DNA from: Acidimicrobiia bacterium | GTDB lineage: Bacteria > Actinomycetota > Acidimicrobiia > Spongiisociales > UBA5794 | Assembly: GCA_029939995.1 (NCBI GenBank) | Contig: JAOZRW010000004.1 | Location: 10,831 to 74,830 of the forward strand | Reading direction: 5' to 3' | DNA length: 64,000 nt | In this document: positions 1 through 64,000 of the stretch, one piece after another | Layout: each line of letters opens with the position of its first letter | Position numbering within the stretch: position 1 is the first letter of the stretch | Notes under the pieces: generated by a model | The model's input: only the letters and a program-made list of their open reading frames with translations | The model's database searches: none | Told to the model about the DNA's origin: nothing | Position numbers and translations under genes: made by a program

Positions 1-477
1 CCCGTGATCGGTGACGATGTCGACCGCCACCACCTCGAAGCCGAACCGGGTCCCGAGGTCGGTGAGCGTGTCGACCGTTCCCGAAGCTTTCGCGCCGAAC
101 CGAAAGTCCGCCCCGACCGCCACGAATCTGGCGTTCGCCCCATCGACGAGGTAGCGGCGCACGAACGTCTCGGGCGGCATCGTCCGCATCGACTCGTCGA
201 ACTTCAACACGGCGATCCGTTCGATGCCCGCCTCTTCGAGAAGCTCGAATCGCCGCTTGAGCGTGCTCAGCCGCGTCGGGGCTCCGTTCGGCGACAGCAG
301 CGCCGCCGGATGGGTGCTGAAGGTCATGGCGATGCGGACGAGACCGGCATCGGCCCCGGCGAGGGCATCGAGGACCCGACGGTGGCCGAGGTGCACGCCG
401 TCGAGCACGCCGAGAGCGACCGCCGACCCCTCCGGTGGCCGATCCCACGTCTCCGGGGCTCCCTGGTAGATGATCAT
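1..477 (-). CDS. ribF: Bifunctional riboflavin kinase/FMN adenylyltransferase, N-terminal part (gene runs off the left edge)
   Basis: Not in the ORF track because there is no stop in the window. Minus-strand translation from ATG 477 reads MIIYQGAPETWDRPPEGSAVALGVLDGVHLGHRRVLDAL..., a typical FAD-synthetase N-terminus (GxxDGxHxGH). ATGA overlap with the truB stop. Conserved truB-ribF order. Confidence 0.85.
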   Translation of the reverse strand, partial: MIIYQGAPETWDRPPEGSAVALGVLDGVHLGHRRVLDALAGADAGLVRIAMTFSTHPAALLSPNGAPTRLSTLKRRFELLEEAGIERIAVLKFDESMRTMPPETFVRRYLVDGANARFVAVGADFRFGAKASGTVDTLTDLGTRFGFEVVAVDIVTDHG

Positions 478-1382
478 GCCGTCACGACCTCCGCCTTGGC
501 GGACGCGCCGTCGACGCGATAGATACCGAGCAGGTCACCGCCTACGACGAGTCGAACCAACCCGCGATCGTCGATATCGTCGTCGCCGATGAGCGCCGAC
601 GAGGGAACGGCCGCACCGTTGCGAACGCCGGGCAGATAGGCGGGATCGATCTCACGGCCCGGGATGTCGGAGAGCGCCGTCGACGGGTCGATGATGACCT
701 CCGCGATCGTGCCCGCCGACGCCGCCGCGCTGATCTGATCGATCGTTCGCGCTTCGGCCACGTTGAGCGTGCCGTTCCGTATCCGTCGGAGACGCGTGAG
801 ATGCGCCCGCCCGCCGAGCGCCCCGGCCAGGTCGTCTGCGAGCGTCCGGACGTACGTTCCGGTGCTGCACACGACGTCGAACGACACCTCCGGGTACTCG
901 GACGGAGCGAAATCTGTGATCCGGAGCGAGGAGATGTGGACCGGACGCGCCTCGCGTTCGACGATCTCGCCGGCCCGGGCGAGTTCGTACAACCGCTTTC
1001 CATCCACCTTGCGTGCCGACACCATCGGAGGGACCTGCATGATCGTCCCGCGGAACCGTTCGGCGACTGGCCGGACCTCGTCGAGGGTGACGGGCATCGG
1101 CGAGCGGTCCAGGATCGCCCCGTCGGCATCCAGCGAGTCGGTGGCGACGCCGAACAGGGCCGTTGCCGCGTACTCCTTCTCGAAGCTCTGGACGAACCGG
1201 AGCAATCGCGTGCTCCGACCGAGGCCGAGGACCAACAGGCCGGTCGCCATCGGATCGAGCGTTCCGGCGTGACCGACCTTGCCGCCGACGATGCCGCGCA
1301 CCTTCGCCACGACGTCGTGGCTCGTCCAGCCCTTCTCCTTGTCGACGAGCAGGAACCCGTCTCCGACGCCCTGACGCTTCAT
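474..1382 (-). CDS. truB: tRNA pseudouridine-55 synthase
   Basis: ORF 474..1619. The conserved core starts at an internal Met (MKRQGVGDGFLLVDKEKGWTSHDVV...GHAGTLDPMATGLL). ATG 1382 makes an ATGA overlap with the nrnA stop. The 79 upstream codons are Arg/Pro-rich read-through. Confidence 0.9.
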   Translation of the reverse strand: MKRQGVGDGFLLVDKEKGWTSHDVVAKVRGIVGGKVGHAGTLDPMATGLLVLGLGRSTRLLRFVQSFEKEYAATALFGVATDSLDADGAILDRSPMPVTLDEVRPVAERFRGTIMQVPPMVSARKVDGKRLYELARAGEIVEREARPVHISSLRITDFAPSEYPEVSFDVVCSTGTYVRTLADDLAGALGGRAHLTRLRRIRNGTLNVAEARTIDQISAAASAGTIAEVIIDPSTALSDIPGREIDPAYLPGVRNGAAVPSSALIGDDDIDDRGLVRLVVGGDLLGIYRVDGASAKAEVVTA

Positions 1383-2350
1383 GCGAGCATGCCCAGGATC
1401 TTCGCGATCGTGTCGTCGCTCGAGAGGTCGGTCGTGAATCCGGCGGCGTTGCGATGGCCGCCCCCGCCGAACGCCGCCGCGATCGCTGCTACGTCGACGA
1501 CGCCGCGGGATCGGAGGCTGCCTTTGACGACGCCGGGTCGCATCTCCTTCAACAGGCACGCGACACCGGCTTCTCGAGCCAGGCGGAGGAGGTCGATGAG
1601 CGGATCGGCGGCCTCCCACGGCACGCTCCCGGCATCGAGATCATCCCGTCGGAGCACGGACCACACGAGCCCGGCGTCTGCTTCGAGCCTGGCGCGTCCG
1701 AGCACGCGAGCGACGACGGCGAAGTAGCCGAACGGCGCTTCCTCGTAGAGGACCCGGCCGATCGGTGCCGGTTCCACACCGGCTGCGAGCAGATCGGCCG
1801 CCATCCGGTGCACGGCGGGCGTCGTCGACGAGTATTGGAAGCGCCCGGTGTCGGTCACGAGCCCGACGTACAGCGCTTCGGCGATCGGCTTGGTGATCTC
1901 CCACCCCATGCGATGCAACAGTTCGAACACGAGCTGGGCGGTTGCCGCAGCGCCCGGGTCGACGAGGCGCACGTCGCCGATGGTGCCGGGGGTGACATGG
2001 TGGTCGATCACGAGGGTCCGCCGCGCGCTCTCGATGGCGGGAGCGACCGATCCGACGCGATCCAACACCCCCGTGTCGCACACGATCGCAAGATCCAGGT
2101 TCGTGGGGAACTCCGACGGCGGGACGAGCACCGACTGATCGAGGATCCGGAACTCGTCGCCGGCGACGAACGGCTCCCCGAACGAGGCGACCGCATCCTT
2201 CCCCGCGTTTCGAGCCGCGAGGGCGAGAGCGATGATCGAGCCGAGGGCGTCCCCATCTGGACGCACGTGTCCGACCAGACCGATGCGCTTCGCCCGCAAG
2301 ATCTCGCCGATCGCTTCGTTCCATGTCTCCTCACCCGGCGGCATCGTCAC
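1379..2350 (-). CDS. nrnA: DHH/DHHA1 phosphoesterase (NrnA-type oligoribonuclease/pAp phosphatase)
   Basis: Motifs GHVRPDGDALGS, VIDHH and GGGGHRNAAG. Sits between rbfA and truB as in other Actinomycetota. Confidence 0.8.
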   Translation of the reverse strand: MTMPPGEETWNEAIGEILRAKRIGLVGHVRPDGDALGSIIALALAARNAGKDAVASFGEPFVAGDEFRILDQSVLVPPSEFPTNLDLAIVCDTGVLDRVGSVAPAIESARRTLVIDHHVTPGTIGDVRLVDPGAAATAQLVFELLHRMGWEITKPIAEALYVGLVTDTGRFQYSSTTPAVHRMAADLLAAGVEPAPIGRVLYEEAPFGYFAVVARVLGRARLEADAGLVWSVLRRDDLDAGSVPWEAADPLIDLLRLAREAGVACLLKEMRPGVVKGSLRSRGVVDVAAIAAAFGGGGHRNAAGFTTDLSSDDTIAKILGMLA

Positions 2351-2705
2351 CCCCGCGCTCTTCTTCCAGTTCGTGGAGCAGGCGGTCGATCTTGAGACCT
2401 TCGCCGATCGACGGGTCGATCCGGAATTCCATCTTCGGCGTGAACTTCATCCGGATCTGCCGGCCGACGACGCCCTGGATGCGCGGTGCGGCCCGCGTCA
2501 GGGCCTCGCCGCTCTCCTCGACCTCCTCATCGGTTCCGAGCACCGAGTAGAACACGATCGCGTGTCGCAGATCGGGAGATGTGTCGACGTCGGTGATCGT
2601 GACGAATCCGAGCCCGGGATCCTTGAGATCGAGGACGGCTCCGGCGACGAGCTCCTTGAGGAGCTCGTTCACCTTGCGCATGCGCGGGCTCTCGGTACGG
2701 CTCAC
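2331..2705 (-). CDS. rbfA: Ribosome-binding factor A
   Basis: C-terminal part of ORF 2331..3116: (V)SRTESPRMRKVNELLKELVAGAVLDLKDPGLGFVTITDVDTSPDLRHAIVFYSV. GTG 2705 overlaps the DUF503 stop (GTGA). Alternative ATG at 2681. Confidence 0.85.
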   Translation of the reverse strand: MSRTESPRMRKVNELLKELVAGAVLDLKDPGLGFVTITDVDTSPDLRHAIVFYSVLGTDEEVEESGEALTRAAPRIQGVVGRQIRMKFTPKMEFRIDPSIGEGLKIDRLLHELEEERGGDDAAG

Positions 2706-2998
2706 CGGTCCTCCTCCGTGTAGATCGAGCGGGTGGCTCCGAGGACCTCGACGTCGGTGCGGCGCTCCACATCCCGCTGGACGCCGGCGAGCATGCGCTC
2801 GACCCGTCCCGCCGACGAGGACACGACCGAGACGCCGATGTCCGACCGCTGCCAGAGATCCTGGTGGTCGACCTCGGCACAGGCGACGGTGTGGGCCCTG
2901 CCGATGTCGGTGACGATGGATTTCACCACGTGTCGTTTCTCCTTGAGCGACCGCATGCCGCGAATCCGCAACTCGATCAGGAGCGCTCCGACGTACAC
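2702..2998 (-). CDS. DUF503 (YlxP-like) small protein
   Basis: 98-aa ORF with a GTG start preceded by GGAGGAGAG. Sequence type MYVGALLIELRIRGMRSLKEKRHVVKSI, in the usual slot between infB and rbfA. Confidence 0.75.
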   Translation of the reverse strand: MYVGALLIELRIRGMRSLKEKRHVVKSIVTDIGRAHTVACAEVDHQDLWQRSDIGVSVVSSSAGRVERMLAGVQRDVERRTDVEVLGATRSIYTEEDR

Positions 2999-3028
2999 GC
3001 TGTCTCTCCTCCGCCGGTGTCGGCCAGA

Positions 3029-5128
3029 TCAGGTTCTGGCGATCTCCTTGACCTCGTAGGACTCGATCGTGTCGCCTTCCTTGATGTCCTTGAAGTTCGC
3101 CAATCCGATACCGCATTCGTAACCGGTCTGGACCTGCTGCATGTCTTCCTTGAAGCGTCGCAGCGAGGCGATCCTGCCGTCGTAGACGACGACGCCGTCT
3201 CGTACCAGACGGGCTCTGGCGTTCCGGTTGATCGTTCCTTCCGTGACGTAGCAGCCGGCGACCAGGCCGTACCGGGGGGCACGGAACGTCGCCCGTACCT
3301 CGGCAACACCGAGGAACTCCTCGACCTCTTCCGGAGCGAGCTCACCGATCAGCAGCGACTCGATGTCGTCGAGCAGTTCGTAGATGATCGAGAACGTGCG
3401 GATGTCGATCCCCGCGTCCTTGGCCGCGGCGCGTGCCGATGTGTCGGGGCGGGCGTTGAACCCGTAGATCACAGCGTCGGAAGCTTCGGCGAGCATCACG
3501 TCGTTCGAGGTGATGCCGCCGACGGCGCCGTGCACGATCACGACGGAGGCGTCTTCCCTGGAGATCTTCCCGATCGCTTCGCGGATCGCCTCGAGCGATC
3601 CGTGAGCGTCTGCTTTCACGATGACGCGCAACTCGGCATGATCGGCGGTCCGGAGCGATTCGAGCAGCTGGGTGAGCCGCTCGGTCGCGTTGGGGACGGT
3701 CAGCTCCTCAGCGCGGCGTTTCGCAACCTGCTCCTCGGCCATCTTCCTGGCTGTTCGCTCGTTCTTGACGACCTGGAACATGTCGCCGGCGAGCGGCACC
3801 TCGCTCCATCCGGAGACGAGTGCGGGCGTGCTGGGGCCTGCGCTCTTGATCTGATTCCCGTGCTCGTCGAACATCGCTCTGACACGGCCGGAGACGGTGC
3901 CGCACACCATGGCGTCCCCTCTCTTCAGTGTCCCGCGCTGGACGATCACCGTTGCGAGGGGGCCGCGCCCGACCTCGAGTTGCGCCTCGACGATGGTTCC
4001 GACGGCGGGAGCGTTCGGGTTGGCGGCGAGCTCTTCGACTTCCGCCACGAGAGCCACGATCTCGAGCAGATCTTCGATCCCCGTCCCCTTGAGCGCTGAC
4101 ACCTCCACGGCCGGCACGTCGCCGCCCAGGTCCTCGACGACGATGCCGTGCTGGGTGAGAGCTCCTCGCACCGCGTACGCATCCGCCGTCTCGAGGTCCA
4201 TCTTGTTGATGGCGACCACGATCGGCACGTCGGCTGCTTTCGCATGGTTGATCGCTTCGACGGTTTGAGGCATCACGCCGTCGTTGGCCGCCACGACGAG
4301 GATGACGATGTCGGTGACCTCGGCTCCTCTGGCGCGCAGCGCGGTGAATGCTTCGTGACCCGGTGTGTCGATGAAGGTGATGAGGTTGCCGCCCGCTTCG
4401 ACCTGATAGGCGCCGATGTGCTGCGTGATTCCACCGGCCTCGCCTGCGACGACGTTCGTGGATCGAATCGTGTCGAGAAGCTGTGTCTTCCCGTGGTCGA
4501 CGTGGCCCATCACAGTGACGACTGCGGGACGGGGCTTGAGGCTCGCGGGATCGTCTTCGTACTCGACGACGAAATGGTCGGGTCCTTTGTCTTCCTCCGG
4601 GGCTTCGTCGCTTTCGGATACGAGCAGCTCGTATCCGAACTTGCGGCCGAGCGGCTCGATGGCGTCGACGGGAATCGTCCCGCCCGCCGGGACCATCTCC
4701 CCCATCTCCATCAACGCCTGGACGATGAGGACCGTCCGGACCTTGATCATCCGCGCGAGCTCGTGCGTGGTGAGACCGGGCTCGACGAGCAGCATGCTGC
4801 TCTCCTGTGCTTCCGAGTCGGACTCCGGCGCCGGCTCCGACTCCGGCTCGACCTCGAGTTCTCCCTCGGCCTCGACCTCGGGAGCGGCATCGGGTTCCGG
4901 CTCGGCCACCGCTTCGGCCGGGGCCTCTGCCGTGTCCGTTCCCCCGGGGCCGGGCGACGCGTCGCCGGTCCCCTCTTCGTACGACATCTTCACCAGAGCG
5001 ACGGCATCCTCGTCAAGACCGGACGACGCCGTCTTCACCTCGATGCCGAGTTCCCTGGCGCGCTCCAACACGTCCTTGGACTCGAAGCCCAGTTCGCGTG
5101 CGAGTTCGTAAACGCGTTGTTTCGCCAC
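3029..5128 (-). CDS. infB: Translation initiation factor IF-2
   Basis: 699 aa. N-terminus [22 protein letters not shown]-domain [17 protein letters not shown] / DTPGHEAF / NKMD. Confidence 0.97.
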
Positions 5129-6289
5129 TCAGTTCTCCTCGTTCTCTTCCCCGTCGGCGGCACCTTCATCCTCGGTCCCGTCCGGCGGCTGCTCCGTCCC
5201 GGCGGCGGCCTCGGCGTCGTCCGCCACGTCGGCCGGTTCCGGCTCCGTCGCTTCAACGACGTCCTCCACCTCGGCGACCTCGACCGCTGCCTCCTCTTCC
5301 GCTTCGTCCTCGAGATCGAGACCGAGATCCTGGCTCTCGGAACGGATGTCGATCCGGTACCCGGAGAGCCGGGCGGCGAGACGGGCGTTCTGGCCCTCTT
5401 TGCCGATCGCGAGCGACAGTTGGTGATCGGGAACGACGACTTCAGCCGTCCGCTCATCCTCGTCGAGGCGTACTTCCTTGACACGGGCCGGGCTCAGCGC
5501 CTCAGCGATGAACCCCGCTGTGTCGTCGCGCCACTCGACGATATCGACCTTCTCTCCTCGCAGTTCGTTCACGACCTGCCGGACGCGGGAGCCTCTCGCC
5601 CCGACGCATGCGCCGACGGGGTCGACGTTCGGATCGTTCGATGCGACGGCGATCTTCGTCCGGTGCCCCGGCTCCCGGGCGATCGCCCGGATCTCGATGT
5701 CGCCGTCGATAAGTTCGGGAACCTCGAGCTCGAAGAGCGACCGGATGAACTCCGGATGGCTGCGCGAGACGACGATCTGCGGGCCCTTCCCCTCGCCCCG
5801 GACCTCGAGGATGTAGGCCTTGACGCGGTTCCCGCGCTCGAGACGCTCGTAGGGAATCCGCTCCGACGACGGCATGATCGCTTCGGCATCCCCGAGGTCG
5901 AGAATGGCGTACCGGTGGTCGGACTGCTGCACGATGCCGGTGATGAGATCACCCTCGCGCCCTTCGTAGATGTCGTAGACCTGTTCGCGTTTCGCGTCGC
6001 GCAGGCGCTGCATGATGACCTGTTTGGCGGTCTGCGCCGCGATGCGACCGAAGTCCTCCGGCGTGTCCGCCCACTCTTCGACGACGTTGCCGTCCTCGTC
6101 GAGTTCCTGTCCGTAGACGAGGATCTCACCGGTGTCCGGATCGATCGTGACACGCGCCTCTTCGGCCGCCCCGGGCGTCCGCTTGTAGGCGGAAACGAGC
6201 GCGTTCGCGAGCGCGTCGAGGATCGTGTCCGCCGGGACGCCCTTCTCGCGCTCGAGGAGCTCCAACGCGTCCAACAAGTTGTAGTCCAT
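5129..6289 (-). CDS. nusA: Transcription termination/antitermination factor NusA
   Basis: 386 aa with S1 and KH domains (LLELEREKGV..., GACVGARGSRVRQVVNELRGEKVDIV) and an acidic C-terminal tail. The stop directly abuts the infB GTG. Confidence 0.95.
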   Translation of the reverse strand: MDYNLLDALELLEREKGVPADTILDALANALVSAYKRTPGAAEEARVTIDPDTGEILVYGQELDEDGNVVEEWADTPEDFGRIAAQTAKQVIMQRLRDAKREQVYDIYEGREGDLITGIVQQSDHRYAILDLGDAEAIMPSSERIPYERLERGNRVKAYILEVRGEGKGPQIVVSRSHPEFIRSLFELEVPELIDGDIEIRAIAREPGHRTKIAVASNDPNVDPVGACVGARGSRVRQVVNELRGEKVDIVEWRDDTAGFIAEALSPARVKEVRLDEDERTAEVVVPDHQLSLAIGKEGQNARLAARLSGYRIDIRSESQDLGLDLEDEAEEEAAVEVAEVEDVVEATEPEPADVADDAEAAAGTEQPPDGTEDEGAADGEENEEN

Positions 6290-6301
6290 CGTTGCCTCTC
6301 C

Positions 6302-6790
6302 CTATGCCTTCTTGGCTTTCTTGCCAGGCTTCTCGCCCTTCTTCCACACGAACACGGTGCGTGCCGATGAGATCTCGGACATCTCGATCCGTCGATCTGC
6401 TCCGTCGATCGTCACGACGATCCCGTCGTCGTCGACGCCGGTCAGCGTTCCCCGGTGATGCTTGTCGCCGGAGATCGGCCCGAACGTCTTGACGTGGACC
6501 TCGCTCCCGGTCGCCTTCCGAAACTGTTCCGCTCTCCGGAGCTTCCGTTCGAGCCCGGGTGAGGTCACTTCGAGCGTGTACGACCCAGCGAACGGGTCAT
6601 CGTTGTCGATGAGCCGTGCGATCCCTCTCGAGAGATCTGCGATGCGGTCGAGTTCGAGGGGACCATCCGCCTCGACGACGACGCGCAGCAGCTTGCCACC
6701 TCCGAGGATCTCGACATCGTCGAGTTCGACACCCTCAGCGGCGACGTACGGGCCTACGAGGCCCCAGATATGCTCGGCGACATCCGCCAC
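6302..6790 (-). CDS. rimP: Ribosome maturation factor RimP
   Basis: 162 aa with YTLEVTSPGLERKLRRAEQF. GTG start preceded by GAGGAG. Lies upstream of nusA. Confidence 0.9.
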   Translation of the reverse strand: MADVAEHIWGLVGPYVAAEGVELDDVEILGGGKLLRVVVEADGPLELDRIADLSRGIARLIDNDDPFAGSYTLEVTSPGLERKLRRAEQFRKATGSEVHVKTFGPISGDKHHRGTLTGVDDDGIVVTIDGADRRIEMSEISSARTVFVWKKGEKPGKKAKKA

Positions 6791-6870
6791 GTTCGATGCT
6801 CCTCAATGCGCACATCACACAGCGAGGCGGGCCAGGCCCACCTCGACGCGTACAACCGGTTTCGCGCACG

Positions 6871-6876
6871 AGTATA
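6871..6876 (-). promoter_or_regulatory. Possible -10 box (TATACT on minus strand) for the rimP-nusA-infB operon
   Basis: TATACT lies about 80 nt upstream of the rimP GTG in the 150-nt gap after proS. No convincing -35. A CCGCCG-GTGA-CGGCGG hairpin (6885..6900) lies just upstream. Confidence 0.3.
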
Positions 6877-6939
6877 GACACCCGCCGCCGTCACCGGCGG
6901 AGGAATGCCCGCAGCGATCGGCCGACGGCGCCGCCGCGA

Positions 6940-8649
6940 CTACCGGTTCTCGGCCACCAGCCGGGCGACCTCTTCGACGACGGTGCCGATAGGAAGCTCC
7001 GTCCGCTCGCCGGTGCGCCGCACGGAGAGCTCGACGTTGCCGGTTGCCAGGCCGCGCGGCCCGACGGTGAGCCGGTACGGGATGCCGATCAGCTCCGCAT
7101 CGTTGAACTTCACCCCCGGTCGCTCGGTCCGGTCGTCGATCAGCACATCCACGCCGGCCTCCCCGAGCCTTTCGTAGATCCGGTCTGCCGCGGCAACCGT
7201 GTCATCGTCGTTCATCTTCACGACGGTCACGACGACCTCGTACGGTGCGACCGACACCGGCCAGACGATCCCTCGTTCGTCGTGGTTCATCTCGACGACC
7301 GCCGCCATGTTCCGTTCGACGCCGATCCCGTACGATCCCATCACGAGCGGAACCGATTCACCGTCGGCGTCGAGAACCGTTGCCCCGAGCGCTTCGGAGA
7401 ACTTCGTCCCCAGCTTGAAGATGTGCCCGGCTTCGATTCCGCGGAAGACTTCGAGCGGTTCGCCGCATTCGGGGCAACCCTCTCCCGCGACGACGGTGCG
7501 AAGATCCATCCACTCGGTGACGGCGATGTCCCTGGCGACATCGACCCCCCGGAGATGGTGATCGTCGAGGTTCGCTCCGGTGACCATGTTCGTTCGTTCC
7601 GCGAGTTGGAGATCGGCGAAGATCCGCGGCCCGGAGACGCCGACCGCTCCGAGACTGCCGGCACCCGCTCCGAGCAGTTCGCGGATCTCTTCAGGGTGGG
7701 CGGGCCGGACCTCGACCGCTCCGGATGCGTCCTGGAGCTTCTGCTCCTGAAGCTCGTGGTCGCCGCGGAGCAGCACCATCGTCGCCTCTCCGTCGAGCAC
7801 GTAGACGAGGGTCTTGATCTGTCGATCGGCCGCCGCTCCCCCTTCGAACTCGACGAGGTCTGCGATGGTCCGCACTCCCGGCGTCGGGAACCGTTCCGGT
7901 TGATCGGGTCCCGGATCGTCCTCGACCGCGGGGATCGCCGAGGTCGCGCGTTCCACGTTCGCGGCGTAGTCGCACGCGGGACAGTGCACGACGTCGTCCT
8001 CACCGGCCGGGGACGGAACCATGAACTCGACCGAGTCGGATCCGCCCATGGACCCGGACGACGCTTCGACGGGGACGGCGGTGACGCCGAGACGCGCGAA
8101 GATCCGCGTGTACGCGGCGAAGTGCCGGTCGAACTGCAGGTCGAGGCCTGCGGTGTCGATGTCGAAGCTGTACGAGTCCTTCATCGTGAACTCGCGGACG
8201 CGCAGGAGACCGGCTTTCGGGCGGGGCTCGTCGCGGAACTTCGTCTGGATCTGATACCAGAGTTGCGGAACCTGCTTGTACGACGTGAGTTCGGTCGCGA
8301 TGGTCGTGAAGATCTCCTCATGGGTGGGCCCGAGCACCGCTGCGCCGCCGCGGAGATCGTTCAGCGTGAACAGGATGTCGGCCATCGCCTCGGTGCGGCC
8401 GGTCCGTTCCCAGATCTCTCTCGGATGCAGCGCCGGCAGGAGCAGTTCCTGCCCACCGATCGCGTCGATCTCTTCGCGGATGATGGCCATCACCTTGCTT
8501 CGCACACGATGCCCGATGGGGAGCAGCGAGTAGACGCCGGACATGAGCTGTCGGACGTAGCCGCCCCGGACGAGCAGGCGATGGCTCGCCGCCTCGGCGT
8601 CGGCCGGGTCGTCTCGGAGGGTGGGGATGAACGCGTGTGACCAACGCAC
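6940..8649 (-). CDS. proS: Prolyl-tRNA synthetase (bacterial type with editing insertion)
   Basis: 569 aa: MRWSHAFIPTLRDDPADAEAASHRLLVRGGYVRQ..., class II motifs, C-terminal anticodon-binding domain. Confidence 0.95.
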   Translation of the reverse strand: MRWSHAFIPTLRDDPADAEAASHRLLVRGGYVRQLMSGVYSLLPIGHRVRSKVMAIIREEIDAIGGQELLLPALHPREIWERTGRTEAMADILFTLNDLRGGAAVLGPTHEEIFTTIATELTSYKQVPQLWYQIQTKFRDEPRPKAGLLRVREFTMKDSYSFDIDTAGLDLQFDRHFAAYTRIFARLGVTAVPVEASSGSMGGSDSVEFMVPSPAGEDDVVHCPACDYAANVERATSAIPAVEDDPGPDQPERFPTPGVRTIADLVEFEGGAAADRQIKTLVYVLDGEATMVLLRGDHELQEQKLQDASGAVEVRPAHPEEIRELLGAGAGSLGAVGVSGPRIFADLQLAERTNMVTGANLDDHHLRGVDVARDIAVTEWMDLRTVVAGEGCPECGEPLEVFRGIEAGHIFKLGTKFSEALGATVLDADGESVPLVMGSYGIGVERNMAAVVEMNHDERGIVWPVSVAPYEVVVTVVKMNDDDTVAAADRIYERLGEAGVDVLIDDRTERPGVKFNDAELIGIPYRLTVGPRGLATGNVELSVRRTGERTELPIGTVVEEVARLVAENR

Positions 8650-8701
8650 GAACTGACTCCAGTGGTATCGGGGCGTCCGAGGATAGCGACGGCCGCCGCT
8701 C

Positions 8702-10072
8702 TCAGTCGATCGTCAGGCGATAGGCCCCGGGGCCGGTCGATCCGCTGTCGGCGACGATGACGAAGAACGATCCCGTTCGACGCGCCGTGAACACGATCCT
8801 GGGGTCCGTTCCGAACAGCCCGCCGCCGGAATCGTCGTCGACCGCCTGAACGTATCCGTCGCCTTCGGGCCCGTCGATCATGAGCACCGGATCGAACGCG
8901 ATGGCGTCGACGTCGACCGTCAGCGATTGCCCCTTCCCGAGATCGACGCGGTACCAGTCGAAATCGCCCGGGTAGTCGATGTTGCCGGAGATCGTGGATT
9001 CGCGTTCGAGCACGCGCCCGTCGTCGGGGTCGTCCCACTCGACGAGATCGACGGAGGATCGCAGCCGTACGTCGCCGGTGCCGCCGAGGCTCTCGAGACG
9101 CAGCACGTACTGTCCGCGGAAGGTCACCAACTCGTCGATCTTCTCGTCGCCTCCGGTCGTGTCGTCGGCGGTGACTATCTCGAGTCCATCGATCGTGTTC
9201 AGTGTCAGCGACACATCGGCGTCGGATGATGCGGTGAAGGTCACGTTCGAGTACAGCGTCGCGTCGAACACGAAGACGAAGTCCTGCCAGACGTTCTGGA
9301 AGGTCGACGAGAACCGGTCGTTCCCGCGCCCGGTCGGGGGCAGCCGGTCCCCGAGGGCGGCGATGTCTTCCCCTGCCCTCATGCGGTCGATCTTGTCCGC
9401 GGCGTCGTCGAGCGATCCGGACAGGCCGAACTCCTCGAGGAAGCTGAAGTTCGTGATCCCGACGACGGTTCCGGTCTCGTCGACCAGCGCCCCGCCGCTC
9501 TGTCCGCCCACCACGGTGGTGTCGGACTGGAGGAACGTCCACCCTTCACCCTCCCATTCACGCGTCCGGGAGAGGATCCCTTCGGTGATCGTCGGTTGCG
9601 GGAACGATTCCGTCTCCCCCGGGTAGCCGATGAGGTACACCGGCCTGCCGAGAGGGATTCCCTCGCCGTCACCGATCGTGACCGGCGGTGGAAGATCGGA
9701 GAGGCCGGATACGTCCACGAGTGCCAGGTCCCCGAACGGGTCGAGGCCGACGACCGGCGCCCCGTCGAGTTCGGATCCGTTGGGGAACACGACGCGAACG
9801 GAGCGATAGGGCCACACGACGTGGGCCGCGGTGAGGATCGTCCCGTCGTCGATGAGGATGCCGCTTCCTCCGGATATGTCCGTATCGATCGATGCGATCG
9901 CCGGCGAGACGCGCGCGTAGATCTCCTCGGCCGTCGTCCGCTGCGCGGGGACCGTGGACGATGTCGCGTCGGATGAAGCTTCAGTGCTCGTCGACGGCGA
10001 GCCCCCGCTCGTGCAGGCGGCGGCGATGAGGGCTGTTGCGAGCATCGCCGCAAAGATCCGGATGCGGCTCAT
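8702..10072 (-). CDS. Secreted lipoprotein, trypsin-like serine protease with C-terminal pre-peptidase (PPC-like) domain
   Basis: Signal peptide plus lipobox MLATALIAAAC|TSGG. His motif TAAHVV, Ser motif GGQSGGALV. C-terminal GDFDWYRVDLGKGQSLTVDVDA beta-sandwich pattern. ATGA overlap with the ispG stop. Confidence 0.75.
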   Translation of the reverse strand: MSRIRIFAAMLATALIAAACTSGGSPSTSTEASSDATSSTVPAQRTTAEEIYARVSPAIASIDTDISGGSGILIDDGTILTAAHVVWPYRSVRVVFPNGSELDGAPVVGLDPFGDLALVDVSGLSDLPPPVTIGDGEGIPLGRPVYLIGYPGETESFPQPTITEGILSRTREWEGEGWTFLQSDTTVVGGQSGGALVDETGTVVGITNFSFLEEFGLSGSLDDAADKIDRMRAGEDIAALGDRLPPTGRGNDRFSSTFQNVWQDFVFVFDATLYSNVTFTASSDADVSLTLNTIDGLEIVTADDTTGGDEKIDELVTFRGQYVLRLESLGGTGDVRLRSSVDLVEWDDPDDGRVLERESTISGNIDYPGDFDWYRVDLGKGQSLTVDVDAIAFDPVLMIDGPEGDGYVQAVDDDSGGGLFGTDPRIVFTARRTGSFFVIVADSGSTGPGAYRLTID

Positions 10073-11286
10073 GCCTCTTCGCCGGTGGCGATGTCCGCGA
10101 CGGCCGCCCGCCGCTCCTCCGAGCGGTTGGCGTCGCCCTGGACCTCGAGGAGCTCGATCCTCGTCTCGTCCGCGAGATCCGCAGCCGATACGTCGGCGGC
10201 GGCGAGCCGCGCTTCGACCCCTTCGTCGACGAGCCGCCGCGCCTCGTCGAGGAGCGCCGAGACCATCTCGGCTTCGGGCACGACGCGAACGACCTGCCCC
10301 TTGATGAACAGATGGCCCTTTCCGCGCCCGGCCGCGATCCCGATGTCCGCCTCTCGCGCCTCACCCGGCCCGTTCACGATGCACCCCATGATGGCCACCT
10401 GGATGGGGAGTTTCGCCTCTTCGAGCGCAGCCGTGGCGTCGGCGGCCACCTTGATGACGTCGACCTCGGCCCGCCCGCACGATGGGCATGCGATCAGGTC
10501 GAGCCCGGTTCGCTCGCGGAGGCCGAGGTATTCGAGCAGCTGCCGGCCTGCTTTGGCCTCCTCGACGGGATCCGCGGTGAGCGAGAACCGGATCGTGTCC
10601 CCGATGCCCTCGAGAAGCAGCGTCGCGATCCCGGCGACGGACTTGATCAGGCCGCCGGGCGGCGGACCGGCCTCGGTGACGCCCAGGTGGAGCGGATAGT
10701 CGACGCGATCGGCGAGCAGCCGGTAGGACTCGACCATCAGCGGCACGTTCGAGTGTTTGACGGAGATCTTGATGTCCGTGAAGCCGACGTCCTCGAGGTA
10801 GCTGATCTCGTGCAGCGCCGATCGAACGAGCGCCTCGGGAACGGGGGCTCCGAACTCTGCGAGGAGGTCCTTGTCGAGAGAGCCGGCGTTGACTCCCACC
10901 CGGATGGAGACCCCGGCGTCGGACGCGGCCCGGGCCACCTCTTTGATGTGGGCTTCCTTGCGGATGTTCCCCGGGTTGAGGCGGAGGCCTGCGACACCGG
11001 CTTCGAGCGCGGCGAGCGCGAGGCGGTGGTGGAAGTGGATGTCGGCGATGATCGGCACCGGCGATCGGGGCACGATCTCTGCCAGGCCCTGTGCTGCATC
11101 GACGTCGTTGCACGTGATGCGCACGATGTCCGCCCCGGCCCCTCCCAGGGCGTACACCTGGGCGAGCGTCGCGTTCACGTCGGCGGTCTTCGTGGTCGTC
11201 ATCGACTGCGCCGAGACCGGGCTGCGTCCGCCGACGGGAACCGGACCGACCATGAGTTTGCGCGAATCTCGACGCGTGATCGCCAT
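10069..11286 (-). CDS. ispG: 4-hydroxy-3-methylbut-2-enyl diphosphate synthase
   Basis: 405 aa: VGGRSPVSAQSMTTTKT...IVRITCN, C-terminal Fe-S Cys (ACPSCGR...GCIVNGPGE). Confidence 0.95.
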   Translation of the reverse strand: MAITRRDSRKLMVGPVPVGGRSPVSAQSMTTTKTADVNATLAQVYALGGAGADIVRITCNDVDAAQGLAEIVPRSPVPIIADIHFHHRLALAALEAGVAGLRLNPGNIRKEAHIKEVARAASDAGVSIRVGVNAGSLDKDLLAEFGAPVPEALVRSALHEISYLEDVGFTDIKISVKHSNVPLMVESYRLLADRVDYPLHLGVTEAGPPPGGLIKSVAGIATLLLEGIGDTIRFSLTADPVEEAKAGRQLLEYLGLRERTGLDLIACPSCGRAEVDVIKVAADATAALEEAKLPIQVAIMGCIVNGPGEAREADIGIAAGRGKGHLFIKGQVVRVVPEAEMVSALLDEARRLVDEGVEARLAAADVSAADLADETRIELLEVQGDANRSEERRAAVADIATGEEA

Positions 11287-11329
11287 GCGACCATGGTAGA
11301 GAACTGTCGCCGGGTAGCCGGGGAGCCGG

Positions 11330-12490
11330 CTACATCTGGATGGGTTTGAAGATGTCGAGATAGACGCCCATCAGACCGACGGTAACGAGGAAGATGATCA
11401 CGACGGCCGCGACGGGCATGAGCTTCGTGACGTCGGGGGCGCGTCCACGGATCTTCTCGTAGAGGGCCACGGCGAAGTGGCCGCCGTCGAGCGGGTAGAG
11501 CGGGATGAAGTTGAGGACGCCGACGAACACGTTCACGAGGGCGAGCATCATCAGCGTGCTCTCCAGCGGGCCGGCCAGTCGCACGAGACCGATCGGGCTG
11601 ATCGGTCGAACTTCGTCGAGCACCTCCTGGTTCCCCCCGAAGATGGATGCGATGAGTTTCGGGAATCCGACGATCATCTGCCAGAGACCCTGGACGCTCT
11701 GGGTGACCGCTCTCCCGATCCCTTCGAACACGTTCGCGACGACTCCGGTGAAACCGACGTGCTCTCTGGCGACTTCGGGGGCGGCGCCGAAGTACCCGGC
11801 CTTCTCGTAGACGACGTTCCCGTCCTGATCCAGGACGATCTCGTCGTCGACGACCACAGGCACGTCGGTGTACGCCAGTTGGATCGTGGTCTCGGCTCGT
11901 TCGCCGTCCCGTTCGAAGCCGATGACGGCGGTCTCCCCGCCGTCGGCGCGAACGAGGTCCACGAACTCGTCCCAGGTGGCGATGGGGGCGCCGTCGTACG
12001 TTTCGAGCGTGTCCCCGGCCAGGAACCCGGCTGTGGATGCAGGCGAGGCGGTGTTGCCGTCGGGCGTGGTGGCGGCGACGACCGACAGGGTCAGGGTCGG
12101 AATCGGTTGACCGGCGTCATCGGTCGCGACCGTTCCCCACGTGGCGAAGACGATCGCGAGGAGGATCGCCGCCACGACGAAGTGGCTGAAGATCCCGGCG
12201 AGCACGACGACGGACTTCTTCCAGAACACGGCGGTTCGGTAGGTGCGTTCCTCTTCGCCCGGATCGATCTCTTCGAGCGGATTCATGCCGATGATCCGGA
12301 CGTAGCCGCCGAGCGGGATGGCTTTGATCCCGTACTCGGTCTCGCCGCGCGTCGTCGACCAGATGCGCGGGCCGAAGCCGAAGAACGCTTCGGTGGCTTT
12401 CATGCCGAACGCTTTCGCAGCTACGAAGTGCGCACCCTCGTGGATAACGATCATCAGCACGATGCCGATGATCATCACGGCGGTCCCCAT
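11330..12490 (-). CDS. rseP: Site-2 (M50) zinc metalloprotease, RseP/Rip1-like
   Basis: HEGAHF (HExxH) in TM1, a central PDZ-like segment, and NFIPLYPLDGGH near the C-terminus. Conserved dxr-rseP-ispG order. Confidence 0.9.
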   Translation of the reverse strand: MGTAVMIIGIVLMIVIHEGAHFVAAKAFGMKATEAFFGFGPRIWSTTRGETEYGIKAIPLGGYVRIIGMNPLEEIDPGEEERTYRTAVFWKKSVVVLAGIFSHFVVAAILLAIVFATWGTVATDDAGQPIPTLTLSVVAATTPDGNTASPASTAGFLAGDTLETYDGAPIATWDEFVDLVRADGGETAVIGFERDGERAETTIQLAYTDVPVVVDDEIVLDQDGNVVYEKAGYFGAAPEVAREHVGFTGVVANVFEGIGRAVTQSVQGLWQMIVGFPKLIASIFGGNQEVLDEVRPISPIGLVRLAGPLESTLMMLALVNVFVGVLNFIPLYPLDGGHFAVALYEKIRGRAPDVTKLMPVAAVVIIFLVTVGLMGVYLDIFKPIQM

Positions 12491-12543
12491 CAGCGCAGCC
12501 TCGTCGTCGTGGTCATCGGTTCAACGGTACCCATCGATGCCCG

Positions 12544-13698
12544 TTACCGGAAAGTCCGGGACCCCACCGCTTCGCGGGCGGCCTCCCGACCCGTCGCGTC
12601 GGCTTCGAGCGCCTCGGAGAGCGTGGTCACGGACGCGGGGCGCACCGCCTCGAGTGTCTCTTCGACGACGACGGCGATGTCGGTGAACCGGATACGACCA
12701 TCGAGGAACGCCGCCACAGCCACCTCGTCGGCCGCGTTGAGAACCGCCGGCCCGTTCCCTCCCCGCCTCCCCGCCCGGTATCCGAGGTCGAGGGCGGGGA
12801 ATCGCTCCCGGTCTGGTACGGCGAACACCAGTTCCACGCCGGCCAGGTCCGCAGGTTCGACGCTCGCCCGGACGCGATGCGGCGCCGTCAGCGCGTTCTG
12901 GATCGGCTTGCGCATGTCGGGGGGACCGACCTCCGCCTTCACGACCCCGTCGACGAACTCGACGAACGAGTGCACGTAGCTCGTCGGGTGGATCATCACG
13001 TCGATCTGGTCGTAGCCGAGGCCGAACAGGAAGTGCGCTTCGATGACCTCGAACGCCTTGTTCATGAGCGTCGCGGAGTCGATCGAGATTCTGCGCCCCA
13101 TGCTCCACGTCGGATGCGCAAGGGCGTCGCTCACCGAAACGTCGCAGAGGTTCACATCGGGCCGGGCGTGAAACGGCCCGCCCGACGCCGTCAGGATCAC
13201 GCGTCGCACCTCTTCGGGTTCTTCACCCCTGAGACAGTGCCAGACGGCCGAGTGCTCGCTGTCGACGGGGATGAGGTCACCGTCCGAGGAGCAGAGCGTC
13301 TCCAGCACGATGGGCCCGCCGGTCAACAGGCTCTCCTTGTTCGCAAGTGCGAGCCGGTTACCCGTCTCCAGAGCGGCGAGGGTCGGTTCGAGACCCGCCG
13401 ATCCGACGATGCCGTTGACGACGGTCGTCTGCGGCGACCGTGCGAGTGCCGTGACCGCTTCGGGCCCGAAATCGATCCTGCGTTCGAGTGCCGCATCGAT
13501 GCGCTTCTCCGGGGGATGTGCGACCGCGATGGACGCGTCCGGGTAGCGTCGGGCCAGCTCGATGATGTGCGCCGACAGCGTCCCCGCCGCCATCCCGTGC
13601 ACGGGGAGGCCGAGGTGATCCGCGACTTCGAGCGTCTGCCGACCGATCGATCCCGTGGCGCCGAGGACGACGACCGGGGTCAGAGCAGCCCCAGCCAC
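12544..13698 (-). CDS. dxr: 1-deoxy-D-xylulose 5-phosphate reductoisomerase
   Basis: Core of ORF 12544..14262 starting VAGAALTPVVVLGATGSIGRQTLEV. GTG 13698 overlaps the cdsA 3' end. The upstream 190 codons are Arg-rich and overlap cdsA, so I reject them. Confidence 0.9.
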   Translation of the reverse strand: MAGAALTPVVVLGATGSIGRQTLEVADHLGLPVHGMAAGTLSAHIIELARRYPDASIAVAHPPEKRIDAALERRIDFGPEAVTALARSPQTTVVNGIVGSAGLEPTLAALETGNRLALANKESLLTGGPIVLETLCSSDGDLIPVDSEHSAVWHCLRGEEPEEVRRVILTASGGPFHARPDVNLCDVSVSDALAHPTWSMGRRISIDSATLMNKAFEVIEAHFLFGLGYDQIDVMIHPTSYVHSFVEFVDGVVKAEVGPPDMRKPIQNALTAPHRVRASVEPADLAGVELVFAVPDRERFPALDLGYRAGRRGGNGPAVLNAADEVAVAAFLDGRIRFTDIAVVVEETLEAVRPASVTTLSEALEADATGREAAREAVGSRTFR

Positions 13699-15551
13699 AG
13701 CAATGCCGCCCACGCTGCGGGGAGGACCGCGATGATCGCGTCCACGCGGTCGAGGAGGCCTCCGTGGCCGGGGAGGATCGAGCCCATGTCCTTGATGTCG
13801 AGCGATCGCTTCACGACCGAGACGGCGAGATCGCCGAGCGGAGCGAACACGGCCACCACGGCGCCCAGCAGAAGCCCCGCCGGCAGATCGATGGATGAGA
13901 CGAAGAAGCTCGCCACGGATCCCGCCAGGAACGCCATCAGCGTGCCGCCGACGAATCCTTCGATCGTCTTCTTCGGAGATATGATGGGGGCGAACGGTCG
14001 CCGTCCGATGGCTCGACCGACGCCGTACGCCGCTATATCGACGAGTGCCACCATCGCGATCACCGTCAGCACGAGCGCCTGGTAGTCGTCGGATGCGATG
14101 ATCGGGAACGCGAACGCTCCGAGCCCGCCAGTCCAGAACGCTACGAGGATCGTGAGTGTGAACCCCGTGACGGCTCCTCTGCGCCGTTGGCTCACCGCGT
14201 CGAAGAGCAGGAGGACGGTGATCATCAGCGCGAAGGTGATCGGGATCGCGATGACGCCCCATACGACGGTTCCGAGCCCGGCTCCGACGATCCCGAGGAA
14301 TCCGAAGATCGACACGGGCTTGTAGCGGCGATGGATCAGGACGCTGTAGAACTCGCCGGCGGCGATGACGAACACGGCCAGGGCGAGCACGATGATCGCA
14401 GGGCGCCAGAGAAGCGAAGCAGCGAACGCCACGATGAGCGCCACCGCGGTGCCGACCCGCACGAGGAGGTCGGATGGCGTCCTCGGTGGTGTCGCGGGGG
14501 CACCGGCGTCGTCGCCCGCCGCCGCCACGACGTCGTCGAACCCGACGACGCCGGACTCGAGCCCGGGAATCGCCGCGGAGACCGCTACCTGCTCGGTTTC
14601 GGTCCCCCGGGCCGCGGTCACGGCGGCCGCCAGCTCATGATGCTCACGGGTGGCGGCGTGGAGATAGTGTTCCGAGGTGAGTTCGTCGTCGTCCTGGTAG
14701 TCGAAAACGGGCGATCCCGTCCCCGGGGCAGCCTCCCCTCCGGTTGCAGCAACGATCGGGATCTCCCCGGTGTCGTCGATGCCGATATCGGTTCCGTCCC
14801 CCCCGTCGGCCGTCTCGTCCACGATGGGTGCGACGATCGGGATCACCGGCACCGCCTGCAGCTCGTCCGCCGCAGCCGTTTCCGTCGGGACGTCTGGTTC
14901 CGGTTCGTCCTCCGGTTCAGGAGCCTCCGGCTCTTCGACGACCGGCGCGATCGCCGCCCGGTCCTCGACGGCGATCTCCTTTTCGTCGCCGTCCGGCTGC
15001 TCTTCGACTGCTTCGTCGAGGAAGAACTCGTTCGTGTCGTCCCGCGGTTCGTCGCCTGCGTCGTCGACCGGCTCGATGATCGGCGTGTCGATGCCGTCGC
15101 CTTCCGATGGCCCGTCGTCCACATCCGACCCGCCGTCCGTCACGTCGACGACGACGTCGGGTTCGTGTTCATCCGCTCCACTGCTGCTCGCGGCGTTGGT
15201 GAATGCCATCCACTCTGCGATCTCGGCTGCGTCGTCGTCCTCGTCCGGAGTGCTCAGGGACGTGTACGGGTCGCCGGTCGTCGTCTCGCCTTCCTCGCCG
15301 TCGAGCCATCCGTCGAACCCGGGATCGGATTTCGCCGGGTGTGGTTCGAGGTCGTCGGAGTCTTCGGGCAGTTCGAGTTCGCCGGTCACGTCGTGGTCGT
15401 CCATATGCCGTGAGGGTACTTCGGGTGGGGGCGAGAGTGGCGTATCTGACGTCCGGGGCTCCGGTTCCGGGATCGCCCCGGCGTCCGCCGTGTCCCCGAC
15501 GCTCCGGGTCGCGTCGCCGCCGTTCGAAGGGCGATCGTCGTCGGTGCGCAT
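13680..15551 (-). CDS. cdsA: Phosphatidate cytidylyltransferase with a roughly 360-aa acidic N-terminal extension
   Basis: The C-terminal ~260 aa is a multi-TM CdsA core (SPKKTIEGFVGG..., GDLAVSVVKRSLDIKDMGSILPGHGGLLDRVD). The N-terminal part is in frame, D/E/P-rich, and starts 13 nt after the frr stop. Confidence 0.85.
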   Translation of the reverse strand: MRTDDDRPSNGGDATRSVGDTADAGAIPEPEPRTSDTPLSPPPEVPSRHMDDHDVTGELELPEDSDDLEPHPAKSDPGFDGWLDGEEGETTTGDPYTSLSTPDEDDDAAEIAEWMAFTNAASSSGADEHEPDVVVDVTDGGSDVDDGPSEGDGIDTPIIEPVDDAGDEPRDDTNEFFLDEAVEEQPDGDEKEIAVEDRAAIAPVVEEPEAPEPEDEPEPDVPTETAAADELQAVPVIPIVAPIVDETADGGDGTDIGIDDTGEIPIVAATGGEAAPGTGSPVFDYQDDDELTSEHYLHAATREHHELAAAVTAARGTETEQVAVSAAIPGLESGVVGFDDVVAAAGDDAGAPATPPRTPSDLLVRVGTAVALIVAFAASLLWRPAIIVLALAVFVIAAGEFYSVLIHRRYKPVSIFGFLGIVGAGLGTVVWGVIAIPITFALMITVLLLFDAVSQRRRGAVTGFTLTILVAFWTGGLGAFAFPIIASDDYQALVLTVIAMVALVDIAAYGVGRAIGRRPFAPIISPKKTIEGFVGGTLMAFLAGSVASFFVSSIDLPAGLLLGAVVAVFAPLGDLAVSVVKRSLDIKDMGSILPGHGGLLDRVDAIIAVLPAAWAALLWLGLL

Positions 15552-15563
15552 CAGAAGCCTCCC

Positions 15564-16109
15564 TCAGACTTCGAGGAGTTCCGCTTCCTTGGCCGCCAGG
15601 CTCTCGTCGAGGCGTGCGATGTGCTCATCGGTCTTGACCTGCAGCACCTTCTCGGACCGCCGGATGTCGTCTTCAGAGACGTTTTCCTGCTCGAGCCGGT
15701 CTTTGCAGTGTCGCCGTACGTTCCTGATCGCGATCCGACCGTCCTCCGCGAGGTGTCGCACGTAGCGGATGAGTTCTCTGCGACGTTCTTCGGTGAGCGA
15801 CGGGAACACGAGCCGGATCACGTTTCCGTCGTTCGACGGGTTGAGGCCGAGGTCGGCCTCCTGGATCGCCCGCTCGATCGCGTGGATCGCCGTCTTGTCG
15901 TACGGCTGGATGACGAGGAGGCGTGCTTCGGGGACGGTGAATCCGGCGATCTGCTGCAGCGGTGTCTGGGTGCCGTAGTAGTCGACCGTGATGCGGTTCA
16001 GGAGACCAGGGTTCGCCCGACCGGTCCGGACCCGTCCGAACTCCTGAATCGTGTGAACCACGGCTTGATCCATCTTGTGATCGGCGTCTTCGAGCAGTTC
16101 GTTGATCAC
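15564..16109 (-). CDS. frr: Ribosome recycling factor
   Basis: Internal GTG 16109 preceded by TAGGAGG. (V)INELLEDADHKMDQAVVHTIQEFGRVRTGRANPGLLNRITVDYYG... Confidence 0.93.
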   Translation of the reverse strand: MINELLEDADHKMDQAVVHTIQEFGRVRTGRANPGLLNRITVDYYGTQTPLQQIAGFTVPEARLLVIQPYDKTAIHAIERAIQEADLGLNPSNDGNVIRLVFPSLTEERRRELIRYVRHLAEDGRIAIRNVRRHCKDRLEQENVSEDDIRRSEKVLQVKTDEHIARLDESLAAKEAELLEV

Positions 16110-16117
16110 GTCGCCTC

Positions 16118-16822
16118 CTAGTGAACGAGGGTCCCCACGTCCTCTCCACGCACGGCTCTGGCGATCTCGCCGGGCCGGTTCATGTTGAACACGCGGATCG
16201 GAAGGTGATTGTCCATGCACATCGTAACGGCCGTGGCGTCCATCACCCCGAGCTGCCGCTGGATCGCTTCCATGTACCCCAGATCCGGGAGGAGCACCGC
16301 GTCCGGGTTCGTCTCCGGATCCGCGTCGTAGACCCCGTCCACCTTCGTCGCTTTGAGCACCGCATCCGCGCTGATCTCGGCGCCGCGCAACGCGGCCGTT
16401 GTGTCCGTCGTGAAGAACGGGTTGCCCGTTCCACCCGCGAAGATGACGATTCGACCTTTCTCGAGGTGACGCACGGCACGCAGCCGGATGTACGGCTCGG
16501 CGACTTGCTGGATCGTGATCGCCGTCTGCACCCGTGTCGGGGAGCCGGCTCGCTCGAGCGCGTCGCGCAGAGCGAGCGCGTTGATCACGGTTGCGAGCAT
16601 GCCCATGTAGTCGGCGTTGGCGCGATCCATCCCGCCGGCGGCGGACGAGACACCCCGGAAGATGTTCCCTCCCCCGACGACGATCCCGATCTCGTAGCCT
16701 TCGGCGTGCACACCGGCGATCTCTTCGGCAACGCGGGACACGATGGCCGGGTCGATGCCGTACTGCATCTCACGATCGGCGAACGCCTCACCTGAGAGTT
16801 TGAGTACGACCCTGCGCATCAA
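16118..16822 (-). CDS. pyrH: UMP kinase
   Basis: 234 aa: [11 protein letters not shown]...GGGNIFRG... Confidence 0.95.
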
Positions 16823-17436
16823 CTGTCCTCGCCGACGGCGACTCTGGCCATCTTCGCGACGCTGATGTTCTCACCCATCTTCGCTGCGAGCTGCTTGACC
16901 ATCTCTCCGACGGTGCCGTCGAAGTCGTCGCTCTTGACGTAGACCTGGTCGTAGAGGACGTTGTCGCTGAAGAAGCTGTTCAAGCGACCTTCCACGATCC
17001 GTTCGATGATGTGCTCCGGCTTGCCCTCGTTGGCAGCCTGGGCCGCGATCAGTCGCTTCTCGTCGTCGATGACGTCCTGCGGGACGTCATCGCGTGAGAT
17101 CCACTGCGGACGCGATGCGGCCGCGTGCATGGCGATGTCGTTGGCGATCTGTTGGAACTCGTCGCTCTTCGCGACGAAGTCCGTCTCGGATGCGAGGGCG
17201 ATGAGCACGCCGAGGACCGGACGGCCGGCCTGACGATGGAGGTAGTAGCCCACCGCACCTTCCGTCTGGCTTCTGCCGGCTCGCTTCGCGGCGTCGGCGA
17301 GGCCCTGCTCGCGCAGGAGGTCCTTCGCCCGGTCCATGTCGCCGCCGGTCTCCGTCAACGCGCGCTTGGCGTCCATCATCCCGGCGCCGGTCGCCTTGCG
17401 TAGTTCCTGTACGTCCTTCGCTGTGAAGTCGCTCAC
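16819..17436 (-). CDS. tsf: Elongation factor Ts (short ~200-aa form)
   Basis: [48 protein letters not shown] start overlaps the rpsB stop (GTGA). Confidence 0.93.
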
Positions 17437-18305
17437 GCCTCCTCCTTCGGGGTCTCGGGGCCGGAAGAAGCGCCCGCCGCCTCGGCCTGAATCTCCTCGA
17501 GGACGACCACGTCGGTACGGGGTGCCGGTGCCGGTTCTGCCGGTGCCGCCGCCGGCTCGGCCCCCGCAGGTCGCGGGGCGCCTCCGGTGGCCTTGGCCGG
17601 TGCTTCTTTCCGCTTCGCTTCGCGGATCTCACGCCCTTCGATGGCCGCATCGGCGAGCGCGTTGCTCACCAGGTACGCGGTTCGGATCGCGTCGTCGTTC
17701 CCGGGGATCACCAGATCCACAGGATCCGGATCGCAGTTCGTGTCGACGATCGCGATCAGCGGGATCTTCAACCGGTTCGCTTCGGCCACGGCGATGTGCT
17801 CTGTGAGGACGTCGATGACGAACACGACGTCCGGTGCGCGCTTCATGTCGCGAACACCGCCGAGAACCGTGTGGAGCTTCTCGAGTTCCCGGCGCAAGCG
17901 AAGGCGCTCTTTCTTCGGAAGCGACTCCATCTCTCCGGACGTCTCCATCTGCTCGAGCTCGAGCATGTAGAGGATCCGCTTGTGGATCGTCTGGAAGTTC
18001 GTGAGCATGCCGCCGAGCCAGCGGTGGTTCACGTACGGCATCCCGGCCTTCGTGGCGGCCTCTTCGATCGCACCCTGCGCCTGCTTCTTCGTGCCGACGA
18101 ACAGCACGGTTCCACCGTCGATGACGGTGTCGCGAACGAGGGCGTACGAGGCGTCGATCTGGGACAGCGTCTGCCGGAGATCGAGGATGTGGATCCCGTT
18201 GCGCTCCGTGAAGATGTACGGACGCATCTTCGGGTTCCAGCGACGGGTCTGATGGCCGAAATGCATTCCGGCCTCGAGCAGCTGGCGCATACTCACCGCG
18301 GACAT
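17433..18305 (-). CDS. rpsB: 30S ribosomal protein S2
   Basis: Internal ATG 18305 preceded by [45 protein letters not shown]... Ala/Pro/Glu-rich C-terminal tail. Confidence 0.95.
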
Positions 18306-18414
18306 GTGGTTCCTCCTGTGTTCGGGTTCACGCCTCCGCCCACCCGGAACACCCCACAGGCCGCGTGCGCGGCCCGACCTCGGGGGCTTGTAGTGGACGT
18401 GCGAATTGCCCGCG

Positions 18415-18443
18415 AGTGTAGGTCCCGCAACGCCATAGCCCAA
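18415..18443 (-). promoter_or_regulatory. Putative rpsB-tsf promoter (TTGGGC-N17-TACACT on minus strand)
   Basis: The -35/-10-like hexamers have 17-nt spacing and lie about 110 nt upstream of the rpsB ATG, inside the 206-nt gap after the sigma-factor gene. Confidence 0.4.
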
Positions 18444-18504
18444 GAGGCGCCTCGATGGGCCTTCGGGACTTCCGGCTCGGTCGCCTCACCGGCCGGAGAA
18501 GAAC

Positions 18505-18521
18505 GGAGCCGTTACGGCTCC
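18505..18521 (-). terminator. Hairpin GGAGCCG-TAA-CGGCTCC enclosing the sigma-factor stop codon, followed by GTTCTTCTCC
   Basis: Perfect 7-bp stem read on the minus strand, with a T-rich trailing sequence, at the end of a gene followed by a 200-nt gap. Confidence 0.4.
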
Positions 18522-19294
18522 ATGAGCCGATTCTTCAGGCTCAACACCGCTTTCGTGTGGATCTGACAGACCCGCGATTCGGTGACGTTCAGGACGGAGC
18601 CGATCTCGGCGAGGGTCAGCCCCTCGAAGTAGTACAGGGTCACCACGAGCCGGTCTCGCTCCGGAAGCCGGTTGATGGAGTCGATGAGGAGATACCGGGT
18701 CTCTTCCTGCTCGAACGTCCCGCTCGGGTCGAGAGCGCGCGCGTCGGCCACCACGTCCCCGATCGCCGCCGAGTCCCGTTCGTCGGGGTTCAGCACCTCG
18801 TCGAGAGCGACGAAGCCGAGCGTCGAGAGCTCGCCGAGCTGGCTGCGAAGCGAGTCCACGGGGATCCCCATGTGATCGGCCAGTTCCTGTTCGGTCGCTG
18901 ACCGCTGGAGGGTGTGCTCGAGTTCCGCCATGGACCGCTGGATCTCGCGGGCTCTCGCCCGGACCGACCGAGGCACCCAGTCGAGCGCGCGCAGCTCGTC
19001 GAGGATGGCGCCCTTGATGCGGTTCACGGCGTACGTCTCGAACTTGTATCCGCGTTCGGGCTCGAACTTGTCGATCGCGTCGATCAGGCCGAACGTGCCG
19101 TAGGAGACGAGGTCGGAGGGATCGACGTTGCGCGGAAGCCCCGATCCGAGACGACCCGCGACGAACTTGACGAGCGGTGAGAAGTGCAGGATCAGGCCTT
19201 CGCGGGCTCTCAGATCCCCGTCGCTCTTGAAGCGGTCCCAGAGCGCGGCCAGTTCGTCGTCTGCTCGCTCATGCACGTGGGTGACTCCGCTCAT
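18512..19294 (-). CDS. whiG: RNA polymerase sigma factor, FliA/WhiG (sigma-28, group 3) family
   Basis: [48 protein letters not shown] (regions 2-3) and [42 protein letters not shown] (region 4.2) are FliA/WhiG signatures. Located between xerC and rpsB. Start uncertain: ATG 19294 or GTG 19276, both overlapping the xerC 3' end. Confidence 0.85.
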
Positions 19295-20147
19295 AGGTCT
19301 TTCTGAGATGCTCTCGCGTGACGGCAGTGTATATCTGCGTGGTTGCCAGTTCCGAGTGGCCGAGGAGATCTTGCACGGCCCGCAGATCCGCACCTCCCTC
19401 GAGAAGGTGGGTGGCGTACGAATGGCGGAGCGCGTGGGGAAAGGTTCCGAGCCGCCTCTGGACGACCCTCCGGATCCCCCGTGTGTCGAGCCGACCTCCC
19501 CGGACCCCGACCCAGAGGGCGTCGCCGGTGTCGGGGCCGATCAACGCGGGACGCCCGGATTCCACGTACGCGGCCGTCGCACGCACCGCCTGTCTGCCGA
19601 CCGGGACGGCGCGCTCCTTGTTCCCCTTCCCACGGACCGTCACGAAGTCGCCGGCGGCGATGTCCGAGACGGTCATCGCGGCGACTTCGGAAACGCGCAG
19701 ACCCGTTCCGTACAGCACCTCGAGAAGCGCCCGATCGCGAAGGTCGACGGGATCGGATCCGTCCATGGCGTCGAGGAACTGTTCGAGCGTCGGTGCGGGG
19801 ATCGCCTTCGGAAGCGTCCCCGGGCGCTTCGGCTGGGGCACGCCGGCGGCGGGATTCGCCGGGATCGCCCCGCGGCGAGCCGAGTCCTCGAGAAACGCCC
19901 GAACGGACGACGCCTTGCGGGCCACCGATCGCTGCGCGTAGTTCAGACTCGTGAGCTGCGCGAGGAAGCGACGGACGGTTCGCCGGTCGACCTCGCCGAG
20001 CCGGTCGATGCCGAGCCGGTGACACATCGTCGTGAACTGGCTCAGGTCCCGTCCGTAGGCTTCGATCGTGTTAACCGACAGCCCGCGTTCGGCATCGAGA
20101 CGCGTCAGGTAGTCGGCGACCGCCGCGTCGATGCCCCCGTTTCTCAT
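19269..20147 (-). CDS. xerC: Tyrosine recombinase XerC
   Basis: 292 aa. N-terminal SAM-like domain; C-terminal [37 protein letters not shown] (R-H-R-Y catalytic set). Confidence 0.9.
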
Positions 20148-21076
20148 TAGGCCATGGTCGTGGCCTCACCCGAGAAGGTCAACGACCCCTGCGTCGCCCG
20201 TCGCGCGTCGTCCCTGTTGCGCCGACCCGCGAGCTCCACGATGAGGTCCAGTTCCTCGACGAGATCGTCGGGGCCGAACACGGGGAACGCCCCGTCGCGG
20301 ATCAACCGGTTCGTGCCCTCGGACGTCTCCCGATCGACGTCCCCCGGCATCGCGAAGACGGGGATCCCGTACTCGGCGGCCTTGAGCGCCGTGATCAACG
20401 CACCGCCCGTCCTGGCCGCCTCGACGACGACCACGGCGGAGGCCAGGCCGGCGATGATGCGGTTCCTCGGAGGGAACCGCCACGCATCCGGCCGGGCCCC
20501 CGGCGGGTACTCGGAGACGATCGCTCCTCCGCCTTCGAGGATCTGGTTGCCGAGGAGACGGTGCTCCTTCGGATACGTCACGTCGATGCCGCAGCCGAGA
20601 ACGGCCACTCCCCGCCCGTCGAGGGCGACCATGCCGCGGTGCGCTGCGCCGTCGATGCCCCGGGCAAGCCCGGAGACGACGGGCCACCCGGCGGCCGCGA
20701 CGGCGCGCCCGTACGCGTCGGCGAGCTCGAGCCCGTAGGCGGTGGCTCGCCGCGTTCCGACGATCGCGACACCGGATCCCGGCGGCAACGTTCCGCGAAC
20801 GAAGAGGGCGTCGGGGGCGTCTTCGAACCGATCGAGGTGCCCCGGATAGCCGTCGTCTCCGCGGGCGATCCACTCGATGCCGAGGTCGTGGAGCTCGATC
20901 CGGCGCCGTTCCGTAGACACAGTGACCCGTTCGCGGATCGCGTCCGACGTCCTTGCCCGACCGTGAATGATCGCCTCAACGGCGCCGGAGGGGCCGCCGT
21001 GGCGGCGCATCAGCTCGCGGGACCGGTCCGGGTGGAGACCGGCGAAGGACAGTCGAAGGCGATCATCGCGGCTCAC
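20147..21076 (-). CDS. dprA: DNA-processing protein DprA
   Basis: Core [42 protein letters not shown]...[15 protein letters not shown] 21076 overlaps the comM stop (GTGA). The longer ORF to 21247 is rejected. Confidence 0.88.
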
Positions 21077-22545
21077 ATCGTCACCCGCATGCTCAAGGCG
21101 GTCCGAACGTGTGCTTCGTCGACGGGCCCCGCTCCTTCGAGATCGGCGACGGTACGGGCCACCCGGCGGATGCGATCCCATCCACGCGCCGTCAGCGTGT
21201 CGCCTGCGGCTGCGGCATCGAGGACCGCGGCGGCACCCGTCGTCCATTCGAGGTCGTCGAGATCGCTACGGCCGAGTTCCCGGTTGAGACGGCCGCGCTC
21301 GTCGAACTGCCGTCTGCGCGCCGCGACGACCCGTGTGCGCACCGTCGCCGAGGCCTCGCCGCGACGGCCGGATAGCTCGGAGATCCGGAGTCGGGGCACG
21401 TCGACTTGCAGGTCGAACCGGTCGAGGAACGGCCCGGAGAATCGTCGCTTGTACTTGGCCTTCATCGAGGCCGTGCACGTGCATCCGACGATGCGATCTC
21501 CCTCGTAGCCGCACGGACACGGATTGGTCGCGGCCACCACCTGGGTGCGGCACGGGAACTCGACGGTCGCGCCCTTTCTAGCCACGATGACCGAACCGTC
21601 CTCGATCGGCGTTCGGAGAGCGTCGAGCAGGTGCGGCGGGAACTCTCCCAGCTCGTCGAGGAACAGCACACCGCGATGCGCGAGCACGACTTCGCCCGGT
21701 GTCGGGACGCCGGAGCCGCCGCCGATGAACGCCGCCAGCGACGCCGAGTAGTGGGGTGATCGGAAGGGAGGAACGAGCGCGTCGGGCCGTGCACGACCCG
21801 CTGCGGCCCAGACCAGCGCCACTTCCTGGGCGTCCCGGTCTTCGAGCGGGGGCAGGATCCCCGGCAGCGTGCGCGCGAGCATCGTCTTTCCCGAGCCGGG
21901 AGGGCCGCGGAACAGCAGGTGGTGGCCTCCGGCCGCCGCGATTTCCAGGGCTTCCCGTGCGTGTCGCTGACCCCGCACCTCGGAGAGGTCCGGGATGTTC
22001 GCGGCCTGCGCGACGAGCGCGTGGACTTCCTCCCCCGGTTCGGCCCCGGTCGATACTCCCACCGCATGTGCCAGCGATCGGACGGCACGCACCCCCAGGT
22101 CCTCGCGTCCCGCCGTCTCGGCCGCCGATTCCACGGGGAGAAGGCACGGGCGCCCGATGTCACGAGCAACCAGCGCCGCGCCCAGTCCGCCTCGTGCGGG
22201 ACGGACCTCCCCGTCGAGAGCGAGCTCCCCCAACGCCACGACGTCGGTGGCTCCATGCGGCAGCTTCCCGTCGGCGGCGAGAACTGCGAGCGCGATGGGC
22301 AGGTCGTAGGACGCTCCGAACTTCGGGAGATCGGCGGGTGACAGGTTCACGACGACGCGCTTGGCCGGGAACTCGTTCGCCGTGGATGCGAACGCGGCGC
22401 GAACCCGCTCCTTGGCCTCGCGCACGGCCGCATCGGGAAGACCGACGATCACGAACCCGGGCTTTCCCCCTCCGACGTGGGCTTCGACGCGAACGGGCTG
22501 TGGCTCGACCCCGACGATCGCGCTGGATGTGATGGTTGCGTTCAT
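21073..22545 (-). CDS. comM: YifB/ComM family Mg-chelatase-like AAA+ ATPase
   Basis: 490 aa. Lon-protease-like N-domain (VGLPDAAVREAKERV), Walker A GPPGSGKTMLA, ChlI-type ATPase and C-terminal domain. Confidence 0.9.
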   Translation of the reverse strand: MNATITSSAIVGVEPQPVRVEAHVGGGKPGFVIVGLPDAAVREAKERVRAAFASTANEFPAKRVVVNLSPADLPKFGASYDLPIALAVLAADGKLPHGATDVVALGELALDGEVRPARGGLGAALVARDIGRPCLLPVESAAETAGREDLGVRAVRSLAHAVGVSTGAEPGEEVHALVAQAANIPDLSEVRGQRHAREALEIAAAGGHHLLFRGPPGSGKTMLARTLPGILPPLEDRDAQEVALVWAAAGRARPDALVPPFRSPHYSASLAAFIGGGSGVPTPGEVVLAHRGVLFLDELGEFPPHLLDALRTPIEDGSVIVARKGATVEFPCRTQVVAATNPCPCGYEGDRIVGCTCTASMKAKYKRRFSGPFLDRFDLQVDVPRLRISELSGRRGEASATVRTRVVAARRRQFDERGRLNRELGRSDLDDLEWTTGAAAVLDAAAAGDTLTARGWDRIRRVARTVADLEGAGPVDEAHVRTALSMRVTM

Positions 22546-22590
22546 GCACGCAACGTACGACGCCGGTGTGACGGAAACCGGACGGCGGTC

Positions 22591-23367
22591 TCAGCGGCCC
22601 TTGAAGTCCGGAGGTCGTTTCTGGAAGAACGCCGCCGCTCCTTCGAACAAGTCCTCCGACCCGAGCAACGTCGACTGAGCCTGTCCCTCGAACGCGAGAG
22701 CCTGCTCGAACGTCATCGATGAAGAGCGATCGAGCGCCACCTTGATGAGGTGCTGGGCGAGCGGGGCGCCGTCGGCGAGGCCCGCGGCCACTTCCATCGC
22801 CCGGTCGTCGATGGCTCCGTGATCGACGACCTCGACGACGAGACCGATCTCGAGGGCCTCGTCCGCGCCGACCATGCGTCCCGTCAGGGCGATCTCTCTG
22901 GCACGGGCGAGCCCGACGAGGCGCGGAAGGAGCCATGTCCCGCCGAAGTCGAGGGTCAGTCCCCGATTGACGAAGATCTCGGCGAACCGTGCCCGCTCCG
23001 TGGCGATCACGACGTCACATCCGAGGGCCAGGTTCATGCCGGCGCCCACCGCGACGCCGTCGACCGCGGCGACCGTCGGTTTCGAGATGCGGTGCAGCGC
23101 AAGTGCCGCCCGGTTGGGCAGTTCCATGTAGCCGGCGTTCGCCGCGGCGGTCCCGAAACCGGAGAAGTCGGCGCTGAGGTCGGCTCCCGCTGAGAAGTCC
23201 CCGTCGTCGCCGGTGATCACGAGGGTCCGCTGATCGGAGGTCTCGAACGCCTCGAACGCCTCGGCCAGTTCGATCCAGCCGTTGCGGGGAATGGCGTTCT
23301 TCGTTCCCGGTGCCGACATCGTCAGTCGACGGACCCGGCCGCGATCCTCGGTCGATACGAAATTCAT
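22591..23367 (-). CDS. Enoyl-CoA hydratase/isomerase (crotonase) family protein
   Basis: 258 aa: ITGDDGDFSAGADL and VAAVDGVAVGAGMNLALGCD oxyanion-hole motifs. Confidence 0.85.
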   Translation of the reverse strand: MNFVSTEDRGRVRRLTMSAPGTKNAIPRNGWIELAEAFEAFETSDQRTLVITGDDGDFSAGADLSADFSGFGTAAANAGYMELPNRAALALHRISKPTVAAVDGVAVGAGMNLALGCDVVIATERARFAEIFVNRGLTLDFGGTWLLPRLVGLARAREIALTGRMVGADEALEIGLVVEVVDHGAIDDRAMEVAAGLADGAPLAQHLIKVALDRSSSMTFEQALAFEGQAQSTLLGSEDLFEGAAAFFQKRPPDFKGR

Positions 23368-23481
23368 GCGATGAAGCTAGCAGCACCGTGGACGCGATCG
23401 TCTCCCCGCGCGGCCGTCGCTCTCACCGACGCGGGATCACCGGCCGTCTGGAATCCACCGAACGGCGATACGCTGATCACC

Positions 23482-23715
23482 ATGGAGTCCGGGCTTTCAC
23501 GATCGTACGGACGCTTCGGGGAGGAGGCCGTCACCCCGGTGCAGCCCTACCAGGCACGCAAGGCGTATGTGTGTCCCGGCTGTGGTGCCGCGATCGACGT
23601 GGGTGTCGGGCATCTCGTCGTGGTTCCGATCCATGATCCGGACCTGCGACGACACTGGCACCGGGGGTGTTGGTTCAAGGAGCAGCGGCGGCGCGGGTCA
23701 GCCGACGCCGGGTGA
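23482..23715 (+). CDS. Small zinc-ribbon-like hypothetical protein
   Basis: Part of ORF 23371..23715. From Met-38: MESGLSRSYGRFGEEAVTPVQPYQARKAYVCPGCGAAIDVGVGHLVVVPIHDPDLRRHWHRGCW (CxxC ... HxxC). Start uncertain. The 3' end overlaps the convergent yraN by 18 nt. Confidence 0.5.
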   Translation: MESGLSRSYGRFGEEAVTPVQPYQARKAYVCPGCGAAIDVGVGHLVVVPIHDPDLRRHWHRGCWFKEQRRRGSADAG

Positions 23716-24027
23716 CCATCGGATCGTTGCTCCGACGGGGGTCAACTCGACCGCGATCAGGTCGATGCGGTGGGCCGGAAGCGCACGCGCGGCCCGTCTG
23801 ATCCTGGCGGCCTTCTCCTCGTCGTAGTTCTCCCACGGGCGGGATCCGGTTCCCGCCCCCGTCTTGACTTCGACGACGACCAGCTCACCGTCGAGCTTCA
23901 TGAGGATGTCGATCTCATCTCGCCCGACCCGCAGGTTCTTCCCGATGACCGTCGCGCCGCGACGTTCGAGGAACCGAAGAGCGATGGTTTCACCGGCGGC
24001 TCCGACGGACATTCGGCGGGTCGGCAT
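23698..24027 (-). CDS. yraN: YraN family (UPF0102) endonuclease-like protein
   Basis: 109 aa: GETIALRFLERRGATVIGKNLRVGRDEIDILMKLDGELVVVEVK. Confidence 0.85.
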   Translation of the reverse strand: MPTRRMSVGAAGETIALRFLERRGATVIGKNLRVGRDEIDILMKLDGELVVVEVKTGAGTGSRPWENYDEEKAARIRRAARALPAHRIDLIAVELTPVGATIRWSPGVG

Positions 24028-24059
24028 GCCGTCATCTTCTCAGCCGGGTGTGACGCGAA

Positions 24060-24356
24060 TCAGAACTCGGAGGGGATGTCGGTCTCTTCGATGTTGACGT
24101 CCCGGAAGGTCATCACCCTGACCCGTTTCACGAAACGAGCCGGCCGGAACATGTCCCAGACCCAGGCATCCTCGAGCTCGATCTCGAAGTAGACGGACCC
24201 TTCGACGGATCGCGTGTTCATCTCGACCTTGTTGGCCAGGTAGAACCTGCGCTCGGTCTCGACGACGTACCGGAACATCGGGAGCACGTCGCGGTACTCG
24301 CGGTAGATCTGCAGTTCGACATCGGTTTCGAATCGCTCGAGATCCTCGTCGCCCAC
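24060..24356 (-). CDS. DUF2469 protein (Rv2901c-like)
   Basis: 98 aa: DLERFETDVELQIYREYRDVLPMFRYVVETERRFYLANKVE, a conserved actinobacterial small protein near lepB. Confidence 0.8.
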   Translation of the reverse strand: MGDEDLERFETDVELQIYREYRDVLPMFRYVVETERRFYLANKVEMNTRSVEGSVYFEIELEDAWVWDMFRPARFVKRVRVMTFRDVNIEETDIPSEF

Positions 24357-24419
24357 CGTGCTGCTCCCGTTCTCCGTGGCGCCGTCGATGCTACCGGCCG
24401 GTCGCGCGTAACCCGCCGG

Positions 24420-25082
24420 TCACAGCGTCGCCCATCGGTCGATCGGCCACATGATCACGAACGCGCGCCCGACGATCGTGTCGGTGGGCACGGTTCCGAA
24501 GTAACGGCTGTCCTGGCTTGCGTTCCGGTTGTCGCCCATCACGAACATCTCCCCCGGCGGCACGATGATCGGACCGAAGTCGGCCATGACCGATCCGGTC
24601 TTCAGATACGGCTCGTCGATCGGGATACCGTCGATGAGGACCCGGCCCTGGACGATCTCGACCCGCTCCCCCGGCAACCCGATCACGCGCTTGATGAACT
24701 CGGTCCGGGGCACGGAGACGCCGATCGCCTCCGTGACGTTGCGTCGTGCAGCTTCGAACATCGTCTCCTCGGGTGCCTCGCCGCCGCGGGGATCGTCGAA
24801 CACGATGACCTGCCCGCGCTGAAGGTCCCCGAGCCGGTATGCGAGTTTGTTGACCATGACGCGATCGTTGATCTGGAGTGTGTCCTCCATCGACGACGAG
24901 GGAATCCAGAACGCCTGGAAGAAGAACGTCTTGATGATCACGGCGATGACGAGAGCGGCGAGGATCAGGAGCGGCAGTTCGAGCCAGAACGGGAGTGTGT
25001 GCTTCTCACCGTCGTCGGCGGCTTCGACGCCCAAGGGCTCCGGCGGTATCGGGTCGAGGTCGAAATCAGTCACGGCCGCCAC
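24420..25082 (-). CDS. lepB: Signal peptidase I
   Basis: TM anchor, then IPSSSMEDTL (Ser box), KRVIGLPGE (Lys box) and GDNRNASQDSR. GTG 25082 lies just after the upstream stop. The longer ORF to 25163 overlaps the glycosylase gene. Confidence 0.9.
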   Translation of the reverse strand: MAAVTDFDLDPIPPEPLGVEAADDGEKHTLPFWLELPLLILAALVIAVIIKTFFFQAFWIPSSSMEDTLQINDRVMVNKLAYRLGDLQRGQVIVFDDPRGGEAPEETMFEAARRNVTEAIGVSVPRTEFIKRVIGLPGERVEIVQGRVLIDGIPIDEPYLKTGSVMADFGPIIVPPGEMFVMGDNRNASQDSRYFGTVPTDTIVGRAFVIMWPIDRWATL

Positions 25083-25083
25083 C

Positions 25084-25695
25084 CTACCGCCCGTCCTCAC
25101 CAAACCGGTCCCCACGGGGGCCGCCGAGATAGTCGTACCAGAGCATGCGTGCGGCGACGGCACGCAACGGGCGCCACCCGTCGGCCCATCGATTCGTTTC
25201 CGCGACGTCCGGCACGTCCGGGAGGTCGAGGAGACGGCCGACGGCTACCTGGAGCGCCCGGTCCCCCGGGGGCCAGGCGTCGGGTCGGCGGAGCACGAAG
25301 AGGAGGTAGCACGCGGCCGTCCAGGGCCCGACTCCCCGGATCTGGAGCAGTTGGGAAGCCGCGTCGGCGTCATCGAGCTTCGCGATCGCGTCGAAGTCGA
25401 TCGTCCCGTCGAGCACGCCGGACGCGACTCCTCTGACGTATCCGGTCTTCTGGCGGGAGAATCCGATGGCTCTCAACTCGTCGTCGCTCAGCCCGAGGAA
25501 AGGCTGGGGGCGGACCGCTCCGATCGCTTCGACGAGTCGTCGATACGCCGCGTCGGCCGATGCGAGCGACACCTGCTGTTCGAGGATGAAGCGAAGCATC
25601 GTCGCGAACCCGGGGTCTCGGGGCCACAGCGGCGGGACGCCGTTGCGGTCGGCGAGCCGCGCCATCAGAGGATCCACCTCCGAAAGACGGGTCAC
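25084..25695 (-). CDS. HhH-GPD family DNA glycosylase (AlkA/3-methyladenine glycosylase II-like)
   Basis: 203 aa: ILEQQVSLASADAAYRRL ... LLQIRGVGPWTAACYLLFVLRRPDAWPPGDRAL (helix-hairpin-helix plus GPD region). Confidence 0.8.
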   Translation of the reverse strand: MTRLSEVDPLMARLADRNGVPPLWPRDPGFATMLRFILEQQVSLASADAAYRRLVEAIGAVRPQPFLGLSDDELRAIGFSRQKTGYVRGVASGVLDGTIDFDAIAKLDDADAASQLLQIRGVGPWTAACYLLFVLRRPDAWPPGDRALQVAVGRLLDLPDVPDVAETNRWADGWRPLRAVAARMLWYDYLGGPRGDRFGEDGR

Positions 25696-25787
25696 TGCGC
25701 TGCCGAGCGTCTCGTCGTCCAGCGACGCGACAACGACCCGCCGGGAAGACGGGTCGTGTTCGATTGCGCTGGTCCGGTCCGGGTCGG

Positions 25788-26132
25788 TCAGTCGCGCTTC
25801 TCCTTGATGCGCGTGGCCTTGCCGACGCGATCGCGCAGGTAGTAGAGCTTCGCCCGGCGCACGTCGCCGCGACGCGTGACCTCGATCTGCTGGATGATCG
25901 GTGCGTGAACGGGGAAGATGCGCTCGACCCCCACACCGAAGCTGATCTTGCGCACGGTGAAGGTCTCGCGGATACCGCCGCCTTTGCGAGCGATCACGAC
26001 GCCTTCGAACGCCTGCGTGCGTTCCTTGCCACCCTCGATGACGCGTACGTGCACGCGAACGGTGTCGCCGGGACCGAAGTCCGGGATGTCGTCGCGCAGT
26101 TGTGCGCCGTCGATCTGTTCGATCAAGTTCAC
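25788..26132 (-). CDS. rplS: 50S ribosomal protein L19
   Basis: 114 aa: [44 protein letters not shown]. Confidence 0.97.
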
Positions 26133-26223
26133 GGGATCCTCCAGAAACGCAAAAGGGGGGAAGAGCGGTGGCGTATGTTACTGCGGTTTCGCTTCAAGTC
26201 GATCGGCAGATGAGACGGCTGCC

Positions 26224-26889
26224 CTACTCGTCGAAGAGGTCGGGTCGCCGCTCCCGTGTCCGCCGCTCCCGCTGCTCCGCCCGCCACGCCTCGATCCTGG
26301 CATGGTCGCCCGACCGCAGCACTTCAGGAACGGTCCATCCCCGGAACTCGGCCGGTCTCGTGTAGTGCGGTTCCTCGAGAAGTCCCTCGCGGAAACTCTC
26401 GGTCTCGACCGACGTTGGATTCCCGACGACGCCGGAGAGCAGTCGCGTCACCCCCTCGATGGCGACGAGCGCTGCCACTTCGCCGCCGAGCAGCACGTAG
26501 TCGCCGATCGAGATCTCCTCGTCGATGAAGTGCTCGGCGACCCGCTCGTCGATGCCCTCGTATCGGCCGCACACGAACGTGAGGTCCTCCATCGTCGCCC
26601 AACGGTCCAGCGTCTCCTGATCCAGGGGCGTTCCCCCGGGGGTGAAGAGCACGCGATGGGTGTCCGACAGCGGTTCGAGCGCCTCGGCGAGGGGCTGGAC
26701 CATCATCACCATCCCGGCGCCGCCGCCGAACGGTGCGTCGTCGACCTGACGGTGCACGCCCTTGCCGTGCTCCCGCAGGTCGAAGAGGCGTACGTCGAGC
26801 GTGCCGTCGCGCCGGGCCTTTCCGACGAGGCTCACTTCGAGAGGCGAGGTGAAGAAGTCGGGGAAAATGGTGATGATGTTGATCCGCAT
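26224..26889 (-). CDS. trmD: tRNA (guanine37-N1)-methyltransferase
   Basis: 221 aa: MRINIITIFPDFF...DDAPFGGGAGMVMM...LFTPGG...VCGRYEGIDERV. Confidence 0.95.
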   Translation of the reverse strand: MRINIITIFPDFFTSPLEVSLVGKARRDGTLDVRLFDLREHGKGVHRQVDDAPFGGGAGMVMMVQPLAEALEPLSDTHRVLFTPGGTPLDQETLDRWATMEDLTFVCGRYEGIDERVAEHFIDEEISIGDYVLLGGEVAALVAIEGVTRLLSGVVGNPTSVETESFREGLLEEPHYTRPAEFRGWTVPEVLRSGDHARIEAWRAEQRERRTRERRPDLFDE

Positions 26890-26966
26890 CGCCGTCCGAT
26901 GGTACCGGGGATCTCCCCTCGACTAGATTTGCAGCGAGGCACCGCAGCTCAGAGAGGGAGACGACC

Positions 26967-27653
26967 GTGCAGATCAACATCGATTACCGCCCGTCCTACG
27001 CCACCGCGAAGGTCGAGTTGGACCCGGCGGAGGAGATCGTCGTCGAGGGTGGGGCCATGGTTGCCATGTCCTCCGATCTCGAACTCCAGACGAAGGCTCG
27101 CGGCGGGTTCCTCAAGTCGCTCGGACGGGCCACGTTCGGCGGGGAGAGCTTCTTCCTCAACACCTACAAGGCCCCGGCCTCCGGGGGCCGGATCTACCTC
27201 GCTCCCGCCCTGCCGGGTGACATGAAGGTGATGGAGATGCAGGGTGAGACGCTCATGGTGCAGAGCGGCGGCTACATCGCTTCGTCCCCATCGCTCGAGG
27301 TCGATACGAAGTGGAGCGGAGGCAAGACGTTCTTCGCCAGCGAGGGGCTCATCATGCTCAAGGTGCATGGAACCGGGAATCTGATCATCTCGGCGTACGG
27401 CGCGATCGAGGAGATCGTGCTCGGGCCGGGCGAGAAGTTCACGGTCGACACGGGACACCTCGTGACGTTCACCGAGGGGATGGGGTTCAACGTCCGCAAG
27501 GTCGGGGGTTGGAAGAGCACCCTCCTCAGCGGCGAGGGCCTCGTCGTGGATCTGACGGGCCCCGGCCGTGCAACGCTCCAGACCCGGTCCGAGGATGCGT
27601 TCCTGAGCTGGCTGGTTCCGAAGCTCCCGAACCAGAACGCCAGCCGCGCATAA
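26967..27653 (+). CDS. TIGR00266 / DUF124 (AIM24-like) family protein
   Basis: 228 aa. GTG start after GAGAGGGAG. Beta-rich MQINIDYRPSYATAKVELDPAEEIVVEGGAMVAMS...GEGLVVDLTGPGRATLQTRS. Confidence 0.7.
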   Translation: MQINIDYRPSYATAKVELDPAEEIVVEGGAMVAMSSDLELQTKARGGFLKSLGRATFGGESFFLNTYKAPASGGRIYLAPALPGDMKVMEMQGETLMVQSGGYIASSPSLEVDTKWSGGKTFFASEGLIMLKVHGTGNLIISAYGAIEEIVLGPGEKFTVDTGHLVTFTEGMGFNVRKVGGWKSTLLSGEGLVVDLTGPGRATLQTRSEDAFLSWLVPKLPNQNASRA

Positions 27654-27675
27654 TCGAGCCCGGCCGCCCCCCACT

Positions 27676-27745
27676 CTGCGAACCCAGGGCTCGTAGGCGC
27701 ACATAGGCGCGCTTTCGGCCCACAGAACGATGATTCTCAGCGATC
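27676..27745 (+). repeat. Intergenic repeat, type-2 unit (copy D)
   Basis: CTGCGAACCCAGGGCTCGTAGGCGCACATAGGCGCGCTTTCGGCCCACAG plus tail ...TCTCAGCGATC. Near-identical units at 51852..51921 (+) and 60059..60116 (-). Starts 23 nt after the stop of the co-oriented DUF124 gene. Confidence 0.85.
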
Positions 27746-27819
27746 CGCACACATCGGGTGTGATCGCCTTCGTGAAGTCGGTGGGCGCGCCCTGATCGCC
27801 GGTGACGATAAGCGTGACG

Positions 27820-28551
27820 TCAAGCGTCTCCGCGCCGATACCAGTACCGATAGAGCGGTTCGTATCCGAGCGCCCGGTACAGGTTCAGGGCCGGGTCGTT
27901 GTCCTCGGCCACCTGAAGGAACGCGCGTGTTGCGCCCTCCCGAACTCCGAACGCATGGAGGGCTTCCATGATCCTCTTGGCGTGGCCCCGCCGCCGTTCG
28001 CCGGGGCGCACCGCGACCTCGAACACGCCCAGGAGGCCCTCCCCGACGACACCGAACCCGGCGCCCGCCGCCCCGTCGTCGCCGAGCGACGTGACGAAAG
28101 AGGCCGGTGAGGGGACCGCGGCGATGGTCGCCAACCAGGGTCCAGCGAGCGACCGGTCGACATCGAGCGCCTCGAGTTCGGTCGCGACCCACGCCTCGGT
28201 GGCGACCGGAGACGATGCGACCCCCAGGACGGGTTCCACGCCGTCGAGCGCCCGTGTCATGACGGAGACGGGTGCCTCGAGGCGGTATCCACGCTCGTCG
28301 AGGATCCGATCGATCGCGGGGTCGCACGTCGGCGTGATCCGATAGAGCGGTGAGAGCCCGCGCACGGTGTACCACGCGGCGACGTCGTCGAGCCGGCGTT
28401 CCACGTCCCCGGGCAGCGGACCGCAGGGGGCCGCCGAGTTGCGGCGACGCGAGAAGCCGTCGCCGGCCGAGAGGACCCACTCCCCCACCGTCGTCCGTTC
28501 GGCGGTGGGCCAGCTCGATGCGGCGACGCGTTCGATCGCTTCGATCGTCAT
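27820..28551 (-). CDS. GNAT family N-acetyltransferase
   Basis: C-terminal 243 aa of ORF 27820..29172, starting MTIEAIERVAASSWPTAERTT...; acetyl-CoA site VRPGERRRGHAKRIMEAL. ATG 28551 overlaps the upstream stop (ATGA). Confidence 0.8.
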   Translation of the reverse strand: MTIEAIERVAASSWPTAERTTVGEWVLSAGDGFSRRRNSAAPCGPLPGDVERRLDDVAAWYTVRGLSPLYRITPTCDPAIDRILDERGYRLEAPVSVMTRALDGVEPVLGVASSPVATEAWVATELEALDVDRSLAGPWLATIAAVPSPASFVTSLGDDGAAGAGFGVVGEGLLGVFEVAVRPGERRRGHAKRIMEALHAFGVREGATRAFLQVAEDNDPALNLYRALGYEPLYRYWYRRGDA

Positions 28552-28961
28552 GACGGCAACAGGTAGGGGTGGAGGGCTTCGGCCATGTGCGCGGGGAAGC
28601 GGATCGGCCGCCCGTTCAGGTTGGTCGCCGCCGCGTTCAGGTCCTGCTCGACGTACACCTCGTCGCAGCACAGGATCCGCTGGTGCCAGCGGGACGTCAC
28701 GCGTTTGAACTCGACCACTCCCGTCTCCACGACGAGCTCCTCGTCCGGTCCGGCGGACTTGAGGAACCGGGTGGCGATGCTGGTCACGACGATCATCACC
28801 CCCTCGTCCTTCATGCCCTGGAGGCTCAGCCCGGCCTCGTGGAGGAGCTCGACCCTCGCCGCTTCGAAGTACTGGATGTAGACGGAGTGGTTGACGTGCT
28901 GGTAGGGATCCAGCTCGTAGAAGCGAACACGGATGGGGAATCGATGCGCCACAGCCGCCAA
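28548..28961 (-). CDS. Acyl-CoA thioesterase, 4HBT/YbgC hotdog family
   Basis: HRFPIRVRFYELDPYQHVNHSVYIQYFEAARVELL. The start is ambiguous: TTG 28961 (6 nt after GGGAGGGGG), GTG 28952, or GTG 28979, which would abut repeat A. Confidence 0.8.
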   Translation of the reverse strand: MAAVAHRFPIRVRFYELDPYQHVNHSVYIQYFEAARVELLHEAGLSLQGMKDEGVMIVVTSIATRFLKSAGPDEELVVETGVVEFKRVTSRWHQRILCCDEVYVEQDLNAAATNLNGRPIRFPAHMAEALHPYLLPS

Positions 28962-28979
28962 TGTACCCCCTCCCGCCAC

Positions 28980-29088
28980 GAACCCAGGGTTCTCTGCGCC
29001 CTATTTGACGTCCCGGGCCCGCGGAATGGAGAGCCCCTGTGAACCGCGGGCCGGAGACGGCATATACAACGCAGAGAACCCTGGGTTC
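28980..29088. repeat. Intergenic repeat, type-1 inverted-repeat hairpin element (copy A, 109 nt)
   Basis: Perfect 19-nt terminal inverted repeats GAACCCAGGGTTCTCTGCG / CGCAGAGAACCCTGGGTTC. The inner arms ...GGCCCGCGG / CCGCGGGCC... also pair. The first 33 nt are identical to copy B (57490..57522). Confidence 0.9.
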
Positions 29089-29563
29089 AGGTCGGGGGGG
29101 TGAAACCGGTTTGACGCCAGGCTTCGTAGACGGCGATCGCCGCCGCGTTCGCGAGGTTGAGCGACCTGCCACCGCGTGCGATCGGGATGCGGAGCCGGTC
29201 CGTCACGGCCGGGTGCTCGATCACTGCAGCCGGGAGGCCGTCGGATTCGCGTCCGAACAGCAGCGCGTCGCCGGCCCGGTACTCGACGTCCGTGTAGAGC
29301 CGGTCGGCGTACTGAGTGAAGGCGAACACGCGGGCAGGTCGGACAACATCGAGGAACCCGGCGAAGTCGTCGTACGCGACAACGTCCGCGTACTCGCGGT
29401 AGTCGAGTCCGGCGCGACGGAGACGGGCGTCGTCGAGATCGAACCCGAGAGGCCGGATCAGATGGAGCCGGTTGCCCGTGTTGACGCACAGACGCATCAG
29501 GTTCCCGGTGTTCGGAGGGATCTCCGGCCGGTGCAACACGACGTCAAACACGGGGATCCTCAA
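29087..29563 (-). CDS. trmL: tRNA (cytidine/uridine-2'-O-)-methyltransferase TrmL (SpoU/TrmH family)
   Basis: 158 aa: VLHRPEIPPNTGNLMRLCVNTG...LLFGRESDGLP...IPIARGGRSLNLANAAAIAVYEAWRQ. Confidence 0.88.
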   Translation of the reverse strand: MRIPVFDVVLHRPEIPPNTGNLMRLCVNTGNRLHLIRPLGFDLDDARLRRAGLDYREYADVVAYDDFAGFLDVVRPARVFAFTQYADRLYTDVEYRAGDALLFGRESDGLPAAVIEHPAVTDRLRIPIARGGRSLNLANAAAIAVYEAWRQTGFTPPT

Positions 29564-29566
29564 TGG

Positions 29567-30166
29567 TCATCGATCGCCGCGGACCGACTTCTCGAGCAGG
29601 AGGAGGAACGACAGCGCCGGATCCTTCGACTGGATCGTCTGCGCCGCCGCCCAGTGCTCGGTGATGGTCCGGTGCATGAACCCGGTCAGGTCGCCGAGCA
29701 GCATCCACCGGTACTTCGCCGACCGCTTCATCGGCGGACGCGACCCGAACGACATCAGACGCACCCGTGCACCGGCGGGGTGCTCGGCTTCGCCGTCTTC
29801 GAGGAGCTGGTCGATCACCGCGACGATCCGCTCCTCGGGAACGGCGCCGAACCGGTTCAACGCCGCCCGGAGAACCTTCGGGTCACGCGCCGAGGCGTTG
29901 AGCTCGGCCCGCCCCTCCTTCACCTCGGCGATGATCAGATCGACACGGTCCAGATCGATGTCGAGCGCCGGATCGACGGAGAGCACGGAGAGCTCGGTGT
30001 CACTCCTCCCCCGACCGGCCCCCGGGATCCGCAGGGCGAGCATGTCGACGTCCGTGACCGATCGGTACTCGCCGTCATCCATCAGCTCGAGGATCGGATA
30101 CTCCGTGACGGTGAAGTACCCGTTCATGTAGAGATACGACTGGACGAGACCGACCGCTGTGTCCAT
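29567..30166 (-). CDS. Hypothetical protein with PD-(D/E)XK nuclease-like N-terminal motif pattern
   Basis: 199 aa. Ordered acidic/Lys motifs TVTEYP ... VTDVDMLAL ... DLIIAEVKEG fit E...D...ExK. I recognise no named family. The stop is 3 nt before the trmL start. Confidence 0.5.
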   Translation of the reverse strand: MDTAVGLVQSYLYMNGYFTVTEYPILELMDDGEYRSVTDVDMLALRIPGAGRGRSDTELSVLSVDPALDIDLDRVDLIIAEVKEGRAELNASARDPKVLRAALNRFGAVPEERIVAVIDQLLEDGEAEHPAGARVRLMSFGSRPPMKRSAKYRWMLLGDLTGFMHRTITEHWAAAQTIQSKDPALSFLLLLEKSVRGDR

Positions 30167-30187
30167 GCGTGACCCGCCTGCCGGGGA

Positions 30188-30475
30188 TCAGTACGTTGCG
30201 CCGGCGTACCGCTGACGGCGCCCGTACTCGCCCGACGAGTAGCTGGCGATGTCGACGAACAGGGCGAGACCGAGGATGATCCAGTCGAAGAACACGACAC
30301 CGCCCGGGAAGACCGCCACGTAGGCGAGGGTCGTCCACGGAAGGAACAGGAACCCGAGGAGCGGCACGAAGAAGTTCGAGAACGCGAGCTGCCATCGCGT
30401 CGAGTCCATCAGCCACCACACGAGGATCGCGAACCGCGGCCCGAAGATCATCAACGATGCGAAGAAACAGCACAT
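30188..30475 (-). CDS. Small (95-aa) three-TM membrane protein, hypothetical
   Basis: 3' part of ORF 30188..31315. ATG 30475 is preceded by GGGAGGGTCCGT. MCCFFASLMIFGPRFAILVWWLMD...LFLPWTTLAYVAVFPGGVVFFDWIILGLALFV. The rest of the long ORF is antisense to the acyl-CoA dehydrogenase gene. Confidence 0.6.
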   Translation of the reverse strand: MCCFFASLMIFGPRFAILVWWLMDSTRWQLAFSNFFVPLLGFLFLPWTTLAYVAVFPGGVVFFDWIILGLALFVDIASYSSGEYGRRQRYAGATY

Positions 30476-30531
30476 ACGGACCCTCCCATGGCCGATCGCA
30501 CAGATCCTAGCGGCGGCCGCCCGACGATGAT

Positions 30532-30546
30532 CCGATAGGCTATCGG
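30532..30546. promoter_or_regulatory. Perfect palindrome CCGATAG-G-CTATCGG overlapping a TAGGCT -10-like hexamer
   Basis: 7-1-7 inverted repeat 20 nt upstream of the acyl-CoA dehydrogenase GTG (30567), in the divergent gap. Candidate operator/promoter. Confidence 0.3.
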
Positions 30547-30566
30547 AGCCACACGAGGAGGGCCCG

Positions 30567-31703
30567 GTGGAGTTCAAAGAAGAGCACGTCGCTTTCCGCA
30601 AGGTCATGCGGGACTTCGCAGACGCGGAGATCGCACCCTTCGCCCGGGAATGGGATCGGACGAAGACGTTCCCCCTCGACGCCGTCGCCAAGATGGGCGA
30701 TCTCGGTCTCTTCGGCCTTCCGTTCGAGGAGCGGTACGGGGGCTCGGACTCCGACTTCACGACCCTCTGCATCGCCATCGAAGAGCTCGGCCGGGTCGAC
30801 CAGTCGATGGCGATCACCCTCGAAGCGGCCGTGGGACTCGGCATCAACCCGATCGCCGAATTCGGCACCGATGAGCAGAAGGAACGGTGGCTCCCCGACC
30901 TCGTCGAGGGGAGAGCCCTCGCTGCGTTCGGCCTCACCGAACCCGACGCGGGTTCGGATGCCGGCGCGACACGCACGAAAGCCGACCTCGTCGACGGGGA
31001 GTGGGTGATCAACGGGTCGAAGGCCTTCATCACCAACTCCGGGACCGACATCACGTCCCTCGTGACGATCACGGCTCGTACCGGTCCGGGCGAGATCTCG
31101 ACCATCGTCGTACCCACCGACACACCCGGATTCGAAGTCGAGCCGCCGTACGACAAGATGGGATGGCATGCGTCGGACACCCATCCGCTCCGCTTCGACG
31201 ACTGTCGCGTGCCCGAGGGGAACCTGCTCGGCGAGCGGGGCCAGGGGTTCCGCCAGTTCCTGTCAACGCTCGACGACGGACGGATCGCGATCGCTGCGCT
31301 CGCCGTCGGAGTCATCCAGTCGTGTCTCGAAGAGTCGATCGCCTACGCGAAGGAGCGCATCTCCTTCGGGAAGGAGATCGGCGCCTATCAGGCGATCGCG
31401 TTCAAGATCGCCGACCTCGAGGTCGCGGTCGAGGCCGCACGGCTCCTGACGTACAAGGCCGCGTGGTTGAAAGACACGGGCCGGCCGTACAAGCACGCCG
31501 CGGCCAGAGCCAAGCTGTTCGCCACCGAAGCGGCCGTCGACGCGACCCGCGAGGCGACACAGATCTTCGGCGGGTCCGGGTTCCTCAACGACTCGCCGGT
31601 CGCCCGTCACTACCGCGACGCCAAGGTGCTCGAGATCGGTGAGGGAACCAGCGAGATCCAGCGTCTCGTGATCGCACGGGGTCTCGGCCTCCCCGTTCGA
31701 TAG
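30567..31703 (+). CDS. Acyl-CoA dehydrogenase
   Basis: 378 aa. GTG after GAGGAGGG. GLTEPDAGSDAGATRTKA...WVINGSKAFITNSG...QIFGGSGFLNDSPVARHYRDAKVLEIGEGTSEIQR. Confidence 0.92.
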   Translation: MEFKEEHVAFRKVMRDFADAEIAPFAREWDRTKTFPLDAVAKMGDLGLFGLPFEERYGGSDSDFTTLCIAIEELGRVDQSMAITLEAAVGLGINPIAEFGTDEQKERWLPDLVEGRALAAFGLTEPDAGSDAGATRTKADLVDGEWVINGSKAFITNSGTDITSLVTITARTGPGEISTIVVPTDTPGFEVEPPYDKMGWHASDTHPLRFDDCRVPEGNLLGERGQGFRQFLSTLDDGRIAIAALAVGVIQSCLEESIAYAKERISFGKEIGAYQAIAFKIADLEVAVEAARLLTYKAAWLKDTGRPYKHAAARAKLFATEAAVDATREATQIFGGSGFLNDSPVARHYRDAKVLEIGEGTSEIQRLVIARGLGLPVR

Positions 31704-31723
31704 ATCACGCGACGAGAGCCGGG

Positions 31724-32431
31724 CTACCGAACGCCGGTCCCGTCCTCGAGGGCCTGCCTGGCGGCGTCCTGTTCCGCCCGCTTCTTCGACGTCCCGGTTC
31801 CGGTGGCAAGATCCTCCCCCGACGACCGCACCGTGGCCGTGAAGACCTTCGCATGCTGCGGGCCGGTCTCGGTGACGAGATACTCGACGTCCCTCCCCGC
31901 CGCGACCAGGACCTCCTGGAGGCGTGTCTTGTAGTCGGTTCTCCCGGGCGCGGCCGACCGGTCACCGATCATCGGCTGCCAATGCTCCCGCACGACCTGT
32001 TCGACGCGGCCGAAACCGGCCTCGAGATACACGGCGGCGAGGATCGACTCGACGACGTCGGACAGGATCGATCGCTTCTCACGCCCACCGGTGGCCTCTT
32101 CTCCGCGTCCGAGGAGGATCAGGTCGGCGACACCCCACGTCCGGGCGACCGAGGCGAGGGCCTGCTCGGAGACGACGCCGGCCCGCATCAACGTCATCCG
32201 CCCTTCGGACGCATCCGGGAACTCGTCGAAGAGGTAGCGGGTGACGGCGAGCTCCAGCACGGCGTCGCCGAGGAACTCGAGCCGCTGGTAGTCGGAGCTT
32301 CCAGGATGCTCGGATGCGTACGACGGATGCGTCAGCGCCGTCGTCAGCAGGTTCTCGTCGACGACGCGATAGCCGATCGATGATCCGAGCGACTCTGCGG
32401 CCTCCGTCGGATCGAATCCCCGATCGGTCAC
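31724..32431 (-). CDS. rnc: Ribonuclease III
   Basis: 235 aa: YQRLEFLGDAVLELAV signature plus a C-terminal dsRBD. Confidence 0.95.
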   Translation of the reverse strand: MTDRGFDPTEAAESLGSSIGYRVVDENLLTTALTHPSYASEHPGSSDYQRLEFLGDAVLELAVTRYLFDEFPDASEGRMTLMRAGVVSEQALASVARTWGVADLILLGRGEEATGGREKRSILSDVVESILAAVYLEAGFGRVEQVVREHWQPMIGDRSAAPGRTDYKTRLQEVLVAAGRDVEYLVTETGPQHAKVFTATVRSSGEDLATGTGTSKKRAEQDAARQALEDGTGVR

Positions 32432-33405
32432 GTTGCGCTGCGTCCGATACCTTCGGCGATCATGCCGACGAGGTTACGCCGCGCGCCTTCGGCGGCCATC
32501 GCCGCCGCGTTCGCCACGGCACGATGCGACGCCGCACCGTGTGAGATCACGACGACGCCCTTGGTTCCTACGAGATGTGCTCCGCCGATCGTTTCCGGGT
32601 CGATCTGCTGGCGCAGCTTCATGAACGCCGGCATGAGCTCGGCGAGCGCCGTCTGGTATTGGTCTTCCTGGAGGGTTTCGAGCAGGAACCGGAACAGCGC
32701 ACGACTGGTCCCCTCGCCCGTCTTGAGCAGCACGTTGCCGGTGAATCCGTCCGTGACGAAGACGTCGGCCCGGTTCCTGCCGAGATCCCGTCCCTCGACG
32801 TTCCCGACGAAGTCGATGACATCGATCGCATCGAGCAGTGCGTGGGCGGCTCGTTCGACTTCCCGTCCCTTGCCGGCCTCTTCGCCGATGTTGAGCAGCC
32901 CGACGCGTGGGCTGTCGATGCCGAGGAAGACCTCCGCGACGGCGCTCCCCATGACACCGAACTGGGCGAGCTGCTCGGGACGCACTTCGAGGTTCGCTCC
33001 CACGTCGAGCACCACCTCTCGGGTGGGGAAGACCGAAGCGATCGCCGGGCGCGACACGCCGGGGAGACGGCCGATCACGAAGGCGGCGGCTGCAAGCGCA
33101 GCGCCGGTCGAACCGGCGGAGATCAGCGCTTCCGCCTCGCCTTCGCGGATGAGGCGGGCGGCCACCATGATGGACGCGTCCTTCTTCTCACGCACGGCGC
33201 GCGCCGCGTCCTCGTGCATCTCGATGACTTCGGAGGCATGAACGATGGGGAGGTCGGCTTCGAACCGGTCGAGGATCGGAGTGATCTGGTTCCGGTCGCC
33301 GACGAGTACGACGTCGACACCGTCGGCCGCCGCGTCGATCGCGCCGCGGACGACTTCGATGGGGGCATGATCGCCGCCCATGGCATCAACGACGACCGTG
33401 GCCAT
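32428..33405 (-). CDS. plsX: Phosphate acyltransferase PlsX
   Basis: Internal ATG 33405: MATVVVDAMGGDHAPIEVVRGAI... The stop overlaps the rnc start. Confidence 0.93.
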   Translation of the reverse strand: MATVVVDAMGGDHAPIEVVRGAIDAAADGVDVVLVGDRNQITPILDRFEADLPIVHASEVIEMHEDAARAVREKKDASIMVAARLIREGEAEALISAGSTGAALAAAAFVIGRLPGVSRPAIASVFPTREVVLDVGANLEVRPEQLAQFGVMGSAVAEVFLGIDSPRVGLLNIGEEAGKGREVERAAHALLDAIDVIDFVGNVEGRDLGRNRADVFVTDGFTGNVLLKTGEGTSRALFRFLLETLQEDQYQTALAELMPAFMKLRQQIDPETIGGAHLVGTKGVVVISHGAASHRAVANAAAMAAEGARRNLVGMIAEGIGRSAT

Positions 33406-33412
33406 CGGCGGG

Positions 33413-33589
33413 TCAGGCTTCTGCGATGATCTCGCGACCGTTGTAGCTGCCACATTCGTGGCACACCCGGTGCGGTACGTGCTTGGCGCCGCACTGGCTG
33501 CAGGTGGCAACCGTCGGGGCGGATACCTTCCACTGTGCTTTACGACGTCGCGTGCGTGATCGCGACATCTTCTTCTTGGGGACGGCCAT
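33413..33589 (-). CDS. rpmF: 50S ribosomal protein L32
   Basis: Internal Met: MAVPKKKMSRSRTRRRKAQWKVSAPTVATCSQCGAKHVPHRVCHECGSYNGR. Confidence 0.95.
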   Translation of the reverse strand: MAVPKKKMSRSRTRRRKAQWKVSAPTVATCSQCGAKHVPHRVCHECGSYNGREIIAEA

Positions 33590-33608
33590 TTGGGGGAACC
33601 TCGTTTCG

Positions 33609-34112
33609 TCAGTCCTCCGGCGGGAGGAGATCGCGCAGCACCGCAAACGGTGAACCTGCGTCGTTCGCATCGCCCGAAGGATCGGTATTCAAGTCCGTTT
33701 CTGGTGTACTCACAAGTCCTTCGCACGATTCGCTGCAAATCGGCAGGAGCGGGAGGCCGAGGAGCGTCTCATCTCTCAGGAACGGCTCGAGGTCGATCGA
33801 TGTCCCGACGATCGGGTACGCATCCTCCCCCGGGTCCGTTTCGAACAGTCCGGCGACCGGGTCGCAGCCGTCGTCGACGAACGCCGTGAGACAGCGCCGG
33901 CAGGTGTGCTCGACGCTGTAGCACACCTCCCCTCTGACCAGGATCCCGCCGGGAACGGGCCCGAGGGCGAGATCGGCGACGAGCGGCGGTTCGGTGAGGA
34001 TGCGGCTCATCTCCAGCTTCCAGTCGACGGAGACCTCGATCGATATCTCGCGCGGCGGAACGTCTCTTCCGAGCAGATCGGAGACATCGACGAGAAACGG
34101 TGGGCGGTTCAT
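33609..34112 (-). CDS. yceD: YceD/DUF177 family protein (large-subunit ribosomal maturation associated)
   Basis: Internal Met 34112: MNRPPFLVDVSDLLGRDV...; Cys motifs CRRC ... CSESCEGL. Immediately upstream of rpmF. Confidence 0.85.
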   Translation of the reverse strand: MNRPPFLVDVSDLLGRDVPPREISIEVSVDWKLEMSRILTEPPLVADLALGPVPGGILVRGEVCYSVEHTCRRCLTAFVDDGCDPVAGLFETDPGEDAYPIVGTSIDLEPFLRDETLLGLPLLPICSESCEGLVSTPETDLNTDPSGDANDAGSPFAVLRDLLPPED

Positions 34113-34153
34113 TCCGGGTTCCTGTCTGCGCGGCGAAGCCTCGCTGCGCTCGC

Positions 34154-34678
34154 TCACTGGCTGATCGGCGGCTCCGGTTGGGCGGGCAGCGTCTGGTGGA
34201 GTTCCGCCCGGGCTTCGCGAACGTACCGGAGGAGCTCTCCGAGAACCTGTTCCGCTTCGGCGAGATGCCGTTCGGCGAAGTCCTCGGCTTCCAGACGGAT
34301 TCGCCGCGCTTCCGTTTCGGCGTTCCGGACGAGCGTATTCGCCTCCTCGACCGCCTCCTGGACGATGTACGACTCGGAGACGAGCTGCTCGGAACGCGCT
34401 TTCGCGTCGGCAACGACCTCGCGTGCCTTCTCGTTGGTCCGGGCGATGTACGCCTCGCGTTCGCGAACCATCCACCGGGCGGCGCGCAGTTCTTCGGGGA
34501 GCCCCGCCTGGATCCGTGCGAGCTCGTCGAGCATCTCGTCCTGGTTGATCATGACGCTGCTCGACAGCGGGACCTGTCTGGCGTTCTCGATCTCGATCAT
34601 CAGCCGATCGATCATGTCGAGCAGCCCACCAGGCACGGGCGGCGGCGGTTGCGGATGGTCGGGGTGCTCCATGGTCAT
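34154..34678 (-). CDS. SepIVA-like (Rv2927c family) DivIVA-related coiled-coil protein
   Basis: ATG 34678 overlaps the coaD stop (ATGA). LDMIDRLMIEIENARQVPLSSSVMINQDEMLDELARIQAGLPEELRAA resembles the N-terminus of mycobacterial SepIVA. Long Ala/Glu/Arg coiled coil. Confidence 0.7.
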   Translation of the reverse strand: MTMEHPDHPQPPPPVPGGLLDMIDRLMIEIENARQVPLSSSVMINQDEMLDELARIQAGLPEELRAARWMVREREAYIARTNEKAREVVADAKARSEQLVSESYIVQEAVEEANTLVRNAETEARRIRLEAEDFAERHLAEAEQVLGELLRYVREARAELHQTLPAQPEPPISQ

Positions 34679-35148
34679 GCGTAACGCTCCTTCATCGCTG
34701 CAGCGACACTCGCAGGCACCAGTGCGTCGACGGCTCCGCCGAGACGGGACACTTCCTTGACGAGGGAGGAGGATAGATACCCGTACTCCGGCTTGGTCGC
34801 CACGAACAGCGTGACGATCCCCGACAGGTGGCGGTTCATCTGCGACATCTGGAACTCGTAGTCGAAATCGGTCATGGCGCGCAGGCCTTTGACGATCACG
34901 TCGGCGCCGGTCTGTTTCGCATAGTCGACGAGGAGTCCGCCGAACGAGCCGATCCTGACCGTCTTCCACTCCGAGCAGAGCTCGGTGAGCATCGCGATCC
35001 GTTCGGCTTCATCGAAGAGCGGGTCCTTCGACGGGTTCTTGATGACGGCCACGATGACCTCGTCGAAGATCCCGGTGCACCGTTCGATCACGTCGAGGTG
35101 TCCGTTGGTTGGGGGATCGAAACTCCCCGGCACGAGGGCAGCCGTCAC
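34675..35148 (-). CDS. coaD: Phosphopantetheine adenylyltransferase
   Basis: 157 aa: ALVPGSFDPPTNGHLDVIER. Confidence 0.95.
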   Translation of the reverse strand: MTAALVPGSFDPPTNGHLDVIERCTGIFDEVIVAVIKNPSKDPLFDEAERIAMLTELCSEWKTVRIGSFGGLLVDYAKQTGADVIVKGLRAMTDFDYEFQMSQMNRHLSGIVTLFVATKPEYGYLSSSLVKEVSRLGGAVDALVPASVAAAMKERYA

Positions 35149-35681
35149 CGTTGCTCCTTTTCGAGAATCCAGATCTCACTGTCACCGTACCGTCTCGGTT
35201 CGGCGCCATGCAGGTTATCCGATTTCGGGGGCGATCCCCCGGCACGTCGATGGATGAGGACGATTCCGTGTGCGGGGACGCGTTCGTCGACGAGACCGAG
35301 GATCCGATCGACCTCCGAATCCGCCATCGCGAACGGGGGGTCGATGAACACGAGCTCGTACGTTCCCCGATCTCTCGTGAGGAACGGCACGACGCCCGAG
35401 CGGACGACGGTGCCGCCGAGGCCGACGGCCGCGACGTTCTGTTCGAGGATGCGAACCGCCGCCCGGTCTTGCTCGACGAACACGACGCTTGCGGCCCCGC
35501 GGCTCATCGCTTCGAGGCCCAGCGATCCGCTCCCCGCGAACAGGTCGAGGACCGCCGCCTCCACGACGCGACCCCCCATCACCGAGAAAACCGCTTCCCG
35601 GGCCCTGCCGGTGAACGGGCGGGTGCCGCTGCGCGGCGCCGCGAGCTTCCGGCCTTTCGCCTCCCCCGCGATGATCCTCAT
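35145..35681 (-). CDS. rsmD: 16S rRNA (guanine966-N2)-methyltransferase
   Basis: MRIIAGEAKGRKL...LDLFAGSGSLGLEAMSRGA...FIDPPF. ATG 35681 lies 2 nt after the recG stop. Alternative ATG 35702. Confidence 0.88.
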   Translation of the reverse strand: MRIIAGEAKGRKLAAPRSGTRPFTGRAREAVFSVMGGRVVEAAVLDLFAGSGSLGLEAMSRGAASVVFVEQDRAAVRILEQNVAAVGLGGTVVRSGVVPFLTRDRGTYELVFIDPPFAMADSEVDRILGLVDERVPAHGIVLIHRRAGGSPPKSDNLHGAEPRRYGDSEIWILEKEQR

Positions 35682-35683
35682 CT

Positions 35684-37876
35684 TCAGCTCCTCGTCAGCC
35701 ATTGTGCCGACTCGCCGAACAAGCACGCAACTTCGTGCATCACCGCTTCGACGAACGGGCCGTTCGGGTCGGCCTCCACCGCCTCCGCGGCGACGAGGCT
35801 GGCGGCCTCCAGGATCTCCCGATCGTGAAGGATGTCCCCGAGCCGGAGATCGGCGACCCCCGACTGGGCTCCGCCGAACACGGTTCCCTGGCCGCGGATC
35901 TCCAGGTCGATCTCGGCGAGTCTGAACCCGTCGTCCGTCGCCATCATCGCATCGATGCGCTGCTGCCCTTCGACGGTGGTCGGGTCCGCGGCGAGGATGC
36001 AGGCCCCGCCGTGCTCACCCCGCCCGACACGGCCGCGAAGCTGGTGGAGCTGGCTCAGGCCGAACCGGTCGGCGCTTCGGATGATCATCAGCGTCGCGTT
36101 GGGGACGTCGATCCCTACTTCGATCACCGTGGTGGCGACGAGGACGTCGACCTCCCCGGCACGCACGCGGTGCATCACCGCGGACTTCTCGTCGGATCTC
36201 ATCTGACCGTGGAGAAGCTCGCATCGGATTCCCGGCAGCGCGTTTCGCAGCCGTGCATACTCCGTCGTCGCCGATCTGGCATCGATCTTGTCGGAGTCCT
36301 CGACGAGCGGGCAGACGACGAAGACCTGGCGGCCTTCGGCCACGGTCCGCCGGATCCGCTCGTCGATCTCGTGATCGGCCGCGTCCGGGATCGTCTCGGT
36401 GGTGACACCGGCACGACCCGGCGGCATCTCCTTGATGGTCGAGACTTCGAGATCGCCGTAGACGGTCATCGCGAGCGTTCGCGGGATCGGAGTCGCGGTC
36501 ATGAGCAGGAGGTCGGGAACGCCTCCGGTCGTGTTCTCGTCGCGCAGCACGACACGCTGCTCCACGCCGAAGCGGTGCTGCTCGTCGACCACGGCGATGC
36601 CGAGCGAGTGGAAACTCACGCCGGACTGGATCAGCGCCTGGGTGCCGAACGCGATGTCGATCGTGCCGTCCTGGAGCCATTCGATGCCCCGCGAACGCGA
36701 AACGTCCCCGGAGACGAAGTTGGTGGTGACTTTGCTGCTCGTGAAGAGCCCGATCCGGACGCCGCGGGTCGTCGTCGGCTCTGCACCGAACAGCGAAGCC
36801 GTGTTCGCCGCTCCCGTTTCGATGAGCGGGGGGGCCAGGCCGGCGTCCTCCAATGCCAGTTCGGTCCCGAGGTAGTGCTGGGTCGCGAGCACCTCGGTCG
36901 GCGCCATGACCGCTCCCTGATGACCGCTCTCGACGGAGGTGAGGAGCGCGAGGACGACGACCACCGTCTTTCCCGATCCCACCTCGCCCTGGAGGAGGCG
37001 GTGCATCGGTCGCGGTTTCGCCATGTCGTCGAGGATCCTCGCCGTCACCGTCTCCTGATCGGACGTGAGCCGGTACGGAAGCGCTTCGAGGAACCGGTGA
37101 TACAGCTCGCCTTCGACGGAGTTCTGGACACCGATCTGCGACTCGAACTCGTCGTACGCCCGCGTCCGGAACGCCATCTGGATCCGGAGGAACTCGTCGA
37201 AGATGAGTCGCCTCCTGGCGCGTTCGACCTCTCCGATGTCGTCGGGGAAGTGGATGCCGGCGAACGCCTCGTCCCTCCCGATGAGGTTCAGCCGGTCGAG
37301 CACCTCGACCGGGACGATATCGGTGATCGGGCGCGATCGGCGCAGGGCGTTGTCCATCGAGGCGAGGAGTTTCTGCGACGCCATGCCCCCGACCTTCGGA
37401 TAGATCGGCATCACCCTCCCCGTCACGAGGGAGCCCTCTCCACCGAACCGCCCGACGTCGGGCGCTTTCATCTGGAGCCGGCCGCGGAACAGTTCCGCCT
37501 TGCCCGAGAGAACGACTTCCTCGCCTTCGCCGATCTTCAGGTACGGGTTGAACCAGACGGCCGTGAGCGTGCTCGTCCCGTCGCCGATCACGGCCTCGAT
37601 CATCGTGCGGTTCCTCGAGATCCGCCGCCGCGATACGTGCCGGACGACACCGCCGACCGTCACCTCCTCGCCGAGCGGGACCGATGACAGATCGAAGAGT
37701 TGCGAACGATCGAGGTATCGCCTCGGGACGTGGAGGAGGAGATGGGCGACGGATGCGATTCCGTCTTCGTTGAGCTTCCTCGCCCGGACCGTGCCGATGC
37801 CCTTGACGCGGTCGACGGGCACCTCGGTGAGGTACACGAGACTTCGCCCCGCTCGCTGGTCGCCGACGTCTGTCAT
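35684..37876 (-). CDS. recG: ATP-dependent DNA helicase RecG
   Basis: 730 aa. Wedge/OB domain, Walker [21 protein letters not shown], and C-terminal helicase motifs [12 protein letters not shown]. Confidence 0.95.
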
Positions 37877-37962
37877 GCCCCCATGATGGTCCGTTGCGGA
37901 TCGAAGATCGTTGTCCGGTGGACCCTGCTAGCCTCCCAGATCACCTCAGGAGGTTCCCCCAC

Positions 37963-38151
37963 ATGTCATATCGGTGTGAAGTCTGCGGCAAAGAGCCGTG
38001 GTTCGGCAAGCAGGTCAGCTTCTCGCACAAGCGCTCCAGTCGCCGGTGGCTTCCCAACATCCAGCGCGTCCGCGTCCGCGACGGCAGCAACTCGAAGCGC
38101 ATTCGCGTTTGCACGTCGTGCATCAAGGCCGGCAAAGTCGAAAAGGTCTAG
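37963..38151 (+). CDS. rpmB: 50S ribosomal protein L28
   Basis: Internal ATG after CAGGAGG: [38 protein letters not shown]. Confidence 0.93.
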
Positions 38152-38155
38152 CGCC

Positions 38156-38368
38156 ATGCAGGGTGTCGTCAAGGTCTACGATCCCCGCTCCGGTGTCGGT
38201 GTGATCGTTCGCGACGACGACCGGTCCGAGGTGTACCTCCGCCCCGGCTCTCTCGAAGGATCCATGTTCCGCATGCTCAGGGCGGGCCAGCGTGTCATCT
38301 TCACCACGCACGAGGACGAGGGCCGCCTCTACGCCTCCGATCTCCGCTTCGGAGCAGACGGGTACTGA
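38156..38368 (+). CDS. Small OB-fold/cold-shock-domain-like protein (70 aa)
   Basis: ATG 4 nt after the rpmB stop. MQGVVKVYDPRSGVGVIVRDDDRSEVYLRPGSLEGSMFRMLRAGQRVIF resembles the CSD pattern GxVKxxxxxxGxGFIxxDDG..xxFxH. Confidence 0.55.
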   Translation: MQGVVKVYDPRSGVGVIVRDDDRSEVYLRPGSLEGSMFRMLRAGQRVIFTTHEDEGRLYASDLRFGADGY

Positions 38369-38417
38369 CCGTCGGTTCGCTCCGGTACACTGGCCTCCAC
38401 GAGCAGAGGAGGACATC

Positions 38418-38651
38418 GTGGTTCGAGCCTACGTCCTGATCCAAACCGATACCGGCCGTGCAGCCGACGTCGCTCACGCCATCCGTGGACTGGCGGGTGT
38501 CATCTCCACCGAGGCGGTGACCGGCCCGTACGACGTCGTCGTCTTGGTCGAAGCGACCGATGTGGACGCTCTCGGCCAACTGGTGGTCTCATCCGTCCAG
38601 CCGGTGGAGGGAATCGTCCGCACGCTGACCTGCCCCGTGATCAACATCTAG
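38418..38651 (+). CDS. Lrp/AsnC ligand-binding-domain-only small protein
   Basis: GTG after GAGGAGGACATC. VVRAYVLIQTDTGRAADVAHAIRGLAGVISTEAVTGPYDVVVLVEA (RAM/AsnC_trans_reg fold pattern). Confidence 0.65.
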   Translation: MVRAYVLIQTDTGRAADVAHAIRGLAGVISTEAVTGPYDVVVLVEATDVDALGQLVVSSVQPVEGIVRTLTCPVINI

Positions 38652-38653
38652 CA

Positions 38654-38684
38654 GACGTCTCCCGACCGTAATTGGGGAGTCGTC
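38654..38684. terminator. Imperfect hairpin GACGTCTCCC-N10-GGGGAGTCGTC between convergent genes
   Basis: Lies in the 55-nt gap between the AsnC-like gene (+) and ddl (-). One mismatch in the stem and no clear U-tract. Confidence 0.3.
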
Positions 38685-38706
38685 GTCATGACGCGACCGC
38701 TGAAGT

Positions 38707-39720
38707 TCAGGTTCCGGTCGCTACCTCGACGAGTTCGTTGCACAGTTCGGCGTACGTCATTCCGGTGGCCGACCACATCTTCGGGAATCCCGAGATGGGC
38801 GTGAATCCCGGCATCGTGTTCACCTCGTTGATGAGGAATCCCCTGCCGCGCTCCTCGAAGAAGAAGTCGACGCGGGCCAATCCGCGGCACTCGATCGCCT
38901 CGAAGGCCCGGGCGGCGAGGTCGCGCACCTCATCGGCACGACCCTTCGGAAGATGCGCAGGGGCTTCGAACTCGCTCGCCTCGTCCTCGTACTTCGACGC
39001 GTAGTCGTACCAGTCCCCCGCCGACTTCACCTCGCCGGGCAGGGCGGTTCGCGGTCCTTCGAGGACGGCGACCTCGATCTCTCTCCCGTCGATGAACTCC
39101 TCCACGACCACCTTGTCTCCGTATCGCAGCGCCAACGCGATGGCCCGCTCGACGCCGTCTTCGTCGACGGCCTTGGTGATCCCCACCGACGATCCGAGTT
39201 CGGCGGGCTTCACGAACACGGGCGAACCGAGCGCGCGCAGAACGCCGCGCGCCGTTCCCGACGGGTCGTCGTGGAACCGGCGGCTCCGCACGACCCGCCA
39301 CCGGGACGTCGGGATCCCGGCCTCGGCGAAGATCCGCTTCGCGATGTCCTTGTCCATCGCGAGCGCCGACGGCAGCACACCGCACCCGACGTAAGGCTTG
39401 TTCGCGATCTCGAACACTCCCTGGATCGTCCCGTCTTCGCCGTACGGTCCGTGCAGAACCGGGAACACCGCGTCGTAGCCGACGGCGGCGTCGCCGACGA
39501 GGAGACGCCCGTCGGGAAGTCGGAGCGCGGCCGACCGGCCTTCGGCGCGGAACGGTCGATGCGACGCATCGACCACCCACCACGCTCCGTCGCGATCGAT
39601 GCCCACCGGGATGACACGGTGACCGCTCTCGATCAGCGCGTCGTGGATGGCGACCGCCGACACGCACGACACTTCGTGTTCCGCCGACCGGCCGCCGAAG
39701 AGGAGAAGGATTCTGGACAT
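38707..39720 (-). CDS. ddl: D-alanine--D-alanine ligase
   Basis: 337 aa: ILLLFGGRSAEHEVS..., ATP-grasp, C-terminal FLINEVNTMPGFTPISGFPKMW. Confidence 0.95.
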   Translation of the reverse strand: MSRILLLFGGRSAEHEVSCVSAVAIHDALIESGHRVIPVGIDRDGAWWVVDASHRPFRAEGRSAALRLPDGRLLVGDAAVGYDAVFPVLHGPYGEDGTIQGVFEIANKPYVGCGVLPSALAMDKDIAKRIFAEAGIPTSRWRVVRSRRFHDDPSGTARGVLRALGSPVFVKPAELGSSVGITKAVDEDGVERAIALALRYGDKVVVEEFIDGREIEVAVLEGPRTALPGEVKSAGDWYDYASKYEDEASEFEAPAHLPKGRADEVRDLAARAFEAIECRGLARVDFFFEERGRGFLINEVNTMPGFTPISGFPKMWSATGMTYAELCNELVEVATGT

Positions 39721-39768
39721 CCGGGCAGGTTACCGACGAACCATCGGCGGCCACGGCATTGCCGCCGC

Positions 39769-40551
39769 CTACCGGGAACGATCCATCGCCACGGCGTGGA
39801 ATCCCCCGTCGACGTGGATGATCTCACCCGTCGTCGACGGCGCCCAGTCGGAGAACAGCACACACACCATCCGCGCGACGGGCTCGGGATCGGTCAGGTC
39901 CCACGGCAGCGGCGCTCGGCGCTGCCACGCGTCGACGAATTCCTGGATCCCGGGGATCGACTTCGCCGCCACCGTAGCCAGCGGGCCCGCCGAGACGGCG
40001 TTCGCCCTGATACCGTCGTCGCCGAGGTAGCGGGCGAGATACCGTGTGACGGATTGCAGCGCCGACTTCGAGACGCCCATCCAGTCGTATGCGGGCCACG
40101 CGGACGTGTTGTCGAAGTCCAGCGCCACGAGGGACCCGCCGCCCGCTTCACGCATGAGCGGGAGGAGGCCGGCCGCCAGCGTCTTGTACGAGAACGCCGA
40201 TGTGAGGAACGCCGTGGCCGCCGAATCGGCCGGTGTGGTGAGGAAGTTCCCGCCGAGGGCGTCTTCGGGCGCGTACGCGATGGCGTGAAGGGCACCGTCG
40301 ACACCTCCCCAGCGATCGGACAGATCCGCAACGAGTGCGTCCATGTGGGCCGGCTCGTTGATGTCCAGCTCCAGGACCGGCGGCGGATCGGGTAACCGCT
40401 TCGCCGAACGCTCGGTCAACCTGATCGCCCGACCGAATCCGGTGAGGACGATCTCGGCACCCTGCTCCTGCGCCAGCCGCGCCACGTGCCAGGCGATCGA
40501 CCCGTCGGTCAACACTCCCGTGATGACCAACCGCTTCCCCTTCAACAACAT
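39769..40551 (-). CDS. fabI: Enoyl-[acyl-carrier-protein] reductase (NADH), FabI/InhA type
   Basis: ATG 40551 preceded by GAGGAGGATCCG. MLLKGKRLVITGVLTDGSIAWHVA...; Tyr-x6-Lys in AYDWMGVSKSAL. Confidence 0.88.
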   Translation of the reverse strand: MLLKGKRLVITGVLTDGSIAWHVARLAQEQGAEIVLTGFGRAIRLTERSAKRLPDPPPVLELDINEPAHMDALVADLSDRWGGVDGALHAIAYAPEDALGGNFLTTPADSAATAFLTSAFSYKTLAAGLLPLMREAGGGSLVALDFDNTSAWPAYDWMGVSKSALQSVTRYLARYLGDDGIRANAVSAGPLATVAAKSIPGIQEFVDAWQRRAPLPWDLTDPEPVARMVCVLFSDWAPSTTGEIIHVDGGFHAVAMDRSR

Positions 40552-40591
40552 CGGATCCTCCTCGGTGGACACGGAACTCTAGATGGGAGAG

Positions 40592-40960
40592 TCATGACAC
40601 GTTGGACCATGCGCGAAACCCAAGCCCCGTCACGAACAGCAGCAGGAGCCCGTACCAGAGCGCCGGATTGCGCGCGAGCGTCGAGCGATACACGTAGGCG
40701 AGGCCCAGGGTGACCACGACCACGACTCCGTAGAACACATGGAACCCGTTGAGGGGGCGCAACCCGGAGACGTAGAGCGTGACGCCGGCCGCCACCTGAA
40801 CGAGGATCGCGACGATGGCGACGGCAACGGCGATTCCGAACGCCCGGCCGGGCTTCTTTCGCATCGCGGCCGGCACGAGACCCCACAGGCCGACGAAGCC
40901 CGTAGCGCCGAGAGCGACGTAGACCCAGTACTGGTGGAACCAGAGGACCTGCGCCGTCAT
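40592..40960 (-). CDS. Four-TM membrane protein, hypothetical
   Basis: 122 aa, hydrophobic throughout. The start overlaps the ybaK-like stop (ATGA). Confidence 0.6.
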   Translation of the reverse strand: MTAQVLWFHQYWVYVALGATGFVGLWGLVPAAMRKKPGRAFGIAVAVAIVAILVQVAAGVTLYVSGLRPLNGFHVFYGVVVVVTLGLAYVYRSTLARNPALWYGLLLLFVTGLGFRAWSNVS

Positions 40961-41433
40961 CGCTGGTCGGCCGGTTTCGTGATCGCAGCCGGAACCGCGG
41001 AGACGGCTTCGATCAACGCGTCGGCATCCAGGTGGATCGCGACGCCGGGCACACCGGCGCCGACGGAGACCTCGCCTCCACCCGGCACGGACTCGTCGAC
41101 GATCACGGGGATGTCGGCAGAGATGCCGAAGGGCGTGATCGTCCCCCGGCGGTATCCGGTGGCGGCGAAGGCCTGCTCGCCGTCGGCGAGCGCGAGTCGC
41201 CGCAAGCCGAGGTGGTTGCGGAGCGCCGCCCAGTCGATGACCCGGTCGCCGGGAACGAGCACGACCGTGTAGTCGCCTTCCCCCGTGCGCACGACCATCG
41301 TCTTGAGGATGCGGTCGACCGTCGTGCCCCGTCGCTCCGCCGCCTCGGCGAGGTCCCGTGCAGGCTCGAATCGCACCATCCGGTATTCGACGCCGGCGGC
41401 CGCGACCGCGGCAAGAGCGGGAGATTCATGCAT
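40957..41433 (-). CDS. ybaK: YbaK/EbsC-type aminoacyl-tRNA trans-editing deacylase
   Basis: 158 aa: ILKTMVVRTGEGDYTVVLVPGDRVIDWAALRNHLG...TGYRRGTITPFG. Confidence 0.75.
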   Translation of the reverse strand: MHESPALAAVAAAGVEYRMVRFEPARDLAEAAERRGTTVDRILKTMVVRTGEGDYTVVLVPGDRVIDWAALRNHLGLRRLALADGEQAFAATGYRRGTITPFGISADIPVIVDESVPGGGEVSVGAGVPGVAIHLDADALIEAVSAVPAAITKPADQR

Positions 41434-41513
41434 CGGGCGAGCATAGGCCCACCCGCCTTGCTGGCGAGCGGCGGTCCCGCGTGCGTTGTGAACGGCGGTA
41501 CCCTCACCGCCCG

Positions 41514-42179
41514 ATGGCCTCCCTCCGCATTCTCTCGATCAACCTCCTCGTCGACCGCGCCGACCCCGACGACCTCCGTCGGGTGATCACCGGTGCGGAT
41601 CCCGACATCCTCGTCGCTCAGGAACTCGGCCCCGCGACCGCATCGGTCATCGCCGGGATCCTGCCCCACGGTCATCTAGATCCGAGGGGCGACTTCTTCG
41701 GGATGGGCGTGGCGGCGAAGCATCCGGCCGATGTCGAACGACTCGAGCTCGAGGGCCGCTCGGGGTGGGCGGCCCGCCTCGCTCCGGCCGTGTGGCCCGG
41801 ACTGTCGAAGCCGTTCCGCGTACTCAACGTCCATCTCGTCAACCCGGTCGATCGTCCCTGGGGCGAGACCCGGAGAACCCGGCGACGGCAGATCGAGCAG
41901 ATCGGAGCGTTCCTGGGCGGCACGACAACGGCGTACGCGATCGTCGGCGACATGAACTCGTCTCCGGCATGGCCCGAGTACCGGCTGCTCGCGGAGCTCG
42001 GGAGCGACGCCGCCCGAACGACCGGCACCGCCGCCCGCACGTGGTCGGCGTTCCTCCGCGGCCCGAGGCTCCTGCGCATCGACCACGCCTTCGTGTCGGG
42101 CGTGACTCCCGTCTCCACGTCTACCACCCGGGTCGAGGGAACGGACCACGCCGCGCTCATCGTCGATCTGGATGTGTGA
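41514..42179 (+). CDS. Endonuclease/exonuclease/phosphatase (EEP) family protein
   Basis: Internal Met: MASLRILSINLLVDRADP...ILVAQEL...VGDMNSSP...RIDHAF...GTDHAALIVDL. Confidence 0.8.
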   Translation: MASLRILSINLLVDRADPDDLRRVITGADPDILVAQELGPATASVIAGILPHGHLDPRGDFFGMGVAAKHPADVERLELEGRSGWAARLAPAVWPGLSKPFRVLNVHLVNPVDRPWGETRRTRRRQIEQIGAFLGGTTTAYAIVGDMNSSPAWPEYRLLAELGSDAARTTGTAARTWSAFLRGPRLLRIDHAFVSGVTPVSTSTTRVEGTDHAALIVDLDV

Positions 42180-42230
42180 TCGGTGCGGCCGGAGCGTGCC
42201 CGCTCTCGCCGCCTGATCTACGCTCTCCCC

Positions 42231-43436
42231 ATGGTGGACATCACACTGGATGCGATCGCTCACGGCGGCGAGGCCGTCGGTCGGCTCGACGGCAAGGCAT
42301 GCTTCGTCCAGGGAGCGATGCCGGGCGAGCGTGCCGAGATCGAGATCGTCAAGGAGAAGTCCCGGTGGGCCAGGGGCCGCCTCATCCGGATACTCGAAGC
42401 ATCGCCCGACCGCATCGATCCGATCTGCCCCGCGTTCGGCACCTGCGGAGGGTGCGCCTGGCAGCACGCTTCATACGAGCGGCAACTCGAATGGAAACGG
42501 GAGGTCGTTGCAGGCCAGCTCCGGCACCTCGGAGGATTCAGCGAGGTCGAGGTGCGACCCACGATCGCCCCCGGCGAGCCGTACGGCTACCGGAACCGCA
42601 TGGACTTCTCCGTGTTCCGCGGCCGGCCGGCGCTCCATCGTCAGCGATCAGACCGGCTCGTGGCGCTCGACGGATGCCCGCTCCTCCGCCCCGAGCTCGC
42701 CGAACGCTTCACGGAGCTCGGCGACCTGACGGGAACCCGGCGGGTCGTCCTGCGGTCCGGCGTCAACACGGGGGAGGCCCTGATCCTGGTCGAAGGCCGC
42801 GTACCCGAAGCCGCCGGGTCCTGGGACGCGTCCGTCGTGGCCCGTCGCCGGGGCGATCTGCACACCGTCCGGGGCCGTGACTCGTACGATGAGGAGATCG
42901 CCGGTGTCCGCCTCACAGTTCCCGCCACCGCGTTCTTCCAGGTCAACACCGCGGGCGCCGAAGCTCTCGTCCGGCTGGTGGAGGAAGCAGCCGGAGTCAC
43001 CGGCGACGACGTCTTCCTCGATGGATACGCCGGCGTCGGATTGTTCGCCGCCACGATCGGCCGGGCCGCCCGGCGTGTGGTCACGATCGACTCGGGACGT
43101 GCGGCGTATCGCGCCATCGGCCGCAACCTGGGCCGCGTCATCCCCGGCCGGTTCGTATCGAAGCTCGGATCCTTCGAACAGACGGCTCCGAAGGTGAAGG
43201 ACCGGTGGGACGTCGCGGTGGTCGACCCACCGCGTTCGGGGCTCGGCGCGGCGGGTGTCGAGGCGGTGACGCGAACCGCTCCGCGTACGATCGTGCTGAT
43301 CTCGTGCGATCCCGCTTCGCTGGCGCGCGACGCGTCGCTCCTCGCCGACGCCGGGTATGCACTCGCTACGGTGCAGCCGGTCGATCTGTTCCCGCAGACG
43401 TACCACATCGAAACGGTCGCCCGTTTCGTGCGGTGA
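42231..43436 (+). CDS. RumA/TrmA-family RNA (uracil-5-)-methyltransferase with TRAM domain and Fe-S cluster
   Basis: TRAM (HGGEAVGRLDGKACFVQGAMPGERAEIEI), Cys cluster CPAFGTCGGCAWQH, SAM-MTase C-terminus (VVDPPRSGL...ISCDPASLARD). An alternative GTG start at 42183 is possible. Confidence 0.85.
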   Translation: MVDITLDAIAHGGEAVGRLDGKACFVQGAMPGERAEIEIVKEKSRWARGRLIRILEASPDRIDPICPAFGTCGGCAWQHASYERQLEWKREVVAGQLRHLGGFSEVEVRPTIAPGEPYGYRNRMDFSVFRGRPALHRQRSDRLVALDGCPLLRPELAERFTELGDLTGTRRVVLRSGVNTGEALILVEGRVPEAAGSWDASVVARRRGDLHTVRGRDSYDEEIAGVRLTVPATAFFQVNTAGAEALVRLVEEAAGVTGDDVFLDGYAGVGLFAATIGRAARRVVTIDSGRAAYRAIGRNLGRVIPGRFVSKLGSFEQTAPKVKDRWDVAVVDPPRSGLGAAGVEAVTRTAPRTIVLISCDPASLARDASLLADAGYALATVQPVDLFPQTYHIETVARFVR

Positions 43437-43442
43437 CGCGAC

Positions 43443-44075
43443 TCAGATCTCGTCGACCAGCTTGGCCCGCTTCTCGGCGTACTCCTCGTCGGTGAGGATG
43501 CCGTCGTTGTGGAGCTGCTTGAGGCGCTGGAGCCGTTCCGTCGCGTCGGACGGCGCCTCCACCGTCGTGTTGGTGACGGTCGAATGTCCCTGGAGTTGCA
43601 GCGAACGCTCCTCACGGACTTTGTAGAGCAGAGCGGCGAAGTCGTCCGGGTGCGGGATGTTCGAGAATCGGCTCTGACCGCCGGACCCGGCCGACTCGAC
43701 GAGGAGATCGCCGGCGCCGAGCATCCGTTCGAAGACGCTCTGGGAGAAGTTGACGTTCGTGATCCGCTCCAGCGGGATCTCGACACCCGACTTCGCGATG
43801 AGTCCGTGTCGGGTGATGAGACGCTCGGTCGTCAGCACGTATCGAGTCGTCGCCCAGCTCACGATCGGACGGACGATGAGCCAGATCGCACCGCCTACAA
43901 CGACGGCGATGAGCACCCACTCGAGCGGGTTCCACCAGTCGACGGCGATCACGAAGATGACGATCGCCATCGCCAGGATGAACCATCCGATGGGGATGAT
44001 GAGGAGTTTCCAGTGCTGTCGGAACGAGGTAACGATCTTCTCGTCGGTGGTGAGTACATCTTCAGGCCATGGCAT
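43443..44075 (-). CDS. Membrane bPH (DUF304/YdbS-like) domain protein with C-terminal SHOCT domain
   Basis: Internal ATG 44075: MPWPEDVLTTDEKIVTSFRQHWKLLIIP..., two TM helices, RYVLTTERLITRHGLIAKSGVEIPLERI; C-terminal ERLQRLKQLHNDGILTDEEYAEKRAKLVDEI (SHOCT). Confidence 0.8.
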   Translation of the reverse strand: MPWPEDVLTTDEKIVTSFRQHWKLLIIPIGWFILAMAIVIFVIAVDWWNPLEWVLIAVVVGGAIWLIVRPIVSWATTRYVLTTERLITRHGLIAKSGVEIPLERITNVNFSQSVFERMLGAGDLLVESAGSGGQSRFSNIPHPDDFAALLYKVREERSLQLQGHSTVTNTTVEAPSDATERLQRLKQLHNDGILTDEEYAEKRAKLVDEI

Positions 44076-44117
44076 GGAAGTGAGTGTACCCCACGACGGT
44101 GACGCACGGCGGACGCG

Positions 44118-44150
44118 AGAAACCCCGAGGAAGCTTTCGCCCCCTCGGGG
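44118..44150 (-). terminator. Intrinsic-terminator-like hairpin CCCCGAGGGGGC-GAAA-GCTTCCTCGGGG followed by TTTCT
   Basis: 12-bp stem (two G-U pairs) with a GAAA loop and a short T-run, read on the minus strand, 43 nt upstream of the DUF304/SHOCT ATG. Confidence 0.5.
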
Positions 44151-44421
44151 TGTCCTCGTTCCGGCGGTTCCGACCCCGGAGGGCCTTCCCCGTCGGCACG
44201 GGCGACCTTGCGATCGTCCGTTCCTCGCCGGCCGGCCGGAGCCGTCCGTGAGGTCGCCGTTCCGCTCGTTTCCGACCCGAAGGCCGTTCCCGATGGCTCC
44301 TTGCGGAGCCGACGCCGCCCCTTTCGGGGGGTGCCCGGTTGGGCGTTCCGGGAGCTCTTCCGGGCTCCCGACCGACCCTTTCGGGCCGATGTCTCTGGGC
44401 CGGTTTCCCGTCCCGTCGACA
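44118..44421 (-). ncRNA. Candidate unclassified structured RNA (leader/riboswitch or stand-alone sRNA), ~300 nt
   Basis: No credible ORF. Promoter-like element upstream, five or more hairpins (four with GNRA loops), six GGAAC motifs, and a terminator-shaped 3' end. See findings. The 5' end is only predicted. Confidence 0.45.
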
Positions 44422-44427
44422 AGTTGA

Positions 44428-44456
44428 AAATTAGACCGTTCCGTCGGCCATGTCCA
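44428..44456 (-). promoter_or_regulatory. Sigma-70-like promoter TGGACA-N17-TAATTT (minus strand)
   Basis: 5/6 match to TTGACA, 17-nt spacer and a TAnnnT -10. Lies in an unusually AT-rich patch with A-tracts just upstream. Confidence 0.45.
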
Positions 44457-44471
44457 CCCGAAACGCTGTTG

Positions 44472-44502
44472 ATTTTTCGCGCTCGAACGAGAATTTTCGC
44501 GC
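44472..44502. repeat. Two 11-nt direct repeats (A)ATTTTCGCGC spaced 20 bp apart
   Basis: ATTTTTCGCGC (44472..44482) and AATTTTCGCGC (44492..44502). On the minus strand they read GCGCGAAAAAT / GCGCGAAAATT, 16-46 nt upstream of the putative -35. Confidence 0.6.
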
Positions 44503-44519
44503 ACCTCCCCTCCCCGTCC

Positions 44520-44570
44520 CGAACCCTGGGTTCGTGACCCCGCATATGCCGTCTCGAGCCCGCGGTTCGG
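44520..44570. repeat. Intergenic repeat, solitary type-1 arm (copy C)
   Basis: CGAACCCTGGGTTCGTGACCCCGCATATGCCGTCTCGAGCCCGCGGTTCGG closely matches the reverse complement of the right arm of copy B (GCGAACCCAGGGTTCCTGACCCTGCATATGCCGTCTCCAGCCCGCGGTTC). Confidence 0.85.
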
Positions 44571-44594
44571 ACGATTCCCGTCACACCCGCCCCG

Positions 44595-44600
44595 TATAGT
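44595..44600 (+). promoter_or_regulatory. -10 box TATAGT positioned for a leaderless transcript of the RecB-like nuclease gene
   Basis: TATAGT is followed by 7 nt (GCTGCTC) and then ATG 44608. No Shine-Dalgarno. This is the usual leaderless-mRNA geometry in Actinomycetota. Confidence 0.4.
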
Positions 44601-44607
44601 GCTGCTC

Positions 44608-45414
44608 ATGTCCACCCACAGCGAAACCTCATCACCGCAATCAGCGGGTTTGACGAGCCTGTCACCGTCTCGCGCCTCCGACTTCAAACGCTGCCCCCAG
44701 CTGTTCAAGTTCAGCGCCATCGACCGCATCCCCACCGAGCCGACCGTCTATCAGGCACGGGGCACGACCGCTCACCTCGCCCTCGAACGCCTCTTCGATC
44801 TGCCCGGCCACGAGCGCACGCCGGAGCACCTCGCCGAGTTGTTCGCCGCCGCGTGGAGCGAGCTGGCACCCGTCGACTACCCGGACCTCTTCCCCGATGC
44901 CGGGAGTGAGCGGGCGTGGCTCACCGACAGCCTCGACGTCCTCTCCAACTACTTCCTCGTCGAAGATCCGACCCGGGTCGAACCGCTCGCCCGAGAGCTC
45001 GACATGACACAGGCCGTGGGAGACATGACGATCCGGGGCATCCTCGACCGCATGGAAGAAACGGACGAAGGGCTCGTGATCACCGACTACAAGACGGGGA
45101 AGGCCCCGCCGGAGCGGTACGCGATGAGCGCCTTCTTCGCCTTGAAGATCTACGCCCTGCTGATCCGCATCCGGGAAGGGCGAACACCGGACGTGCTGAA
45201 GCTCATGTATCTGACCGGGCCCACCGTGTACACGATCCCCGTCACCGACGCCCAACTCGACGCGATGCAGCGCCAGCTCGAAGCGCTGTGGACCGCCATC
45301 GAGCGTGCGATCGAGACCGGGAGGTTCCCCACGCGTACGGGCGTGCTGTGCGACTACTGCTCGTACCGCGACATCTGCCCCGCGTTCGCCCAGGACGACG
45401 GAGGACTCCCCTGA
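44608..45414 (+). CDS. PD-(D/E)XK RecB-family (Cas4-like) nuclease with Cys cluster
   Basis: LSPSRASDFKRCPQLFKF..., GILDRMEETDEGLVITDYKTGKAPP (DYK nuclease motif), C-terminal CDYCSYRDICPAF. The start is ATG 44608 (leaderless geometry) or GTG 44599. Confidence 0.85.
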   Translation: MSTHSETSSPQSAGLTSLSPSRASDFKRCPQLFKFSAIDRIPTEPTVYQARGTTAHLALERLFDLPGHERTPEHLAELFAAAWSELAPVDYPDLFPDAGSERAWLTDSLDVLSNYFLVEDPTRVEPLARELDMTQAVGDMTIRGILDRMEETDEGLVITDYKTGKAPPERYAMSAFFALKIYALLIRIREGRTPDVLKLMYLTGPTVYTIPVTDAQLDAMQRQLEALWTAIERAIETGRFPTRTGVLCDYCSYRDICPAFAQDDGGLP

Positions 45415-45836
45415 GCACCACGATCTGGACCATCGGACACGGAGACCGGTCCTTCGACGAAGTCGACCGGATCCTCAGCAGTCACGGGATCTCGACGATC
45501 ATCGACATCCGCGCCGACCGGAACGACGCCGATACCCCCGATTTCAGCGCCTCCGCGATCGAGACCCTCGCAGCGGAGGCCGGTCTCGGATACCGGTGGA
45601 TGGGACGTGCCCCGATCGGGATCGAAGACGACGGCCTTCGAACCGTCGTCGACCAGTTGATCGCCGTCGCAACGGTCACGAAAACCGCGATCCTCTGCCG
45701 GGAAACGAGCCCGGAGCGGTGCGAGCCGTTGAGGGTGCTCTCCCCGGTACTGGAGGCCGGCGGAATCCGCGTCCTCCACGTTCTCCCCGACGGGTCGGTC
45801 CGTCCTCACGAGCCGCCGCTCCCCTTCGACCGATGA
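45411..45836 (+). CDS. DUF488 family protein
   Basis: TIWTIGHGDRSFDEVDRILSSHGISTIIDIRADRN...LLCRETSPERC pattern of DUF488. No ATG/GTG/TTG near the conserved N-terminus (CTG 45411, ACG 45420, ATC 45423). The stop overlaps the adnA ATG (ATGA). Confidence 0.65.
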   Translation: MSTTIWTIGHGDRSFDEVDRILSSHGISTIIDIRADRNDADTPDFSASAIETLAAEAGLGYRWMGRAPIGIEDDGLRTVVDQLIAVATVTKTAILCRETSPERCEPLRVLSPVLEAGGIRVLHVLPDGSVRPHEPPLPFDR

Positions 45837-48799
45837 TCCCCGACATCCGCGTCGATCCGGCCGACTGGCCGGACAGCGTGCAACCCGTCGACGGGCCGCA
45901 ACTCATCGTCGGCGGCCCCGGCACCGGCAAGACCGAGTTCCTGGTCCGGAGAGCGACACGGTTGATCGAGCGCGGTCACGCCGGAGATCTCCTCGTCCTG
46001 TCGTTCTCGCGACGCGGCGCTGCCGATCTCGACACCCGCATCCGCTCGGCGGCTCCGGATCACGCCGCGGCGATCGACGTCGCCACCTATCACTCGTTCG
46101 CTGCGCGCCTCGTCGAAGCGCACGCGACCTATCACGGCTGGGATCGGGCACCCGACGTGTTGCCCGGCCCGGATCAGAAACGCCTCGTCGCCGAACTGCT
46201 CGAGAAGGAGGACCCGCGAGACTGGTCCCCGGCGTACCGTCCGCTCCTGACCACGAGAACGTTCGCCGACGAGGTCACCGACTTCATCCTCCGATGCCGC
46301 GAGCAGCTCATCGGCCCCAGCGAACTCGCCCACCGCGAGCAGGAACGGGCGGACTGGCGGGGATTGTCGTCCTTCCTCGATCGATACGACCGAACCCTCC
46401 GCTCACGCTCGCTGATCGACTACGGAACCCTCCTCGCGGAAGCGGCCGAACTGCTCCTCGACCCGCAGATCGCCGAGGAGCTCGCCGACCGATATCGCCA
46501 CGTTCTCGTCGACGAGTATCAGGACACGACCCGGGGACAGTCCATCCTCCTCCAACGCCTCGTCGCAGAGCACGGGCACCTCACCGCCGCGGCCGACCCC
46601 TATCAGTCGATCTACAGCTTTCGCGGCGCGGACGTCCAGAACGTCGTCCGCTTCCCCGAGGACTTCGCGTTCGACGGCGCCCCCGCGGAGCGGCTCGTGC
46701 TCACGACGTCGTTTCGCGTTCCCGGCGCCATCCTCGACGCGGCCGTGCGGATCACCGCCCACGAACTACCCGGAGCCGCCGGGAAGGTCGCCCCGGCACC
46801 GGGGAGGGGATCCGTGGAGATCTACCGGTTCAGCCGGCAAGTCGAGGAAGCCGAGTGGGTCGCGTCGGAGATCCACCGCCTCAATCTCGAGCAGCGCGTG
46901 CCGTTCGATCGGATCGCCGTGTTCACGCGTTCGAAGGATCGATTCCTCGCTCCCCTGTCGCGCTCCCTCGACCTGCGGGGTGTTCCCCACGACCGCCCCG
47001 ACAGCCGCCTGATCGACCAGCCGGCCGTTCGCTTCATCTTCGACCTCGTGTCCGCCGCTGCGGGAGCCCGGGACGACGACGAGGCTGATCGCACCATGCG
47101 TCGCATCCTTCTCGGGCCCATGTTCGCGATTCCGCCTGCCCTCATGTCGGAGCTCCTCTCGAAACGCTCCCGTCGGGAGACGCCTTGGCCGGATCTCGTG
47201 CGAACCGGCATCGACCGCGGTGCGCCCCTCGCCGATCTCCTCGCCGACCCGTCGTGGGCGATCGCAGGGCCGGCCGTGGACGGTCTGTGGCGGATATGGT
47301 CCGGCCTTCCCCAGATCGTCGATCTCGCCACGAGCCCACGAAGAGCCCGGGATCGTGCTGCGTGGACCTCGTTCGCGCAGGTACTCGCCCGCTGGAACGA
47401 TCGGAATCCGGAAGGGACGCTGCTCGACTACAGGAACCACATCGACGCCGAGGACTTCGAGGCGAGCCCGCTCCTCCCGTACCGGGCGGAGGACGCCGAG
47501 CGGGTCACCGTCACGACGCTCCATCAGGCGAAAGGTCTCGATTTCGACGTGGTGTTCATCTCTGACGCCGTCGAAGGGGTCTTCCCCGATCTCCGCTCGC
47601 GGGACTCGCTCCTCGGCACACGGCACCTCCAGCCTCACCTCCCCGTCGACACCGCCGGCTACCTCTCGTTCCGCCTCCAGGAAGAGCGCCGTCTTGCCTA
47701 CACAGCGATGACCCGCGCGGCGAGACGAGTCGTGTGGACGGCCACCGACTCGGGTTTCGATCTCGACGGAGGGACGCCCAGCCGGTTCCTCCCGCTCGCA
47801 GCCGGTGTCGGTTCGATCGATGAAGCCGCGACCGATCCGGATGGTCGACACCGGCCGGTCACCGTCGCGCAAACCGAAGCGGCGCTGCGCCGCGTCGCCG
47901 CCGACCCCGCCGCGGCGCCGCCGCGCCGGCTCGCCGCGGTCGACACGCTGGCACGGGGCACGACGATCGGTCTCCGGCCCGCCGGATCGCTCATCGGAGT
48001 GGCCGAGCGGGGTCCCGACACGGGAATCATTCAACGGCCGCTCGTCCTCTCCCCCAGCCAGGCCCACGAGTACGAGAAGTGCCCTCGGGCGTATGCGCTG
48101 CAACGCAAGATCGGGATCGGGTCGGAGCCGAACCGGTACATGGAGTTCGGCACCCTCATCCATGCTGTGCTCGAACACGTGGAGACGGCGGCTGCGGCGC
48201 GCGGCGATAGGCACGGAACCGCCGACGAGGCACTGGCCTACCTCGATTCGATCCTCGCCCCGGGGATGTTCGGACGGGAAGCCGTCGACGCCGCATGGCG
48301 TGAACGAGCCCGCGCCGCCGTCGAGAACCTCTACACGCTGTGGCCGGGAACCGGGGAGCCGGTCGGCGCGGAGATCGACCTTCGCCTCGACCGCGGCGAC
48401 GTCCGGTGGCGCGGCAGAGCCGACCGTATCGAGCAGCGCGACGGATCGATCGCCGTCATCGACTACAAGACGGGCCGGACCGTCACCGGGGACGAGTCGG
48501 CGACATCGATCCAGCTGGGCTTCTACCTCATCGCCGCCCGTGAAACCCCGGAGATCGCTGCACGCGGCGCCGTCTCCGAAGCGGAGATGTGGTTCCCGTT
48601 GCATCCGCTCAAACACTCGATCGCGATCCGATCGTTCGATCTGGCGAACCTGCCGGACGTGGAGAAGAGGATGGATGCCGTGGCGCGGGGAATCGCGGCC
48701 GAAGATTGGACCCCGAAGCCGGGCCCGGCCTGCGAGCGATGCGCTGTGAGGGCCCTCTGTCCCGCGATGCCCGAGGGCAAGGAGGCATTCAGCGCGTGA
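45833..48799 (+). CDS. adnA: UvrD-like helicase / RecB-nuclease subunit, AdnA-like
   Basis: Internal ATG 45833: MIPDIRVD...LIVGGPGTGKTEFLV (Walker A), DEYQDT, C-terminal nuclease GRADRIEQRDGSIAVIDYKTGR ... CERCAVRALCPA. About 988 aa. Confidence 0.85.
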   Translation: MIPDIRVDPADWPDSVQPVDGPQLIVGGPGTGKTEFLVRRATRLIERGHAGDLLVLSFSRRGAADLDTRIRSAAPDHAAAIDVATYHSFAARLVEAHATYHGWDRAPDVLPGPDQKRLVAELLEKEDPRDWSPAYRPLLTTRTFADEVTDFILRCREQLIGPSELAHREQERADWRGLSSFLDRYDRTLRSRSLIDYGTLLAEAAELLLDPQIAEELADRYRHVLVDEYQDTTRGQSILLQRLVAEHGHLTAAADPYQSIYSFRGADVQNVVRFPEDFAFDGAPAERLVLTTSFRVPGAILDAAVRITAHELPGAAGKVAPAPGRGSVEIYRFSRQVEEAEWVASEIHRLNLEQRVPFDRIAVFTRSKDRFLAPLSRSLDLRGVPHDRPDSRLIDQPAVRFIFDLVSAAAGARDDDEADRTMRRILLGPMFAIPPALMSELLSKRSRRETPWPDLVRTGIDRGAPLADLLADPSWAIAGPAVDGLWRIWSGLPQIVDLATSPRRARDRAAWTSFAQVLARWNDRNPEGTLLDYRNHIDAEDFEASPLLPYRAEDAERVTVTTLHQAKGLDFDVVFISDAVEGVFPDLRSRDSLLGTRHLQPHLPVDTAGYLSFRLQEERRLAYTAMTRAARRVVWTATDSGFDLDGGTPSRFLPLAAGVGSIDEAATDPDGRHRPVTVAQTEAALRRVAADPAAAPPRRLAAVDTLARGTTIGLRPAGSLIGVAERGPDTGIIQRPLVLSPSQAHEYEKCPRAYALQRKIGIGSEPNRYMEFGTLIHAVLEHVETAAAARGDRHGTADEALAYLDSILAPGMFGREAVDAAWRERARAAVENLYTLWPGTGEPVGAEIDLRLDRGDVRWRGRADRIEQRDGSIAVIDYKTGRTVTGDESATSIQLGFYLIAARETPEIAARGAVSEAEMWFPLHPLKHSIAIRSFDLANLPDVEKRMDAVARGIAAEDWTPKPGPACERCAVRALCPAMPEGKEAFSA

Positions 48800-51700
48800 A
48801 CTTCCAGCTCACACCCGAACAACAAGCCATCGTCGACTTCCCGCTCGCGCCGCTGCGAGTGGCGGCCGGGGCGGGCACCGGCAAGACGACGACGATCGTC
48901 CTGAGGCTCAAGGCGCTGCTCGCCTCGGGCATCGAACCGGAGAGCGCTCTCGGCATCACGTTCACGAACAAGGCCGCCGGGGAACTCGCCGACCGGCTCC
49001 GTGGCGAGCTCCCCGACCTCGCCGCCGACGGTCGCGAGGTGCAGGTCTCGACCTATCACGGGTTCGCCTATCTCTTGCTTCAGGAGTTCGGCGCCCTCGT
49101 CGGCGTCGAACGAGACACACAGGTCATCGGTCCCGCACAACAGCGACAACTCCTCGAGGACGGCCTGGGCGTGGTTCCGTATCGCTACGTCGATCTGACC
49201 AACCCTGCAGGCGTCGTCGACAAAGCGTTCACGCTCGCGGGCGCCGTCGGCGACAATCTCATCTCGTTCGACGACGTGCGGGCCGCCGCACCCGTCGAAA
49301 CCGACGACGTGTGGGCGACGCGTCTGGAACTGCTCTCGATCGCCGAAGCCTACGACGCGGCCAAGCGACGTCTCGGCGTTGTCGACTACGCAGATCTCGT
49401 CGGGAGGGCGTATCGGCTCGTCACCGATCATCCGGCCATCGCGTCGCGCATCCGCGACCGGTATCGAATCGTGCTGCTCGACGAGTACCAGGACACCGAC
49501 CCCGCTCAGCGCGAACTCCTCAGGACGATCTTCGGCGACGGTTTCCCCGTCACCGCCGTCGGGGATTCGGACCAGACGATCTACGAATGGCGAGGTGCTT
49601 CGCGACTGAACTTCGACGGTTTCGTCCGCCATTTCCCGAACGCAGACGGCTCGGAAGCCGTGACGCTTCCGCTCACGCTCAATCGCCGCTCCGATCGCAT
49701 CATCCTCGACCTCGCCAACCGGATCCGGCACCGGATCCACGACGAGGGGCCGATCGATCCCCTCAGAGCCGGGCCGGACGCCGGGGCCGGGACGATCGAG
49801 ACGGCGTGGCTCGGGACCCGTGACGACGAAGCTTCCTGGCTCGCCGACCGGATCTCCGGGGAGCACGACGACGGCACGCCGTGGGAGGAGATCGCGATCC
49901 TCGTTCGCAAGAACCGCGACATCGGCCCGATCCGGGACGCGCTGATCTCGGTCGGCGTCCCGACGAAGGTCGTATCGATCGGGGGTCTGCTCGAAGTCCC
50001 TGAGGTGGCCGAGCTCGTCGCGTGGCTTCGCCTGTTGAACGATTCCGACGACTCCACCGCACTGGGACGGATCCTCCTCGGGAGCACCTATCGTCTCGGC
50101 TTCGGCGACCTCGCTCCGCTCGCCGCATGGGCCCGACGATCCCCCGGCGAGAGCGCTCCATCGCGAACCTTGCTGAACGCCGTGGAACAGATCGAAGAGA
50201 TCGAAGGATGTTCCTCCCGCGCGAAGGAGCGCCTGGAGAGCTTCCACGATCGCTACCGCGATCTCCTCGTCGAGGCGCAACATGCCCCGGTCCCTGATCT
50301 GTGTCGCTCGATCCTCACCTCGATCGACGCGTGGACCGAGATCGACTCGATGGAGGATCATGCAGCCACTTCGGCGCGGCTCAACCTCTACCGCTTCCTC
50401 GACCTCTCCGAGTCCTGGACGCCCGTCACCGGCAGAGCCACCCTCGGATCGTTCCTCCGATACCTTCGCATGCTGTCCGATGAGAGCGCCGCACCGGAAC
50501 TCGACACGGCAACGGTGACCCGCGGACCGGCGGTGTCGCTCCTCACGATCCATCGTGCGAAGGGCCTCGAGTGGGATGTCGTCGTGATCCCGTCCGTCGT
50601 CGAGAACGGGTTCCCGTCCGGCCCGCGTTCGTACGTGAACCCGGTCGACAAGGCCGAGTTCCTCCCCTACCCGCTCCGCCTCGATGCGGAGACGCTCCCC
50701 GACCTCGACGATGCGGCCGACCGGCAGCAGCGCAACGCCGTCCTCCGCGCCTATCACGAAGCTGAGGAGTGGCGGATCGCGTACGTCGCCGTCACCCGCG
50801 CTCGCCGGGCCCTCATCGTGACGGGGTCGCACCGGGTGCCGGAGCGCAAGAGTCCTCGCGTCCCCTCACCGCTGTTCACGATGGCGGCCGGACTCGCCGG
50901 ATCGAACCTCGTGACCGACGATCCCGGTCCGATCGACGTGCCACCCTGGCGGCCGGAGCCCGCGGCGCCGGATCCCCTGTTCGGATCGACCGGCTGGACG
51001 GGTGCGCTACGACAAGCCGCCGACGACGATGGATGGCTCTCCGCCTATCCGGATCACGCGGCGTCGACACGGAGCCAGGCTGCTCAGATGCGGCTCGACA
51101 TCGAATCGCTCCCCGAGCCGACGCACACGGATCGATCGACGGCGAAGACGACATCGGTCACGGGTCTCGTCACCCTGGCCCGCTGCCCTCTCCAGTTCCG
51201 ATGGGCGTTCGTCGATCGCCTTCCGACGCGACCGAACTCCGCGTTGCGCAGGGGGGTCGAGTTCCATCGCCGGCTCGAGCTCCACAACCTCGGGAAAGTG
51301 TCGTTCGACGAGCTCATCGCCCCGCCGGATGACGCTCCCGCGAAGCATGCCGACACCCGATCGAAAGGCACGAGACCGTTCGATGTCTTCGCGACCTCCC
51401 GGTTCGCTGCGACTCGCGCCCGCTTCGCCGAGGTCCCCATCGATCTGCAGCTGGGTGACGTCCGGGTCCGCGGCCGGATCGATGCCGTCTACGAGCCGGA
51501 GCCCGCCGTGTGGGAGATCGTCGACTACAAGTCCGGTCGACCCTCCGACGATCCGGCACTCGACGTTCAGCTCCAAACGTACGCGATCGCGATCTCCGAC
51601 GGGGCCATCGCGGCGCCGGTGCCCGATCGGCTCATCGTCACGTTCGCCTTCTTCGGCGGCGGCGAGCTCGTCGAACGCTCGGTGGAGGTCGACGATGCCC

Positions 51701-51843
51701 GGCTGGCCGACGCGCGGCGTCGCATCGGTGTCCTCGTCGCCCGGTTCGGCAACGACGAGTACGAGCCCACGCCGTCGGACGCCTGCCGTCGGTGCGACTT
51801 CGCGTCGTTCTGTCCCGCCGGGAAGCGCTACCTCTCCCCCTGA
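48796..51843 (+). CDS. adnB: UvrD-like helicase / RecB-nuclease subunit, AdnB-like
   Basis: GTG 48796 overlaps the adnA stop (GTGA). VNFQLTPEQQAIVDFPLAPLRVAAGAGTGKTTTIV, LLDEYQDTDP, VAVTRARR, C-terminal GRIDAVYEPEPAVWEIVDYKSGRP ... CRRCDFASFCPAG. Confidence 0.88.
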   Translation: MNFQLTPEQQAIVDFPLAPLRVAAGAGTGKTTTIVLRLKALLASGIEPESALGITFTNKAAGELADRLRGELPDLAADGREVQVSTYHGFAYLLLQEFGALVGVERDTQVIGPAQQRQLLEDGLGVVPYRYVDLTNPAGVVDKAFTLAGAVGDNLISFDDVRAAAPVETDDVWATRLELLSIAEAYDAAKRRLGVVDYADLVGRAYRLVTDHPAIASRIRDRYRIVLLDEYQDTDPAQRELLRTIFGDGFPVTAVGDSDQTIYEWRGASRLNFDGFVRHFPNADGSEAVTLPLTLNRRSDRIILDLANRIRHRIHDEGPIDPLRAGPDAGAGTIETAWLGTRDDEASWLADRISGEHDDGTPWEEIAILVRKNRDIGPIRDALISVGVPTKVVSIGGLLEVPEVAELVAWLRLLNDSDDSTALGRILLGSTYRLGFGDLAPLAAWARRSPGESAPSRTLLNAVEQIEEIEGCSSRAKERLESFHDRYRDLLVEAQHAPVPDLCRSILTSIDAWTEIDSMEDHAATSARLNLYRFLDLSESWTPVTGRATLGSFLRYLRMLSDESAAPELDTATVTRGPAVSLLTIHRAKGLEWDVVVIPSVVENGFPSGPRSYVNPVDKAEFLPYPLRLDAETLPDLDDAADRQQRNAVLRAYHEAEEWRIAYVAVTRARRALIVTGSHRVPERKSPRVPSPLFTMAAGLAGSNLVTDDPGPIDVPPWRPEPAAPDPLFGSTGWTGALRQAADDDGWLSAYPDHAASTRSQAAQMRLDIESLPEPTHTDRSTAKTTSVTGLVTLARCPLQFRWAFVDRLPTRPNSALRRGVEFHRRLELHNLGKVSFDELIAPPDDAPAKHADTRSKGTRPFDVFATSRFAATRARFAEVPIDLQLGDVRVRGRIDAVYEPEPAVWEIVDYKSGRPSDDPALDVQLQTYAIAISDGAIAAPVPDRLIVTFAFFGGGELVERSVEVDDARLADARRRIGVLVARFGNDEYEPTPSDACRRCDFASFCPAGKRYLSP

Positions 51844-51851
51844 CCGGCACG

Positions 51852-51921
51852 CTGCGAACCCAGGGCTCGCAGGCGCACATAGGCGCGTTCCCGGCCCACG
51901 GTACGGGGCGTCTCAGCGATC
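51852..51921 (+). repeat. Intergenic repeat, type-2 unit (copy E)
   Basis: CTGCGAACCCAGGGCTCGCAGGCGCACATAGGCGCGTTCCCGGCCCACGG plus tail ...TCTCAGCGATC. Starts 9 nt after the adnB stop. The tail overlaps the last codons and stop of the convergent acylase gene. Confidence 0.85.
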
Positions 51922-54069
51922 GGGACCCAGCCGGTGGAGTTCTTTGTAGCCACCGGTCCGCCACCGCTCGAGATCCGACGTGTACCACCGGGAGAATCGC
52001 CGATCCGAGGGGCCGCCGGCAAGGGCGGTGAACATGCCCGGGATCCCCATGTCGACCATCATCCGGAACGACGGGACGAAGCTCGTCGTTCGTCCGGCGC
52101 TCTCGTAGATCTGGCCCTGGTGTGGCGTGGCCCGACCGCCGGGGATCTCGATCGGCCCGACGTCGAACCCGGCCGGCCCCGGCATCTTCCCTCCGAGCAG
52201 GATGTTCGTCATCGTCACCCGGTTCACGTCTCCCCATCGACGGTCGGCGCGCTCGTCGACCCGCTCGAGCGCGCTGCGATAGACGGCGGCGAGATCGCGG
52301 TCGCCGAGCCAGGGTGAGCGTTCGGAGACCAGGATGCGGTCGAAGTTGGCGTAGAAGTCGATGAAGATCCCCGTGACGTCGAGCAGATGTTCGACCACCG
52401 GTTCGCCGACGCCCTGCGGGCCGAACATCTCGATGAGGAGGTTCCGGTAGAACGCCTCGAAGATCGTCGCCCCGTGGGAGTCCGGATCGTAGGAGAAGTC
52501 CCAGCTCGCGAGACGCTGCCCGATCGGGGTGTCGGGGAGCACGGGGAGAAGCACCGCCATCATCTCCTCGGCCTGAATCGAGTAGGTGTCCTGGTGGATG
52601 CGACGGAACGTCGACAGATCGCACAGCGATTCGGAGAGGATGTCGGCGATCCTCCGCGCCCGGTAGTCGCCCATCGGCATGTTGATGGGGTGTGCCACCC
52701 CGAGGTGGTTCAGGTCGTTGTTGGCGGTCACGATGATCCCGTCATCCGGATCGATCGCGCGCGGCATGTCCTCCGGCTCCGCGAAACCGCGCCAGTCCCA
52801 CCGAGGATCCCAGCCCGGTTTCGGCACGAACCCGTCCCATTCGTCGTCCCGGAGCGGCGCCTGACCGGACATCTGGAACCCGATCCGACCTGAGTCGTCC
52901 GCCATCACCCAGTTCCAGGCCGTCTCGATTCGACCGAAGACGCTCATCGCTTCCTCGACCCCGGATGCCGACCAGATGTCGGTCACGGCGTTGAGCGTGG
53001 CCGCACCGGTGTCGGACGGGGCCCAGCGGGTCGCGAGATAGAAGCCGGCTTCGAAGGGGTCGCCGTCGAGCACGCCGTGCTGGTTCTCGTAGAACACGAT
53101 GTCGACCGGATCGCCCTTCTTCACGAGAATACGCTCGTGTCGTTCCGTGAACGGCTCGTAGGCACCGTCGCGCAGGAACCCGCCGTCGACACAATCCTCG
53201 ACCCATGAATCCACGGCGTCGATGAAGGCATACGTCGCTCCCCACGACAGGTTGTCCTTACGCCCCACGAGCGGACCGGGAAGACCGGGCATGTTGGCGG
53301 TGAAGACCGTGTCGGTGGGGAACTCGATGACCTGCTCGACCCACACCGCCGGCAGTCGATTGACCTCGAGGTGCGGGTCGTTGGAGAGAAGAGCGGTTCC
53401 CGTCACGGAGCGCTCGGGTGCGACGGCCCAGTTGTTCGATGCCATCATCCTCGGACCGCCGTCGAGCCACTTGACCGACTCCGGAACGATACGTTCGCCG
53501 AGCCGCACCTTGGAGAGCAGATCACGATCGAGTCCGACGAGGCATCCGGGGAAGAGCGAATCGAGGCGGTCGTCGTCGACGCCCGCCTGCACCATCTCGA
53601 CGAAGAGCCGCTCCACCTCGGATTGGGACACGGCGAGCGTCAGATAGCCGGTCATCCGCGCCATGAGGAACACGTCCTCGACGGTCCAGGGCTCGGGCCG
53701 GTATCCGAGCGCCCGGAACTCCCACGGTCTCGACTCGTCGAAACGCGTGTTCACTCCTTCGCAGTACGCATCGATGAGCGCGCGCGTCTCCCCGGTGAGG
53801 AGTTCCGCCTGCCCGGCCGTGTTGCCCCGCCAGTTCATCCGGCGGAAGAACCGGTCGATCTCCACCGACTCCTCGCTCCCGTCGAGACATTCGGCGACCC
53901 TCCCCTGGCCGATCAGGCGCATCATGCCCATCTGCATCGCACGGTCCCGGGCATGCGCGTACCCCATACCCCAGTACGCGCCGGCGAGGTCGGCGGTCCG
54001 GATGTGCGGGATGCCGTGCTCGTCCCTGGTCAGGGCGACACCATCGGGGACCGGTCCCCTGATCTTCAT
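51913..54069 (-). CDS. Penicillin acylase (S45 Ntn-hydrolase) family protein, no signal peptide seen
   Basis: 718 aa: RDEHGIPHIRTADLAGAYWGMGYAHARDRAMQM; predicted autoprocessing site ...GGPRMMA|SNNWAV (nucleophile Ser). The ATG overlaps the dtd stop (ATGA). Confidence 0.85.
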   Translation of the reverse strand: MKIRGPVPDGVALTRDEHGIPHIRTADLAGAYWGMGYAHARDRAMQMGMMRLIGQGRVAECLDGSEESVEIDRFFRRMNWRGNTAGQAELLTGETRALIDAYCEGVNTRFDESRPWEFRALGYRPEPWTVEDVFLMARMTGYLTLAVSQSEVERLFVEMVQAGVDDDRLDSLFPGCLVGLDRDLLSKVRLGERIVPESVKWLDGGPRMMASNNWAVAPERSVTGTALLSNDPHLEVNRLPAVWVEQVIEFPTDTVFTANMPGLPGPLVGRKDNLSWGATYAFIDAVDSWVEDCVDGGFLRDGAYEPFTERHERILVKKGDPVDIVFYENQHGVLDGDPFEAGFYLATRWAPSDTGAATLNAVTDIWSASGVEEAMSVFGRIETAWNWVMADDSGRIGFQMSGQAPLRDDEWDGFVPKPGWDPRWDWRGFAEPEDMPRAIDPDDGIIVTANNDLNHLGVAHPINMPMGDYRARRIADILSESLCDLSTFRRIHQDTYSIQAEEMMAVLLPVLPDTPIGQRLASWDFSYDPDSHGATIFEAFYRNLLIEMFGPQGVGEPVVEHLLDVTGIFIDFYANFDRILVSERSPWLGDRDLAAVYRSALERVDERADRRWGDVNRVTMTNILLGGKMPGPAGFDVGPIEIPGGRATPHQGQIYESAGRTTSFVPSFRMMVDMGIPGMFTALAGGPSDRRFSRWYTSDLERWRTGGYKELHRLGPDR

Positions 54070-54521
54070 AGAATCCTCCCGTCGTGAATGTCGACCACGA
54101 TCGTGACCGGGCCGTCGTTCGTCAATTCGACCAGCATGTGGGCGCCGAATCGTCCCTGCTCGACCCGGATACCCCGGGCTTCGATCGCGGCGGTGAACGC
54201 CTCCAGGATGGGGATCGCTTCCGGCGGTCTGGCGGCCGACACGAACGACGGGCGACGGCCCTTCTTGACGTCCGCGAGCAGCGTGAACTGGGACACGGCG
54301 AGTACCGCTCCCCCGATGTCGGCGACGCTTCGGTTCATCTTGCCGTCCGCATCGGGGAAGATGCGCATCGCGGCGACCTTGCCGGCGGCCGCCAGCGCAT
54401 CTCCGACGGTGTCTCCTTCAGCGACGCCGACGAGCGCGAGAAGGCCGGTTTCGATCGCTCCGGTCACCTCGCCGTCGACCGTCACCGCAGCCCGACTCAC
54501 CCGTTGCAGAACGACGCGCAC
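54066..54521 (-). CDS. dtd: D-aminoacyl-tRNA deacylase
   Basis: 3' part of ORF 54066..55271. GTG 54521 after GAGGAGGG. VRVVLQRVSRAAVTVDGEVTGAIETGLLALVGV...VSQFTLLADVKKGRRPSF... Confidence 0.9.
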   Translation of the reverse strand: MRVVLQRVSRAAVTVDGEVTGAIETGLLALVGVAEGDTVGDALAAAGKVAAMRIFPDADGKMNRSVADIGGAVLAVSQFTLLADVKKGRRPSFVSAARPPEAIPILEAFTAAIEARGIRVEQGRFGAHMLVELTNDGPVTIVVDIHDGRIL

Positions 54522-54590
54522 CGGCCCTCCTCGTGCGATTGTCACAGCACGGTACACCGATCCGGCGGGACCTCCTCTACACTCGCCGCC

Positions 54591-55523
54591 GTGTTTCGTG
54601 AGATCCCTTGGTCCATCGTTCGCGGCTTCCTCATGGGTTCGGCCGACATCGTGCCCGGTGTGTCCGGCGGGACGATCGCGCTCGTTCTCGGCATCTACGA
54701 ACGCCTGATCGCCTCCGTCCGGGCGGGGAGCTCGGCGCTCGGGGCGTTCGCTCGATTCGACGGCTCCGCCGGCGTCGTTTGGCTCAAGAAGGTCGATTGG
54801 CGCTTCATCTTGCCGCTCGGCGCCGGCATCGGGCTCGCGATCATCACGCTGTCCCACATTCTCGAACGGCTTCTCCGCGAACAGGCCGTCCTCATGTCGG
54901 CGTTGTTCCTCGGCCTCGTCGCCGGTTCCGTGGTCATCGCATGGAAGCTCCTGACCGTCCGCGACGTTCGAAGGGCCGTCGTCATCGGGGTCGTCGCGCT
55001 CGTCGTGTTCGTCCTCCTCGGGCTTCGCGAGGACACGTCGAGCGACACGGCGTCGCAGCTGACGGATCCGGCGCTCTGGGCGTTCTTCGGATCCGGTGCG
55101 GTCGCGATCGTGGCCATGATCCTTCCGGGAATCAGCGGCTCGTTCATCCTCGTCATGCTCGGCATGTACGGGCCGCTGCTGTCCGCCGTCACTTCGCGAG
55201 ATCTGGTATCGCTGGGCGTCTTCATCGTCGGCGCCGTGATCGGGCTCGCCCTGTTCTCCCAGGTCCTCCATCGAGCGCTACGCGACCATTACAACACGGT
55301 GATGGCCGTCCTCATCGGTTTGATGGTCGGATCGGTGCGCGTACTGTGGCCGTGGCCCCGCGGTGTCGACAGTACGGCACTCGAGTCGCCGGACGAAAGT
55401 CTCCTCGCGGCCGTGCTCCTGGCGATCGTCGCGTTCGGCATCGTCCTCGGTATCGAAGCCGTCGGCCGCAAGCTCGGTCACCACACCTTCGAGGACGAGG
55501 TCGAAGAGCTCACCGCCGAGTAG
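54591..55523 (+). CDS. DUF368 family membrane protein
   Basis: Internally duplicated motif ADIVPGVSGGTIALVLGIYERL / ILPGISGSFILVMLGMYGPL; 8-9 TM helices. The start is GTG 54591 or ATG 54633. Confidence 0.8.
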   Translation: MFREIPWSIVRGFLMGSADIVPGVSGGTIALVLGIYERLIASVRAGSSALGAFARFDGSAGVVWLKKVDWRFILPLGAGIGLAIITLSHILERLLREQAVLMSALFLGLVAGSVVIAWKLLTVRDVRRAVVIGVVALVVFVLLGLREDTSSDTASQLTDPALWAFFGSGAVAIVAMILPGISGSFILVMLGMYGPLLSAVTSRDLVSLGVFIVGAVIGLALFSQVLHRALRDHYNTVMAVLIGLMVGSVRVLWPWPRGVDSTALESPDESLLAAVLLAIVAFGIVLGIEAVGRKLGHHTFEDEVEELTAE

Positions 55524-55668
55524 GCGGATCGATCCGCCGGTACCAGTCGATCAGCGAGTCGGCGACCTGGTCTGCCGGAACGCGGTACTCGCCTCGCTCG
55601 ATCCGTTCGGTGATCTCGCGGATCTTCCCGGCCCTCTCCTCACCGACCCACCACTTCTCCACGATCAC
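55510..55668 (-). CDS. FlgM-like (anti-sigma-28 C-terminal domain) micro-protein, 52 aa
   Basis: GTG 55668 overlaps the CoA-transferase stop (GTGA). VIVEKWWVGEERAGKIREITERIERGEYRVPADQVADSLIDWYRR aligns by eye with the B. subtilis FlgM C-terminus [34 protein letters not shown]. Confidence 0.55.
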   Translation of the reverse strand: MIVEKWWVGEERAGKIREITERIERGEYRVPADQVADSLIDWYRRIDPPTRR

Positions 55669-56789
55669 CCGATCGTTCCGCTGCGGCGGAGATCGTCGAT
55701 CCTCTCCGGCGCATATCCGAGGTCGCTCAGGATCGTGACCGTGTCTGCACCGGGCTCCGGATCGGGCCGAAGCGTGGGCGAAGGTCTGCCGCCGATCCTC
55801 GGGGCGGGTGCCGGAAGCGGATGGTCGGGTGGCCCTTCGAAGACGTGCCGCGCCGCGTTGTGCGGATGCAGGGGGGCTTCGGAGATGGCGAGGACCGGGG
55901 TGACGCAGGCGTCCGTTCCCGCGAAGACCTGTTCCCACTCCGTCCGTGTCTTTCGTGCGAAGGCCTCTCCGATGGCTTCTCGCAGTTCCGGCCATCGGCT
56001 CCGGTCGTACTGCGATGGCAGATCGGCCTCGTCGAGTCCGAGGCCTTCGAGCATGGCCCGGTAGAACCCCGGTTCGAGCGGACCGGCGGCCATGTGACCA
56101 CCGTCGCTGGTCTCGTACGTCGTGTAGAACGGGGCATGCCCGTCGAGGAGGTTCGCGTCACGGCGATCCTTCCACAGGCCGTTGGCCGCCATCTCATAGA
56201 ACGGGCTCATCAGAGAGGCGGCTCCGTCGACCATCGCGGCGTGGACGACGACTCCTCCCGATCGTTCTCTATCGTGCAGTGCCGCCAGAACACCGGCGAC
56301 GAGGTACATGGCACCGCCGCCGTTGTCCCCTACGAGGTTCAGCGGCGGGGCGATCCGATCGGCGTCCCCGATCGCGTGAAGAGCACCGCTGAGCCCGACG
56401 TAGTTGATGTCGTGACCCGCCATGTCGGAGTACGGCCCCTCGGATCCCCATCCGGTCATGCGCCCGTAGACGAGCCGGGGATTGGCGGCGAGGCACACAT
56501 CGGGCCCTACTCCCAGACGCTCCATGACTCCGGGCCGGAACCCTTCCAGGATCGCGTCGGCTCCGGCGACGAGACGGGACACGATGGCTGCCGCTTCGGT
56601 GGACTTGAGGTCGATGGCGATCGAACGCTTGCCTCGCCCGACGGCGCCGGCCATGGGATCGGGAATCGGTGATCCACCGGGTCGATCGATCCGGATCACG
56701 TCGGCTCCGAGCCCCGCCAGGATCATGCCGGCGAACGGAACCGGTCCGAGTCCCGCGAACTCGATCACGGTGATGTCGGAGAGCGGCAT
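55665..56789 (-). CDS. Family III (CaiB/BaiF) CoA-transferase, alpha-methylacyl-CoA racemase-like
   Basis: Internal Met: MPLSDITVIEFAGLGPVPFAGMILAGLGADVIRIDRPGG...; the family-typical interlocked-dimer length (~374 aa). Confidence 0.85.
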   Translation of the reverse strand: MPLSDITVIEFAGLGPVPFAGMILAGLGADVIRIDRPGGSPIPDPMAGAVGRGKRSIAIDLKSTEAAAIVSRLVAGADAILEGFRPGVMERLGVGPDVCLAANPRLVYGRMTGWGSEGPYSDMAGHDINYVGLSGALHAIGDADRIAPPLNLVGDNGGGAMYLVAGVLAALHDRERSGGVVVHAAMVDGAASLMSPFYEMAANGLWKDRRDANLLDGHAPFYTTYETSDGGHMAAGPLEPGFYRAMLEGLGLDEADLPSQYDRSRWPELREAIGEAFARKTRTEWEQVFAGTDACVTPVLAISEAPLHPHNAARHVFEGPPDHPLPAPAPRIGGRPSPTLRPDPEPGADTVTILSDLGYAPERIDDLRRSGTIG

Positions 56790-56818
56790 GGGGCCGGAAG
56801 AGGATGCTCGCCTTTCGA

Positions 56819-57394
56819 TCAGGCCCGCCCCATCTCCTGTTCGAGGCACACGTGGGTCTTGGGATCGAAACGACCGTCCACGTTCATCTCACACTTCTCC
56901 TGAAGTGCTTCGACGGCCTTGACGGTTCCGGATCCGTAGTCGCCGTCGGCGGGCCCCGGATACAGATCGAGCTCCATCAGATCCTCTTGAACGTCCGTGA
57001 TGAAGGCCTCGTCCGCTTCGAGCGCGTCCGCAAGCGCGGCATAGGTCTCCGGTCCGTACGCCCCATCGGCGGTGATCCCCGCATCGGTCTGGAACGCTGT
57101 GATGGCTTCTTCGGTTGCGGGTCCGAGGATGCCGTCGGCTGCTCCCTCGAAGTAACCGAGCGCCGTGAGCTCCAGCTGGATCACCTGTGTGAGCAGCGTC
57201 GCGCCCCCGTACGGCGACGTGGTGGTCGTCGTCGAGGAGGTCGTCGTCGCGGGCGTGGTGGACGTGGTGACCGTCGACGAGACCGGCGGCATCGTGGCGG
57301 GGGTCGTCGTGGTCGTGTCGTCGCCGCCGGAGGAACAGGCGGCGGCTATCAGAGCGAAGCCGATCGCGACCACAAGACCTCGTCGATACCTCAT
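56819..57394 (-). CDS. Lipoprotein with Thr-rich linker and peptidoglycan-binding-like repeats
   Basis: Internal Met: MRYRRGLVVAIGFALIAAAC|SSGG lipobox; T/S/P linker; LQLELTALGYFEGAADGILGPATEEAITAFQ and LMELDLYPGPADGDYGSGTVKAVEALQ (PG_binding_1-like). Confidence 0.7.
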   Translation of the reverse strand: MRYRRGLVVAIGFALIAAACSSGGDDTTTTTPATMPPVSSTVTTSTTPATTTSSTTTTTSPYGGATLLTQVIQLELTALGYFEGAADGILGPATEEAITAFQTDAGITADGAYGPETYAALADALEADEAFITDVQEDLMELDLYPGPADGDYGSGTVKAVEALQEKCEMNVDGRFDPKTHVCLEQEMGRA

Positions 57395-57487
57395 CGGGAT
57401 GCCCCTTTCTCCGATGCCACGGCGTGCTACATCCGAGCGTACACGACCGGCCCCCACCCGCGCACATCGAAACCCCTCCCTCACGTA

Positions 57488-57599
57488 GCGAACCCAGGGT
57501 TCTCTGCGCCCTATTTGACGTCTCCAGCCCGCGGTTCAGACGGCCACGCGAACCGCGGGCTGGAGACGGCATATGCAGGGTCAGGAACCCTGGGTTCGC
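57488..57599. repeat. Intergenic repeat, type-1 inverted-repeat hairpin element (copy B, 112 nt)
   Basis: Outer 15-bp inverted repeat GCGAACCCAGGGTTC/GAACCCTGGGTTCGC and inner perfect 18-bp inverted repeat GTCTCCAGCCCGCGGTTC/GAACCGCGGGCTGGAGAC. Lies between divergent gene starts. Confidence 0.9.
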
Positions 57600-57626
57600 T
57601 GCGGGGGGATCTACCCTGCGGCGTCC

Positions 57627-59066
57627 ATGTCCCCGAATCCCGCATCACCGCCGGAAGGCGTCGACTACTCGCGCAAGTGGTTCGTGCTGGTCGCGATCGG
57701 CATGGCCATCTTCCTCGGGACGGTCGACGGCAGCATCGTCAACGTGGCGCTCCCGACGCTGGTCGAGGAGTTCGACACGAGCTTCGGCGTCGCACAGTGG
57801 GTGGTTCTCGGATATCTGCTGACCCAGACGACCCTCACGCTCGGATTCGGCCGTCTCGGCGACATGTTCGGCAAGAAGCCGATCTTCACCGCCGGTTTCG
57901 TCGTGTTCACCATCGGGTCCGTCTTCGCCGGGCTCTCCCCGACGATCGGCTTCCTGATCGGCGCTCGCGTCGTCCAGGCACTCGGTGCAGCCATGATCTT
58001 CGCGCTCGGCTTCGCCATCACCACCGAAGCGTTCCCGCCGTCGGAACGCGGGAAGGCGCTCGGGATCAACGGAACGACGGTGTCGCTCGGCATCATGGCC
58101 GGCCCCATCATCGGTGGGATCATCCTCGAAGCGACCGACTGGAGGTGGATCTTCCTCGTGAACATCCCCATCGGCATCATCGGGACGATCACCGCGCTGA
58201 AGTTCGTCCCGAACACGAAGCCGGAGCGGAAACACCGCTTCGACTTCCCCGGAGCGATCGTGTTCTTCGTGGGCCTGCTGATGTTCCTGCTCGGCCTGAC
58301 GCTCGGACAAGGTGTCGGATTCACGAACCCGATCATCCTCACGATGTTCGCGATATCGGTCATCTCGCTCGCCGGATTCGTCCTCATCGAACGGCGGGTC
58401 GCTGAACCGATGCTGAACCTCAATCTCTTCCGGAGTCGCGACCTGACGGTGAACCTGATCACCGGCTTCCTGGCGTTCTTCGTCCTGTCCGGCATGATCC
58501 TGCTGCTGCCGTTCTACCTGACCGACGTGATGGGCCTCTCCCCCCGGTCGATCGGGTTCGTTCTCGGCTCCATCCCGATCGCCATGGGGGTCGTAGCCCC
58601 CATGTCGGGCTCGCTCTCCGACCGGATCGGGTCGAGACCGGTCACCGTCGCCGGTCTGGCGCTGATGGTGATCGCGTACGGATCGGCGGCCTTCTGGATC
58701 GAGGGTGCCACCACCACGGTCCTCATCGTCATCGTGGGGCTGATCATCGGCCTCGGAATGGGCATCTTCCAGTCGCCGAACAACTCGGCGATCCTCGGCT
58801 CCGTCCCACACAGCGAGCTCGGCGTGACCTCCGGGATGCTGACGATCAACAGAACGACGGGCAGCGTGACCGGTATCGCCGTCCTCGGATCGGTGTGGGC
58901 GGCACGAACGGCCGTCTATTCCGAAGCAGGCGAGGTCGCCGGCGCCCCCGCCGCGGCTCAGGCCGCGGGCCTCTCCGACACGATGATCTTCGCGGCCGCC
59001 CTGGTCGGTTTCGCCCTCATGCTCGGACTCTGGGCGTGGAAGACGAAACCCGGCAGCCTCTCGTAG
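57627..59066 (+). CDS. MFS transporter, DHA2 (EmrB/QacA, 14-TMS) drug-efflux type
   Basis: MSPNPASPPEGVDYSRKWFVLVAIGMAIFLGTVDGSIVNVALPTL, motif GRLGDMFGKKPIF. The ORF-track start at 57573 lies inside repeat B, so I prefer Met-19. Confidence 0.85.
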   Translation: MSPNPASPPEGVDYSRKWFVLVAIGMAIFLGTVDGSIVNVALPTLVEEFDTSFGVAQWVVLGYLLTQTTLTLGFGRLGDMFGKKPIFTAGFVVFTIGSVFAGLSPTIGFLIGARVVQALGAAMIFALGFAITTEAFPPSERGKALGINGTTVSLGIMAGPIIGGIILEATDWRWIFLVNIPIGIIGTITALKFVPNTKPERKHRFDFPGAIVFFVGLLMFLLGLTLGQGVGFTNPIILTMFAISVISLAGFVLIERRVAEPMLNLNLFRSRDLTVNLITGFLAFFVLSGMILLLPFYLTDVMGLSPRSIGFVLGSIPIAMGVVAPMSGSLSDRIGSRPVTVAGLALMVIAYGSAAFWIEGATTTVLIVIVGLIIGLGMGIFQSPNNSAILGSVPHSELGVTSGMLTINRTTGSVTGIAVLGSVWAARTAVYSEAGEVAGAPAAAQAAGLSDTMIFAAALVGFALMLGLWAWKTKPGSLS

Positions 59067-59096
59067 ACCCGCACCCGGAGGTTCGAACCCCCGCCG

Positions 59097-60032
59097 TCAG
59101 AGTTCGGCGATACGGGCGATGACGAGATCGATGAAGCCCTGCCGATCAACCTCGGACATGACCACCGCGTTCGGCTCGGAACCGGTCACGCCCCACCAGT
59201 CGACGACGGTCTGGCCGACCGTCAACTCAGAATCGGTCTCGATATCGACCCGACAGGCCTTCCCACCGAACAGGCCGGGGTCGATCAGGTACGCGATCAC
59301 GCACGGATCGTGGAGCGGTGCCCCCGCGATACCGTACTTCTCCACGTCGTGTCGTTCGTAGAAGCCCAGCATGCCGGCGACCGCGTCACCCACCGGAGTC
59401 CCGATGGCCCGGATCCGCTCGAGGTCCTCGGGAAGAACCAACGCCTTGTGCGTGACGTCGAGCGGGAACATCGTGATCGGAGCACCGCTGTTGAAGACGA
59501 TCGCGGCGGCATCCGGATCGACGTAGATGTTGAACTCGGCGACCGGTGTCGTGTTGCCCCCTTCGAAGAATCCGCCGCCCATGATCACGATCTCACGGAT
59601 CTTGGGGATGATCGTCGGCTCGCGAGCGATCGCCGAGGCGATGTTCGTCAGCGGCCCGACGGGACACAGCGTCACACCCTCCGGACCGGCGGCGAGGCAC
59701 GTGTCGATGATGAAGTCGACGGCGTGCTTGGAACGAGCGGTCGTCACCGGAGCGGGGAGGTCGGCGCCGTCGAGACCGGTCGGACCGTGAACGTATTCCG
59801 CGGTGAAGAGCTCCCGTTCGAGCGGTCCATCGGCACCCCGGTAGACAGGAACATCGGTCCGCCCGGTGAGTTCGCAGAGCCTCAGCGCGTTCGTCGTGAC
59901 GAGCGGCTGGGGAACGTTCCCGGCGACCGTCGTGATGCCGAGCACGTCGAGTTCGGGCGATCCGAACGCCAGGAGGATCGCGACGGCGTCGTCCTGGCCG
60001 GGATCGGTGTCGATGACGATGGGGCGAGGCAT
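59097..60032 (-). CDS. Nucleoside hydrolase (IUNH family)
   Basis: 311 aa: MPRPIVIDTDPGQDDAVAILLA (DxDxxxDD Ca-binding motif). Confidence 0.9.
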   Translation of the reverse strand: MPRPIVIDTDPGQDDAVAILLAFGSPELDVLGITTVAGNVPQPLVTTNALRLCELTGRTDVPVYRGADGPLERELFTAEYVHGPTGLDGADLPAPVTTARSKHAVDFIIDTCLAAGPEGVTLCPVGPLTNIASAIAREPTIIPKIREIVIMGGGFFEGGNTTPVAEFNIYVDPDAAAIVFNSGAPITMFPLDVTHKALVLPEDLERIRAIGTPVGDAVAGMLGFYERHDVEKYGIAGAPLHDPCVIAYLIDPGLFGGKACRVDIETDSELTVGQTVVDWWGVTGSEPNAVVMSEVDRQGFIDLVIARIAEL

Positions 60033-60058
60033 GATTCGCGAGCATAGCCGTCGGATGC

Positions 60059-60116
60059 CTGCGAACCGTGGGCCGAATCGACTGCTATTTGCGCCTACGA
60101 GCCCTGGGTTCGCAGC
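60059..60116 (-). repeat. Intergenic repeat, type-2 unit (copy F, inverted relative to D/E)
   Basis: The minus strand reads GCTGCGAACCCAGGGCTCGTAGGCGCAAATAGCAGTCGATTCGGCCCACGGTTCGCAG. Starts 10 nt after the rbsK stop in the same orientation. The ends form a 9-bp inverted repeat CTGCGAACC/GGTTCGCAG. Confidence 0.85.
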
Positions 60117-60125
60117 GCGGTTGGG

Positions 60126-61007
60126 TCAGGTGGGACCCGGCCGGGAGGCTGCGTCGACCTGCGCCTTCGTCGGCATCCCGGAACGTGCGCCGACCGCCCT
60201 CACCGACAGCGCGCCGGCGATGACGGCCCGCTGCACCGACTCCTCGAGCGTCCGCCCTTCGTCCAGGCCGGCGGCGAGCGCCCCGCAGAACGTGTCTCCC
60301 GCTCCGGTGGTGTCGACCACGTCGACGCGAGGTGTCGGGAACGTCTGATCCGAGTCCGCCCGGATCACACGAGCCCCGTCTGCCCCGAGCGTGACGATGG
60401 TCACTGCAACACCGATCTGCCGGGCCGCGACCGGATCGGTGGATCCGGTGAGAGCTTCGAGTTCGACGCTGTTCACGACGAGGACGTCGACGGCGTCGAG
60501 CAACGCGACGGGAAGGTCCGTCGTCGGGGCTGCGTTCAACACGACGATCCCCTCCGATGCCTGCGCTGCGGCGGTGCTGGTCTCGATCGGGATCTCGAGT
60601 TGGAGCAGCGTCACGGTCGCAGCCATGAGGACCGCCTCCGCCCGTGAGACGTCGTCGGGTGAGAGCTTGCCGTTCACGCCGGAACTCACGACGATCGAAT
60701 TCTCCCCGCCTGCGTCGAGGATGATGACGGCCAGGCCCGTCGGCCCGTCGGCGTCCACGGTGAGGTTCGTCGTATCGACCCCTTCCGCCCGGAACTCCTC
60801 CACGAGGGCGGTCCCGGCGTCGTCGTCGCCGACGCGGCCGATGAACACGACGTCGCCGCCGAGCCGGGCGGCGGCCACCGCCTGGTTGCCGCCCTTGCCT
60901 CCCGGCATCGTCTCGTGGCCGAGGGCGATGACCGTCTCGCCGGGGACGGGATGGTGATCGACGTGGAGGACCTGATCCCGGTTGACGGATCCGACGACGG
61001 CGATCAT
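60126..61007 (-). CDS. rbsK: Ribokinase
   Basis: 293 aa: GGKGGNQAVAAARLG and VDTTGAGDTFCGALAAGL (PfkB signatures). Confidence 0.88.
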   Translation of the reverse strand: MIAVVGSVNRDQVLHVDHHPVPGETVIALGHETMPGGKGGNQAVAAARLGGDVVFIGRVGDDDAGTALVEEFRAEGVDTTNLTVDADGPTGLAVIILDAGGENSIVVSSGVNGKLSPDDVSRAEAVLMAATVTLLQLEIPIETSTAAAQASEGIVVLNAAPTTDLPVALLDAVDVLVVNSVELEALTGSTDPVAARQIGVAVTIVTLGADGARVIRADSDQTFPTPRVDVVDTTGAGDTFCGALAAGLDEGRTLEESVQRAVIAGALSVRAVGARSGMPTKAQVDAASRPGPT

Positions 61008-62228
61008 TCAGTGTTCCTCCACGATGCGGTAGATGGTCCCTGCGCCGGAGACAACATAGATCTCCCCGGAGTCGTCACGGCCGAACGACGTGACCGCCGC
61101 CACGTTGCCCGTGCGGTCGGTCCAGTCGTGAACCGTGCCGTCGGGGGCGATCGAGCGGATGAAGCCGCTGCACCAATCGGAGAAGAAGTAGTGGCCGTCG
61201 AGCTGCGGAATCGCGTCGCCGCGGTACACGTAGCCGCCGGTGATGGAGCAGCCCTCGTCGTGGCGGTACTCGTACACGGGGAACGAGAGCACACGAAGCG
61301 ATGCGTCGACCCCGTCGCAGTGCGCTGCGAAGCAGTCGGTGCCCTCGTAGATCGGCCATCCGAAGTTCAACCCGAGATCCTCGATCTCTTCCCGATTCAC
61401 CTCTTCGACGTCTCCCTGGCCGACGTCGGCGATCCAGATGCCGCCGGTGTCGAAATCGAACGAGAACCTCCACGGGTTCCGGAGTCCGATCGCCCAGATC
61501 TCACGAGATCTGAAGTCGAAGTGGGGCGGGGTTTCGTAGGACTCGATCCCCGGCCCGACCCTGATCCGCAGCATCGCCCCGAGCAGCGTGTCGTCGCGCT
61601 GGGCGTTGCCATACCGGTCGTTGGCGCCGCCGCCGTCACCCATCCCGATCCAGAGGTCCCCCTCCGGTCCGAACGCGATCATGCCGCCGTTGTGGTTCTT
61701 CGCCGGCTGGCGGATCTCGAGAATGGTCCGTTCGGAGTCCGGGTCGCCGAGACCGCCGCTGATGGTGAACTCGGAGATCACCGTGTTGTTGTTCTTCGCG
61801 ACGTAGTCGACGTAGAAGAGGTCCGGGTGATCGGGGTGGAACGCCAGGCCCAGCAGGCCCTGCTCGCCCTTGAACTTGACGCGCTTGCGGATGTCGAGGA
61901 ACACCACGGGGTCGGCGCCCGGCTCGACCGCCCAGATCACCCCGGGCTGGTCCACCACGAACCCGCGCTCACCGACCGTCGTGTAGAAGACGGGTTGCTC
62001 GAACCCGTCGGCGACCGGTTCGAGGCGGAGCACCGTGTCGGTCCACGGAAGGGTCGTCGGCACGGGCTCGCCGGGAGCGAGCGTTGTCGTCGTAAGCACC
62101 TCGTCGGGTGCGGTCGTCGATGCCGCGGTTGTCGACGTCGACGGCGCGATCGTCGACGGCGTCGCAGCGCCTCCGCACGCCGCTGCGGCGAGCGAGATCG
62201 CCACGACGGATGCAGCCAGGAGCCGCAC
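61008..62228 (-). CDS. Lipoprotein, PQQ-dependent (soluble) sugar dehydrogenase-like beta-propeller
   Basis: GTG start, lipobox LAAAAC|GG, T/S/P linker, HNGGMIAFGPEGDLWIGMGDGG and GLRNPWRFSFD motifs of the GSDH/sorbosone dehydrogenase family. Confidence 0.8.
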   Translation of the reverse strand: MRLLAASVVAISLAAAACGGAATPSTIAPSTSTTAASTTAPDEVLTTTTLAPGEPVPTTLPWTDTVLRLEPVADGFEQPVFYTTVGERGFVVDQPGVIWAVEPGADPVVFLDIRKRVKFKGEQGLLGLAFHPDHPDLFYVDYVAKNNNTVISEFTISGGLGDPDSERTILEIRQPAKNHNGGMIAFGPEGDLWIGMGDGGGANDRYGNAQRDDTLLGAMLRIRVGPGIESYETPPHFDFRSREIWAIGLRNPWRFSFDFDTGGIWIADVGQGDVEEVNREEIEDLGLNFGWPIYEGTDCFAAHCDGVDASLRVLSFPVYEYRHDEGCSITGGYVYRGDAIPQLDGHYFFSDWCSGFIRSIAPDGTVHDWTDRTGNVAAVTSFGRDDSGEIYVVSGAGTIYRIVEEH

Positions 62229-62229
62229 G

Positions 62230-64000
62230 TCAGTCCGCCTCGACGATGCCCGCCGCCTCGGCGGCTTCGTCTGCCTCCCGGGCGACCCGTCGACCTTCGG
62301 TCTCGTCGACCCGTACCAGGAGGTAGATCCCCCCGGCGAAGAAGATGATCAGGCCGAGCACGGCGGGTCTCGACGAGCCGAACACCGCGACGGCGGCCAC
62401 GAACAGCAGCGGCCCGATGATCGCTGAGAACTTCGACATCACGGAGAAGAATCCGAAGAACTCCCCGGAGAGCGCCTTGGGTGTCATCGACGCGTACAGG
62501 CTGCGGCTCAACGCCTGGGATCCGCCCTGGACCACCGCGACCATGAACGCCAGGAACCAGAACTCGATGACGCTGTCGAGGAAGAATCCCCACACGGCGA
62601 TCGCCGAGTACACGATGAGGGCGAGGATGATCGTCCGCTTCGTCGTCATCGTGTCGGCCAGGCCTGAGAACAACGGCTTGGCGAGTACCACGGCGATCCC
62701 GAGTCCGACGACCTCAACGATGAACAACAGACCGAGGATCGAGAGCAGCGCGCTCGTTCGCGGCGGCTCCCTGACCGTGGCTTCACCGATCACCATGACG
62801 GTCCCCGTGGAGGCCTCGTCCGCCTCGCCGCTGTTGACGATCTCGAGCAGATGCTCCCCCGCCTGTTCCGCAGCGATGTCGACGTCGACGCCTTCGTGGA
62901 CGGCGGGGTTGTAGCCGTCGATGACGACGGGGTCGCCGTCTTCGATCACGGGCACTCCGTCGATCAGGACGTTCCACTTCGACCGGTTCGGTCCCTCGCT
63001 GTAGTGGAGCCGTACCGTGGTCCCGTTGTATCTCAGGGCGTAGACGGCTCCGACGTCGCTCGTGGAGGCATACTCCCCTTCCTGCTGCCATGAGCCGCGA
63101 AGCTCGACGGCGGAGGAGTCGATCCCGTAGTCGCCCTCACCGACGGCGGTGGCCGTGTCCTCATAGGCGGGGGGACGGGTGCCGGTGATGTCCGCACCGA
63201 GCACGAACTGGCTTCCGATGCCGACCAGCGGAAGCATGATCAGGTTCCACACGACGAACGCGAGGAAGAACGCCCGCTTCGACTCGTCCTTCGACGGGAT
63301 CTTCCCGAACACGATGGAGAACGGGATCCCGACGAACTGGACGAGGAGGATCGCGGCGATCAACTCGATCGAGCCGAAGCCGAGTTCGGCGCCGTAGATG
63401 ACGGCCACGCCGATGATGGTCCCGATCCCGTCGTTGTAGATGAGGTAGGAGATGAGGTACTTGAGCAGTTCCCGGTAGCTGCGCAGGTGGCTGAACGTGT
63501 CGCCGAGGCGTCGGAAGGTGACCGACAGGATGCCGCCCGCTTCGGTCGCCACCGCCGCCGGCGGTTCCGGTACGCGCCGCATGATCGGGATGGAGAACAC
63601 GATCCACCAGATCGCCACGGAGAGGAACGACAGCCGCGTTCCGAGCGAGTTGCCGAGGGTGAAGATCATCACGATGTTGATCGCGAGGAGCAGGCCACCG
63701 CCGAGGTACCCGACCGCGTATCCGAGGCTCGACACGCGGTCCAGGTCGCCTTCCCGGGCGACGTGGGGCAGCAGGGCCTCGTAGAACACGTTCCCGGTGG
63801 CGAATCCGATCCTGGCGACGATGAAGGCGAGCGATGCGATCAGCCAGTCGCCGGTTCCTACGAAGACGAGGGACGAAACGCCGAGGGCGCCGACGAGGAT
63901 GGAGACGGTGAGCAGTTTCTTCTTGCCTCGCTTGAGGTCGGAGATCGTTCCGAGGATCGGCGAGAGGATGGCGACGATGATCAGCGAGATGGAGAGCGTC
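62230..64000 (-). CDS. MFS transporter, UMF1 (Atg22-like) family, with inserted extracytoplasmic domain; 5' end beyond the window
   Basis: The reading frame stays open to the right edge (…TLSISLIIVAILSPILGTISDLKRGKKKLL…NVFYEALLPHVAREG…), so the track Met at 63789 is internal. About 150 non-hydrophobic residues are inserted between TM helices (62752..63198). Confidence 0.8.
   Translation of the reverse strand, partial: TLSISLIIVAILSPILGTISDLKRGKKKLLTVSILVGALGVSSLVFVGTGDWLIASLAFIVARIGFATGNVFYEALLPHVAREGDLDRVSSLGYAVGYLGGGLLLAINIVMIFTLGNSLGTRLSFLSVAIWWIVFSIPIMRRVPEPPAAVATEAGGILSVTFRRLGDTFSHLRSYRELLKYLISYLIYNDGIGTIIGVAVIYGAELGFGSIELIAAILLVQFVGIPFSIVFGKIPSKDESKRAFFLAFVVWNLIMLPLVGIGSQFVLGADITGTRPPAYEDTATAVGEGDYGIDSSAVELRGSWQQEGEYASTSDVGAVYALRYNGTTVRLHYSEGPNRSKWNVLIDGVPVIEDGDPVVIDGYNPAVHEGVDVDIAAEQAGEHLLEIVNSGEADEASTGTVMVIGEATVREPPRTSALLSILGLLFIVEVVGLGIAVVLAKPLFSGLADTMTTKRTIILALIVYSAIAVWGFFLDSVIEFWFLAFMVAVVQGGSQALSRSLYASMTPKALSGEFFGFFSVMSKFSAIIGPLLFVAAVAVFGSSRPAVLGLIIFFAGGIYLLVRVDETEGRRVAREADEAAEAAGIVEAD

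Follow-up and report, generated by a model that had tools for sequence, protein, structure and literature searches.

A covariation-backed RNA family of the class Acidimicrobiia, probably encoded by a stand-alone non-coding RNA gene

The RNA considered here would be encoded on the minus strand of a 532-nt gap that separates the gene of a bPH/SHOCT membrane protein from a PD-(D/E)XK nuclease gene in a 64-kb stretch of acidimicrobial DNA (the window, analysed at its full length); UvrD-like helicase-nucleases and a TRAM methyltransferase are further neighbours. The initial annotation of this DNA held that the gap contains no credible open reading frame and, indeed, the gap is empty in the public gene calls (contig JAPOGU010000020.1, GCA_029935855.1). 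An open reading frame of 430 aa (43443..44735) does stay open across the whole gap; in the gap alignment, single-base indels are scattered, and codon (third-position) periodicity is absent. The conserved start of the bPH/SHOCT protein is MPWPED, closely preceded by a -10 hexamer, and the N-terminal extensions of this protein in some public records are translations of the RNA gene, in which respect the public annotation can be corrected. The RNA locus is not mobile, as judged from zero matches in searches of plasmids, phages and viral contigs, and the 64-kb window holds neither a second copy of the RNA nor the sibling RNA described below.

The hairpin pattern of the gap is far beyond chance. 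When the whole 64 kb was scanned on both strands, in 340-nt windows, for stems of at least 4 bp with GNRA or UNCG caps, the minus strand of 44116..44460 proved to be the sole maximum of tetraloop-capped hairpin density, with 8 such hairpins (5 GNRA and 3 UNCG) per 340 nt as against 4 or fewer everywhere else. Upon comparison with dinucleotide shuffles, folding of the minus strand gave z = -3.9, and that of the plus strand z = -1.9. The elements read from the letters in the initial annotation are all in place, namely, the promoter TGGACA-N17-TAATTT (44456..44428), the hairpins CGGCCC-GAAA-GGGTCG (44388..44373), CCCC-GAAA-GGGG (44329..44318), GGCTCC-GCAA-GGAGCC (44310..44295), CGATC-GCAA-GGTCG (44216..44203) and CGGGAGC-(8 nt)-GCTCCCG (44370..44349), and the 3' stem-loop followed by TTTCT (44150..44118). 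Several parts had gone unlisted there: the 5' helix P1, three UUCG/UCCG-capped hairpins, the four-way junction, the two upstream CGCGAAAA boxes, and the extension of the 3' stem in which UUUCUCG pairs with CGAGGAC. All these features are collected in Table 1.

Table 1. Predicted features of the RNA gene and its downstream boundary (window coordinates)
Feature	Position	Strand	Support or remark
Promoter box 1 (upstream), CGCGAAAA (about -81..-74 relative to the inferred start)	44494..44501	-	fixed offset, 72 RNA units
Upstream promoter box 2, CGCGAAAA (about -61..-54)	44474..44481	-	fixed offset, 72 RNA units
Stretch between box 2 and -35, UP-element position: ATCAACAGCG; family ccAAccAGcg	44464..44473	-	72-unit consensus
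-35 hexamer TGGACA; family consensus TTGC/TGGAC	44451..44456	-	fixed offset in 63/72 units
-10 hexamer TAATTT, 17 nt past -35	44428..44433	-	TAnnnT at fixed offset, 48/72 units
RNA, about 305 nt	44116..44420	-	17 close and >30 distant loci; ends from promoter/terminator geometry
P1, 5'-terminal hairpin GUCGACGG-GA-CGG-GAAA-CCG-GC-CCAGAGAC	44391..44420	-	consensus fold
H2, UCGGCCC-GAAA-GGGUCGG	44372..44389	-	helix 3 of the covariation pair count
H3, CGGGAGC-(8 nt)-GCUCCCG in the window genome	44348..44371	-	C-G/G-C swap, columns 69/88
Four-way junction domain, closing helix around H7, H8 and H9/10	44256..44344	-	helices 6-10; nine pairs changed on both sides
H7, GAAA loop, inside the four-way junction	44335..44311	-	
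H8, GCAA loop, inside the four-way junction	44310..44295	-	
H9/10, UUCG loop, inside the four-way junction	44293..44266	-	
H11 hairpin, with UCCG loop (relatives: UUCG)	44224..44253	-	three pairs changed on both sides
H12 hairpin, ACGG-A-CGAUC-GCAA-GGUCG-C-CCGU	44198..44221	-	three pairs changed on both sides
H13/14 hairpin, dispensable module	44161..44196	-	wholly missing in L018, L021, L023, L027, L029
3' hairpin/terminator CGAGGAC-A-CCCCGAGGGGGC-GAAA-GCUUCCUCGGGG-U-UUCUCG	44116..44158	-	consensus fold, near-invariant sequence
-10 hexamer TACACT of the bPH/SHOCT gene, 7 nt before ATG 44075; downstream boundary of the RNA gene	44083..44088	-	
bPH_2 + SHOCT membrane protein (neighbour gene, not part of the RNA)	43443..44075	-	Pfam E = 9e-20 and 2e-8

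Homologues were collected with nhmmer, which matched the RNA over its full length in 17 close loci and over part of it in more than 30 further ones, and were aligned with MAFFT. The same element lies upstream of bPH/SHOCT in most of 63 related Acidimicrobiia loci; where at least 600 nt are available upstream of the bPH gene (54 loci), the 3' hairpin is found in 47, the box pair in 47, and both in 45. Conservation of the predicted RNA (about 305 nt) extends across the class Acidimicrobiia. In the subfamily of the window type (A2, 17 sequences), both partners have changed in 19 pairs, as compared to 8.0±2.0 in shuffled alignments (0/500) and 2-10 with slid partners, RNAalifold giving 18 such pairs where the pair count gives 19; in the independently aligned subfamily A5 (15 sequences), the respective numbers are 25, 10.8±2.1 (0/500) and 1-9, each structure being tested on the same alignment that yielded it. 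Covariation shows the predicted fold, which consists of a 5' hairpin, a string of tetraloop hairpins, a four-way junction and a 3' hairpin, and the invariant G.U pairs fix the strand of the RNA as minus. The initial annotation had proposed a folded RNA of a functional type on the minus strand, to be checked by alignment and covariation in relatives; both the conservation and the compensatory changes, well above controls in two subfamilies, bear this proposal out.

The consensus structure comprises 99 pairs, with 98% of cells paired. Both ends of the RNA are buried in helices, which are joined by short A-rich linkers, unpaired stretches measuring just 1-4 nt, and the hairpin loops are GAAA, GCAA, GAGA, UUCG or UCCG. 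The 5' helix P1 represents a 'GA-flanked GNRA hairpin' module (GGGAAACC at 44409..44402, minus strand) with tandem G.A mismatches beneath the GNRA loop. Relatives differ by the gain or loss of entire hairpins, and their loops interchange between GNRA and UUCG: the GAAA loop of H2 turns into UUCG/CUCG in the five loci that are wholly devoid of H13/14 (Table 1), and H3 reads CCCG-GA-GCCC-GAAA-GGGC-AA-CGGG in most relatives. The body, a modular hairpin array, is poorly conserved between subfamilies; both subfamily consensus folds are hairpin strings, to which the window-type subfamily adds the four-way junction. The pentamer GGAAC occurs 7 times in the gap RNA, the maximum in the window, and 0-3 times in most relatives; as a binding motif or family feature it was discarded, its enrichment being limited to the closest relatives of the window. 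The repeats can be explained by the sequence of a GG helix end, an AA linker and a C helix start.

The initial annotation assigned the RNA a promoter of its own, and the geometry of this promoter, of the sigma-70/sigma-A type with -35 and -10 hexamers and a spacer of 16-18 nt, is conserved in position over 72 RNA units. Upstream of it, at about -57 and -77, lie two CGCGAAAA boxes in phase; the pair CGCGAAAA-N12-CGCGAAAA is present a single time in the window, with 0 expected. When metagenomes were scanned with the box pair, most of the matches listed were fortuitous ones in unrelated DNA of low GC content, the relevant loci among them being L102, L109, L155 and L173. A generic scan of the E. 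coli type omits the promoter (8/12 matches against a 9-of-12 cut-off), and a generic terminator scan (at least 5 T in 8) omits the terminator, which has 4 T in 8 and a short U-tract; such sub-threshold scores are usual for Actinomycetota in E. coli-type scans. The intrinsic-terminator geometry proposed initially is, nevertheless, that of a Rho-independent terminator: a G+C-rich hairpin, with a stem of 13 bp, or 19 bp if the pairing of the U-tract is included, stands directly before UUUCU, and is near-invariant in the family. In subfamily A5, 13 of the 16 pairs of this 3' hairpin never vary, whereas the other helices covary. From this geometry, we infer a 5' end at G44420, separated from the -10 hexamer by 7 nt; the RNA would end at about 44116-44118, either inside UUUCUCG or past it.

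Many relatives carry a second RNA with an unrelated body, with the promoter and the 3' hairpin common to both; related forms of the 3' hairpin terminate these sibling RNAs. What follows the siblings is either a gene in convergent orientation or a further RNA gene, and not a co-directional ORF. By eye, the 5' hairpin of the siblings is similarly built, with a purine-rich, mostly G.A, internal loop under the GNRA cap. The GGGNRACY core of the 5' module is found at the RNA 5' end in 1-5 tandem copies spaced by 24-26 nt, in nearly all family variants, against a background of 0.12 per 520 nt. The 5' module and the 3' hairpin are the sole universal parts and, being common to the siblings with unrelated bodies, would be recognition handles.

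How the RNA relates to the bPH/SHOCT gene has to be considered with particular care, since the initial annotation offered two options, a riboswitch or attenuator leader of this gene and a stand-alone sRNA. A cis-regulatory leader would sense a ligand or a protein and thereby control terminator read-through into bPH/SHOCT, as might be expected of an element that is immediately upstream of, and co-directional with, this gene in most loci, at a median terminator-to-ATG distance of 69 nt across related loci. Furthermore, the window-type H14 (GCCCUCCGGGGU, with CCUCUCGGGG in relatives) is similar to the terminator's 3' strand, and pairing with the 5' strand of the terminator is conceivable in principle. 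However, 58 of 62 loci have a TANNNT hexamer whose end lies 6-7 nt ahead of the bPH/SHOCT ATG, and L059 and L060 are among them, although no such RNA is found upstream in these two. Because this hexamer is conserved, also where the RNA is absent, the gene appears to be transcribed from a promoter of its own into a leaderless mRNA; the lack of a leader would explain the missing Shine-Dalgarno sequence, which had been remarked upon initially, and would place the RNA outside the 5' UTR of the supposedly regulated mRNA. Moreover, H13/14 is wholly missing in the five loci mentioned above and has no counterpart in the second subfamily; the nascent-transcript fold contains no conserved or defined antiterminator pairing (best partner probability 0.4), so that no conserved, mutually exclusive terminator and antiterminator pairings are seen; the siblings have the same terminator with no co-directional ORF behind it; and, in L054, the RNA is located apart from the bPH gene. 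Given the gene's own -10 hexamer, the lack of an antiterminator and the case of L054, the leader option of the initial annotation has to be given up as unlikely. The other option, a stand-alone sRNA, fits the RNA's own promoter and terminator and the RNA-independent start of the downstream gene. The persistent co-directional site before bPH/SHOCT could, still, reflect a coupling in cis, e.g. read-through or promoter occlusion.

Comparison with catalogued RNAs does not place the RNA in any described family. The initial annotation, which recognised none by eye, named cmscan against Rfam as the check; with the 4227 covariance models of Rfam 15, nothing reached the gathering score in the whole window and 20 related loci. 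At E up to 10, the gap matched just Transposase-2 (19.3 bits vs 42.7) and P35 (17.8 vs 70), and a permissive scan of 10 loci revealed no recurring match. For regulatory or non-coding RNAs of Acidimicrobiia, nothing relevant was found in the literature searches made here or in the Rfam scans. Could the RNA be a machine in its own right, an RNA-only or RNA-centred assembly of the ROOL, GOLLD, OLE or raiA kind? In such a case, the GNRA and tandem G.A loops would make tetraloop-receptor contacts within or between molecules, which accords with the five GNRA and three UNCG caps, the short A-rich linkers and the four-way junction, as well as with the conserved place beside a membrane-protein gene, reminiscent of OLE, which keeps its position beside oapA. 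The gain and loss of entire hairpins and the poorly conserved body, however, disfavour a single precise three-dimensional core, and cmscan gives no match to ROOL, GOLLD, OLE or raiA, so that we regard this possibility as improbable.

Ms1 (of Mycobacterium and Streptomyces) and 6S are sRNAs that bind RNA polymerase. By analogy, the RNA could tune the transcription capacity of the cell by binding the polymerase, as holoenzyme or core: it is about 300 nt long and would be an independent gene with a strong-looking conserved promoter. Its dissimilarity in sequence is no exclusion, since Ms1 homologues, which show no detectable sequence similarity across genera, were found via synteny and not by BLAST, in a survey that does not mention Acidimicrobiia (PMC9130861). 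The fold and the gene neighbourhood do not fit an Ms1 identity, which was accordingly rejected. The covariation-backed hairpin string with its four-way junction shows no rod of closing stem, large central bubble and terminal stem, the HAD-IB hydrolase and oxidoreductase neighbours that define the Ms1 synteny (PMC9130861) are absent at the window locus, and there are zero Rfam 6S matches. A polymerase-binding regulator of the 6S/Ms1 type is, on the whole, quite improbable.

A base-pairing sRNA, regulating mRNAs via a conserved single-stranded seed, is also very unlikely: a stand-alone transcript with a predicted terminator would suit it, and GGAAC and other GGA-containing linkers do recur, but the unpaired stretches are short, a long conserved accessible seed is not seen, and the GGAAC enrichment is confined to the closest relatives. 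Finally, the idea that there is no RNA and that the gap holds a coding N-terminal extension of bPH/SHOCT, as suggested by the open 430-aa frame and by the extensions annotated in some public records, or protein-binding repeats at the DNA level, is ruled out for practical purposes by the compensatory changes with strand-specific G.U pairs, the scattered indels without third-position periodicity, and the conserved start at MPWPED with its preceding -10 hexamer.

Taken together, these comparisons make it fairly likely that the locus is a gene for a stable, structured, stand-alone non-coding RNA of about 305 nt, separate from the bPH/SHOCT 5' UTR, that would act in trans, binding protein as a scaffold or decoy. 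As can be judged from the conserved geometry, transcription would proceed from the sigma-A-type promoter with its two phased CGCGAAAA boxes and would terminate at the long G+C-rich hairpin followed by UUUCU; the transcript would fold into a stable array of hairpins with both ends enclosed in helices. The RNA probably binds protein, and action in trans as a scaffold or decoy is the least certain step; the loops themselves are generic GNRA/UUCG caps with no recognisable binding motif. The 5' module and the invariant 3' hairpin may serve for recognition, with the body as a hairpin array that gains and loses units. A more speculative extension, which we put forward tentatively and consider rather doubtful, is that the RNA is one of at least two to three Acidimicrobiia RNA families with unrelated bodies that share the box promoter, the 5' hairpin plan and the invariant 3' hairpin, the ends being handles for a common partner. 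If so, candidates for this partner would be an RNA chaperone specific to the class, a stabiliser, or a target that resembles RNA polymerase, and such an sRNA system would occupy the place held elsewhere by Hfq/ProQ- or 6S/Ms1-type systems. In soils, oceans and wastewater, Acidimicrobiia are an abundant group, but one almost without cultured members. The locus provides an RNA family backed by covariation, with predicted ends, plus a sibling family, and the box promoter and the 3' hairpin can be used as search handles for the full set of such RNAs in acidimicrobial genomes; if the shared ends turn out to be handles for proteins, they would point to a novel regulatory system of RNA and protein in one of the major bacterial classes.

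This stand-alone RNA can be compared with four kinds of known systems. With riboswitch and attenuator leaders, it has in common the position upstream of a co-directional gene and the end in a hairpin and U-tract; unlike in these leaders, the downstream gene here appears to have its own promoter and a leaderless mRNA, a conserved alternative pairing is absent, and the sibling RNAs have no ORF downstream. Ms1 and 6S are similar as RNAs of about 300 nt, in Actinomycetota, from independent genes with their own promoter and terminator and with fast sequence divergence; the RNA described here, however, is no central-bubble rod, and is flanked by the PD-(D/E)XK nuclease and bPH/SHOCT genes rather than by those for a HAD-IB hydrolase and an oxidoreductase. 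The likeness to raiA, ROOL, GOLLD and OLE consists in a multi-helix, GNRA-rich, covariation-backed orphan RNA that is persistently found beside one gene and yet would be its own transcription unit, as is reportedly the case with raiA; in contrast to the fixed core of those RNAs, the body here is modular and poorly conserved, there is no match to a covariance model, and the architecture and the taxon are different as well. We know of no CsrA-type partner in Acidimicrobiia. The sponges CsrB and RsmZ, nonetheless, offer a parallel as strings of short hairpins with a strong terminator and with a module whose copy number varies by species, as does the reiterated 5' module here (1-5 copies at the 24-26-nt spacing); they differ in that their hairpin loops carry many GGA motifs, whereas those of the acidimicrobial RNA are of the GNRA/UNCG type.

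The gap at 44076..44607 is flanked by the gene of a membrane protein with bPH_2 and SHOCT domains (the bPH/SHOCT gene, 44075..43443, minus strand) and by a PD-(D/E)XK 'RecB-like' nuclease gene that starts with ATG 44608 on the plus strand. The initial annotation considered this gap gene-free and unusually rich in capped hairpins. Indeed, public gene callers place no gene there on the source contig (GCA_029935855.1, JAPOGU010000020.1), and all the elements quoted in that annotation are present at the positions given. A count of hairpins of 4 bp or more with a GNRA or UNCG cap, made in 340-nt segments on both strands of the 64-kb window, gives 8 for the minus strand of the gap region; every segment scoring 5 or more falls in the region of the RNA, and the maximum elsewhere is 4. 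Comparison of the folding of the gap region with that of shuffled sequences gives z = -3.9 for the minus strand and z = -1.9 for the plus strand. The RNA, of about 305 nt with inferred ends at 44420 and ~44116, has exactly one copy in the window (nhmmer, 44433..44114, minus strand). No tRNA or tmRNA genes (ARAGORN) and no Rfam matches at the gathering score were found in positions 1..64000. The pentamer GGAAC is at its densest in the window on the minus strand of 44121..44460 (7 copies; 0-4 elsewhere); this enrichment weakens in relatives, most of which have 0-3 copies, and seems to stem from the GG of helix ends, the AA of linkers and the C of helix starts, not from a conserved motif.

A protein alignment of bPH/SHOCT homologues yielded 63 loci, almost all from MAGs that carry the label Acidimicrobiia or Actinomycetota. 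In the 700 nt 5' of the bPH/SHOCT gene, surveyed in the 54 loci with at least 600 nt available, a characteristic 3' hairpin is found in 47, a pair of upstream promoter boxes also in 47, and the two together in 45. With an alignment of close relatives, nhmmer detected the RNA at full length in 17 loci and partially in more than 30 others; plasmids, phages and viral contigs gave no match in the collections searched. Among the bPH/SHOCT loci that retain the box, the most distant ones (L055:2290-2950 and L056:2343-3000) have an RNA of ~600 nt, with many UUCG hairpins and a different terminal hairpin (GAGUCCCGAGAGGGCCGCAAGGCUCACUCGGGACUUUCUGUUUU).

The structured minus-strand RNA proposed in the initial annotation is borne out by covariation, by our own counts, in two subfamilies. 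Specifically, the consensus fold (RNAalifold) of 17 close orthologues (alignment A2, mean identity 87%) has 99 pairs, with standard pairs in 98% of the cells; 19 pairs are changed on both sides, compared to 8.0±2.0 in column shuffles (0/500 reach 19) and 2-10 with slid partners. The separately aligned 15 sequences of the L030 type (subfamily 2, A5) yield 72 pairs, 25 of them changed on both sides, against 10.8±2.1 in shuffles (0/500) and 1-9 with slid partners, each structure having been tested on the alignment that yielded it. In the wider alignment A3, the H13/14 hairpin is cleanly deleted in five loci (L018, L021, L023, L027 and L029), GAAA loops are swapped for UUCG, and the 3' stem of L018 shows a G-C to C-G swap. 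Invariant G.U pairs (e.g. columns 226/233, 297/308 and 298/307), which would be C.A on the opposite strand, identify the minus strand as that of the RNA. The possibility that the segment is not an RNA, being instead an N-terminal coding extension of the bPH/SHOCT gene, is ruled out by the single-base indels scattered through the alignment and the absence of codon periodicity. Four public homologues of 43443..44075 (P0009, P0010, P0039 and P0049, 291-336 aa) do carry Arg/Gly/Pro-rich N-terminal extensions; these include the translated conserved 3' hairpin (...TPRGGESFLGVSRV...) and are translated RNA genes, that is, annotation artefacts.

Elements of the RNA and its surroundings in the window, and of sibling RNAs in related loci
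Feature	Position	Strand	Remark
Upstream boxes	44501..44494 + 44481..44474	-	
P1	44420..44391	-	GUCGACGG-GA-CGG-GAAA-CCG-GC-CCAGAGAC
H2	44389..44372	-	GAAA loop
H3	44371..44348	-	
Four-way junction domain	44344..44256	-	contains H7, H8, H9/10
H7	44335..44311	-	GAAA loop
H8	44310..44295	-	GCAA loop
H9/10	44293..44266	-	UUCG loop
H11	44253..44224	-	
H12	44221..44198	-	GCAA loop
H13/14	44196..44161	-	
3' hairpin	44158..44116	-	
-10 hexamer TACACT of bPH/SHOCT gene	44088..44083	-	conserved TANNNT position
RNA#1	L030:1465-1890, L025:1575-1997, L031:1349-1769, L041:1967-2393, L002:1343-1786, L019:1471-1911		
Boxes of ~110-nt RNA	L173 rc position 9033; L102 rc position 4078	-	

In most relatives, P1 has the form CCGG-GA-CGG-GNRA-CCG-GA-CCGG, i.e. 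a GNRA hairpin on tandem G.A mismatches. The 3' hairpin has the geometry of a terminator, and its U-rich tail UUUCUCG pairs with CGAGGAC, extending the stem from 13 bp to 19 bp. If transcription starts at G44420, as the geometry suggests, the RNA would have both ends buried in helices, as one expects of a stable RNA.

The promoter noted initially, TGGACA-N17-TAATTT, proved to be part of a larger conserved unit. Among 72 RNA genes (units) in the loci, its consensus is CGCGAAAact-N-CGCGAAAAccAAccAGcg-N-TTGc-N17-TAnnTT, with the -35 element at a single fixed offset in 63 and the -10 element at either of two neighboring offsets in 48. The box pair occurs once in 64 kb (0 expected), and the boxes lie two helical turns apart, at about -81..-74 and -61..-54 from the inferred start, where UP elements and class-I activators operate. 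The promoter (8/12 matches) and the terminator (4 T in 8) both escape a generic E. coli-type scan, as is common in high-G+C Actinomycetota, so that these signals rest on conservation. The box pattern also matched CGCGAAAA-containing tandem repeats with 10-20 nt periods on L092, L099, L138, L140 and L157, metagenome contigs of 30-58% G+C; these arrays look unrelated to the Acidimicrobiia promoter.

The body of the RNA differs greatly between subfamilies, the only universal features being a 5' module and the 3' hairpin. The module (a stem, a purine-rich internal loop, AGA/GAA or GA/GA, and GGG-GNRA-CCC) is present in 1 to 5 tandem copies at the 5' end, spaced by 24-26 nt (background, 0.12 per 520 nt). 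In subfamily 2, 13 of the 16 pairs of the 3' hairpin are invariant while every other helix covaries, which indicates that its sequence, beyond the pairing, is under selection. In many loci, including the close relatives L002 and L019, a sibling of ~420 nt, RNA#1, precedes the RNA on the same strand; it was not found in the 64-kb window. Its body is unrelated to that of the RNA, with conserved blocks that include GAGGAGGAGCCCAGCCUUCGAGAG and ACCGGGAAACCGGG, but it shares the double-box promoter unit, its 5' module is built in a similar way (CUC-GAA-GGGC-GAAA-GCCC-GGA-GAG, with a GNRA cap above an internal loop rich in purines), and its 3' hairpin (GAACCCCGAGAGGGC...GCUUCCUCGGGGUUUCU) is related. 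L102 and L173 encode, on the minus strand, a third RNA of ~110 nt that shares the box promoter and the type of 3' hairpin. Directly after it, L173 has another box and a module-rich RNA, which suggests that sRNA genes with this promoter form tandem clusters. Rfam contains no match for any of the three RNAs.

The initial annotation left open whether the RNA is a riboswitch or attenuator leader of the bPH/SHOCT gene or a stand-alone sRNA. The first option fares poorly. In 58 of 62 loci, the bPH/SHOCT ATG is preceded by a TANNNT hexamer whose end lies exactly 6 or 7 nt away; only four other TANNNT matches fall within the last 40 nt before the ATG, and L059 and L060, where no such RNA lies upstream, keep the hexamer. 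A hexamer so placed is the signature of leaderless actinobacterial mRNAs that start at the A of the ATG. Hence, the bPH/SHOCT mRNA bears the signature of a leaderless transcript from its own promoter, with a predicted start at the ATG, which would explain the lack of a Shine-Dalgarno sequence noticed earlier. Furthermore, no defined antiterminator was found in the nascent-transcript fold, and H14, the sole candidate, is dispensable. The sibling RNA in L030, with the common promoter and 3' hairpin, is followed by a convergent lipoprotein-like ORF, and in L033, L034, L041, L043, L052 and others the next RNA gene comes directly after the sibling. In L054 (1100-1810, minus strand), the RNA with the box promoter and the nuclease gene are divergently oriented, and the bPH/SHOCT gene directly follows the nuclease gene instead of adjoining the RNA; thus, a change of gene order leaves the RNA on the nuclease side of the gap. 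Still, its persistent place beside the bPH/SHOCT gene leaves room for cis coupling, e.g. by read-through or promoter occlusion. The nuclease mRNA also looks leaderless (TATAGT, 7 nt, ATG 44608; 44595..44610, plus strand), which favors initiation at ATG 44608 over initiation at GTG 44599 upstream, in agreement with a 268-aa public gene call.

The second option, a stand-alone sRNA, is favored because the downstream gene bears the signature of its own promoter, and the RNA would then be a stable transcript acting in trans. Its most likely function, tentatively proposed from comparative data, might be that of a protein-binding scaffold or decoy: the shared, sequence-constrained ends resemble recognition handles, the body behaves like an exchangeable array of tetraloop-capped hairpins, and the copy number of the 5' module varies like that of the binding modules in sponge RNAs. 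A base-pairing sRNA and a self-assembling RNA are less likely alternatives to such a scaffold or decoy. A polymerase binder similar to 6S or Ms1 is disfavored by a fold that is not rod-like and by the absence of the Ms1 synteny.

By membership tests, the RNA belongs to no known RNA family, and a search of the literature on non-coding RNAs of Acidimicrobiia found nothing, which is no proof that the RNA is undescribed. Ms1 is the closest in size and taxon, differing in the fold and locus; in kind, the RNA comes nearest to the large orphan structured RNAs, such as raiA, ROOL, GOLLD and OLE. We therefore rate the RNA as a new family of a known general kind, the stand-alone structured sRNAs, with an unusual twist, namely, sibling RNAs with a common promoter element and terminal hairpin.
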